Shown here one piece after another: positions 1 through 33,731 of a stretch of DNA of 33,731 bases. The notes below the pieces were generated by a model, which did no database searches, had not been told where the DNA came from, and worked only from the letters and a program-made list of their open reading frames with translations. The stretch comes from Bacteroidales bacterium (lineage in GTDB: Bacteria; Bacteroidota; Bacteroidia; Bacteroidales; UBA10428), in the NCBI GenBank assembly GCA_020354785.1, contig CP070654.1:2474274-2508004 (forward strand), given 5' to 3'. Both the position numbers and the translations under genes were made by a program. Positions within the stretch are counted from its first letter, which is position 1; each line of letters starts with the position of its first letter.

Positions 1-1168
1 CAATTATGATGCCCAGTATGCTTATGATAGAAGTAGATATATATAAGACCTTCATAGACTCACGGTCTGAAGATCTCTTTTTGAAATAACGCCCGTAATA
101 ATCGGTAAGAAAGACAGTCGCAGAGCTGTTAAAACTTGTAGAAATAGTGCTCATACCTGCTGCAAATATCGAAGCTATGAGTAAACCTGAAATTCCGGCA
201 GGTAACTCATTAACAATAAAGTGAGGAAAAATATGATCGCTCCTGGCAGGATCTGTTAATTCCTGCGGCAATTCGGCAGCACCGGAATTATAGAATGAGA
301 AAAGGGCCGCCCCGATAAAAAGAAAAATAAAAGATACAGGTATATACATCAAGCCACCCAGCAGTGCAGAACGCCTGGCTTCATTCTCACTTCGTGCTGC
401 TAAATAACGCTGTACATAGTTCTGGTCAATCCCGTAATTCTGTAAATTTATAAAAATGCCATATACCAGTACAACCCAGAATGTTGACTCAGAAATACTC
501 AGGCTGAAACTGCCCAGGCTGAATTTATTATTATCTGCGGCAATGGAGAATAACTGGCCTGATCCTTCCGGCATATTAAATAATATATAAACAGCACAAA
601 TGAGTGCACCGGCTATTAATATTATGCCCTGTAATGCGTCAGTCCATACAACTGCCTGTAATCCTCCCAGCATCGAGTATAGCATAACAAGTATACCTGT
701 AGATATAATGATGATAATTAAATTCCAGCCAAAGACGGCATTTAATGCAATGGCCAGGAGATACAGGATTGCACCGGTTCTCATTAGTTGTGTAAGCAGG
801 TAACATACAGATACATAAGTACGCGCCCATGGGCCAAATCTTTGTTCAAGGTATGTATATGCAGAAGGACTGTTAATTTTTCTGTACAGCGGTACAAAGA
901 AAAAAACTGCCACCAGTGATGCAACAGGGATGGACAGGCTGAAAACAAAGGCATTCCAGTTAGTTTTATAAGCATTGCCGGGTAAAGCCAGAAAGCTTAT
1001 ACTGCTCAGGTAAGTAGCAAATATAGACATGGCGACTACCCAGCCCGGGATATTCCTGTTTCCTAATGTAAAGGCTGCCGATGTCTTATTCTTCCTGTAA
1101 AAAGAACTCCCAAACACTGTAATACCGGCCAGATAGATCAGAAAAACTATTAAATCCGTGATCTTCAT
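1..1168 (-). CDS. Sodium:solute symporter (SSS/SLC5 family), N-terminal ~389 aa only; the 3' end lies beyond the left window edge
   Basis: Absent from the ORF track because no stop codon falls inside the window. Manual reverse-strand translation from the ATG at 1168-1166 stays open to position 1: MKITDLIVFLIYLAGITVFGSSFYRKNKTSAAFTLGNRNIPGWVVAMSIFATYLSSISFLALPG...SAYTYLEQRFGPWAR...MLGGLQAVVWTDALQG... It shows many hydrophobic helices plus the SSS-type 'YLEQRFG' and 'GGLxAVxWTDxxQ' signatures. Confidence 0.8.
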   Translation of the reverse strand, partial: MKITDLIVFLIYLAGITVFGSSFYRKNKTSAAFTLGNRNIPGWVVAMSIFATYLSSISFLALPGNAYKTNWNAFVFSLSIPVASLVAVFFFVPLYRKINSPSAYTYLEQRFGPWARTYVSVCYLLTQLMRTGAILYLLAIALNAVFGWNLIIIIISTGILVMLYSMLGGLQAVVWTDALQGIILIAGALICAVYILFNMPEGSGQLFSIAADNNKFSLGSFSLSISESTFWVVLVYGIFINLQNYGIDQNYVQRYLAARSENEARRSALLGGLMYIPVSFIFLFIGAALFSFYNSGAAELPQELTDPARSDHIFPHFIVNELPAGISGLLIASIFAAGMSTISTSFNSSATVFLTDYYGRYFKKRSSDRESMKVLYISTSIISILGIII

Positions 1169-1343
1169 ATACCTGAATTATGTTTATATTGTCTCACCAT
1201 TGAAAGCTCTCATTCCTGATTTAATACCTAGCTAAAATATTTTATTTGACTAAATAATAATTATTTAATAAAATAGACTTATAAAAGAATTATATTTATT
1301 AAACTTTATTTGCAAATCTATGTGAAGTAAGTTAATATTGCAA

Positions 1344-1357
1344 TAAAAACGTTTACA
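1344..1357. promoter_or_regulatory. Candidate LacI/GalR-type operator half-conserved palindrome (TAAAAACGTTTACA) in the divergent promoter region
   Basis: The core AAACGTTT is a perfect 8-bp palindrome with a central CG. It shares 10 of 11 positions (AAACGWTTACA) with the second site at 1412-1425. It lies in the 343-bp AT-rich gap between the divergent symporter and susC-like genes. Confidence 0.3.
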
Positions 1358-1411
1358 TTTTCAATAAGGTTTAATTTATTGTAACAGTCTTAAACTATGA
1401 GATATAACATA

Positions 1412-1425
1412 TGTAAACGATTACA
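1412..1425. promoter_or_regulatory. Candidate LacI/GalR-type operator (TGTAAACGATTACA), a near-perfect 14-bp palindrome
   Basis: 6 of 7 symmetric base pairs around a central CG. It matches the general LacI-family operator pattern TGTAAACGTTTACA and sits 87 bp upstream of the SusC start codon. Confidence 0.35.
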
Positions 1426-1511
1426 ATTACTATTTTATTTATAGCCTGAAACTGAATTATTTATCCAGGTAATATTATGCTATACTGATTACTAACTAAT
1501 TACCTTATAAT

Positions 1512-4500
1512 ATGAAAAAAACACTTATTATTTTGACACTGATCTTTTTTATCAGTAGTCAGTTACTTGCCCAGCTTGAAATTGGAGGGCAGGTAAAGAA
1601 TGTATCCGGAGAGCCTATACCGGGGGTGAATATCATAATTAAGGGTACCTTGCAGGGAACAGTTACCGATATAGATGGTAATTACTCCCTTTCCGGGGTG
1701 CCGGAAGGCGGAATCCTGGTTTTCTCATATGTGGGCATGTTAAGTGAGGAAGTCAATGTCGGAAACCAGACACGGATTGATCTAACAATGGTGGAGGATA
1801 TTCTTGATATGGAGGGAGTTGTAGTTATTGGATACGGAATGGTGAAAAAAAGGGATTTGACAGGTTCGGTAGCCTCGGTTAAAACAAATGATATAGTGAA
1901 GGCCCCTACCCGTAATCCCCTGGAGGCTATCCAGGGAATGGTGCCGGGAGTTGACATTACCAGGAATTCCGGAACTGCAGGTTCTGGTGCTAATATTGTA
2001 ATTCGTGGTAACAGGTCAATTCACGGCAGTAACAGTCCTTTATTTATTATAGACGGTATTCAGGGAAGTAGTTTCGGGGATCAGGGTGAGACGGTTGAAG
2101 ATCAGGGAAGTGACCTGATAGATTTGAATTCAAATGACATTGAATCAATAGAAGTTTTAAAAGATGCATCAGCGACGGCCATCTATGGTTCACAGGGAGC
2201 AAACGGTGTAGTAATTATTACAACAAAGAAAGGAGCAAGTGGTAAGACAAGGGTTTCTTACAATGGTTATTACGGGATAAACGGGTTAACACAATATCCA
2301 AAAGTCCGGCTTGGTGATGATTATATAGAGATGAGAAGAGAAGCTTATCGTGCAGTTGGCCAGTGGAACGATACAGTGGATGATCCGGAAGATTATTCCA
2401 GGTTATTTCCAAACGGGGATGAGAGGGCAGCTGTTGATTCAGGACAGTGGATTGACTGGCCTGATTTATTGTTTAGAAACGGAACACAGCAAAATCATCA
2501 GTTATCTGTAAGCGGCGGGACAGAAAAAACAAAATCCTATTTTTCAGTTGGTTATTATAAAGAGGAAGGTGTAGTTAGAATGGATGATATGACCCGTTAT
2601 AATGCCCGTTTAAATGTGGATCATATTGTTAATAAATGGATTGAGACCGGTATGAAAGCACAGCTCACATATTATGATCAGAACAGAAGAAAAGATCCTC
2701 TGTCAAAGTCAACCTCAACCACACCTTTGGGTGTTCCTTATGATGAGTATGGTAATATTAATTTATACCCGGTAGCAGGAAGCAGTTCAACCATAAGTCT
2801 GATGACAGATGAGCGTCCTGATATTGCAAAAGATAATACCGTATCAACTAATGTGTTGATTAACGGCTATCTTGATCTGACTCCGGTTAAAGGTCTTACA
2901 TTCAGATCTAACCTTGGTGTAAGTCTGGGTTATAAAAGAAGAGGCATTTACAATGCTGCTACTTCACTGAGCCAGAAAGACCTGAGGTACCCCTCAGCTT
3001 CAATGACCAATGATAATACCAGATTTGTCAACTGGGATAATATACTGACATATTCCGGAGAAGCAGGCGATCATTCATTTACTATTACAGCTATTACAAG
3101 TTATACGCAAAGTGACTATGATGAAGTTTATGCTTCAGGGAACAACCAGGTACTTTCTTCCCAGCTTTATTATAATTTAGGTGCTACAGACGTTGGTGAC
3201 AGGTCTATAACCTCCAGATATGTCGGTACCAGGACTATGTCTTATGCAGGAAGGATCAACTACAGTTACAGGGGTAAATATTTATTAACGCTAACGGAAC
3301 GTTTTGACGGAGCCTCGAGACTAGCCCCCGGTAACCAGTGGGATCATTTTCCTTCAGTAGCAGTTGCCTGGAGAATTAGCGATGAAGGTTTTATGGAGGC
3401 TGTTGAATCTGTTAGCAGCCTTAAGTTAAGACTCAGCTATGGAATAGCAGGGAACTCAGGTATCACTCCCTATGGCACACAAAGCAGTATTTCATACAAA
3501 GCAATGGGATTTGGAGATGAACCGGCTGCTGCCTATGAAATTAATCTTGAAAGAGATATGGTGGGCAATAGTGCCTTAGGATGGGAAAAATCGGCAACAA
3601 TAAACACCGGACTTGATTTAGCTATGTTCAGAAACAGGTTAAGTACTACAGTAGATATATACAGTACTAAAACAACAGATATTCTGCTTGAAAGATCACT
3701 ACCCCAATCCACAGGTGTTCCTAAAGTCTATCAAAATATCGGTAGTACCTTAAACAGGGGGATTGAACTCTCCATTAACTCGGTCAACGTTCATACCAGT
3801 AATTTCAAATGGACCTCTACATTTACTTTTGCCAGAAACAAGGAAGAAATTACAGATTTAATTGAAGGCGAGGATATTATTGATGAGATTGGAAATTCCC
3901 TGATTATCGGGCAGCCAATACATTCATTTTATACATGGGAAAAGCTGGGAATATGGCAACTTGGTGAAGAAGAAGAGGCCGCCCAGTTAACAGGTCCCAT
4001 AACCTTTGAACCCGGTGATATAAAACTGGCCAATCTTAATAATGATACTACAATAGATGCCTATGACAGAACATGTATTGGTGCCGCAGTCCCTGACTGG
4101 GTAGGCGGTCTGCAGAATACTTTTTCCTATAAATCATTAGAACTGAGTATTTATTTATTTGCTCGCTGGGGCCAGATGATAAATGCGGAATTTTTAGGGA
4201 GATATAACCCTAACGGTAGAGGAAATGGTCCTGCAAGTCATGATTACTGGACACCTGATAATCCTACTAATGACTTTCCAAGACCTACCAGAGACGCTGC
4301 CAACATAACTTATTATTATGGTTATCAGACTCTGAATTATGTAGACGGATCATATTTTAAGATAAAAAATATAACTCTCAGTTACACATTACCAGGAAGT
4401 CTTACTAAAAAAGTGCTGATAGACAAGCTCAGAATATATGCGACTGCATCAAATCTGTTTACATATACCAAAAACCATTTGATAAGAGAGTACGATCCTG

Positions 4501-4568
4501 AGAGAGGAGGCTCGGAAAAATTTCCTTTGAGCAAACAAATTGTTTTCGGGCTTAATATAGACTTCTAA
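1512..4568 (+). CDS. SusC/RagA-family TonB-dependent outer-membrane transporter (PUL 1)
   Basis: 1018 aa. Signal peptide, then an N-terminal carboxypeptidase-regulatory-like domain (GQVKNVSGEPIPGVNIIIKGT..GTVTDIDGNYSL), the SusC hallmark VVIGYGMVKKRDLTGSVASV, the plug motif IESIEVLKDASATAIYGSQGANGVVIITTKKG, and a C-terminal beta-barrel ending in F. A SusD gene follows directly. Confidence 0.95.
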   Translation: MKKTLIILTLIFFISSQLLAQLEIGGQVKNVSGEPIPGVNIIIKGTLQGTVTDIDGNYSLSGVPEGGILVFSYVGMLSEEVNVGNQTRIDLTMVEDILDMEGVVVIGYGMVKKRDLTGSVASVKTNDIVKAPTRNPLEAIQGMVPGVDITRNSGTAGSGANIVIRGNRSIHGSNSPLFIIDGIQGSSFGDQGETVEDQGSDLIDLNSNDIESIEVLKDASATAIYGSQGANGVVIITTKKGASGKTRVSYNGYYGINGLTQYPKVRLGDDYIEMRREAYRAVGQWNDTVDDPEDYSRLFPNGDERAAVDSGQWIDWPDLLFRNGTQQNHQLSVSGGTEKTKSYFSVGYYKEEGVVRMDDMTRYNARLNVDHIVNKWIETGMKAQLTYYDQNRRKDPLSKSTSTTPLGVPYDEYGNINLYPVAGSSSTISLMTDERPDIAKDNTVSTNVLINGYLDLTPVKGLTFRSNLGVSLGYKRRGIYNAATSLSQKDLRYPSASMTNDNTRFVNWDNILTYSGEAGDHSFTITAITSYTQSDYDEVYASGNNQVLSSQLYYNLGATDVGDRSITSRYVGTRTMSYAGRINYSYRGKYLLTLTERFDGASRLAPGNQWDHFPSVAVAWRISDEGFMEAVESVSSLKLRLSYGIAGNSGITPYGTQSSISYKAMGFGDEPAAAYEINLERDMVGNSALGWEKSATINTGLDLAMFRNRLSTTVDIYSTKTTDILLERSLPQSTGVPKVYQNIGSTLNRGIELSINSVNVHTSNFKWTSTFTFARNKEEITDLIEGEDIIDEIGNSLIIGQPIHSFYTWEKLGIWQLGEEEEAAQLTGPITFEPGDIKLANLNNDTTIDAYDRTCIGAAVPDWVGGLQNTFSYKSLELSIYLFARWGQMINAEFLGRYNPNGRGNGPASHDYWTPDNPTNDFPRPTRDAANITYYYGYQTLNYVDGSYFKIKNITLSYTLPGSLTKKVLIDKLRIYATASNLFTYTKNHLIREYDPERGGSEKFPLSKQIVFGLNIDF

Positions 4569-4600
4569 TAATATTAAATAATAAATAAACTCAGAATATT

Positions 4601-6352
4601 ATGAAGAATATAAAATATATAATTCAGTCCTGCATGACAGTTTTGTTTATAGCAAGTATGTCATCATGCGAAATAGAAGAATATAATCCCTCAGGAGTTA
4701 CAGCAGATGCTATATGGAGTACACCTGAAGGTTTTCAGACTCTTGTTAATATTGCCTATTCGGACCAGCGTACCTGGTATGGAAAAACAGATGGGCTTTT
4801 TATGTCTGAAACAGGGACAGATCTGTGGTTTAATAAGGAAAAAGACGGCTGGGCAAAAGAAATATCCAAATACGAGGATTTTACTCCTTCAACAGGCAAT
4901 CCGAACAAAGCAACATGGCGTGAAATGAATAAAGCACTGAATTTATGCAATGCGGGTATCGGACGTATAGGTGATGTAGATTTTCCGTCTGAAGAAGTAC
5001 GAAACCAGAAAGAAGGTGAACTGCGTTTTTTAAGAGCATTCTATCTCTGGCATATTGTTGAGACATGGGGAGGTGTAAGTTTAAGAACTGAAGAAACAAA
5101 AGAGCCTGTCCTGACTGCTGTCAGGAGTCAGGTTGAAGATTTCTACGAAGTAATAATGGGAGATCTCGAGTTTGCAAAAGACAATTTACCTCTTGACTAT
5201 GGAGATGAATACAGCCGGGCGACCGTAAAGTCGGCTCTTGGACTCCTTGCAAGGGTATATCTTACAAAGGCTTATCAATTAACAGGTGATCAGGCACTGT
5301 CATATTATACAATGGCCAGGGATATGGCCAAAGAAGTAATAGACAGGCAGGAAGAATTTAATGTTTCATTATGGAATAACTATGCTGATTTATGGAATCC
5401 GAACAACAACAAGGAAAATAAAGAAGCTTTATATGTAGTTAGTAACTCTACCAATACTGCTATAAATTATGACCTTAATGCAAACCGTTTGCACCTGTGG
5501 TTTATTACGGGTTACAGCGGTAAACCGGGTATGCAGCTAAGTATGGAGTACGGTGTGGATGACAGGAGGCGCCTGATGCCAACCTTGCATGTTCTGGATC
5601 TGTTTGATGAGAATATGGACTCACGCTATGAGAATTCTTTCCAGGAAGTATGGCTTTGTAATGACAGTGCTGATATACCGGTATGGACAGCTGAAGAAAT
5701 AGCTGCCGGCGGACTGGATCCGGGTTTAATTGACCAGAATAAATTCGAGTACGGAGATACTGCAATGTATATAACCAGGAAAAGCATTTCTGATGAGAAT
5801 ACACTTGGTTATCTTGTTATTGACAGGGACAGCGTTTATGATACAGCGGGAAATGGAGCCATTCACACGGGAGACGATTATGTGCAGCTTACAAAATACC
5901 TGGACCCGGTAACAAGAACGGATGCCACTTCAAGACCCGGATACCAGGATGTTATTGTAATAAGGCTTGCAGAAATGTATCTTATTGCTGCTGAAGCGGA
6001 ATTCAAGTTAAACAACAGAGCCCAGGCAGCAACTTATATTAATGTTCTCAGGACAAGAGCTGCTAAAAAAACACCTATTGATTACACTCAGGATATGCAG
6101 GTTACTGCCGGTGATATTTCTGTTGAGTTTATCCTTGATGAGAGAGGCAGAGAACTTTGCGGTGAGCATATAAGATGGTTTGATATAAAGAGAGTATTCA
6201 GCAATGATCCTGCGGGTTTTGTTAGCTATATAAAAACCAGAAATCCGGATATTGTTGAACTTAAGGAACATCATATATTGCGGCCGGTTCCGCAAACCGA
6301 GATAGATGCCCTGCTTAATGGTGAAGAATTTGGACAGAATCCGGGTTATTAG
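4601..6352 (+). CDS. SusD/RagB-family outer-membrane glycan-binding lipoprotein (PUL 1)
   Basis: 583 aa. Lipoprotein signal (..FIASMSSC), 32 nt downstream of SusC. SusD-type motifs are present: RAFYLWHIVETWGGV, VIVIRLAEMYLIAAEA, ERGRELCGEHIRWFDIKR, and a C-terminal ..NPGY. Confidence 0.9.
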   Translation: MKNIKYIIQSCMTVLFIASMSSCEIEEYNPSGVTADAIWSTPEGFQTLVNIAYSDQRTWYGKTDGLFMSETGTDLWFNKEKDGWAKEISKYEDFTPSTGNPNKATWREMNKALNLCNAGIGRIGDVDFPSEEVRNQKEGELRFLRAFYLWHIVETWGGVSLRTEETKEPVLTAVRSQVEDFYEVIMGDLEFAKDNLPLDYGDEYSRATVKSALGLLARVYLTKAYQLTGDQALSYYTMARDMAKEVIDRQEEFNVSLWNNYADLWNPNNNKENKEALYVVSNSTNTAINYDLNANRLHLWFITGYSGKPGMQLSMEYGVDDRRRLMPTLHVLDLFDENMDSRYENSFQEVWLCNDSADIPVWTAEEIAAGGLDPGLIDQNKFEYGDTAMYITRKSISDENTLGYLVIDRDSVYDTAGNGAIHTGDDYVQLTKYLDPVTRTDATSRPGYQDVIVIRLAEMYLIAAEAEFKLNNRAQAATYINVLRTRAAKKTPIDYTQDMQVTAGDISVEFILDERGRELCGEHIRWFDIKRVFSNDPAGFVSYIKTRNPDIVELKEHHILRPVPQTEIDALLNGEEFGQNPGY

Positions 6353-6365
6353 TTGGAGGGACGGT

Positions 6366-8642
6366 ATGAGAATATTATTAAGACTGCCGTTATATGTATC
6401 ATTAATTTTTACACTAATTTCCTGTAAAAAAGAACAGGTTACAGTTATTATATCCGACAGTTCTTCTGTCAGAACATTATACGGAATCGAGAGACTTGCC
6501 GGTTCTTTGTCTGAATCAGGTTACAGGGTTCAACAAGTAAATGATGATGAGTTACCTGTCAGGGGAATTTCAATTGTAATAGGCAGGCTTAAGGATACAC
6601 TAATTCATGATGTCTTTGACAAAACAAAAATCCAGGTTGATACCTTTCCCGGAAAAGAAGGATTTGTAATAAAAAGAAATAAGGACATAATAGTTGTAGC
6701 AGGTGCCGATGCCTCAGGGACCTTATACGGTTGTCTTGAATTATCCGGCATTGTAGAAGATCAGGGTAAACTTCCTGATAATGCTGACATTACTGACCAG
6801 CCAGAAATGACAATGCGCGGCACCTGTATAGGTTTGCAAAAAACAACATATTTGCCGGGCAGGAGAGTATATGAGTATCCATATACTCCTGAGAATTTTC
6901 CATGGTTTTATGACAGGGAATTATGGATTGAATACCTGGATATGCTTGTTGAGAACAGGTTTAATTCTCTATACTTATGGAATGGCCATCCGTTTGCTTC
7001 ACTGGTAAGATTGGAAGACTATCCTTATGCAGTGGAGGTAGACGAGGAGACTTTTAAAAAGAATGAGGAAATTTTCAGTTTTTTAACGGAAGAGGCTGAC
7101 AGGCGTGGTATTTATGTCATTCAAATGTTTTATAATATTATCGTCTCAAAACCTTTTGCTGAAAAACACGGACTTAAAACACAGGACAGGAACCGGCCGA
7201 TTATTCCTGTTATTGCTGATTATACCCGCAAGTCGATTGCTGCATTTGTGAAGAAATATCCTAATGTCGGATTAATGGTTGCCCTGGGTGAAGCAATTGG
7301 TACTGACCTGGATGATGTAAAATGGTTTACCGGCACTATTATTCCCGGTGTAAAAGACGGCCTGGCTGCCCTTGGCAGAACCGACGAACCGCCTATTATA
7401 CTCAGAGGGCACGATACAAAAGCTGAATTGGTCATAAATGAAGCCCTTCCAATATATAAGAATTTATATACAACACACAAATACAACGGGGAATCACTGA
7501 CGACCTATGAACCCAGAGGTTCATGGGCTCAGATTCACCAGGATATGAGTAAACTGGGCTCAGTGCATATATCCAATGTTCATATTCTGGCAAACCTTGA
7601 ACCTTTCAGATATGGTTCACCTGATTTTATTCAAAAATCAGTAAAGGCAATGCACGATATTCAGGGAGCGAACGGGCTTCATCTTTATCCGCAGTCTTCT
7701 TACTGGGACTGGCCTTACACAGCTGATAAAACCTCCCCCAGGTTGTTACAAGTTGATCGTGACTGGATCTGGTACAGAACATGGGGCAGATATGCATGGA
7801 ATTGCAGACATAACCGTAATGATGAGATTATGTACTGGACAGATGAATTAGGGAAATATTATGGATGCGGTAAATATGGAAGAGATATCCTGAATGCTTA
7901 TGAACAGACCGGTGAAATTGCCCCGAAACTATTACGGCGATTCGGTATTTCAGACGGCAACAGGCAGACATTACTGCTGGGAATGTTTATGAGCCAGCTT
8001 GTTAATCCTTATAAATGGAGGGTTTACAGCAATTTCTATACTTCCAGCGGCCCTGAGGGTGAAATAATTATTGATTACGCAAAGAAAGAATGGGAGAAAG
8101 AACCGCATATTGGTGAAACTCCCGTGCAGATTATTAGAGAGGTGGTTCAGCATGGAAAAACTGCAGTTGAATCAATAGAAAAAGCAGCACCAAATGTAAA
8201 AACCAATAAGGAAGAATTCTCCAGATTAAAAAATGACATATACTGCTACCGGGCTCTGGCAAATTTCTTTTCGGAAAAAGTTAATGCAGCTCTGTTAGTG
8301 TCGGGGTACAGGTACTCAAAAGATATTTCCGATCTGGATAAAGCTGTTATATTCCTTGAAAAAAGCATTGAGTATTATGAACAGGTGGTAGAACTGACAA
8401 GAGAAAGTTATTTATACGCCAACAGTATGCAAACCAGGCAAAGAAGAATCCCTATTGGCGGGGATGAAGGGAAAAACAAAACCTGGGCTGAGCTATTGGA
8501 TCATTACAGGACAGAACTGGTTAATTTTAAGAGGAATATTCAGCTTCTGAAATCATCAGGTGCCGGCCAGACGGTTTCTACCTACGATGCAGGCCTGGGA
8601 GGAGATGAAAATATTGAGACTATCGACTGGTTGTTTTATTAA
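6366..8642 (+). CDS. Lipoprotein, putative glycoside hydrolase of unassigned family (N-terminal GH20b/GH67N-like alpha/beta domain plus putative TIM barrel plus helical C-terminal region)
   Basis: The track ORF starts at 6306 and overlaps the SusD stop. The internal ATG at 6366 gives a clean lipoprotein signal, MRILLRLPLYVSLIFTLISCKK. The segment GKEGFVIKRNKDIIVVAGADASGTLYGCLEL resembles the N-terminal domain that precedes the catalytic barrel in the GH20/GH67/GH115 type of enzyme. It is followed by DQPEMTMRGT...YLDMLVENRFNSLYLWNGHPF, which is barrel-like. I could not recognise a family signature. Confidence 0.4.
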   Translation: MRILLRLPLYVSLIFTLISCKKEQVTVIISDSSSVRTLYGIERLAGSLSESGYRVQQVNDDELPVRGISIVIGRLKDTLIHDVFDKTKIQVDTFPGKEGFVIKRNKDIIVVAGADASGTLYGCLELSGIVEDQGKLPDNADITDQPEMTMRGTCIGLQKTTYLPGRRVYEYPYTPENFPWFYDRELWIEYLDMLVENRFNSLYLWNGHPFASLVRLEDYPYAVEVDEETFKKNEEIFSFLTEEADRRGIYVIQMFYNIIVSKPFAEKHGLKTQDRNRPIIPVIADYTRKSIAAFVKKYPNVGLMVALGEAIGTDLDDVKWFTGTIIPGVKDGLAALGRTDEPPIILRGHDTKAELVINEALPIYKNLYTTHKYNGESLTTYEPRGSWAQIHQDMSKLGSVHISNVHILANLEPFRYGSPDFIQKSVKAMHDIQGANGLHLYPQSSYWDWPYTADKTSPRLLQVDRDWIWYRTWGRYAWNCRHNRNDEIMYWTDELGKYYGCGKYGRDILNAYEQTGEIAPKLLRRFGISDGNRQTLLLGMFMSQLVNPYKWRVYSNFYTSSGPEGEIIIDYAKKEWEKEPHIGETPVQIIREVVQHGKTAVESIEKAAPNVKTNKEEFSRLKNDIYCYRALANFFSEKVNAALLVSGYRYSKDISDLDKAVIFLEKSIEYYEQVVELTRESYLYANSMQTRQRRIPIGGDEGKNKTWAELLDHYRTELVNFKRNIQLLKSSGAGQTVSTYDAGLGGDENIETIDWLFY

Positions 8643-8671
8643 AAGTAAAGAATAGATAATCAGATAATTAT

Positions 8672-9763
8672 ATGAAATACCATTACAATAAATTTCTTGG
8701 TAACACTTTATTGCCTGTTGATATTGTGCTGGCACCTGAATGGTGGAATAAAAACGAAAAAATAATATTTGACAGGGATTTCTTCTTTAATCCAGCCAAA
8801 AGAGTAGAGGAAGAACAGAAAATGGAGAAAGTACTATATGAACGCTGGGGCAGATACGGACTAGGACAACATAAAGATGAGAAACGGCCTGAGATTGGTG
8901 CTGTGCATCTTGCTGCAGGCTTTTTACTTTCTGAAATGCTTGGGTGCAAAGTTGATTATACTGAAGGGCATCCTCCCCAGGTTATTACCGCTAACAGAGA
9001 AGATCTCTCGCTGAATGTAGAGTATGTATTTAAATCTCCGGCATTTATTAGTATTACGAACATGTGGGATAGTATGAAGAAAAAGTACGGATATCTGACA
9101 GGAGATATTAACTGGGGAGGTGTTCTGAACCTGGCCATGGATCTCAGGGGACAACATATTTTAATGGATATGATGATGAATCCTCATGAAGTGAAATTAT
9201 ACTTTAAAAAAATTGCCGGAATTATTACAAAATTTACTTCAGCCATGATGAACGAAACAGGAACGACATCAATTTCAGTAAACCGCGCAGTAAGACATTT
9301 TAAAAAGCCGGTCTTACTTCATTCAGAATGTACATATACAATGATTTCTGCAGAAGACTACGATAACTTTTTGCTTGATATTGATATAGAATGGAGCAGG
9401 CAACGTCCTTTTGGGATTCACTATTGCGGCCCTGATCCGCACCGCATGGCTGAGAGTTATGCAAAAATTCCACACCTTGATTTTCTGGATCTTGGATGGG
9501 GTGGTGATGTGAAAATATTAAGGGAGTACCTGCCCGATACATTCTTCAATATCAGACTCAGTCCTGCTGAAGTTATAAGTCAGAGTAATGAAGAGATTAG
9601 AGAGACGATTGTCCGCCTGGTAAAAGACTCTGATAATCCATTTCTTACAGGAATTTGCTGTATAAATATGGATGATCTTGTTAGCGATGATAAAATAGAT
9701 ACCATTTTCGAAACAGTTGAAAGCTTAAGGTCAGAATATCTGAGAACCGATGAAAAAGTTTGA
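8672..9763 (+). CDS. Cytoplasmic URO-D/MtaA-like (uroporphyrinogen decarboxylase / methyltransferase superfamily) protein with a putative Zn site, paralog 1
   Basis: 363 aa with no signal peptide. Superfamily-like blocks are present: GDINWGGVLNLAMDLRG...MMMNPHEVKLYFKKIAGIITKF, then TMISAEDYDNFLL, then the His-x-Cys-Gly motif IHYCG (H250/C252, nt 9419-9427) and a CC pair 77-78 residues later (C329/C330, nt 9656-9661). This spacing resembles the H-x-C...C zinc site of MtaA/MetE-type alkyltransferases. The assignment is by eye only. Confidence 0.55.
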   Translation: MKYHYNKFLGNTLLPVDIVLAPEWWNKNEKIIFDRDFFFNPAKRVEEEQKMEKVLYERWGRYGLGQHKDEKRPEIGAVHLAAGFLLSEMLGCKVDYTEGHPPQVITANREDLSLNVEYVFKSPAFISITNMWDSMKKKYGYLTGDINWGGVLNLAMDLRGQHILMDMMMNPHEVKLYFKKIAGIITKFTSAMMNETGTTSISVNRAVRHFKKPVLLHSECTYTMISAEDYDNFLLDIDIEWSRQRPFGIHYCGPDPHRMAESYAKIPHLDFLDLGWGGDVKILREYLPDTFFNIRLSPAEVISQSNEEIRETIVRLVKDSDNPFLTGICCINMDDLVSDDKIDTIFETVESLRSEYLRTDEKV

Positions 9764-10874
9764 CAGCCGGCTTACTGATGTACAGGCAACAAAAGTTATA
9801 CCTGTACGGCCTGATGAATTTGATTTTGATGAGTATTCTGAATATGCTGATAAATTAAATGTCAGATGTAAAACATTCTGGACGGCGGATTCCGGTGTCA
9901 TGGTATACAGGCGTATGCGTGTTGGTGAGTGTTTCTCATACGGATGCCGTAATATGAAGCAATCACTGGAATATCAGTTGGGTGCCCTGAAGATGAGCCT
10001 TAATTTCAAGGCTGACATTCCGAATTTTTTGGAACCATGGTATGGTACAGGAACCATTGCAAGTGCTTTTGGAGGAGAATATGTCTGGATCGCAGGGAAT
10101 GCACCTGCAATGAAACCTGCGTTTGACTCTATAGACGACTTACTGGAATATACGCCAAAGGAGGTAAAACATACTGGCATAGGCCGGCATACTCTTGATA
10201 TGATAGATTATTTTATGGAAAAGACAGGGGGCAAGCTTCCTGTGTCACTAACTGACTCACAGTCGCCATTGAATATTGCCGGTTATCTTCTTCCGCTGGA
10301 TAAGTTTTTTACATATATGATAATGGTGCCTGAAAAGGTGATCCGGCTTCTTGAGATTATTGCAAATCTGTCAGTTGACTTCAACAATGAACAGGTCAAA
10401 CGAATTGGTAATGCTTTGGTGCTTCCCGGACATGGATTTGCATCTTCAACAAAATGGAGTGGATTGGGAATGAGTGATGATAATGCTATCATGATATCAC
10501 CTGAGCAGTATCTTGAGATCGTTAATCCTTCAGCCGGAAAGATTTGCCGTTTTTTTGGAGGTTATGGTTTTCATTCATGCGGCGACTGGTCAGGATGGAT
10601 TGATTCTGTGCTAAATATCAAAGATATACGAATGGCTGACGGAGCTTTTTCAAATGAAACTGATCCAGATGCAATAAAAAACCTTGAGGTATACCATCGT
10701 TTTTCAGGAACAGGAATTGTACTTAACGCCCGGATTGTCGGCGATATCCACACAATTGAGCAGCAGGTCAGACGACTGTGGGCCCCTGGAATGAAACTTG
10801 TAGTTGTCACTTATTGTGCAACCTGTGATGAACAGAACAGGGCCTATGATTTAATTCACCGGATTTGTAGCTGA
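9750..10874 (+). CDS. Cytoplasmic URO-D/MtaA-like protein with a putative Zn site, paralog 2
   Basis: 374 aa with no signal peptide. Its start overlaps the upstream stop by 14 nt, which suggests translational coupling. Blocks: SLTDSQSPLNIAGYL...VPEKVIRLLEIIANLSVDF, then GMSDDNAIMISPEQYLEIVNP, then FHSCG (H275/C277, nt 10572-10580), and C356/C359 located 79 and 82 residues after C277. The architecture matches the upstream paralog. Confidence 0.55.
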   Translation: MKKFDSRLTDVQATKVIPVRPDEFDFDEYSEYADKLNVRCKTFWTADSGVMVYRRMRVGECFSYGCRNMKQSLEYQLGALKMSLNFKADIPNFLEPWYGTGTIASAFGGEYVWIAGNAPAMKPAFDSIDDLLEYTPKEVKHTGIGRHTLDMIDYFMEKTGGKLPVSLTDSQSPLNIAGYLLPLDKFFTYMIMVPEKVIRLLEIIANLSVDFNNEQVKRIGNALVLPGHGFASSTKWSGLGMSDDNAIMISPEQYLEIVNPSAGKICRFFGGYGFHSCGDWSGWIDSVLNIKDIRMADGAFSNETDPDAIKNLEVYHRFSGTGIVLNARIVGDIHTIEQQVRRLWAPGMKLVVVTYCATCDEQNRAYDLIHRICS

Positions 10875-10884
10875 AAATAATATA

Positions 10885-12156
10885 TTGATGAAGCAAAAGA
10901 TGCTTAATTCTAAAATAGGAAATTACAGGTGGCGTGTCGTTGCACTGTTGTTTTTTGCTACAACAATTAACTATATTGACAGGCAGGTACTGGGTATCCT
11001 GGCTCCTCTTCTGCAGGATTTATTTAAGTGGTCGGAATCTGATTACAGTTTGATAATAATGTCTTTTCAGGCAGCTTATGCTATTGGTTTAATATCTATG
11101 GGAGGATTGCTGGATAAAATAGGAACAAAGGCAGGCTATATTATTGCGATTACTATATGGAGTACAGCCGGTATGTTTCATGCAGCAGCAAGGAGTGTCA
11201 TTTCATTCGTCATTGCCAGGTTTACTTTAGGCATCGGTGAATCGGCTAATTTCCCTGCTGCAGTTAAAACAGTTGCCGAATGGTTTCCCAAACGCGAACG
11301 TGCATTAGCTACAGGTATTTTCAACTCTGGTACTAACATAGGGGCAATACTTACACCCCTGATTATTCCCTTTATAGCTTTAAAATGGGGTTGGCAGTGG
11401 GCCTTTATCATCACAGGAGCGCTGGGTTTTGTATGGCTGGTATTCTGGTGGATGTTCTATAAAAGGCCGGAAAAAACACCCCGGCTCAGACCTGGTGAGA
11501 GAAAATATATCTTGCAGGATGGGGAGGAAATATCAAAAAGAATACCATGGATTAAGATATTTCCCCACAAACAAACACTGGGTATATGCCTTGCACGCTT
11601 TGTAACCGATCCTGTATGGTGGTTCTTTTTATACTGGCTTCCCAAATTTTTAAATACTAATCATGATATTGATCTTAGTAATATCGGATTACCTTTAATA
11701 ATAATATATTTAATATCTGATGGAGGAGCAATAACAGGAGGATGGTTATCCTCATTTTTCATCAGAAGAGGCAAAGATCCCGTAGCTGCACGTAAACTTA
11801 CAATTCTGTTGCTTGCTCTGCTGGTTGTTCCAATCTTTTTTGCATCTGTAACATCACACATATGGATGGCTGTTGCATTGATATCAATGGCAACTTTTGC
11901 ACACCAGGGATATGCCTCCAACATTTTTACTATAGTTTCTGATGTTTATCCCAAGGACGCAGTGGGTTCTATGATCGGACTATCAGGTTTTGCAGGTGCA
12001 GTAGGCGGAGTAGTATTTTCTTTCCTGGTTGGTTTGATACTTGAACTTACAGGCAGTTACTATATTGTATTTGGAATAGCAAGTATAGCATACCTTCTTT
12101 GCTGGATTGCACTGAAACTTTTTGTCCCTGACAATAAAACAATTATTATTGCCTAA
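10885..12156 (+). CDS. MFS transporter, anion:cation symporter subfamily, hexuronate transporter (ExuT)-like
   Basis: 423 aa with about 12 hydrophobic helices. The N-terminal block RWRVVALLFFATTINYIDRQVLGILAPLL...SDYSLIIMSFQAAYAIGLISMGGLLDKIGTKAGY closely parallels the E. coli ExuT pattern S.II.AY.AAY....Q...G..LD..GTK.GY, as I recall it. Confidence 0.8.
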   Translation: MMKQKMLNSKIGNYRWRVVALLFFATTINYIDRQVLGILAPLLQDLFKWSESDYSLIIMSFQAAYAIGLISMGGLLDKIGTKAGYIIAITIWSTAGMFHAAARSVISFVIARFTLGIGESANFPAAVKTVAEWFPKRERALATGIFNSGTNIGAILTPLIIPFIALKWGWQWAFIITGALGFVWLVFWWMFYKRPEKTPRLRPGERKYILQDGEEISKRIPWIKIFPHKQTLGICLARFVTDPVWWFFLYWLPKFLNTNHDIDLSNIGLPLIIIYLISDGGAITGGWLSSFFIRRGKDPVAARKLTILLLALLVVPIFFASVTSHIWMAVALISMATFAHQGYASNIFTIVSDVYPKDAVGSMIGLSGFAGAVGGVVFSFLVGLILELTGSYYIVFGIASIAYLLCWIALKLFVPDNKTIIIA

Positions 12157-12207
12157 AAATATAAAGTATAATATATTAAAGACTAATTTTTTTATAAACC
12201 TGTAAAT

Positions 12208-14658
12208 ATGAAACGACTATTTGTTATACTATTAAAGGTGGTATTGATTGTTAACATTTCATATACCCGGAACAATAAGGAACTTAAGCTCTGGTACAAC
12301 CGCCCTGCAAATAACTGGAACGAGGCACTTCCTGTTGGAAACGGCCGTTTAGGGGCTATGGTATTCGGGAATCCCGAAAGGGAGCATTTGCAATTAAACG
12401 AGGAAACTGTCTGGGCTGGCGGACCACACACCAATGTAAATCCTGAATCAAAACCATACATTGCTGAAGTGCGATCTCTTTTGTTTAAAGGAGAGTATAA
12501 AAAAGCCCAGGAGATAGCAGATGAATATATTAAAAGTCATGTTAACGGAATGCCCTACCAGCCTGCCGGTGATGTATACCTTCTATTTCCCGGTCACAGT
12601 AACTTTTCTTATTATTACCGTGGTCTGGATATAGGAAAGGCCGTGGCATCAGTATCATATACAGTAAATAATGTACAATACAAAAGGGAAATTATTTCAT
12701 CATTTACAGATCAGGTGGTCATTATCCGTTTAACAGCCAGTGAACCCGGAATGATCAGCTGCATTATTTCTGCCGGAAGCTTGCAAAAATATGAGACTGA
12801 AATTCACGATGACAAAATAGTAGTTAATGCTATTACAACAGATCATGAGGGAATAAAGGGGCAGGTTAGACTTAACACTATAATAAAGCCAGTAGTTAGT
12901 AACGGACTCATTGAAAAAGATGATACCAGCCTGGTTATAAGAAATGCCGATAAGGCTACGATTTATATTTCCATAGGCACAAATTTTATTAATTACAAAG
13001 ATATTAGTGCCAATTCTGCAGATAAGGCTGAGAATTACCTGACAGGAGCTTTACAAAAGGACTATAATATTGCACTGAAAGATCATATTGCTTTTTACAG
13101 GCAGTATTTTGACAGGGTGGATATCGACCTGGGTACAACCGATTCTGTTAATAATCCTACTGATGTCAGGTTGAAACAATATAAGCACGGAAACGATCCC
13201 CAGCTTGCAGCGCTTTACTTTCAATTTGGCCGGTACCTCCTGATCAGCAGCTCGCAGCCTGGCGGCCAGCCGGCTAACCTTCAGGGAATATGGAATCCGC
13301 TGCTTAGACCTCCATGGGAAAGCAAGTATACACTGAACATTAATTGTGAAATGAATTACTGGCCTGCCGAGGTAACAAACCTGACTGAACTTAACGATCC
13401 TTTATTCAGTATGATTAATGATTTATCGATAACCGGCCGGGAAAGCGCAAGCAAACTGTATGACGCACCCGGGTGGGTAGTGCATCATAATACGGATATA
13501 TGGCGCGTAACAGGTATTTTTGACAGGGCTTATTTCGGATTATGGCAAACGGGCAGTGCATGGCTTAGCCAGCATCTGTGGCAGCATTACCTGTTCACCG
13601 GTGATACAGATTTTCTTAAAAATATTTACCAGGTAATGAAGAGTGCTGCTGAATTTTATGTTGATGAACTTGTTGAGGAACCCGAAACCAGGTATTTAGT
13701 TATAGGTCCGTCGAATTCCCCGGAAAACAACTACCTGGGTTTGGCATCTGCAAGCGTGGGAACAACTATGGATAACCAGCTGATATTCGATTTGTTTTCA
13801 AATGTTATCCGATCAGCAGAAATACTTGAGCTTGATAGTGCCTTTGCAGACAGGTTGCGTGAAAAACGGGCAAGGCTGGCACCAATGCATATAGGCCAAT
13901 ACAGTCAGTTGCAGGAGTGGCTGTATGACTGGGACGATACTACCGATCATCACCGCCATGTTTCGCATCTCTACGGATTGTATCCGAGCAACCAGATATC
14001 CCCCGAAAGGTCTCCAGAACTTTTCCAGGCGGCAAAAAACTCTTTACTTTACAGGGGTGATGAGTCAACCGGCTGGTCTATGGGATGGAAGGTAAACCTT
14101 TGGGCACGGTTATTAGACGGTAATCATGCCTATAAACTCATTACTGATCAGCTTACACCTTCTGTTCAGCCGGACGGATCTGAAAGAGGAGGTACTTACC
14201 TGAACCTGCTTGATGCTCATCCCCCATTTCAAATTGACGGCAATTTTGGCTGTACTGCAGGTATTGCTGAAATGCTCCTGCAGAGCCATGACGGATATAT
14301 TTTTGTATTACCTGCATTACCTGACAGCTGGCCTCGTGGTGAAGTAAAAGGACTGGTAGCCAGGGGCGGATATGAAATTGATATGAGCTGGGAAAAAGGA
14401 AAGGTTAAAACCCTTGCAATTCACTCAAGGCTGGGAGGCAATTGCAGGATAAGATTATTCCAGGAAATTGAATCAACCTGTGATGCAAAACTTAATAAAG
14501 CAAATGGCGCCAACACAAATCCCTTATATTCTGTAAATGAAATAAAGAAACCGGTAATATCAGCCAAAGCAAAAATTACTAAACCTGAATTAAAGGAAAC
14601 ACAAGTATATGATTTCATGACCGAATCCGGGAAAACCTATACTTTTGTAATTAAATAG
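12208..14658 (+). CDS. Glycoside hydrolase family 95 (alpha-L-fucosidase / alpha-L-galactosidase type)
   Basis: 816 aa with a signal peptide. GH95 hallmarks are present: LWYNRPANNWNEALPVGNGRLGAMVFG, LNEETVWAGGP, PANLQGIWN, YTLNINCEMNYWPAEVTNL, GWVVHHNTDIWR, SPENN, HRHVSHLYGLYP, STGWSMGWKVNLWARL, and PPFQIDGNFGCTAGIAEMLLQS. Confidence 0.92.
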   Translation: MKRLFVILLKVVLIVNISYTRNNKELKLWYNRPANNWNEALPVGNGRLGAMVFGNPEREHLQLNEETVWAGGPHTNVNPESKPYIAEVRSLLFKGEYKKAQEIADEYIKSHVNGMPYQPAGDVYLLFPGHSNFSYYYRGLDIGKAVASVSYTVNNVQYKREIISSFTDQVVIIRLTASEPGMISCIISAGSLQKYETEIHDDKIVVNAITTDHEGIKGQVRLNTIIKPVVSNGLIEKDDTSLVIRNADKATIYISIGTNFINYKDISANSADKAENYLTGALQKDYNIALKDHIAFYRQYFDRVDIDLGTTDSVNNPTDVRLKQYKHGNDPQLAALYFQFGRYLLISSSQPGGQPANLQGIWNPLLRPPWESKYTLNINCEMNYWPAEVTNLTELNDPLFSMINDLSITGRESASKLYDAPGWVVHHNTDIWRVTGIFDRAYFGLWQTGSAWLSQHLWQHYLFTGDTDFLKNIYQVMKSAAEFYVDELVEEPETRYLVIGPSNSPENNYLGLASASVGTTMDNQLIFDLFSNVIRSAEILELDSAFADRLREKRARLAPMHIGQYSQLQEWLYDWDDTTDHHRHVSHLYGLYPSNQISPERSPELFQAAKNSLLYRGDESTGWSMGWKVNLWARLLDGNHAYKLITDQLTPSVQPDGSERGGTYLNLLDAHPPFQIDGNFGCTAGIAEMLLQSHDGYIFVLPALPDSWPRGEVKGLVARGGYEIDMSWEKGKVKTLAIHSRLGGNCRIRLFQEIESTCDAKLNKANGANTNPLYSVNEIKKPVISAKAKITKPELKETQVYDFMTESGKTYTFVIK

Positions 14659-14699
14659 TATTGTATTAATAGCTGAATATATTATATAAATTCCTGAAG

Positions 14700-17600
14700 A
14701 TGATAGATTCATGGTTTATATCAAAGGGAATAATTCGATTCACAATTGCTCTGTTATATTTATCAGCTATGGCAGACTGTTATTCCGGGGAAGGTGATCG
14801 CACCGATATACCGTTGGATGAAAACTGGCGGACTACAGCAAATGATACAAATAAGTATGCATTCAGGGGATTTGAGCAACCGGATTTTGATGATTCTGGC
14901 TGGGAACTGGTAGATATACCTCATAACTGGGACAGGTATGAAGGTTACAGAAGGTTGTTACATGGGAATCGCCACGGTTATGCATGGTACAGAAGGCATT
15001 TCACAATAAACCTCCGGGGAAATGACAGGAGATATTTCCTGTGGTTTGAAGGGGCCGGATCATATACCACAATCTGGGTTAACGGCAGGAAAGCAGGTTA
15101 TCATGCCGGCGGCAGAACATCTTTTACAGTTGATATTACTGATTTTGTTCATGCTGATAACAGGCCAAATCTGTTAGCAGTGCGTACCGACCATCCGTCA
15201 TCGATAAGAGATCTGCCGTGGGTTTGCGGAGGTTGCTCAGAAGAGTGGGGTTTTTCAGAGGGTTCCCAGCCTATGGGTATTTTCAGACCGGTTCATTTAA
15301 TTATTACCGGGGAGATTCGTATTGAACCTTATGGAGTACATATATGGAATGATACAACAGTATCCGATACCTCCGCCCTGTTAAATATTGAAATCGAAGT
15401 AAAAAATTATAGTAAAATAGAAAGAACTGTTAACCTTATAAATCAATTAATATACCATGATGGTACAGCCATCGCTGAAGTAAGGGCAAGAGCTAAGATA
15501 CCTGCCGATACTAATATTATTATTAGACATGAACCGATAAAAGTTGTTAATCCGCGTTTATGGTCACCCGAAGATCCTTTTCTCTATGTAGTGGAATCAG
15601 AAGTAATTGAAAATAATAAAGTAATTGATTTTACAAGCACCCGTTATGGTATAAGGTGGATTAGGTGGCCCATAGGTGAAGCATCAGGTTCAGGACAGTT
15701 TCTTCTTAACGGCAAACCGGTTTTTATAAACGGAACTGCAGAGTACGAACATATGATGGGCCAGAGTCATGCTTTCAGCTATGAGCAGATAAAATCCCGT
15801 ATAAGCCAGGTGAAGGGAGCAGGCTTTAATGCTTTCAGAGATGCTCATCAACCTCATAATTTGCAATACAGAAGGTTTCTGGATCTTTATGGTCTTCTCT
15901 GGTGGCCCCAGTTTGCAGCTCATATTTGGTTCGACAATCCCGAATTCAGGAGCAATTTTAAGAAATTGCTTAGGGACTGGGTGAAAGAACGCCGTAACAG
16001 TCCTTCGGTGATACTGTGGGGTCTTGAAAATGAAAGCACCCTTCCTGCTGATTTTGCCCGCGAATGTACTGACATTATCAGGGAGCTTGATCCGACTGCA
16101 TCTGTACAAAGAAAAGTGACTACATGTAATGGAGGTAAAGGAACAGACTGGAATGTTATTCAAAACTGGTCAGGTACATATGCGGGAGATCCTTATGCCT
16201 ATGCAGATGATATTCAGCGCGAGTTGCTGAATGGAGAATACGGCGCCTGGAGAAGTATTGATTTTCATACAGAGGGAACTTTTGTACAGGATGCACCGCT
16301 CAGCGAAGACCGTATGACCCAGCTAATGGAAATGAAGATCAGGCTGGCTGAATCGGTTAGAGATAAATGTTGCGGCCAGTTTCACTGGCTTTTCAACTCA
16401 CACGAAAATCCGGGAAGAACACAGAATGGGGAAGGAGTACGGGACTTCGACAGGGTGGGACCTGTCAATTACAAAGGATTGTTTTCATGCTGGGGAGAAC
16501 CCCTGGATGTATATTATATGTACCGCGCTAATTATGCCCCGAAAGAAAAGGAACCAATGGTATATATAGTATCACATACCTGGCCTGACAGGTGGATATC
16601 ACCTGGTAAAAAAGACGGTATTATAGTATATTCCAATTGTGAAGAAGTTGAGCTTTTCAATGATGTAAAAACACTTTCTCTAGGCAGACGAACACACCGG
16701 GGTATTGGTACACATTTTCAATGGGACGGGGTAGAGGTAAATTATAATATACTCTATGCAGTTGGGTATGTAAATGGTAAAGCAGTGGCAGAGGACTTAA
16801 TTGTCCTGAATCATCTATCGGAATCACCAGGTTTTTCTGAATTAATTGAAGAAAGTGGAGAACCTGTTATTTCGCCGGTGAAGGACTATAACTACCTGTA
16901 CCGTGTTAATTGCGGCGGACCGGAATACAAGGATAAATATGGTAATACATGGATGGGCGATTGCCATAAAACAAGTGATACAACATGGGGAAGCAAATCA
17001 TGGACAGATGAATATCCGGAAATGCCTGCTTTTTATGCAAGCCAGCGCAGGACTTTTGATCCTATACTAAACACTGCTGACCGGAAGCTTTTCCAGACCT
17101 TTCGTTATGGTCGTGACAAACTGAGATATGAATTTCCTGTTCCTGATGGTGATTATATAGTTGAATTATATTTTATTGAACCCTGGTATGGTACGGGAGG
17201 CAGTATGGATTGCCGGGGCTGGCGGCTTTTTGATGTAGCAGTCAACAACGACATATTCTTAAAAAATCTGGATATATGGAGGGCCGCAGGACACGACCAT
17301 GTACTTAAGAAGCAAGTCAGGGTGAATATTACAGGCGGGCAACTTTCCATATCATTCCCTTATGTTGCATCAGGGCAGGCAGTAATATCAGCAATAGCTA
17401 TTGCCATTGCGGACCATAGTATAAAACCGGCTCCAAGGTCAGAATCCCTCATTAATAACTTTGCACTCACCGATAAGGAAGTATCAGGTAAATGGTCTGT
17501 CCGGTCATGGATGGACACAGGCGAGAAGCAATATACGGATGATACAGCAGTTTTCAGCTCTCTTCCTTCATACCTTTACGGAGCAGAGTGGATAAGAACA

Positions 17601-18299
17601 AGTGAGCCTCACGAATATACTGATAATAAAACTGTTGCCAGGTTCAATGTGAGTGCGGAATCAGATGTGTTTGTTGCATTAGATACACAAATATCTGAAA
17701 TACCGGAATGGCTGGAAAGTTATGCTGATACAAGAACTACGGTTGAAAACAGTCATGACGGAGGCCGGAAATTCAGGGTTTACAGCAGACGTTATCCGGA
17801 AAATGCAGAGGTGGTACTTGGAAATAATGGCATCTCTTCAACAGGAAGTACTGAAATGTACACCGTTGCCGTTTGTCCGGTTACCAGATTGAAACAGGCC
17901 GCTGATCAAAGACCTGTTATTAGTTACAGTGTAGAAGACGCATATTTAGCAGGTGCAGGTCTGGTAAAGGAAAAAATAAGGAACAGGCAGTGCGTGCGGT
18001 TTACAAGAGCAAAGGGTGATACTGTAGAATGGGAAATAAAGGTTGGCGTGGGCGATACTTATTCGCTGAGATTCAAATATATGAATCTGACCGGTAAAGT
18101 TATTCCTGTACGGTTAAAGATACTGTCGACCAATGGTATAATTATACGTGATGACCTGATAAAATTTCCTTCGTCTGATGATGGTTGGAAAACATTAAAT
18201 ACATCAACAGAACAAAGTATAAATGCAGGAAAATATAAGATCATGTTAGGTGCTGCCGGAGAAAAAGGACTAATTATCCGGACACTTGATGTTCAGTAA
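14700..18299 (+). CDS. Multidomain glycoside hydrolase family 2 enzyme with a malectin-like domain and C-terminal carbohydrate-binding-like domains
   Basis: 1199 aa. GH2 sugar-binding N-domain (LDENWR...FDDSGWELVDIPHNWD; YFLWFEGAGSYTTIWVNGRKAGYHAGGRTSFTVDIT). TIM barrel with the acid/base motif SVILWGLENES and the nucleophile-type motif LLNGEYGAW. A malectin-type block follows (YRVNCGGPEYKDKYGNTWMGD...RYGRDKLRYEFPVPDGDYIVELYFIEPWYG). Two further beta-sandwich-like C-terminal domains are present; the last begins YSVEDAYLAG and looks CBM6/35-like. Confidence 0.85.
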   Translation: MIDSWFISKGIIRFTIALLYLSAMADCYSGEGDRTDIPLDENWRTTANDTNKYAFRGFEQPDFDDSGWELVDIPHNWDRYEGYRRLLHGNRHGYAWYRRHFTINLRGNDRRYFLWFEGAGSYTTIWVNGRKAGYHAGGRTSFTVDITDFVHADNRPNLLAVRTDHPSSIRDLPWVCGGCSEEWGFSEGSQPMGIFRPVHLIITGEIRIEPYGVHIWNDTTVSDTSALLNIEIEVKNYSKIERTVNLINQLIYHDGTAIAEVRARAKIPADTNIIIRHEPIKVVNPRLWSPEDPFLYVVESEVIENNKVIDFTSTRYGIRWIRWPIGEASGSGQFLLNGKPVFINGTAEYEHMMGQSHAFSYEQIKSRISQVKGAGFNAFRDAHQPHNLQYRRFLDLYGLLWWPQFAAHIWFDNPEFRSNFKKLLRDWVKERRNSPSVILWGLENESTLPADFARECTDIIRELDPTASVQRKVTTCNGGKGTDWNVIQNWSGTYAGDPYAYADDIQRELLNGEYGAWRSIDFHTEGTFVQDAPLSEDRMTQLMEMKIRLAESVRDKCCGQFHWLFNSHENPGRTQNGEGVRDFDRVGPVNYKGLFSCWGEPLDVYYMYRANYAPKEKEPMVYIVSHTWPDRWISPGKKDGIIVYSNCEEVELFNDVKTLSLGRRTHRGIGTHFQWDGVEVNYNILYAVGYVNGKAVAEDLIVLNHLSESPGFSELIEESGEPVISPVKDYNYLYRVNCGGPEYKDKYGNTWMGDCHKTSDTTWGSKSWTDEYPEMPAFYASQRRTFDPILNTADRKLFQTFRYGRDKLRYEFPVPDGDYIVELYFIEPWYGTGGSMDCRGWRLFDVAVNNDIFLKNLDIWRAAGHDHVLKKQVRVNITGGQLSISFPYVASGQAVISAIAIAIADHSIKPAPRSESLINNFALTDKEVSGKWSVRSWMDTGEKQYTDDTAVFSSLPSYLYGAEWIRTSEPHEYTDNKTVARFNVSAESDVFVALDTQISEIPEWLESYADTRTTVENSHDGGRKFRVYSRRYPENAEVVLGNNGISSTGSTEMYTVAVCPVTRLKQAADQRPVISYSVEDAYLAGAGLVKEKIRNRQCVRFTRAKGDTVEWEIKVGVGDTYSLRFKYMNLTGKVIPVRLKILSTNGIIIRDDLIKFPSSDDGWKTLNTSTEQSINAGKYKIMLGAAGEKGLIIRTLDVQ

Positions 18300-18331
18300 A
18301 ATCCGTGGAAGAAATAACAGAGAATAAAAAA

Positions 18332-18361
18332 CCCGGTAGTGCTGTCATATGCATTACCGGG
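18332..18361. terminator. Bidirectional rho-independent terminator between convergent genes
   Basis: Stem of CCCGGTAGTGC (18332-18342) paired with GCATTACCGGG (18351-18361): 11 bp with one G-U pair and an 8-nt loop. It is flanked by an A-run upstream (AATAAAAAA) and a T-rich tract downstream (TATTTCTTTTT), so it can terminate both strands. Confidence 0.8.
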
Positions 18362-18400
18362 CTAATATTTCTTTTTGATCTTGAATTACTACTATACGGA

Positions 18401-19363
18401 TTATCTAAGCAAAACCATCTTTCTGGTAATTACAATATCGTTCATCTGTAGCCTGCAAATATAGACATCACTTTTAAGAGTTGATGCGTCGAAGGGAACT
18501 TTATAAGTTCCTTTTTCTTTGGTTTTATTTACCAGGCTGGTGACCTCCTTACCAATAGAATTGTAAACTGTTAACCTGACATCGCTTTCTTCAGGTACCG
18601 AATAAGTAATAGTTGTTGTTTCAGTAAAGGGATTAGGGTAATTTTTAAGAAGTTCACATTCACAGATTTTCACTTTTTCGTCTATAACTGATGGAGTTGC
18701 TGCTGAATCTATCATACTGATATTGTCGATAACAACATCGTATGGTAATTCCTGCGGAGGGTCAGCTTGTGAGTCAATCCATGCACCAACATTTATAGTA
18801 AAGTATACGGTGGCCTCATCACCAAGAGAATCGTGAAGAAAAAATCTTTCTCCGCTGCCTCTGCAGTTATCATCCTGAAAAGTGCCATCTACATTTTTAC
18901 CGCAATTCAACCAGGTGTTGAATCCAAGTACACACCAGTCACCGTCAGGATAATCTACGCTATCTTCAGGTTCCATAGTACCTATAAGAATCTCACACCA
19001 GAACTGGTCAAGTGCACCTCCTGTCAGATCGCTGAATGCACCACTAACTTTATAAACCGTGTTGGCTTTTAAAGTAACCGGCTGCCAGAACAGGATATTA
19101 GAAGACGCCAGCCCGTTAGCCCGTACGTTAAGAGTCCCTCCTTCACAGTTAAAACAGGAGTTGTTGCTGTTAAATTCATAGACGGCTTCTTCTTCACTAT
19201 CAAGATGTGATACATTCCAGGCATCGGGATCATCCATGCTGCCGCCTACAAGCATCTCCACCTGTCCCGAAGCAAATTTTGATAATGAGAATACAAGAAG
19301 CAGGCATAAAAAAGTGATAAATTGCTTCTTAACCAGAGCAAATAAGAGTAAATCTTTTTTCAT
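18401..19363 (-). CDS. Secreted non-catalytic CBM-like (jelly-roll) protein with a T9SS C-terminal sorting domain
   Basis: The track ORF starts at 19396. The internal ATG at 19363 gives a normal signal peptide, MKKDLLLFALVKKQFITFLCLLLVFSL. The body resembles CBM4/9/22-like modules (GGSMDDPDAWNVS...TLKANTVYKVSGAF...VVIDNISM). The C-terminus, LKNYPNPFTETTTITYSVPEESDVRLTVYNSIGKEV...GTYKVPFDAS.L.SDVYICRL, is a typical Por/T9SS CTD. Confidence 0.75.
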   Translation of the reverse strand: MKKDLLLFALVKKQFITFLCLLLVFSLSKFASGQVEMLVGGSMDDPDAWNVSHLDSEEEAVYEFNSNNSCFNCEGGTLNVRANGLASSNILFWQPVTLKANTVYKVSGAFSDLTGGALDQFWCEILIGTMEPEDSVDYPDGDWCVLGFNTWLNCGKNVDGTFQDDNCRGSGERFFLHDSLGDEATVYFTINVGAWIDSQADPPQELPYDVVIDNISMIDSAATPSVIDEKVKICECELLKNYPNPFTETTTITYSVPEESDVRLTVYNSIGKEVTSLVNKTKEKGTYKVPFDASTLKSDVYICRLQMNDIVITRKMVLLR

Positions 19364-19731
19364 AGTATTTATTTTTAGGTTAAATAAAAAGATCATTTCT
19401 GGTAACTAAGAATAATATTAATCTTAAGCTCTTCTATACTATACTGTTAACAAATTTAACCAATATTTTCTTACAGGCAACCGTGAAAAGTAATTAATTC
19501 CCGGAAATAACAGTTAATAAGCCTGCTTTTGCTTGTAATACCAGTACAGCTTTTCATAATTGAAATGCCTGATTTAATTATCATATAATAGATAGCTATA
19601 TGTAATTTCAACATAACCAGCATGCAACCGGCATTTTACTTTTTATTTTTATTTTCTATATTTATCAAATAATGGAGTTATTAATATAAAGTGCTTTCAA
19701 TTACTTAATAAAAATTTAAAACCAGTATAAA

Positions 19732-20964
19732 ATGAACAGCAAAAAAAATCTTAAAGATAACAGGAGGAATTTCCTTAAAAAGGGCATGGTCGGAGCTGCA
19801 GGTTTATCTGTTGTACCTTCTCTTAGCACCCTGAATTTCAAGGGAGGAAAACAACACAAAATGCAGGAAAAGGAAGAAACAAAAGTTATTTACCGTACAT
19901 TAGGCAGAACCGGCATAAAAGTACCTGTAATTAGTATGGGAACTTCATCAAATGAGTATTTAATAAAAGCAGCCCTTAAGACAGGAATTGTTCATTATGA
20001 TACTGCAAACGGGTATGGTAACGGGCTTCATGAAACAACTTTCGGGCGGATATTAAAAGACTACCCCCGGGAATCATTTGTAATTGCGACAAAAATATAT
20101 GGTATGCGCGATGACAACGGGATGCCCCGGGCAAATGTCACTTCCGCTGAATTCATAGATGATTTCAGGCAAAGTATGGAAACAAGTCTGAAAAGACTTC
20201 AAATGGATTATGTTGATATTTTTTACTTGCACGCTGCCGATAACTCAGATGTTGTAAAGCTTAATATGGTTAAAGATATTATGCAGGAGTTTAAAAGCGA
20301 AGGAAAAACAAAATTCCTGGGAATTTCAACTCATAGTACTGAGGTTATATATACAATAGTGGAAGAAGGTATTTATGATGTTATCCTTACCGGGTATAAT
20401 TTTCGAGATCTGGAGACAGGGACAGTCAAGAAAGCAATCAATCACGCTGCCAAAGCAGGATGCGGCATAGTTGGCATGAAAGGTCTGGCAGGTGTATACT
20501 GGGATGAGGAAAGAAAACAACCAATAAATCCCAAAGCAGCAACAAAATGGATGCTGCAGAATGAAGATATTCATACTGTGATCCTTTCAATGAATACATT
20601 TGAACAACTTGAGATGTACTGGTCTCTAATGAATGACTTAACTCTTACACCTGAAGAAAAGAGTGATCTCCGGCTGGGCGGGGAGATAAGTTCTACAGGT
20701 ATGTATTGCACACAATGCAGGCAATGCCTGCCGCAATGCCCTCATGGAGTAAATATTCCAAGGCTTATGAGAAGCTATATGTATGCATACGGCTACCGGA
20801 AACCTTCAAAAGCTAAAGAAACACTGCGGCTGGTTGATACAGGTAAGATAAAATGTAATGAATGTTCTTCATGTGATATTGAATGTAGTATGGGCTTTAA
20901 TATCCGTAAAAAAATAATAGACATAACCCGCATTAGAGATATTCCGGATGAATTCTTAGTTTAA
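19732..20964 (+). CDS. Tat-signal aldo/keto reductase fused to a 2x[4Fe-4S] ferredoxin-like C-terminal domain
   Basis: 410 aa. Twin-arginine motif NRRNFLKKGMVGAAG at the N-terminus. AKR barrel blocks (YRTLGRTGIKVPVISMGT, HYDTANGYGNG, DYVDIFYLHA). C-terminal motifs CTQCRQCLPQCP (C-x2-C-x2-C-x3-CP) and CNECSSCDIEC (C-x2-C-x2-C-x3-C). Confidence 0.8.
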   Translation: MNSKKNLKDNRRNFLKKGMVGAAGLSVVPSLSTLNFKGGKQHKMQEKEETKVIYRTLGRTGIKVPVISMGTSSNEYLIKAALKTGIVHYDTANGYGNGLHETTFGRILKDYPRESFVIATKIYGMRDDNGMPRANVTSAEFIDDFRQSMETSLKRLQMDYVDIFYLHAADNSDVVKLNMVKDIMQEFKSEGKTKFLGISTHSTEVIYTIVEEGIYDVILTGYNFRDLETGTVKKAINHAAKAGCGIVGMKGLAGVYWDEERKQPINPKAATKWMLQNEDIHTVILSMNTFEQLEMYWSLMNDLTLTPEEKSDLRLGGEISSTGMYCTQCRQCLPQCPHGVNIPRLMRSYMYAYGYRKPSKAKETLRLVDTGKIKCNECSSCDIECSMGFNIRKKIIDITRIRDIPDEFLV

Positions 20965-20985
20965 TACGAATAAACCGTTAAGCAA

Positions 20986-22275
20986 ATGAAAACAAGAAAA
21001 ACTCAGTTCATAATTATATCGGCTTTTTTATGTATGTTAATACAGGTATTTAATGTCCGGGCAGACTCGGATATTAAGAAATACTTTCCCGATATTAGCG
21101 GTTTTTCAAAAACTGATGAAATAAAAACTTACCAGCCCGGTAATCTTTATGAAATTATTAATGGAGCAGCCGATATGTACCTGAATTACGAGTTCAGGGA
21201 ACTGGCCGTTCAGACATATAAAGGGCCGGCTGGACAATCAATTACGGTAGAGATATACCGGCATGAAAATCCGGATTATGGATTTGGTATTTACAGCCAG
21301 GAAAGATATGGTGATATAGGGAATTTTATAAATATTGGTACTGAAGGCTATTATGAAACCGGTATACTGAATTTTTACAAGGACTGTTTTTATGTGAAAA
21401 TAAGTGCGTATAACCTTGATAATGAAGAATCTGTTTTATCAGATATTGCCGGGCAGATTGCCGGCTTACTACCGGGAGAAAATAAATTTCCGGATTTGTT
21501 TAAAATTTTTCCTGAAATAAACAGGCAGGTTAACAGGGATAAATTCATTCCGAAAGACTTCCTGGGATATCCGTTTTTCAAAATGGCCTACACTGCAGAT
21601 TATTATTTTTCGAATGTGGGTCTGTTTACATTTTTTATTCTAAAGGGTAACTCAAGGGATGAAAGCAAAGAAATGCTCCAGGCATATTTGGAATTTCTGG
21701 AAAAAGACGAACAGGAAATTACAGAAGGCCGGATCACTATAGCTGATCCATACTATGGGATTATTGACATGATTTGGGAAGACAATTACATTAAAGGGAC
21801 TTTCGGACTTGAAGACAGTGCTTTAAGGACAAGATACCTGGAGTTTGATTATGATAAATTCGAAATGGAAATTGACAAATCAAATATAGCACTTAATAAA
21901 GCTGTAAAAGCCTCATCTACTGAAAACCTTAGCTTTAAACCGGAAAATGCTGTTGACGGACACCTGATAAGCAGGTGGTCAAGTGATTTTTCCGATCCCC
22001 AATGGATACGTATAGATCTTGGTAATAATTTCATGATTAACAGGGTGAAACTTTTCTGGGAAAGAGCATTCGCAAGGTCATACAAGATTCAGGTTTCAAA
22101 TGATGGAAATGAATGGACACAGGTATATTCAACAGAAGAAGGAGACGGAGAAGAGGATGAGATTGAATTCAAAGCGGTTAAGGCAAGATATATACGTATG
22201 TATGGCCTGCAGAGGATTACCGACTGGGGCTATTCCTTATATGAATTTCAGGTATTCGGGGTGAACTCAAATTAA
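20986..22275 (+). CDS. Secreted protein: N-terminal domain of unknown function plus a C-terminal F5/8 type C (discoidin/CBM32-like) domain
   Basis: 429 aa with a signal peptide (FIIISAFLCMLIQVFNVRADS). The C-terminal ~140 aa (NIALNKAVKASS...NAVDGHLISRWSSDFSDPQWIRIDLG...VKLFWERAFARSYKIQVSNDGNEWTQVY...ARYIRMYG..R.TDWGYSLYEFQVFG) carry the classic discoidin-domain pattern. It starts 21 nt downstream of the AKR gene. Confidence 0.7.
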   Translation: MKTRKTQFIIISAFLCMLIQVFNVRADSDIKKYFPDISGFSKTDEIKTYQPGNLYEIINGAADMYLNYEFRELAVQTYKGPAGQSITVEIYRHENPDYGFGIYSQERYGDIGNFINIGTEGYYETGILNFYKDCFYVKISAYNLDNEESVLSDIAGQIAGLLPGENKFPDLFKIFPEINRQVNRDKFIPKDFLGYPFFKMAYTADYYFSNVGLFTFFILKGNSRDESKEMLQAYLEFLEKDEQEITEGRITIADPYYGIIDMIWEDNYIKGTFGLEDSALRTRYLEFDYDKFEMEIDKSNIALNKAVKASSTENLSFKPENAVDGHLISRWSSDFSDPQWIRIDLGNNFMINRVKLFWERAFARSYKIQVSNDGNEWTQVYSTEEGDGEEDEIEFKAVKARYIRMYGLQRITDWGYSLYEFQVFGVNSN

Positions 22276-22320
22276 ATCTAAAATCGTTAATCGTTAATCT
22301 GAAATCGTTTATCTGAACGC

Positions 22321-24297
22321 TTACCCTACAACTAATTTTTCGGTACTGGAAATGCCTGCTGTAATGAACCAGCAAAAATAAATACCACTTTTTACAGGAA
22401 TTCCCTGCGTATCTTTACAATCCCAGGTAACTGAATAATTCCCCGGCATATGAATCTGGCTTACAAGGGTTGCTATTTTTCTCCCTGAAATGTTAAATAC
22501 AGATATTTCAGTATGGCCTGCATTCTGAACGGTATAATAAATATTTGTACTTATATTAAAAGGATTCGGGTAAACACTTAGCGAAGCATCACTGAATACA
22601 ACAGGTCCGGAAATATTGTTTATTGCTGCGGTATCTCTTACAATAGCAGTATCTAAATTAGTTATATGAATATTGTCAAACCAGAAGTATATACCCTTCA
22701 TATCATGATGCTCCGCAACAATTTCAAACCTGTCAACAGCTGCCCAGTCATAATCACCAACCGGGTTGTACCATGCATCATTATACCATGATCCGTGTTC
22801 TGTAAAATCGCTTAAAGGAATATGAACATGATACCATCTTCCGTCCCAATTAGCCAGATTTTCATCTACGGTATATCTTATACGCCAGGGAAGATCATCA
22901 GGATCATCTGTTTTATTATCAATAAAACGAATATCAAATGCTGAACCCGGGTGAGTACCACGTACTATAAAATCAAAGGCATAATCATTTTCAACAAGTT
23001 CAGTAAGGTCTTTAATGGGCCGGAAATCAAATCCAATGTTGTTGTACTGGTTTGCTTTTGTCCAGCTAATGCAATAACTGTCGTTGTTAGGATTATCTTC
23101 AGAACAGAAGTCTATTATTCCGTCTCCGGCATGGCTCGATTCAAAAACTTTATGACATATGTAATCCGTATATATTGGAAAACCGACTGAATCAGGTAAC
23201 AGTACAAACTCTTTCTGTTCCGGTACATTTAATCCTAACGCCCTGACAATAGCAGTATCAATATCGTATTCAAACATATCATTTCCTCCTTCTTCAAAAA
23301 TTCCAAAACCTCCGGTATAATCCCATATTGTCCAGGCTATTTCATTTTCTTCCAGGTATGTACGTACAGTGTCGTACCAGTTAATCCTGTCCTGCCTGGG
23401 GCTGTTAGGGATATAAACACCGAATTCCCCGCAGAAAATCGGAACGTTACGGTTGTTCTTAAATTCCACAGCAATGTCAATCAGCTCTTTTACATGTTCG
23501 ACCGTACCATCCTGACTGTAGCCGTTAAGTGCACTATGTATCCATGTTCCAATTAGCTCGGAAGGACAATCAGGCATGCTGTCAGCATAATAGGGGAATG
23601 GTACGCCGGCAAGTGGTGCCATGGATGGGTCTGTCCAGCTGGCTCCCTGGTGTGTAAACAGGAATGGATCATAAAAATGAAATGTATAAATAAGTTTATC
23701 ATCTTCATAAACCGGCATGTCATCTAAATTATTATAGCTGTTCCAGCCTGCCGGTCCGACAATGATGGTATGTGTTGTGTCCACCTCGCGGATTGCATCA
23801 ATTACATTCTGCTGAATCTCATTCCAAATTGCATCTGAAATACCGTGAGGTTCATTAAGAACTTCATAATATAAATAGTCTGACCTGTTTTTATAATGTT
23901 CCGCCATCTGTGTCCATACCTTTAGTAATATTGATTCGACCTCCGGATCCGTATCTTCAGAAGGGCTAAAAGTATGATTATCAAGCAAAAGATGGATCTG
24001 TAAATCCTCTGCCCAGGTGACTACAGAATCCAGAAATCCGAGAAATAATGGTTCCAGAATATAATCAGGCTCACCGTCAGTCATATAGTGCAGATTTATC
24101 GGCAACCGTATAACATCGCAACCAAGGCTTTTGATGTTTATAAAATCCTGCCTGGTGAATTTTGTAAACTGAATTTGTCCGGCACTGCCGGCCTGAAACC
24201 AGTTTGTGAGATTTACACCCCGGCTGAAGGGAGCCTGGGATATAGTGAATTGTATACATATACTTAAAATAATACTACCAAACACAAATCTTTTCAT
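22321..24297 (-). CDS. Glycoside hydrolase family 5 (endo-glycanase) with an internal CBM-like domain and a T9SS C-terminal sorting domain
   Basis: 658 aa with a signal peptide. GH5 motifs: RGVNLTNWFQ, DVIRLPI, the acid/base motif YYEVLNEPHG, HFYDPFLFTHQG, and the nucleophile motif IFCGEFGV. A beta-sandwich-like domain follows, then the CTD SVYPNPFNISTNIYYTV...ISVFNISGRKIATLV...GNYSVTWD....G..VKSGIYFC. Confidence 0.85.
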   Translation of the reverse strand: MKRFVFGSIILSICIQFTISQAPFSRGVNLTNWFQAGSAGQIQFTKFTRQDFINIKSLGCDVIRLPINLHYMTDGEPDYILEPLFLGFLDSVVTWAEDLQIHLLLDNHTFSPSEDTDPEVESILLKVWTQMAEHYKNRSDYLYYEVLNEPHGISDAIWNEIQQNVIDAIREVDTTHTIIVGPAGWNSYNNLDDMPVYEDDKLIYTFHFYDPFLFTHQGASWTDPSMAPLAGVPFPYYADSMPDCPSELIGTWIHSALNGYSQDGTVEHVKELIDIAVEFKNNRNVPIFCGEFGVYIPNSPRQDRINWYDTVRTYLEENEIAWTIWDYTGGFGIFEEGGNDMFEYDIDTAIVRALGLNVPEQKEFVLLPDSVGFPIYTDYICHKVFESSHAGDGIIDFCSEDNPNNDSYCISWTKANQYNNIGFDFRPIKDLTELVENDYAFDFIVRGTHPGSAFDIRFIDNKTDDPDDLPWRIRYTVDENLANWDGRWYHVHIPLSDFTEHGSWYNDAWYNPVGDYDWAAVDRFEIVAEHHDMKGIYFWFDNIHITNLDTAIVRDTAAINNISGPVVFSDASLSVYPNPFNISTNIYYTVQNAGHTEISVFNISGRKIATLVSQIHMPGNYSVTWDCKDTQGIPVKSGIYFCWFITAGISSTEKLVVG

Positions 24298-24437
24298 CTT
24301 TTATTATTTATAATTATTGCTGTAATTGAAATAAGTTAATATATAATTTACAAAGAATATTTAAAAACTCCAACAGAAGATCTGTCCTTCGCGTTCCGGT
24401 TTATTGCAAATATAATTATTATGCATGGAATAAAATA

Positions 24438-24477
24438 TTTTGTATCATTTTGTAATTTTACCGTCTATAATATAAAA
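24438..24477 (+). promoter_or_regulatory. Putative ECF (SigZ-type) promoter upstream of the sigma factor gene: TTTGTATCATTT-N10-CCGTCTATAATATAAAA
   Basis: The same bipartite motif recurs at 25068-25106 upstream of arsM: 11 of 12 identity in the upstream box, identical 10-nt spacing, and 17 of 17 identity in the downstream box. The downstream box contains the CGTC element typical of the ECF -10 region. It ends 24 nt before the ATG. Confidence 0.55.
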
Positions 24478-24500
24478 AATCTTCTAAAAAGAGTTGAAAT

Positions 24501-25052
24501 ATGACAGATAATATTGAATTAATATGGAAGGATTATCATGATAGATTACTGGCCTTCATACAAAAGAGGGTAAATAACAATAATATTTCTGAAGATATCC
24601 TGCAGGATGTATTTGTTAAAATTCTTACACGGATTAATACTTTAAGAGATACTTCAAAACTTCAGAGCTGGTTGTACCAGGTTACAAGAAACGCTATCTC
24701 GGATTATTACCGTGATAAAGAGAAAGCAGAAAAGATTCCGGCTGGCGTGCTCAAACTGGAATCTGAAGATGAAGATAATATGATGAAGGAAGCGGAAAGC
24801 TGGATAGGATGTCTTGTTAAAGGTTTACCGGATATTTATCGCGAAGCAATAGAACTTTCAGAATTAAAAGGAGTTCCTCAGAAAGATATAGCCAGAAAAT
24901 TAAATATTTCCTATGTTAATGCCAGGTCAAGGGTTCAGAGGGGCAGGAATATGATGAAGGATAAACTTACAGAATGTTGTTTGTTCAATGTTGATGTTTA
25001 TGGAAATATTCTGGATTATAAAGGGAAAGGTAACAAACGAGGGCTTTGTTAA
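24501..25052 (+). CDS. sigZ: ECF-type RNA polymerase sigma factor, SigZ family, with a Cys-containing C-terminal extension
   Basis: 183 aa. Sigma-2 region (DILQDVFVKIL...LQSWLYQVTRNAISDYYR) and sigma-4 region (LPDIYREAIELSELKGVPQKDIARKLNISYVNARSRVQRGR). A ~30-aa tail, TECCLFNVDVYGNILDYKGKGNKRGLC, matches what I recall of the CC-containing tail of the SigZ family. No anti-sigma gene is adjacent. Confidence 0.85.
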   Translation: MTDNIELIWKDYHDRLLAFIQKRVNNNNISEDILQDVFVKILTRINTLRDTSKLQSWLYQVTRNAISDYYRDKEKAEKIPAGVLKLESEDEDNMMKEAESWIGCLVKGLPDIYREAIELSELKGVPQKDIARKLNISYVNARSRVQRGRNMMKDKLTECCLFNVDVYGNILDYKGKGNKRGLC

Positions 25053-25067
25053 AATTGAATTATCAGT

Positions 25068-25106
25068 TTTGCATCATTTATTCCCCTTCCCGTCTATAAT
25101 ATAAAA
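25068..25106 (+). promoter_or_regulatory. Putative ECF (SigZ-type) promoter upstream of arsM: TTTGCATCATTT-N10-CCGTCTATAATATAAAA
   Basis: Second copy of the motif at 24438-24477. It ends 28 nt before the arsM ATG. Confidence 0.55.
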
Positions 25107-25134
25107 GGTACTTAATAATAAAAAAACAATATAA

Positions 25135-25956
25135 ATGAAAAAAAGTAATAATGAAATCAGAGATGCTGTAAGGAAGAGCTATAGAAAAGTAGCGGAAAAT
25201 GCTTTATCAGATAATTATTGTGGGTGCAGTCCCGGTGAAGATACCGGATGTTGTTCACCGGAAGAGACAAATTTGTATGAAGCATCATCCAGAATAGGTT
25301 ATTCAGATAAAGAATTAAAAGAAGTCCCTGAAGGCTCAAACCTTGGACTTGGATGTGGAAACCCGCAGGCAATAGCTGCATTGAAAGAGGGAGAAACAGT
25401 ATTGGACCTGGGCAGTGGTGCAGGATTTGACGTGTTTCTTGCTGCACGCCAGGTAGGAGATAAGGGTAAAGTTATTGGTGTGGATATGACTCAGGAAATG
25501 ATATCAAAAGCGCGTAAAAATGCTGCTATGGGCAACTTTAACAATGTTGAATTCAGGCTTGGAGAAATTGAAAATATACCTGTAGCTGATAATACAGCAG
25601 ATGTTATTATTTCAAATTGCGTCATAAATCTGTCACCTGAAAAGCAGAAAGTATTTAATGAATCGCTCAGAGTGCTTAAACCAGGAGGCAGGCTGGCAAT
25701 AACAGATAATATTACTACAGCAGAGTTGCCTGAGGAGATTAAAAACAACCTTGAACATTATTCGGCTTGCATTTCAGGAGCAGCACTTGTTGGTGAATTA
25801 GAAAATATGCTTAAGAATGCAGGTTTTATTAATATTAAGATTGAGCCTATTGATAAAAGCAGGAAGCTAACAAGCAAATGGATCCCCGGTGGCAATATTA
25901 ATGATTATATTGTTCCGGTAACTGTTGAGGCGGCTAAACCTGAAGGAATAAGGTAA
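25135..25956 (+). CDS. arsM: Arsenite S-adenosylmethionine methyltransferase (ArsM/AS3MT family)
   Basis: 273 aa. The N-terminal Cys cluster CGCSPGEDTGCCSPEE is followed by YSDKELKEVPEGSNLGLGCGNPQAIAALKEGETVLDLGSGAGFDVFLAARQVG.KGKVIGVDMT (SAM-binding motif I), then NVEFRLGEIENIPVADNTADVIISNCVINLSP, VLKPGGRLAITD and HYSACISGA. The catalytic-type cysteines (GCGNP, SNCVINL, ACISGA) are all present. Confidence 0.88.
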   Translation: MKKSNNEIRDAVRKSYRKVAENALSDNYCGCSPGEDTGCCSPEETNLYEASSRIGYSDKELKEVPEGSNLGLGCGNPQAIAALKEGETVLDLGSGAGFDVFLAARQVGDKGKVIGVDMTQEMISKARKNAAMGNFNNVEFRLGEIENIPVADNTADVIISNCVINLSPEKQKVFNESLRVLKPGGRLAITDNITTAELPEEIKNNLEHYSACISGAALVGELENMLKNAGFINIKIEPIDKSRKLTSKWIPGGNINDYIVPVTVEAAKPEGIR

Positions 25957-25975
25957 CCCAACTCTCACAAAATAC

Positions 25976-28900
25976 TTATCCCTTTTTAAATTTTGATAAT
26001 TCTGATTTCAGCCTGCTAATCTCTTTTTTATAGTCTTTCTCTTTTGTTTTAAAATCATCAGACGTTTTTTTGAAATCCTTTTCCCTCCTGCTCATTTCTT
26101 CCTGTGTAGCTTCCATTTCCTCGAGGTTTTGCCTGAGCTCCTCCTCCTGTGAGGTCAGTTCTTCTGTTTTCTGTTTGACCTGATCATACATTTTCTTCAT
26201 ATTCTCGTTAGCCCTTATTGTTGATAATGTTGCAGAAACCATTTCCCCCATTTTTTCGACAAATTCTATTTTGTAAGGTTCAAGTTTTTCAAGTGATGTA
26301 ATCTCCACAACACCCATAACTATTTCGTCAAGTTTTAATGGTACTAGAGCTAAATGTTTACACAGGGTTTCTCCTAATCCGGAAGTAAGTTTAGCATAAT
26401 TTTCAGGAAGGTCATCTACCTGGATAACTTCCTTTTCCTTAAAGCATGTTCCTACCTGTCCTTCACCAACATAAAACTTATTTACTTCTGATTTTTTCTT
26501 TTCATACCCGTAACTTCCTCTCATTTCAAGATATTGCTTTTTTTCATTATCTGAAATAATAAATATTCCTCCCTGGTTTGCCTCCAGATATTCCACAAGA
26601 TTTGAAATCAGAACCTGTGCCAGGGTATTTAGGTCATCTTTATTTTTACTCGTTAAATCACTAAACCTGGCAATTCCTGCATTATACCATTTCTGTACTC
26701 TTTCTTCTTCTTCTTTTTGCTTCAGTGCATTACCCTGCTTCTCAATTTCTTTTTTCTGCTTTTCCAGTTCTTTTTGCCCTTCTCTTATATTCTTTTCCAG
26801 AACCGCTTTATCTTTTTTTACCTGCTGTTCCCTGCGCTTTACAATATAGTAGACAATATATATTATAACAGCTCCTGTTATAATATAAAACAGCCACGTC
26901 CTCCAGAAAGGAGGAATTATTGTTATCTGAAGGGCAGCTCCTTCCTCATTCCATACACCGTCATTATTTGATGCTTTAACCCTGAATATATAATCCCCGG
27001 GATCAAGATTTGTGAAAGATACCTTACGTTCATTTTTAGCATCAATCCATTCATCATTAAATCCTTCCATCATATACATATATCTGTTTTTTTGCGATTG
27101 CCTGTAATTCAGAGCAATATACTCGAAGGAAAAGATATTTTGATTATATTTTAATTCTATATGTTTTGCTACCAGAATATTCGTTTTCAATATAGATTCT
27201 TCACCTATTTCAACATCCTCATTGAATAGCCTGAATCCGGTAATATAGACAGGCGGTTTATACGGATTATCCTGTACTTTCTCGGGATCGAACAGGTTAA
27301 AACCATTTACACCTCCAAACAGGAGTTCTCCTGTAGAAAGCTTGCTGAATGCCCATCTTCCAAACTGGTTACTTTGCAGTCCGTCGCTGGCATTATAGTT
27401 TTTAAACGTAAGACTGTCAGGATTAAATTTGCATAATCCTTCATTTGTACTTAGCCATAAATTTCCCTGGTCATCTTCGAGTATACCCAGGATAACATCA
27501 TTAGGTAAACCGTCCCTCATCCTGTATATTTTGAATGTATTATTTTCCCTGTTAAAAAGATTTAATCCCCCTCCATTGGTGCCAATCCACAGTCTCTTTT
27601 TTGAATCTTCATATAAAGAATATACTGAAGTATTACCAATCCCTCTTGTTTCATTTTCGGTTTCATTTACCTCTCCATAATTAACGAATATGTCTTTGTC
27701 CCTGTCATACATAAAAAGACCTGCTCCTTCTGAAGCTATCCATATATTACCCAGGTAATCTTCAATCATCATAACAGCAGCAGAGGCAGCAAATGAATTT
27801 GTATCATTTTCATCGCTTACATACCTGGTGAAGTTATCTTCCAGCCTGTTATATTTGCTAATTCCGTTTCCCCATGTACAAATCCAGATATCATTTCGGC
27901 TATCTTCATATATATGAAAAATATTATTGTCGCTTAAGGATGATTCATCTTCAGGGTCATAAACATAATGTTTAAACCTGTCGTTATCCGGATTATAAAC
28001 ATTAACTCCGCCACCCCACATCCCAATCCATATTAAACCGTTACTTGCCAGGTGTAAAGCAAGGATTTTATTATTTGTAAGTCCTTCCGGATTATCCGGA
28101 TCAAACATTATATGTGAAAACCTGTTTGTCCCCCGGTCAAGGAAGTTAAGACCCCCTCCGTCTGTTCCTATCCATATATTCCCGTATTCATCTTCTGCAA
28201 AGCTGGTAACGTTATTGTTACTCAGGCTGTTTTCATCATACTTTATCTTCTTATAATGCACAAACTTATATTTCCCCTTATCAAATACACATAGTCCGCC
28301 AAACCTTGTACTTATCCACATACGATTGTTGATATCAAAATAGAGATGTGCAATATCGCTGCTGCTTAAGCTTCCTTCTTCATCCTCTTCCTGGTAGAAT
28401 ACTTTAAAATTATCCTCAACTTCATCATATAAACATAAACCCCCTGATGTGCCAATCCAGATCTGGCCGGATGCACTTTCAGCAATACAATTAATCAGAT
28501 TATTCGGAATGCTGTTCTTATTCGCAGGATTATAAACATAGCGCTTGAATGTACCGTTATCAATATCCATAAGATTAAGTCCCCTGTCAAATGTGCCAAC
28601 CCATAATCTTCCTGTGGAGTCTTTATATAATCGTTGCACCTTATTACCGCTCAGGCTGTGAGGATCACCGGGATCATGCGTGAAATTTGTAAATTTTTCT
28701 TCCCTTTCATTGTACAATGACAGCCCGCCATATGTAGCTATCCAGAACTGATCCTGGCTGTCTTCTATTACATATCTGATAAAATTGCTGGGAAGTGAGT
28801 TAGTGCTGGAAGGATCATTTACAATTAATCTGAATGTCTTGCTTTTTATATCATAAACATTAATACCCTGTTCTGTGGAAATCCATATCCTGTTTTTTGA

Positions 28901-29332
28901 ATCGATAAATAATTCCTGAACTCCATCGGCAACAAGACTGTTGGGATTCCCGGGATCATGAACCATACGGATGAAGTTATCCATATCCCTGTTATAGAAA
29001 TTAAGACCTATCGATGTTCCAATCCAAAGATTCCCGTCTTTATCTTCAGCTATCGCCCTGACAAAATTGCTGCTTATACTTGTTGAGTCCCGCGGATCAT
29101 TTCTGTATATCCTGAACTGGTAACCATCATACAGGTTCAGCCCGTCTTCAGTTCCAATCCATATAAATCCCTTACTGTCCTGTATTGTAAAAAGGGCATT
29201 ACCCTGTGAAAGTCCTTGCTCGACTGACAGATGATCGAATTTTATATCATTTATTTGTCCGGCAGCACTAATATAATATACAAACAAAATTACCAGCGGA
29301 AGGTGTACACCAAGCTTGCCAGGTTTTATCAT
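25976..29332 (-). CDS. HTCS-like sensor: periplasmic two-component-regulator beta-propellers plus Y_Y_Y domain, one TM helix, then cytoplasmic coiled coil-GAF-coiled coil (no kinase, receiver or HTH)
   Basis: 1118 aa. Repeated propeller blades (..D..G.IWIGT..GL..Y/F....F..Y..). Y_Y_Y domain (NIFSFEYIALNYRQSQKNRYMYMMEGFNDEWIDAKNERKVSFTNLDPGDYIFRVKASNNDGVWN). TM segment WLFYIITGAVIIYIVYYIV. A Lys/Glu-rich coiled coil, then a GAF-like block (ANQGGIFII...LEMRGSYGY...FYVGEGQVGTCFKEKEVIQVDDLP...LALVPLKLDEIVMGVVEITSLEKL), then a terminal coiled coil (TSQEEELRQNLEEMEATQEEM...). No H-box, N/G1/G2 boxes, receiver Asp pocket or AraC HTH are visible. Confidence 0.75.
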   Translation of the reverse strand: MIKPGKLGVHLPLVILFVYYISAAGQINDIKFDHLSVEQGLSQGNALFTIQDSKGFIWIGTEDGLNLYDGYQFRIYRNDPRDSTSISSNFVRAIAEDKDGNLWIGTSIGLNFYNRDMDNFIRMVHDPGNPNSLVADGVQELFIDSKNRIWISTEQGINVYDIKSKTFRLIVNDPSSTNSLPSNFIRYVIEDSQDQFWIATYGGLSLYNEREEKFTNFTHDPGDPHSLSGNKVQRLYKDSTGRLWVGTFDRGLNLMDIDNGTFKRYVYNPANKNSIPNNLINCIAESASGQIWIGTSGGLCLYDEVEDNFKVFYQEEDEEGSLSSSDIAHLYFDINNRMWISTRFGGLCVFDKGKYKFVHYKKIKYDENSLSNNNVTSFAEDEYGNIWIGTDGGGLNFLDRGTNRFSHIMFDPDNPEGLTNNKILALHLASNGLIWIGMWGGGVNVYNPDNDRFKHYVYDPEDESSLSDNNIFHIYEDSRNDIWICTWGNGISKYNRLEDNFTRYVSDENDTNSFAASAAVMMIEDYLGNIWIASEGAGLFMYDRDKDIFVNYGEVNETENETRGIGNTSVYSLYEDSKKRLWIGTNGGGLNLFNRENNTFKIYRMRDGLPNDVILGILEDDQGNLWLSTNEGLCKFNPDSLTFKNYNASDGLQSNQFGRWAFSKLSTGELLFGGVNGFNLFDPEKVQDNPYKPPVYITGFRLFNEDVEIGEESILKTNILVAKHIELKYNQNIFSFEYIALNYRQSQKNRYMYMMEGFNDEWIDAKNERKVSFTNLDPGDYIFRVKASNNDGVWNEEGAALQITIIPPFWRTWLFYIITGAVIIYIVYYIVKRREQQVKKDKAVLEKNIREGQKELEKQKKEIEKQGNALKQKEEEERVQKWYNAGIARFSDLTSKNKDDLNTLAQVLISNLVEYLEANQGGIFIISDNEKKQYLEMRGSYGYEKKKSEVNKFYVGEGQVGTCFKEKEVIQVDDLPENYAKLTSGLGETLCKHLALVPLKLDEIVMGVVEITSLEKLEPYKIEFVEKMGEMVSATLSTIRANENMKKMYDQVKQKTEELTSQEEELRQNLEEMEATQEEMSRREKDFKKTSDDFKTKEKDYKKEISRLKSELSKFKKG

Positions 29333-29489
29333 ACCTGTGAGGATCTTTAATTGTTAGGTATAAAAACTGTTTAGATTTCAGAGAAAATTAACAAAAAAAA
29401 ATTCTATTTCCAAAGTTAATATGTTCAGTTTTTCACAAAAACCGGATGCCGGTATACTATATCAAAAATTACCGGTAGCTATAAAAAAA

Positions 29490-29520
29490 GGGGAGCTGGT
29501 TTTTTAAAAACCAGCTCCCC
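29490..29520 (-). terminator. Rho-independent terminator of the minus-strand susC/susD operon
   Basis: Perfect inverted repeat GGGGAGCTGGT (29490-29500) paired with ACCAGCTCCCC (29510-29520) around TTTTTAAAA. On the minus strand the hairpin is followed by a T-run of 7 (complement of AAAAAAA at 29483-29489). It lies 36 nt downstream of the SusD stop. Confidence 0.85.
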
Positions 29521-29555
29521 TTAGCAAACTAATTATTATTAACCTGTGAAAAAAA

Positions 29556-31094
29556 TCAATATCCCGGATTCTGTGAAAGATTCGGGTTAGCATTTATCTG
29601 ATCCTGGGGAATCGGGAAAAGATTATAATGATCATCAGCTGCTACCGGCCTGAAATCAACAGGATCATTATATTTCCCAAATCTCACCAGGTCGTTTCTT
29701 CTCCATCCTTCTCCTGACAACTCCCATCCCCTTTCTGCAAGTATTGCATCCAGGGTGAGTGTTGATGTAGTATATAATTTACTGTCATCACCGGGGAAGG
29801 CACGCGAGCGCAATTGATTTACAAGATCAACAGCTTCTGCAGTTGCTACCCCTCCGTTTTTTCTCATCAGTGCTTCGGCTTTCATGAGCAGAACATCTGC
29901 ATAGCGAAATACGACAAAATCATTTTTCAGTTGATAATTCTGGGCATCAGTATATTCATATTTTACCCAGCGTGCTCCTTCATCCTCAAATGATGTTTCT
30001 AATGTAGTTATATCAACCGTAAATATCAAGGGTTCGCCTCTTTTTTCCTGGTTGCAATATAAAGTATCGCCTGATGTAGATAATTGTAAACCCGTAATCC
30101 ACGCGTTTCTTCTGATATCTGTCGAATCATAGGATTTATAAAATGAAGGAACCGCACACATACCGTTCCAGCCTCCCTGTGTAATATCATATGTCTGGTT
30201 ACTTACAAAGTGAAGTGTCCACAGATGAAGCTGGAACATTCCGGGGCCGCTCCAGTCTTCTGCCTCAACATTATCATAAGGCACTACAAAAATATTTTCC
30301 GGAGATCCTTCGTTTTCAGCCAGGAAGTTTTCAAAATAATCTTCAGCCAGTGCGAATTTTCCCGAGTTAATTACAGAGTCACATGCTTCAATACATTCAT
30401 CCCACATAGCCTGTCCCCTGAATACTTCCGCATTAAGGTAGAGTTTGGCCAGTAATGTAAAGGCTGCATAACGATGAAAACGTCCGTATGTAGTATTATC
30501 AACTGCATTGTTTAACACCGCCGTACTGCTACTTATCTCTTCCTCTACAAAATCAAAAACTTCCTGCCTGGTATTGTTAAACGGAGCAAATTCTTCAGGG
30601 ACATCATAACGGTCAACCAGGGGAACATTACCGAACAGGTCGAGTGCAACAAAATAGTAAAATGATCTTAATGCCTTTAATTCATTGCTTACAGTAATTA
30701 AGGCGGGAGTTATTTCGTCAACCTGGTCATATATATAAATAGGCCGGTTGCAATTTGACACTCCGGTATAGATAAAATCCCATGCAGCATTTATATCACC
30801 TTCCTCTGTATTCCATTCATGTTTATGAAAACGCTGGTAAATACCGGCGTTATACCAGTGCGAGCCCCGGGTCGGAATAAGCATCTCATCTGTAGTTAGC
30901 TCATTTAATCCCCATACTCCTTCGGGTTTGACAATTCCTTTCAGGCTGGTATATGCCGGCCCTGCTGCGGATAAAACCTGCCTTTCGGTTTTAAAGAAAG
31001 TCTCACTAACAATATCATGATAAACGTCAACATCCAGATCTGTGCATGAAAATAAAGCTGCCAGTATTATTGATAAGAATAATAACTTTTTCAT
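29556..31094 (-). CDS. SusD/RagB-family outer-membrane glycan-binding lipoprotein (PUL 2)
   Basis: 512 aa. Lipoprotein signal MKKLLFLSIILAALFSC. SusD-type motifs: LRSFYYFVALDLFGNVP, FRYADVLLMKAEA, ERGWELSGEGWRRNDLVRF, and a terminal NPGY. It starts 11 nt downstream of SusC. Confidence 0.9.
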   Translation of the reverse strand: MKKLLFLSIILAALFSCTDLDVDVYHDIVSETFFKTERQVLSAAGPAYTSLKGIVKPEGVWGLNELTTDEMLIPTRGSHWYNAGIYQRFHKHEWNTEEGDINAAWDFIYTGVSNCNRPIYIYDQVDEITPALITVSNELKALRSFYYFVALDLFGNVPLVDRYDVPEEFAPFNNTRQEVFDFVEEEISSSTAVLNNAVDNTTYGRFHRYAAFTLLAKLYLNAEVFRGQAMWDECIEACDSVINSGKFALAEDYFENFLAENEGSPENIFVVPYDNVEAEDWSGPGMFQLHLWTLHFVSNQTYDITQGGWNGMCAVPSFYKSYDSTDIRRNAWITGLQLSTSGDTLYCNQEKRGEPLIFTVDITTLETSFEDEGARWVKYEYTDAQNYQLKNDFVVFRYADVLLMKAEALMRKNGGVATAEAVDLVNQLRSRAFPGDDSKLYTTSTLTLDAILAERGWELSGEGWRRNDLVRFGKYNDPVDFRPVAADDHYNLFPIPQDQINANPNLSQNPGY

Positions 31095-31105
31095 ATTTAT
31101 TTAAT

Positions 31106-33731
31106 TTAAAATTTTACATTAAAACCAACCATAAAGTTACGTGTACTCGGGTAATCAAAACGGTTATCATTGCCAGGCTCAAGCCCGCGTATAGATACTT
31201 CCGGATCAACACCTTTATAGCCGGTAATAACAAGCAGGTTTGTCCCGCTTAAAAAAATCCGCCCGGATGTAATCCACTCTATGTTTTTAAGCGGTATTCT
31301 GTATCCTATCGTTATATTATCTACTTTGATGAAATCTGCATCTTCAACATAATAACTTGAAAAATCAGGTTCATCCCATACATCCTCATCAAGCGCTGAT
31401 TTCATTACATTATCTGGCAGAAATGACGGGTTGTCGTACCAAATACGTTTTGCATTGATAATCTGTTGTCCGAACATACCTCTGCACATTATTGTTAAAT
31501 CCCAGTTTCCGTAAAGTAAAGTAGTGGACAAGCCCATATATAAGTCGGGGATGCCGTTTCCTATAACATCCCTGTCGGAAACATTAATTCGGCCGTCAGA
31601 TGTATCATTAACAGGATCATAATCCCTGAATATCCATCCGCCTGTTGAATCCAGGCCCTCAAAAACATATCCGTGTATGTTTCCCAGAGGTTTACCAACC
31701 TCGTAGCGGTGAGTCCATGCCTCAACACCCGGAGGACCTATATCACCCTTATTTCTTCCTTCCAGTGTAAAATAATCATTAGAAAGTGAAAGCAGTTTGT
31801 TCTTCCTGTAGTCAATATTAAAATCAAGCCTCCAGATAAGTTTTTCCCTATTAACCGGTTCTGCATTTATGCTTAATTCAATACCTGAATTCCTCAGTGA
31901 ACCTACATTCTGATATGTCTCATCATCCAGATTCGGTGGTTGTGGAACACCATAAAGTTCCAGAAGATCCTTTGTATCACGTATATAATAATCAATTGTA
32001 CCACCCAGGCGCGAATTAAATACTAACCAGTCTATCCCAATATTATATTCATGCTTGGTTTCCCATTTAAGGTCGGGATTGGGATTGCTTTTTGGGCCAA
32101 ATCCCTGAATATAATTACCTTCATAATAAAACCTTCCTTCGTAACCATATCTTATAAGGGGGATATAGGGATCTTCAAGCCCCTCATTGCCGGTTACACC
32201 ATATCCTCCGCGGAGTTTAAGCATTTGAATATCAAATCCGCTCATAAATTCTTCACTGGAAATGTCCCATGCAACGGATACAGCAGGGAACATACCCCAT
32301 TTATTGTTTGCTCCGAATTTTGATGAACCTTCACGTCTTATACTTGCCGAAATAAAATACCTGCCGCGAAAGTTATATGCACCACGTGCAAAAAATGCTA
32401 TCAGCCGGCTTTGTTTCTTTTCAGAATTCATAGTAGCACTTCCTTCAGTAAGGTGCGTTCCCAAACCTAAATTATTATACTCTATTTCATCAGTCATAAA
32501 ATTTGTATTAGACGCTTCAAATCCTTCATAAATAAAATCCTGGTATGAATATCCTCCTATGATATTGATATTATGTTTTGACAGTTGTTTTTTCCATTCA
32601 ATAACTGATTCAAATGTAGTAACTGATTTAGCATACATTTCCCGTTCAGCCCTGCCAAATGTTCCTGCGGTTTCCTGGGGAAAGGAATAACTGGGCTGAT
32701 AATACCCACCAAGTGAATCAACAATATGCAGACCTGTAAGAATTCCAACCTTCAGTTCCCTGGTAATATTTAAATCGGCGCCCAGATTCACAAAATATCT
32801 TGAAATTTTTTTATCGTCTGTGCGCTCTGTCAGTATTCCGACCGGATTGTCATTTTGCCAGCCAGGGACTTCATGTATACCGCCATCTGTATTATAGACA
32901 GGCTGTGTAGGGTTTCGCTTAATAGCTTGTCTGACAGCATTATAATCTACCGGATGGTAGTTACTGTTAGTCATACCCAGCTGGGTATTGAACATGAGCC
33001 TGTCTTTTAAGGCTAACTGCTGCATATTTAAACTTACTTTATACTCTTTTCTTGAATTATTCAATAGTATTCCTTCGTGACTCAAATAATCAAATGACAG
33101 GCGGTAACTGGTATTTTCAGAGCCGCCGCTTAAAGAAAGATGATGATTATGACTGAATGGTTCTCTTGTAATTTCATCAAACCAGTCGGTACTTTGCCCC
33201 CAATCTTCCATACTCTCAGATTTATTAGATTTTCTTACATCATCCGACTGAGACCATTCTTCTTTTATTGCACGGTATTCATCTGCACTTAGAACTTCGA
33301 TTTTATTTAGAATACGTTCTGTAAAGAATCTGCTTGATAGCTCAACCTGCAATTTACCTTTCTGACCTTTTTTTGTTGTAACCAGTAAAACACCGTTAGT
33401 CCCCCGGGTACCATAAATAGCAGCTGCTGATCCGTCCTTCAGAATATCTATAGATTCAATATCTTCCGGGGCAATGGATTCAAGGCTCCCTCCGGGGATG
33501 CCGTCAACTACTACAAGAGGTTGAAGACTACCCAATACACTTGAAGATCCTCTTAACAGAACTTCAAAGCCTGAATTGGGATCACCACCGTTTGGTCTGA
33601 CAATAGACAAGCCAGCTACTTTACCCTGTATTAACTGAATTGGATCAGAAAATACACCCTGGTTAAAATCATCCTCTTTCATAGAAGCAACTGAGCCTGT
33701 AAGCTCTCTTCTCTTAATAGAGCCGTATCCA
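31106..33731 (-). CDS. SusC/RagA-family TonB-dependent transporter (PUL 2), 5'-truncated by the right window edge
   Basis: The track ORF starts at the Met at 33682, but the frame stays open to 33731 and reads ..GYGSIKRRELTGSVASMKEDDF.., the conserved SusC 'GYG..K..LTG.V' segment. The true start (signal peptide and N-terminal domain) is therefore outside the window. The plug motif IESIDILKDGSAAAIYGTRGTNGVLLVTTKKG and the terminal beta-strand ..MVGFNVKF are present. Confidence 0.92.
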   Translation of the reverse strand, partial: GYGSIKRRELTGSVASMKEDDFNQGVFSDPIQLIQGKVAGLSIVRPNGGDPNSGFEVLLRGSSSVLGSLQPLVVVDGIPGGSLESIAPEDIESIDILKDGSAAAIYGTRGTNGVLLVTTKKGQKGKLQVELSSRFFTERILNKIEVLSADEYRAIKEEWSQSDDVRKSNKSESMEDWGQSTDWFDEITREPFSHNHHLSLSGGSENTSYRLSFDYLSHEGILLNNSRKEYKVSLNMQQLALKDRLMFNTQLGMTNSNYHPVDYNAVRQAIKRNPTQPVYNTDGGIHEVPGWQNDNPVGILTERTDDKKISRYFVNLGADLNITRELKVGILTGLHIVDSLGGYYQPSYSFPQETAGTFGRAEREMYAKSVTTFESVIEWKKQLSKHNINIIGGYSYQDFIYEGFEASNTNFMTDEIEYNNLGLGTHLTEGSATMNSEKKQSRLIAFFARGAYNFRGRYFISASIRREGSSKFGANNKWGMFPAVSVAWDISSEEFMSGFDIQMLKLRGGYGVTGNEGLEDPYIPLIRYGYEGRFYYEGNYIQGFGPKSNPNPDLKWETKHEYNIGIDWLVFNSRLGGTIDYYIRDTKDLLELYGVPQPPNLDDETYQNVGSLRNSGIELSINAEPVNREKLIWRLDFNIDYRKNKLLSLSNDYFTLEGRNKGDIGPPGVEAWTHRYEVGKPLGNIHGYVFEGLDSTGGWIFRDYDPVNDTSDGRINVSDRDVIGNGIPDLYMGLSTTLLYGNWDLTIMCRGMFGQQIINAKRIWYDNPSFLPDNVMKSALDEDVWDEPDFSSYYVEDADFIKVDNITIGYRIPLKNIEWITSGRIFLSGTNLLVITGYKGVDPEVSIRGLEPGNDNRFDYPSTRNFMVGFNVKF

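Follow-up and report, generated by a model that had tools for sequence, protein, structure and literature searches.

The window, that is, the whole 33.7-kb stretch of DNA analysed, contains the genes P1 and P2 within an operon of the rhamnogalacturonan-II (RG-II, pectin) side-chain-A type. A SusC/SusD pair is followed by co-oriented CAZyme genes, all on the + strand, as in a PUL. The gene order is SusC, SusD, GH138, P1, P2, MFS, GH95, GH2, neighbouring genes being no more than about 50 nt apart (Table 1). This order recurs in Maribellus and others, and the position of the SusC-like gene is matched in syntenic loci, for example L001. The GH138 reading frame was listed from 6306; its probable start (MRILL...LISC) lies at 6366. 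Its product, described in the initial annotation as a GH-like lipoprotein, was matched to the NCBIfam model NF049878 (alpha-d-galacturonidase) at 1310 bits (cut-off 1300). Because this lipoprotein is a GH138 alpha-galacturonidase, the locus, with its GH138, GH95 and GH2 genes, is one of the RG-II side-chain-A type and not a generic one. The other flanking genes were borne out as an ExuT-like MFS importer (32.6% identical to E. coli ExuT across 90% of the length), GH95 and GH2. No corrinoid protein, MtaA-like methyltransferase, activation protein or cobalamin riboswitch was found in the 33.7-kb window, and neither the window nor related loci contain a P450 gene.

Table 1. Features of the operon that carries P1 and P2 (positions in the window).
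Feature	Position	Strand	Basis and remarks
SusC-like TonB-dependent transporter	1512..4568	+	Pfam Plug + CarboxypepD_reg; operon gene 1
SusD-like glycan-binding lipoprotein	4601..6352	+	Pfam SusD_RagB + SusD-like_3
GH138-type alpha-D-galacturonidase lipoprotein	6366..8642	+	NCBIfam NF049878, lipobox
P1, 363 aa, divergent URO-D/MtaA-fold protein	8672..9763	+	fold model, profile alignment, motif
P2, 374 aa, URO-D/MtaA-fold protein	9750..10874	+	Pfam URO-D, fold model, motif
Anion:cation-symporter-type MFS importer (ExuT/DgoT-like)	10885..12156	+	Pfam MFS_1 4e-65, TIGR00893 5e-79
GH95 (alpha-L-fucosidase/alpha-L-galactosidase family)	12208..14658	+	Pfam Glyco_hydro_95_cat 3e-178
GH2 + malectin domain	14700..18299	+	Pfam GH2 domains + Malectin; final operon gene
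Terminator-like hairpin 3' of the GH2 gene	18332..18361	+	11-bp stem, 7 GC pairs; consensus match only

The coordinates and lengths of the P1 and P2 reading frames are exactly those given at the outset, as is their overlap of 14 nt (P2 ATG at 9750, P1 TGA at 9761-9763), which had been taken as a sign of translational coupling. The overlap is present here but is not conserved in orthologous loci, for which estimates of the distance from P1 stop to P2 start run from -17 to +241 nt, most of them within some 15 nt. Neither N-terminus resembles a signal peptide when judged by eye, as had been claimed. The description of the two proteins as paralogues holds at the profile level (P1 versus the P2 family by hhalign: probability 84%, E 7e-6) but not in pairwise BLASTP (E 0.38).

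Each protein carries a His-x-Cys motif followed by a distal Cys. In P1 the motif is IHYCG (H250-x-C252, encoded at 9419-9427) and the distal element is CC (C329-C330, 9656-9661); in P2 they are FHSCG (H275-x-C277, 10572-10580) and CATC (C356, 10815-10817, and C359). The spacing is 77 residues from C252 to C329 and 79 from C277 to C356. H250, C252, C329 and C330 are retained in all true P1 orthologues (52/52), and H79, C92, H217, C220 and H257 are additional conserved residues of P1. All 81 P2 orthologues retain H275 and C277, and 79 of the 81 retain C356, with Ser or Ala in the other two. The second Cys of CATC, which had been counted as part of the motif, did not stand, because the position of C359 is occupied by Pro in 73 of the 81 sequences; across the wider P2 clade the distal Cys is unconserved. 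Four Arg residues of P2 (R54, R55, R57 and R328) are invariant, in the orthologues only. As judged from these alignments, conservation of the His/Cys motifs of P1 and P2 is far beyond chance.

P2 was matched to the Pfam family URO-D (PF01208) at 45.1 bits (gathering score 23.9, E 9.2e-12). P1 gave no Pfam match and no significant sequence match in any curated family searched; PF01208 is annotated (precomputed) in some 70%-identical P1 orthologues. AF2 models of P2 (pLDDT 86.5) and P1 (pLDDT 82.8) were searched with Foldseek, and a UROD-type (beta/alpha)8 barrel was recovered for both. The best match was MtaA in each case (4ay8/4ay7, E 5e-11, for P2; 4ay7, E 1.5e-10, for P1), followed by about 20 UROD structures; E values ranged from 1e-6 to 5e-11 and TM scores from 0.5 to 0.7, with structure-based identities of 11-14% to MtaA and 11-15% to UROD. 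The URO-D/MtaA-type fold proposed for the two proteins was thereby corroborated. In the P2 model H275/C277 sits where strand 272-275 ends, and C356 follows strand 349-354.

A broad P2-clade profile was aligned with MtaA (4ay7) at E 3e-13, HSCG falling onto the zinc-binding LHICGN. When P2 was compared by hhalign with the canonical MtaA-like family A4 (probability 99.2%, E 1e-19), H225/C227 of that family fell onto H275/C277, and C307 one column off C356; in the weak alignment of P1 with the same family (E 0.007), C307 fell onto C329. These profile alignments support homology of the H-x-C motif of P1 and P2 to the MtaA zinc ligands; the probable link of P1 to MtaA rests on the modelled fold and on weak profile alignments. 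Both proteins score far below the cut-offs of the MtaA/MtbA/CmuA models (TIGR01463, NF040654): P2 gave 25.8, 25.0 and 16.9 bits versus 244, 400 and 235, and P1 gave 12.4 bits. P2 has, moreover, invariant TDxQSP, PGH and SDD blocks of its own that, like its Arg residues, are absent from MtaA.

The association with glycan loci and an acid-sugar importer, claimed for the window, is conserved among relatives: in 49/65 Bacteroidota loci the next gene after P2 encodes the ExuT-like MFS. The gene immediately before P2 is P1 in 45/62 Bacteroidota loci; the pair does not always travel together, given that P2 stands without P1 in L136 and in Planctomycetota. GH138 and GH2 homologues are each present in 34/81 P2 loci. 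P2 is surrounded by genes for GH138, GH28, UxaE, UxaC and carboxylate importers (ACS-MFS, TRAP or SSF), and loci of two phyla share its synteny with genes for glycosidases and sugar importers. In the Paludibacter-type loci L043, L047 and L061, P2 is followed by a SemiSWEET-like gene in place of one for an acid-sugar MFS. The hosts are Prolixibacteraceae, Paludibacter, Bacteroidales MAGs, Sedimentisphaerales and Phycisphaerae, groups that are mostly anaerobic or facultatively anaerobic.

The corrinoid protein and activase, confirmed as absent from the window, are present beside some orthologues. In L136, genes for P2 (50% identical to the window P2), the MFS importer (57% identical), a corrinoid protein, an MtaA-like methyltransferase and a Met_synt_B12-like (MetH-type activation) protein form a tight string, with a pterin-binding methyltransferase divergently upstream. 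In the Paludibacter loci L092, L043, L061, L047 and L098 the B12 module is part of one co-oriented string, which begins with GH31, f13, SSF transporter, corrinoid protein, MtaA-like methyltransferase and activation protein and continues with GH141, GH78-like, GH127, P1, P2, GH138 and GH2. Genes for an MtaA-like-thioredoxin fusion and a COG0523 GTPase adjoin the order GH138-P1-CE8-P2-MFS in L023. DxHxxG/SxL/GG motifs are found in the corrinoid protein, whose matches to methyltransferase-cognate corrinoid proteins lie at 2e-47 to 2e-55. Apart from a fusion with the activation domain in L158, the pterin-binding methyltransferase was seen in L136 only; the orthologous loci showed no ATP-dependent activator, its place being taken by the Met_synt_B12-like protein. 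A corrinoid protein, MtaA-like methyltransferase or activation protein lies within 10 kb of P2 in only about 4/80 genome loci, and the loci of Prolixibacteraceae, the closest relatives of the window, showed no corrinoid module, even just past the neighbouring f13-SSF genes.

In the reading that we prefer, with a probability of roughly 0.55, P2, together with P1, would be a methyltransferase that depends on zinc and a corrinoid and strips the methyl group from a methylated uronate after its import, the GalA methyl ether of RG-II being the probable substrate. This reading draws on the fold, the homology and conservation of the motif, the synteny and the co-operonic corrinoid modules of orthologous loci. 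Such modules largely resolve the absence of one from the window; in this genome the module would be encoded elsewhere. Methyl-etherified GalA is a constituent of RG-II side chain A (PMC8218411), and methylated side-chain-A oligosaccharides build up in a mutant of BT0997 (GH138; bioRxiv 2026.03.13.711244). The oxygen-independent removal of methyl ethers suggested in the initial annotation has strong contextual support from the corrinoid modules in orthologous strings; for its chemistry we infer the following course.

An oligosaccharide of the RG-II side-chain-A type would be taken up by the SusC/D pair, and uronic acids and L-galactose would be freed from it by the periplasmic GH138, GH95 and GH2 enzymes. 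The ExuT-like MFS would then bring in a methyl-etherified uronate, most likely an O-methyl-galacturonate of RG-II or, alternatively, 4-O-methyl-glucuronate. P2, accompanied in Bacteroidota by the divergent P1, would act in the cytoplasm as zinc methyltransferase and substrate-specific arm of corrinoid-dependent O-demethylation: the sugar would be bound by P2/P1, with its carboxylate held by the invariant Arg residues and its O-CH3 bond polarised by the His/Cys/Cys metal site, and a separate corrinoid protein would accept the methyl group on its Co(I). A second methyltransferase would deliver it to a thiol (MtaA-like) or to tetrahydrofolate (pterin-binding enzyme), oxidised cobalamin would be rescued by the MetH-type activation protein, and the demethylated hexuronate would enter the ordinary uronate pathway. 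The orthologue-adjacent module resembles a split MetH, with a B12-binding protein, a zinc thiol-methyltransferase-like protein, an activation domain and a donor-binding barrel; unlike in MetH, these are separate proteins, and the donor barrel is URO-D-like (P2, P1, f13) instead of a pterin-binding domain. Homocysteine may, as a guess, be the methyl acceptor.

P1 and P2 resemble MtaA, MtbA and CmuA (Methanosarcina MtaA, 4ay7) in the URO-D-type TIM barrel, the H-x-C-G aligned on zinc ligands, the equally spaced distal Cys and the cognate corrinoid protein adjoining P2 orthologues in some loci. In a rival reading P1 and P2 could serve the second step, as MtaA does, and pass the methyl group from a methyl-corrinoid to a zinc-activated thiol, leaving the sugar-specific first step to other URO-D-like paralogues (f13, UROD345 and a 332-aa MtaA-like protein). 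The His/Cys/Cys site is the hallmark of the thiol-activating MtaA, and f13, which is always found beside the corrinoid protein in the company of GH31 and SSF, has H-L-D-G in place of the Cys motif. We nevertheless regard this as quite unlikely: a canonical MtaA-like protein is already present in every corrinoid module, P2 keeps its own importer and uronate-releasing glycosidases, as expected of a substrate-specific enzyme, and its orthologue-specific Arg residues suggest an anionic small-molecule substrate. P1 and P2 further differ from MtaA, MtbA and CmuA in that their genes lie in glycan-utilisation operons with a sugar-acid importer and in that their hosts, Bacteroidota and Planctomycetota, are not known to make coenzyme M. 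Zinc chemistry without any corrinoid, by which an ether or ester methyl group would be moved to a thiol (homocysteine, as in MetE) or another thiol-alkyl transfer would occur, would agree with the lack of a corrinoid protein within 10 kb in most P1-P2 loci, those of the window and all Planctomycetota included, and in the sugar and sulfatase loci of sister-clade members; MetE structures also appear among the weaker Foldseek matches (marginal, E 1e-3 to 1e-4). We hold it to be no more probable than a second-step role, given that neither protein matched PF01717 (Meth_synt_2), that hhalign against the C-terminal domain of E. coli MetE gave a probability below 2%, that MtaA is the best structural and profile match, and that P2 stands directly with a corrinoid protein in the L136 and Paludibacter operons; we also know of no precedent for direct thiolate displacement of a sugar alkoxide.

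A reaction on the imported uronate that involves no methyl group, be it an epimerisation or aldose-ketose isomerisation that precedes UxaE, or a decarboxylation in the style of URO-D, is likewise improbable. It is suggested by the Planctomycetota loci, in which P2 stands between carboxylate transporter and UxaE genes without nearby UxaC, and by the fold, which a true decarboxylase also has. In L030, however, UxaC and P2 do occur together, and the co-operonic corrinoid, MtaA-like and activation genes would be left unexplained. Cys-rich zinc sites are typical of alkyl transfer and not of sugar isomerases. Decarboxylation of uronates normally requires NAD-dependent oxidation, for which no partner is conserved at these loci, and nothing was found in favour of decarboxylation, which had been put forward initially. 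That P1 and P2 are ordinary HemE or other tetrapyrrole enzymes lying in a PUL by chance would suit the shared fold, the PF01208 match of P2 and the database name of their relatives, 'uroporphyrinogen decarboxylase family protein', and yet is extremely improbable: neither protein matched the hemE equivalog model TIGR01464, even at E 10, which bears out the earlier judgement on HemE and also speaks against decarboxylation; identity to UROD is low, and the neighbours are conserved glycosidases and transporters instead of genes for haem biosynthesis. Their metal-type His/Cys motif also sets them apart from HemE, which to our knowledge has no metal site.

Demethylation by P2/P1 is most readily compared with the O-demethylases and dehalogenases of acetogens (OdmABCD, Vdm, MtvABC, CdmBCA), which are likewise multi-component, remove O-methyl groups without oxygen, as proposed here, and possess a donor-specific methyltransferase I of the UroD fold; this fold, in some cases with zinc, is found in O-demethylase and chloromethane systems (PMC13222342; PMC10418091). 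The acetogen systems are known to act on aryl methyl ethers, methanol, methylamines and chloromethane rather than on sugars. In addition, their activating enzyme is ATP-dependent and they lead into the Wood-Ljungdahl pathway, whereas a small Met_synt_B12 (MetH activation-domain) protein is found here and the hosts of P1/P2 are fermentative glycan degraders with the genes embedded in SusC/D loci. The P450 6-O-methyl-galactose demethylase of marine Bacteroidota porphyran PULs is similar in being PUL-encoded and in removing a methyl ether to enable sugar catabolism, but is of an entirely different fold and chemistry, depends on O2 and releases formaldehyde (PMC6292453, PMC9400963).

In the literature searched, this O2-dependent P450 of aerobic marine bacteria was the sole route described for sugar demethylation, and neither PUL-encoded B12-dependent sugar O-demethylation nor the handling of methyl-ether sugars by anaerobes of gut, sediment and digester was described. 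Such sugars occur widely in the walls of plants and algae (2-O-Me-Fuc, 2-O-Me-Xyl and Me-GalA in RG-II, 4-O-Me-GlcA in xylan) and block ordinary sugar catabolism. The 2-O-Me-Xyl-Fuc linkage of RG-II is reportedly left uncleaved by Bacteroides thetaiotaomicron, a finding ascribed to Ndeh et al. (2017). The context of P1/P2 suggests an undescribed, oxygen-free removal of methyl groups from plant sugars.

More tentatively, and at somewhat less than even odds, the pair may belong to a broader network in which anaerobic glycan degraders practise PUL-embedded, B12-dependent sugar O-demethylation with divergent URO-D-fold methyltransferases, each with its own importer and glycosidase. P2/P1 with the ExuT-like MFS and GH138 or GH28, as in the window, would handle methyl-uronates; f13 with the SSF transporter and a GH31 alpha-xylosidase-like enzyme, near GH141, would handle 2-O-methyl-xylose; UROD345 with RhaT would handle a methylated 6-deoxyhexose, and the corrinoid protein/pterin-methyltransferase module in GH10/GH115 xylan PULs would handle 4-O-methyl-glucuronate. 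These arms would all supply a shared set, made up of a single corrinoid protein, a single second methyltransferase of the MtaA-like or pterin-binding kind and the MetH-type reactivation protein. Such a network, if real, would stand beside the P450 route as its oxygen-free equivalent, would account for what becomes of the methyl-ether sugars in RG-II and xylan, and would make the breakdown of fibre dependent on B12. A PUL-encoded corrinoid-dependent system as such would close the gap left for anaerobes, carry B12-dependent methyl transfer beyond aryl ethers and C1 compounds to carbohydrates, enlarge the PUL toolkit by a class of enzymes that are not CAZymes, tie the use of dietary fibre to cobamide supply in gut taxa such as Alistipes and Dysgonomonas, and offer anaerobic demethylases for biomass processing. 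The P1-P2 pair of the window supplies candidates that are concrete, abundant and open to test: each of the two proteins is matched by about 2,000 sequence clusters, and a P2 relative is encoded in 329 species genomes.

The two adjacent genes for the cytoplasmic proteins P1 and P2 were found exactly where the initial annotation had placed them, with the 14 nt overlap that it had described (ATG of P2 at 9750, stop codon of P1 at 9761-9763), and both N-termini are unlike signal peptides, also as proposed. The protein encoded upstream of P1, previously described as a GH-like lipoprotein, is a lipoprotein and can now be identified as an alpha-D-galacturonidase (1310 bits against an NCBIfam cut-off of 1300 for NF049878). 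We take this model to represent family GH138, founded by BT0997, which cleaves alpha-GalA off side chain A of rhamnogalacturonan-II (RG-II). The transporter matches TIGR00893 (5e-79) and is ExuT-like, as had been claimed, with 32.6% identity to E. coli ExuT across 90% of its length. The SusC/SusD-GH95-GH2 string of an otherwise classical polysaccharide utilisation locus (PUL) is present, but the generic reading did not hold: in view of its galacturonidase and ExuT-like transporter, alongside GH95 and GH2, the operon seems to be dedicated to side chain A of RG-II, which is rich in uronic acids.

Coordinates of genes in the window and in related loci (L, numbered genomic loci)
Location	Feature	Position	Strand	Remark
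Window	SusC	1512-4568	+	co-oriented gene string
Window	SusD	4601-6352	+	co-oriented gene string
Window	Lipoprotein, alpha-D-galacturonidase	6306/6366-8642	+	NCBIfam NF049878
Window	P1	8672-9763	+	ORF, 363 aa
Window	P2	9750-10874	+	ORF, 374 aa
Window	MFS transporter	10885-12156	+	anion:cation symporter group
Window	GH95	12208-14658	+	co-oriented gene string
Window	GH2+malectin	14700-18299	+	co-oriented gene string
Window	Terminator-like hairpin	18332-18361		3' of GH2+malectin gene
L136	P2	7530-8678		
L136	MFS transporter	8669-9964		
L136	Corrinoid protein	9965-10672		
L136	MtaA-like methyltransferase	10690-11688		
L136	Activation protein	11691-12389		
L009	f13	18552-19625		
L092	f13	6240-7304		
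L096	f13	4005-4988	-	
L098-L177	f13			in ca. 20 of these loci
L094	UROD345-RhaT	6683-7720 and 8145-9206		
L098-L177	UROD345-RhaT			in 19 of these loci

Divergent from SusC, a truncated SSF-transporter-like open frame (2-1177, minus strand; 23% identity to the SSF transporter of Paludibacter) extends beyond the left edge of the window. The region 3' of the operon (19732-22275) encodes a 410-aa fusion of an aldo/keto reductase with a 4Fe-4S dicluster domain and a 429-aa protein that combines DUF6599 with F5/8 type C. A GH5 (with CBM30 and T9SS tail), an ECF-type sigma factor, a 273-aa SAM-dependent methyltransferase, a GAF-containing Reg_prop/Y_Y_Y regulator and, on the minus strand, a further SusD/SusC pair follow at 22321-33682, seemingly as a glycan locus in its own right.

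The proposed membership in the URO-D superfamily was borne out by Pfam for P2 (URO-D, 9e-12) but not for P1, which matched no Pfam family; the NCBIfam MtaA/MtbA models matched P2 weakly and far under their family cut-offs. Paralogy of the two proteins was recovered by comparison of profiles (hhalign probability 84%, E 7e-6, H-x-C-G motifs aligned) but not by pairwise BLASTP (E 0.38). AlphaFold2 models built on the family alignments were of good confidence, reaching pLDDT 86.5 and pTM 0.88 for P2, and 82.8 and 0.86 for P1. In the Foldseek comparison that had been suggested, MtaA was the best match of both models, followed by approximately 20 uroporphyrinogen decarboxylases, with MetE far behind; a HemE function was rejected on the basis of NCBIfam model searches. 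Sequence searches of PDB chains with P1, P2 and narrow family profiles returned chance-level matches only, so that a broad profile of 62 sequences from the wider P2 clade (A3, 20-46% identity) was needed to reach MtaA and UROD. Alignment by hhalign to single E. coli MetE and HemE sequences was uninformative, and short motif-bearing fragments gave no usable mapping on NCBIfam.

Both motifs of the claimed zinc-site signature were found (IHYCG and CC in P1, FHSCG and CATC in P2). The A3 profile aligned with MtaA at E 3e-13, the HSCG of the clade being placed on LHICGN of MtaA. With the canonical MtaA-like family (A4) as hhalign partner, a probability of 99.2% (E 1e-19) was obtained, with HSCG opposite LHNCGN and the distal Cys of A4 (SSGC) one column off C356 of P2; a much weaker alignment of A4 with P1 (E 0.007) put this Cys on C329 and HNC on HYC. 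H275 and C277 of P2 are invariant in 81 orthologues and C356 is kept in 79 of the 81, but C359 is replaced by Pro in 73, so "CATC" is no motif. Across the wider clade, near-invariance is limited to H275, C277, G278, D169 and D244; R54, R55, R57, R328 and the distal Cys are confined to P2 orthologues. The predicted conservation of H250, C252, C329 and C330 in P1 was seen throughout 52 orthologues, in which H79, C92, H217, C220 and H257 are likewise invariant. Since these five Cys (92, 220, 252, 329, 330) and several His (79, 217, 250, 257) exceed the need of one MtaA-type site, a second metal site or cluster in P1 is conceivable from the sequence.

P1 and P2 have approximately 2,000 relatives each (90%-identity clusters, E ≤ 0.001), and a survey with a single genome for each species revealed a P2 relative in 329 species. 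The best 80 of these 329 comprise Prolixibacteraceae, Paludibacter and other Bacteroidales (60-82% identity), four more distant Bacteroidota MAGs (53-54%) and Planctomycetota (Sedimentisphaerales, Phycisphaerae, Pirellulales; 53-56%). Conservation of the gene neighbourhood, for which the initial annotation had proposed a survey, was counted in loci with enough flanking sequence: P1 lies directly upstream of P2 in 45 of 62 Bacteroidota loci but in none of six from Planctomycetota, and the ExuT-like MFS directly downstream in 49 of 65 and none of nine, respectively. GH2-malectin recurs near P2 in 34 loci and GH95 in seven; other recurrent neighbours are GH138 (34 loci), GH78-like (20), GH141 (18), GH28 (12) and GH31 (10). 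Planctomycetota P2, lacking P1, is found beside SSF or TRAP carboxylate transporters, an alpha/beta-hydrolase esterase, GH28 and the tagaturonate epimerase UxaE. UxaC and UxaE occur near P2 in L030, and in L023 and L039 the gene of a CE8 pectin methylesterase separates P1 from P2. From these settings we infer that an imported uronate-type acid sugar is the common denominator of P2 loci.

Some loci depart from these patterns. P0241 (724 aa, L085:109-2283) is a P1-P2 fusion with Ala at the distal Cys position of its P2 half; its sole source is a short contig (two samples), and it may be an assembly or frameshift artefact. A 370-aa protein upstream of P2 in L055 was rejected as P1, the motif being absent. 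In three Paludibacter-type loci (L043, L047, L061) a short SemiSWEET-like (MtN3/PQ-loop) gene (coordinates L092:20736-20999), not the ExuT-like MFS, follows P2, which does not simply fit an acidic substrate. One Planctomycetota locus carries a TauE/SafE-family anion exporter between P2 and UxaE (L073:11207-11944); a tie to export of a methylated sulfur product would be pure speculation. Distant HSCG-clade members (L086-L089, 20-30% identity to P2, sometimes two per locus) are accompanied by sulfatases, ARMT1-like/DUF89 proteins, LacI regulators and ABC sugar transporters, with no corrinoid protein nearby.

The lack of a corrinoid protein in the window, named at the outset as the main weakness of a methyl-transfer role, was confirmed, but such proteins are present in the P2-bearing gene strings of L136 and Paludibacter. 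Six-frame translations of the window contained no B12-binding domain (phmmer with the MetH B12 domain, and the pattern DxHxxG...SxL...GG), and an Rfam scan of the window found neither a cobalamin riboswitch nor any other family. The same domain search in 81 loci gave matches in L043 and L061 only, both from Paludibacter. Both form a single co-oriented string, in which no gap exceeds ca. 285 nt: GH78, RhaM, GH31, a 354-aa URO-D-like protein (family f13) and an SSF transporter are followed by a 222-aa corrinoid protein (PF02607+PF02310, with DxHxxG, SxL and GG motifs; 2e-47 to 2e-55 against methyltransferase-cognate corrinoid proteins), a 332-aa canonical MtaA-like methyltransferase (Pfam URO-D 2.6e-56; MtaA/CmuA 1e-45) and a 233-aa protein with a MetH activation domain (Met_synt_B12), then by GH141, GH78-like, GH127, P1, P2, the SemiSWEET-like gene, GH138 and two GH2. 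The three-gene B12 module also accompanies GH141, GH31, f13 and SSF in Microbacter, Dysgonomonas and Alistipes. In L054 (Prolixibacteraceae), no corrinoid gene was found immediately past f13-SSF.

With the corrinoid protein as seed, a metagenome scan yielded 80 loci (L098-L177). The string (RhaM-)GH31-f13-SSF-(UROD345-RhaT-) followed by the B12 module, in which UROD345 is another URO-D-like family, was present in approximately 20 of these, each URO-D-like paralogue adjoining its own transporter, and in L098 the arrangement seen in Paludibacter recurs up to P1-P2. The most telling case for a B12 link is L136 (contig of 57% GC), in which P2 and MFS (50 and 57% identity to those of the window) run directly into the module (see table); a pterin-binding methyltransferase and an ETF subunit are encoded divergently upstream. 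Two 473-aa proteins without Pfam matches, in L136 and L158, proved unrelated. Beside GH138-P1-CE8-P2-MFS, L023:220-3838 (minus strand) encodes a canonical URO-D/MtaA-like protein (539 aa) that carries a fused thioredoxin-like domain, a CobW/COG0523 GTPase and an esterase. The CobW/COG0523 family includes zinc metallochaperones.

Known corrinoid-dependent systems consist of a substrate-specific first-step methyltransferase (MT I), a corrinoid protein, a second-step methyltransferase (MT II) and an activator. In O-demethylase and chloromethane systems, MT I enzymes adopt the UroD fold, and zinc is present in some (PMC13222342; PMC10418091). RG-II contains three methyl-etherified sugars, MeFuc, MeXyl and MeGalA, the last in side chain A (PMC8218411), and methylated side-chain-A fragments pile up in a GH138 (BT0997) mutant of B. 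thetaiotaomicron (bioRxiv 2026.03.13.711244). On these grounds, the best reading, to which we assign a probability of roughly 55%, is that P2 (with P1 in Bacteroidota) passes the methyl group of an imported methylated uronate to a corrinoid protein. Uronates would be freed by GH138, GH95 and GH2, and the methylated one would be imported by the MFS and bound by P2, a presumed metalloenzyme; P1 may contribute as partner in a heteromer or provide a second regiospecificity. The second methyltransferase and the MetH-type reactivator would complete the cycle, and the free hexuronate would enter UxaC/UxaE-type catabolism. Of this scheme, the fold, the homology and conservation of the motif, the synteny and the co-operonic B12 modules are observed, and the metal, the substrate and the direction of methyl transfer are deductions. 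The chief reservation is that B12 components are lacking in the window, the corrinoid module presumably being encoded elsewhere in this genome.

Most P2 loci are without a nearby corrinoid protein, as are sister-clade members in sulfatase and ABC-sugar loci, which speaks for a corrinoid-independent zinc chemistry; given the co-operonic B12 modules, we regard it as improbable all the same. A function as thiol methylases of the MT II type, a step that the proposed cycle would leave to the second methyltransferase, is held to be just as doubtful. A non-methyl reaction on uronates is likewise considered unlikely; its variant, replacement of the uronate isomerase, was down-weighted because UxaC occurs near P2 in L030 and because of the corrinoid operons. 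Corrinoid-dependent demethylation is an already known class of chemistry; novelty lies in the putative substrate class, in the genomic setting, in the protein subfamilies and in the MetH-type activator. In a full-text literature search, no paper tied URO-D-like or corrinoid proteins to PULs or sugar demethylation, and the sole sugar demethylation route found was the O2-dependent P450 (PMC6292453, PMC9400963).

A third URO-D-like family, f13 (327-357 aa, without Pfam match), carries H-L-D-G in place of H-x-C-G and is always flanked by a GH31 alpha-xylosidase-like gene on one side and an SSF transporter on the other; f13 directly adjoins the B12 module, next to GH141, in Paludibacteraceae, Dysgonomonas and Alistipes. 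It is a candidate for a 2-O-methyl-xylose arm of the same system. UROD345 (MtaA-type matches of 1e-15 to 1e-17) regularly forms a pair with a RhaT-family transporter just upstream of the corrinoid protein, a pairing that suggests a methylated 6-deoxyhexose as substrate. Xylan-type PULs with a corrinoid protein directly after GH10 were also found (L158:1030-19796; L150, L155-L161, L166, L169, L170, L172). Their order is SusC, SusD, SGBP, GH10, corrinoid protein and a 490-aa fusion of pterin-binding methyltransferase and MetH activation domain; the PUL of L158 yielded no URO-D-like MT I. With a GH115 alpha-glucuronidase, an MFS_2 transporter and a second GH10 in the vicinity, these corrinoid genes suggest B12-dependent handling of 4-O-methyl-glucuronate.

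What the first reader, a model, noticed from the sequence alone, without database searches (positions are those of the whole stretch)
24501..25956. Anti-sigma-less SigZ-type ECF sigma with a tri-cysteine tail paired with ArsM: possible direct arsenite-sensing sigma factor replacing ArsR
arsM normally sits in ArsR-controlled ars operons. Here no arsR, acr3/arsB or arsC is nearby. Instead arsM directly follows an ECF sigma whose sigma-4 domain is extended by TECCLFNVDVYGNILDYKGKGNKRGLC. That tail has a vicinal Cys pair plus a C-terminal Cys, and a further Cys lies in the sigma-2/sigma-4 linker (WIGCLV).

As(III) is classically sensed through three-thiolate sites, as in ArsR. There is also precedent for ECF sigmas regulated directly through a C-terminal Cys-rich domain without an anti-sigma (Myxococcus xanthus CorE, copper). 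No anti-sigma gene is present.

Combined with the shared promoter motif, this suggests a one-component metalloid-responsive sigma controlling arsenic methylation. I have a vague, unverified recollection that sigZ-methyltransferase adjacency occurs in other Bacteroidota annotations, so the novelty lies in the mechanism rather than the gene pair.
Basis: inference. Interest (0 to 1): 0.65.

Follow-up and report, generated by a model that had tools for sequence, protein, structure and literature searches.

The report
Cysteine-tailed sigma factor driving arsM
A small sigma factor with a conserved cysteine tail sits next to an arsenic-methylating enzyme gene, and both genes have the same private promoter; the pairing recurs across many bacterial phyla, which suggests an arsenic gene switch that is not the usual ArsR repressor, though arsenic binding itself has not been tested.

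Summary
Window 24501-25052 encodes a 183-aa ECF sigma factor that passes the SigZ model. Window 25135-25956 encodes a 273-aa ArsM. Both genes are preceded by the box TGYATCA-N13-CCGTCTA, which occurs only at these two places in the 3.5-Mb genome.

- **Conservation.** All 8 Bacteroidota homologues with context have sigZ followed by arsM, six with arsN2 as well. Of 41 SigZ-like loci from many phyla, 33 have arsenic-type neighbours, against 1 of 39 control ECF loci. A related promoter (GCGTCCTTTT...CGTCTA) marks 32 of 41, against 0 of 39.
- **Relatives.** Here arsM usually lies in arsR-arsC-arsM-acr3 operons. SigZ-linked ArsMs form their own clade.
- **Sister species.** One has lost sigZ by recombination between the two promoter copies, and its arsM is a pseudogene.
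- **Cysteines.** C159, C160 and C183 are near-invariant. C104 is specific to this small clade.

SigZ already belongs to group ECF238, together with the metal-sensing CorE2, so the kind is known. The arsenic link was not found in the searchable literature. Direct As(III) sensing remains an inference.

This scan has already reported the same SigZ-arsenic theme on at least seven other genomes.

The parts
24425..24477 (+). Promoter repeat copy 1 (P-sigZ). The -35-like box TGTATCA is at 24441-24447 and the -10-like box CCGTCTA at 24461-24467. The sigZ ATG lies 33 nt after the -10 box.
   Evidence: The 53-nt direct repeat is family D1. The motif count against shuffles is, and the genome-wide count of 2. 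The same box sits upstream of sigZ in L096-L099 and L117.
24501..25052 (+). sigZ: a 183-aa ECF sigma factor of the SigZ family (ECF238). [quoted passage not shown]
   Evidence: TIGR02959 193.1 bits, cut-off 168.65. The AF2 model has mean pLDDT 84.4 and pTM 0.70. By fold it matches ECF sigma factors in the PDB.
24810..24812 (+). Codon for Cys104, on the first helix of sigma-4 (modelled helix 89-107). This Cys is specific to this small clade. Most family members have a Cys at position 101 instead.
   Evidence: Column statistics; helix assignment.
24975..25049 (+). Coding region for the tail, residues 159-183 (CCLFNVDVYGNILDYKGKGNKRGLC). It holds the vicinal pair C159/C160 and the terminal C183. 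The model shows a beta-hairpin (160-164 and 170-175), with the last 5 residues disordered.
   Evidence: Conservation: C159 97%, C160 99-100%, C183 87-91%. Hairpin. No solved ECF structure aligns by sequence beyond residue 158.
25054..25106 (+). Promoter repeat copy 2 (P-arsM). The -35-like box TGCATCA is at 25070-25076 and the -10-like box CCGTCTA at 25090-25096. The arsM ATG lies 38 nt after the -10 box.
   Evidence: An equivalent promoter lies in the sigZ-arsM gap in 7 of 8 Bacteroidota loci and in front of arsM in other phyla.
25135..25956 (+). arsM: a 273-aa short-form arsenite S-adenosylmethionine methyltransferase. It belongs to the clade of ArsMs that are linked to SigZ.
   Evidence: NF008823 351.9 bits, cut-off 263. 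The best PDB sequence matches are arsenite methyltransferases, with the Cys of GCGNP, SNCVINL and aCisGA aligned. Tree.

Best explanation
This is a self-contained two-gene module. SigZ, an ECF sigma factor with no anti-sigma partner, directs RNA polymerase to its own promoter and to the arsM promoter. These two promoters are the only sites of this type in the genome.

The proposed switch is the conserved thiol set: the vicinal pair C159/C160 at the start of a beta-hairpin tail, plus C183. In this clade C104, on the adjacent sigma-4 helix, may contribute as well. A trivalent arsenical, either As(III) or methylarsenite, is proposed to bind these thiolates and shift the sigma factor into its active form. 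CorE and CorE2, which belong to the same ECF group, are activated by metals in this way.

The active sigma factor would then raise its own level (positive feedback) and switch on ArsM, which methylates arsenite. As the ligand falls, the system resets.

What is shown: the genes, the paired promoters, their conservation across phyla, the co-inheritance of sigZ with a dedicated ArsM clade, and their joint loss in a sister species.

What is inferred: the identity of the ligand, which residues bind it, and whether binding activates or inactivates.
For: 1. The promoter box occurs twice in 3.5 Mb, and only in front of these two genes.
2. All 8 Bacteroidota homologues with context (51-78% identity) have sigZ followed by arsM, in differing flanks. 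Six also carry arsN2, which passes NF040501.
3. Of 41 SigZ-like loci from many phyla, 33 have ArsM, DUF2703, ArsP, Acr3, ArsR, ArsC or ArsI-like neighbours. Only 1 of 39 non-SigZ ECF loci fetched by the same search does.
4. A tight promoter pattern is found in 32 of 41 SigZ-like loci, with 33 of 36 hits on the sigZ strand. It is found in 0 of 39 controls. It lies directly in front of ArsM, DUF2703, ArsP, ArsI-like genes or sigZ itself.
5. In the ArsM tree, SigZ-linked ArsMs from at least six phyla plus the window form one clade with 100/100 support. ArsR-operon ArsMs from the window's own order fall on the other side.
6. In relatives, arsM lies in arsR-arsC-arsM-acr3 operons, and SigZ was found in only 2 of 40 genomes.
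7. Sister species G003 lost sigZ through recombination between the two promoter copies. Its arsM is internally deleted and truncated.
8. CC is near-invariant, and 146 of 150 diverse representatives have at least one further Cys in the tail or on the linker helix.
9. From established knowledge, not tested here: As(III) sites in ArsR and ArsD proteins are three-thiolate sites that often use a vicinal Cys pair. The Cys-rich tails of CorE and CorE2 are essential for metal activation (PMC4937300).
Against: - No expression or binding data exist.
- The family is not exclusively arsenic-linked. Eight of 41 loci show no ars-type neighbour. A Priestia plasmid SigZ has a SigZ-type promoter in front of an aldo/keto reductase and no ars genes. 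Several gammaproteobacterial loci have only Cys-rich small peptides behind the promoter.
- ArsR-like genes co-occur in 7 of 41 loci, and this genome has ArsR-like genes elsewhere.
- Most members carry CC plus CxxC, which could equally be a four-Cys zinc site.
- C104 is not conserved.
- The ars-type query set was chosen from these same loci, and related loci are not independent samples.
Confidence: 0.55

Rival explanations
1. SigZ is a general sensor of soft metals, or of thiol and redox state, in the manner of CorE2 (Cd/Zn) or zinc-thiolate switches. The CC...C(xxC) tail holds zinc or forms disulfides. Any thiol-reactive agent, such as Cd, Cu, Sb, electrophiles or oxidants, flips it, and arsM is just one of several outputs.
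For: - The characterised member of ECF238 responds to Cd and Zn, and a single Cys change shifts its specificity to Cu.
- The commonest tail pattern is CC plus CxxC, four thiols flanking a hairpin.
- Some SigZ promoters drive Cys-rich small peptides or an aldo/keto reductase rather than ars genes.
Against: - 33 of 41 loci carry arsenic-specific genes (ArsM, ArsP, ArsI-like, ArsN2, Acr3, DUF2703), not metal pumps.
- This protein and its clade have only three tail Cys plus C104.
- A dedicated ArsM clade travels with the sigma factor.
Confidence: 0.2
2. SigZ is not the sensor. It is an autoregulated amplifier whose amount or activity is set elsewhere, by an ArsR-type repressor, an unlinked anti-sigma factor or another promoter. 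The Cys tail is a structural metal-binding knuckle.
For: - ArsR-like genes lie close to sigZ in 7 of 41 loci, for example in the same operon in L001.
- The genome has two clear ArsR-like genes.
- A positive-feedback promoter needs some other source of basal expression.
Against: - No operator-like palindrome overlaps either promoter.
- No recurrent unknown neighbour that could be an anti-sigma factor emerged from clustering the neighbours of 36 loci.
- The cassette moves as a bare sigZ-arsM pair into unrelated flanks, which favours self-sufficiency.
Confidence: 0.15
3. The SigZ-linked methyltransferase clade does not act mainly on arsenite. It might act on another metalloid or on a thiol compound, in which case the module is not an arsenic system here.
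For: The SigZ-linked clade is only 35-47% identical to the ArsR-operon ArsMs of the same order.
Against: - It scores 352 bits on NF008823, cut-off 263, and keeps the Cys residues aligned with solved arsenite methyltransferases.
- Sister cassettes carry arsN2, and SigZ promoters in other phyla drive ArsP, ArsI-like and Acr3-containing clusters.
Confidence: 0.1

Closest known systems
CorE and CorE2 of Myxococcus xanthus (CorE-like ECF sigma factors; former group ECF44, with CorE2 now in ECF238)
   Same: Both are ECF sigma factors without an anti-sigma partner. Both are controlled through a short Cys-rich C-terminal extension plus a Cys near the sigma-2/sigma-4 junction, and both regulate a handful of adjacent detoxification genes (PMC4937300; PMC7826278).
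   Different: - CorE and CorE2 have six Cys in a tail of 28-38 aa and an essential CxC motif in the linker. This protein has three Cys in 25 aa and a single C104 with no CxC.
- Their ligands are Cu or Cd/Zn, and their targets are metal pumps and oxidases. Here the target is ArsM and the family context is arsenic.
- The paper reports that CorE only partly regulates its own expression and that corE2 itself is not metal-induced. Here sigZ carries the same promoter as its target.
SigZ of Bacillus subtilis (TIGR02959; ECF238 subgroup 9)
   Same: This protein passes the SigZ equivalog model over its full length, tail included. Neither has a known anti-sigma factor, and the function of B. subtilis SigZ is described as very little studied.
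   Different: The Bacillus-type member examined here (Priestia plasmid, L112) has the CC pair but no later tail Cys. It has no ars neighbours, and its SigZ-type promoter faces an aldo/keto reductase. The window protein narrowly misses the second SigZ model, NF007215 (204 bits, cut-off 212).
ArsR/SmtB-family arsenite repressors controlling ars operons
   Same: The physiological job is the same: arsenic-dependent control of arsM. A similar chemistry is proposed, with As(III) held by three thiolates that include a vicinal pair (established knowledge of ArsR and ArsD sites, not tested here).
   Different: ArsR works by repression and derepression at an operator. This would be positive control through promoter recognition by a dedicated sigma factor with feedback. 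Relatives in the same order use arsR-arsC-arsM-acr3 operons with a different ArsM clade.

Membership tests
SigZ family (NCBIfam TIGR02959 / NF007215) | Whole-protein score above the curated cut-off | tested here: met
   TIGR02959 gives 193.1 bits against a cut-off of 168.65, covering model positions 1-169 of 170. NF007215 gives 204 bits against 212, a narrow miss.
ECF sigma factors | [quoted passage not shown] | tested here: met
   Pfam Sigma70_r2 covers residues 10-74 and Sigma70_r4_2 covers 102-150. The AF2 model matches ECF sigma structures.
ECF238 (Casas-Pastor et al. 2021) | Short (about 20 aa) Cys-containing C-terminal extension and no anti-sigma gene in the neighbourhood | tested here: met
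   The 25-aa tail carries C159, C160 and C183. No candidate anti-sigma gene is adjacent here or recurrent in 36 loci. Assignment with the authors' own group models was not possible.
CorE-like sigma factors (former ECF44) | [quoted passage not shown] | tested here: not met
   There is a single Cys (C104) and no CxC. The family mostly has a single C101. The feature definition comes from PMC4937300.
CorE-like sigma factors (former ECF44) | C-terminal Cys-rich domain with six Cys in 28-38 residues | tested here: not met
   Three Cys in 25 residues. Diverse family members mostly have the CC pair followed by two or three further Cys.
CorE-like sigma factors (former ECF44) | Activity depends on the metal ligand | not testable with these tools
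   This needs reporter or binding assays.
ArsM (arsenite S-adenosylmethionine methyltransferase) | Family model above cut-off, and conserved cysteines in the GCGNP, NCVINL and C-x-GA motifs | tested here: met
   NF008823 gives 351.9 bits against 263. The alignment to PDB 5evj shows all three Cys aligned. Further N-terminal Cys (CGC, CC) are present.
ArsM (arsenite S-adenosylmethionine methyltransferase) | Methylates As(III) in vitro or in vivo | not testable with these tools
   This needs an enzyme assay.
Classical ArsR-controlled ars operon | An arsR gene in the same operon as, or adjacent to, the regulated ars gene | tested here: not met
   There is no ArsR-like gene in the window. The nearest HTH_5 hits are more than 400 kb away. 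Relatives do have arsR-arsC-arsM-acr3 operons.
Autoregulated ECF sigma with group-specific promoter | The same bipartite box upstream of the sigma gene and of its target, conserved among orthologues | tested here: met
   Transcription start sites were not measured.

The most novel reading that the evidence does not exclude
SigZ-type ECF sigma factors are a family spread across many phyla that act as one-component sensors of trivalent arsenicals, with no anti-sigma factor. As(III) or methylarsenite is bound by a three-thiolate site made from the invariant CC pair and a C-terminal Cys, and this directly gates promoter recognition. That would make them the first sigma factors known to be switched by a metalloid. 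They would also be a second, positive-control route to arsenic gene regulation beside ArsR, travelling as a mobile cassette with its own ArsM clade and its own promoter.
Probability: 0.45. Interest if true: 0.8.

Novelty: new variant of a known kind. Interest (0 to 1): 0.66.

Why it matters
Arsenic gene regulation in bacteria is described mainly through ArsR-type repressors. A sigma factor that senses arsenic by itself would be a different regulatory logic: positive control, self-amplifying, and portable together with its promoter.

It would also give a function to the SigZ family, which has been called 'very limited' in study since it was named in Bacillus subtilis.

It matters for interpreting arsM in metagenomes, because arsM genes of this clade come with their own switch. 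This includes gut and environmental Bacteroidota and an Akkermansia genome (L022).

A compact set of sigma factor plus promoter could also serve as an orthogonal arsenic biosensor part.

The idea can be tested directly with a two-plasmid reporter and four Cys mutants.

Tried and rejected
- **Promoter regex.** My first pattern, built from this window's -35 box (TGNATC), found almost nothing in other phyla. Reading the upstream regions showed why: the -35 box there is GCGTCC. The pattern was then widened.
- **Paper supplements.** The supplement of the ECF classification paper is not held, so the ECF238 subgroup and context tables could not be read.
- **Literature.** Searches for SigZ or ECF together with arsenic or arsM found nothing relevant. 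One search was swamped by 'sigma z' from physics papers. Subscription journals are not covered.
- **RNA families.** An Rfam scan of 24000-26200 found nothing, so the repeated 53-nt element is not a known RNA.
- **Terminators and operators.** No intergenic terminator was found between or after the genes, only two weak intragenic matches at chance level. No operator-like palindrome lies at the promoters.
- **Cys geometry.** The AF2 model is returned without coordinates, so Cys-Cys distances could not be measured. The Foldseek result that the model is nearer to compact anti-sigma-bound forms (rmsd about 9 A) than to holoenzyme forms (about 21 A) is too weak to use.
- **Cys pattern versus target.** I looked for a link between three-Cys or four-Cys tails and the type of target gene and saw none.
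- **Other SigZ targets.** I considered acr3 as a second target in this genome. No SigZ box lies near it.
Full report
**What is in the sequence**

Window 24501-25052 (+) encodes a 183-aa protein with Sigma70_r2 and Sigma70_r4_2 domains. It passes the NCBIfam SigZ equivalog TIGR02959 (193.1 bits, cut-off 168.65) over the whole model, tail included. It narrowly misses NF007215 (204 bits against 212).

Eighty-two bases downstream, 25135-25956 (+) encodes a 273-aa protein that scores 351.9 bits on the arsenite methyltransferase model NF008823 (cut-off 263). Its best matches among solved structures are arsenite methyltransferases, and the cysteines of the GCGNP, SNCVINL and C-x-GA motifs align with them.

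Both flanking genes, a GH5 enzyme and a large propeller-type sensor, are on the other strand.

No ars gene lies in the window. In the genome, acr3 is at C1:280952-281980 next to a cation-diffusion-facilitator gene. An ArsC-like gene is at C1:773852, and ArsR-like genes are at C1:1742367 and C1:2070651.

**The promoter pair**

Both genes are preceded by TGYATCA-N13-CCGTCTA, at 24441-24467 and 25070-25096. The window has 2 matches against 0.06 expected from shuffles. The whole 3.5-Mb genome has exactly these 2, and looser versions of the pattern add no convincing further target.

The boxes sit inside a 53-nt direct repeat that is 74% identical, with a spacing of 629 bp. No Rfam family matches the region. 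No terminator or operator-like palindrome stands out.

By this motif, the SigZ regulon in this organism is sigZ itself plus arsM.

**Conservation near and far**

All eight Bacteroidota homologues for which context could be fetched (51-78% identity) have sigZ immediately followed by a gene that passes, where tested, the ArsM model. Their flanks are otherwise unrelated. Six of the eight add arsN2 (NF040501, above cut-off). Seven of the eight have a promoter of the same type in the sigZ-arsM gap, and a box of the same type can be read upstream of sigZ in most of them.

In one-genome-per-species contigs, the search returned 41 SigZ-like loci from Bacillota, Chloroflexota, Planctomycetota, Verrucomicrobiota (an Akkermansia muciniphila genome), Lentisphaerota, Pseudomonadota, Acidobacteriota, Nitrospirota and others. 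It also returned 39 ordinary ECF loci, which serve as a control.

- Thirty-three of the 41 have at least one ars-type neighbour within about 4 kb, against 1 of the 39 controls. The neighbours are ArsM, DUF2703, ArsP, Acr3, ArsR, ArsC, an ArsI-like glyoxalase or an ArsO-like flavoprotein, and their Pfam identities were checked.
- A conserved promoter, GCGTC[CT]TTT-N11-13-CGTC, is present in 32 of the 41, with 33 of 36 hits on the sigZ strand. It is present in 0 of the 39 controls.
- That promoter lies directly in front of ArsM, DUF2703, ArsP, ArsI-like genes, small Cys-rich peptides or sigZ itself.

The Bacteroidota -35 box (G[CT][AG]TC[AC]) is a variant of the general GCGTCC box.

Two caveats apply. 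The ars-type query set was picked from these same loci, and related loci are not independent samples.

**ArsR versus SigZ among relatives**

Among 40 related genomes, SigZ was found in only 2, while an ArsM above cut-off was found in about 20. In the relatives examined, arsM sits in arsR-arsC-arsM-acr3 type operons.

A maximum-likelihood tree separates two groups with 100/100 support. One group holds the SigZ-linked ArsMs: the window, its Bacteroidota relatives, and members from five other named phyla. The other holds the ArsR-operon ArsMs of the window's own order. The one exception is a SigZ-linked methyltransferase, L101, which falls on the ArsR side.

The window's ArsM is 50-60% identical to SigZ-linked ArsMs of other phyla but only 35-47% identical to its relatives' ArsR-operon ArsMs. 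The sigma factor and this ArsM clade therefore travel together.

**A natural deletion**

In a sister species of the same genus (G003), the GH5 gene and the sensor gene are syntenic, with 83-86% protein identity. Only 418 bp lie between them.

That stretch contains the sigZ upstream region (89% identical to window 24398-24478). It runs through a single hybrid promoter straight into the arsM leader and about 45 arsM codons, ends in a stop codon, and is followed by the last ~16 arsM codons.

This is what recombination between the two promoter repeats would leave. sigZ is gone, and arsM has since decayed. Three other species of the genus examined at this site show no remnant there. No sigZ was found in the seven other same-genus genomes, and no arsM in six of them.

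The pair is thus gained, kept and lost as a unit.

**The cysteines**

Two samples were analysed: 154 close and mid-distance homologues, and separately 150 representatives of 50%-identity clusters. The family has about 1,330 such representatives at E ≤ 1e-30.

| Position | Cys frequency | Note |
|---|---|---|
| C159 | 97% | vicinal pair |
| C160 | 99-100% | vicinal pair |
| C183 | 87-91% | terminal Cys |
| C180 | 73% (close sample) | this protein has Arg |
| C101 | 58-69% | on the first sigma-4 helix; this protein has Trp |
| C104 | 6% and 0% | confined to the window's clade at ≥74% identity, plus P0009 at 63% identity |

One intermediate homologue at 63% identity carries both C104 and C180. 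This looks like one thiol being exchanged for another, but that is only an observation.

In 146 of the 150 diverse representatives, the CC pair is accompanied by at least one more Cys in the tail or on that helix.

The AF2 model (mean pLDDT 84.4, pTM 0.70) shows the tail as a beta-hairpin (160-164 and 170-175) that continues from the last sigma-4 helix, with a disordered end. No solved ECF structure aligns by sequence beyond residue 158.

**Comparison with what is known**

The ECF reclassification places B. subtilis SigZ and M. xanthus CorE2 in one group, ECF238. That paper already suggests that the short Cys-containing tail is the regulatory element (PMC7826278). CorE and CorE2 need their Cys-rich tail and a linker CxC motif for activation by Cu or by Cd/Zn (PMC4937300).

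The present protein is a SigZ-family and ECF238-type member. It fails two defining CorE-like features: it has no CxC motif, and it has three rather than six tail Cys.

The kind of regulator is therefore known. What is not in the searchable literature is any link between this family and arsenic, its conserved promoter, or its ArsM partner (subscription journals are not covered).

The family is not uniformly arsenic-linked. A Priestia plasmid SigZ has the CC pair but no later Cys, has no ars neighbours, and has its promoter facing an aldo/keto reductase.

**Verdict**

That SigZ drives its own gene and arsM is well supported; I put it at about 0.85. That the Cys tail binds a trivalent arsenical directly is a reasonable inference from context, from the conserved vicinal-pair-plus-one thiol set, and from the CorE precedent. 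It is untested, and I put it at about 0.5.

The rivals are a general soft-metal or thiol sensor, a non-sensing amplifier under another regulator, and a methyltransferase that does not act on arsenic.

Earlier notes of this scan report the same theme on at least seven other genomes and on this same stretch. I had reached the association independently before reading them, and I re-tested the promoter and context claims here.

This window adds four things: the minimal two-gene form of the module, the C104/R180 variant of the thiol set, the contrast with ArsR operons in the same order, and the sister-species deletion.

Noticed in passing
L119 (G003:C12:26173-30669), locus positions 1083-1500; corresponds to window 24298-25975: A sister species keeps a 418-bp scar of the cassette. 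One hybrid promoter joins the sigZ upstream region to a truncated, internally deleted arsM. This is consistent with deletion of sigZ by recombination between the two 53-nt promoter repeats.
   Followed up: yes
L098 5429-5857, L099 5726-6154, L115 4457-4954, L116 4396-4842, L117 4457-4885, L118 4474-4929: Most Bacteroidota cassettes are three genes long: sigZ, arsM and a GNAT. The three GNATs tested pass the ArsN2 arsenic-resistance acetyltransferase model. The window and its two closest relatives lack this third gene.
   Followed up: partly
L112 (Priestia megaterium plasmid NZ_CP137803.1), locus 3915-5528: This Bacillus-type SigZ has the CC pair but no later tail Cys. A SigZ-type promoter (GCATCTTTTTTCATTTTATCTCGTCACC) faces the divergent aldo/keto reductase gene, and there are no ars genes nearby. 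This may hint at the unknown regulon of B. subtilis SigZ.
   Followed up: partly
L027 3741-3923, L037 3729-3932, L032 3734-3931, L035 3547-3945: In several loci the gene directly behind the SigZ-type promoter encodes a 60-130 aa peptide very rich in Cys (metallothionein-like), with no Pfam match for the one tested (L035).
   Followed up: partly
own genome C1:279479-283468 (L089): The only acr3 gene lies in a minus-strand run behind a cation-diffusion-facilitator gene and a 183-aa unknown gene. No ArsR gene and no SigZ box is nearby, so it is unclear how it is regulated. Part of the locus is masked with N.
   Followed up: partly
own genome C1:2070558-2071603 (L094 1408-2453): An ArsR-like gene with an SCCYSGD motif is followed by a secreted thioredoxin-like CxxC protein. 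That protein resembles genes seen in a relative's ars cluster (L108). This may be a remnant of a classical ars operon.
   Followed up: no
L099 4556-4907: The sigZ-arsM gap here is 352 bp instead of about 65-80 bp. It carries an insert with short inverted G/C-rich repeats (cccctaaaggggac..., cccctataggggggtggggg), which looks like a small repeat element. The arsM promoter is still present downstream of it.
   Followed up: no
own genome C1:2668039 (+), upstream of the ECF sigma gene at C1:2668203-2668625 (L085): Another ECF sigma gene has a loosely similar box (GCATCGTATTTAAATTTAATTCGTCTT) about 165 bp upstream. It is probably that sigma factor's own autoregulated promoter, so cross-talk with SigZ cannot be excluded.
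   Followed up: no
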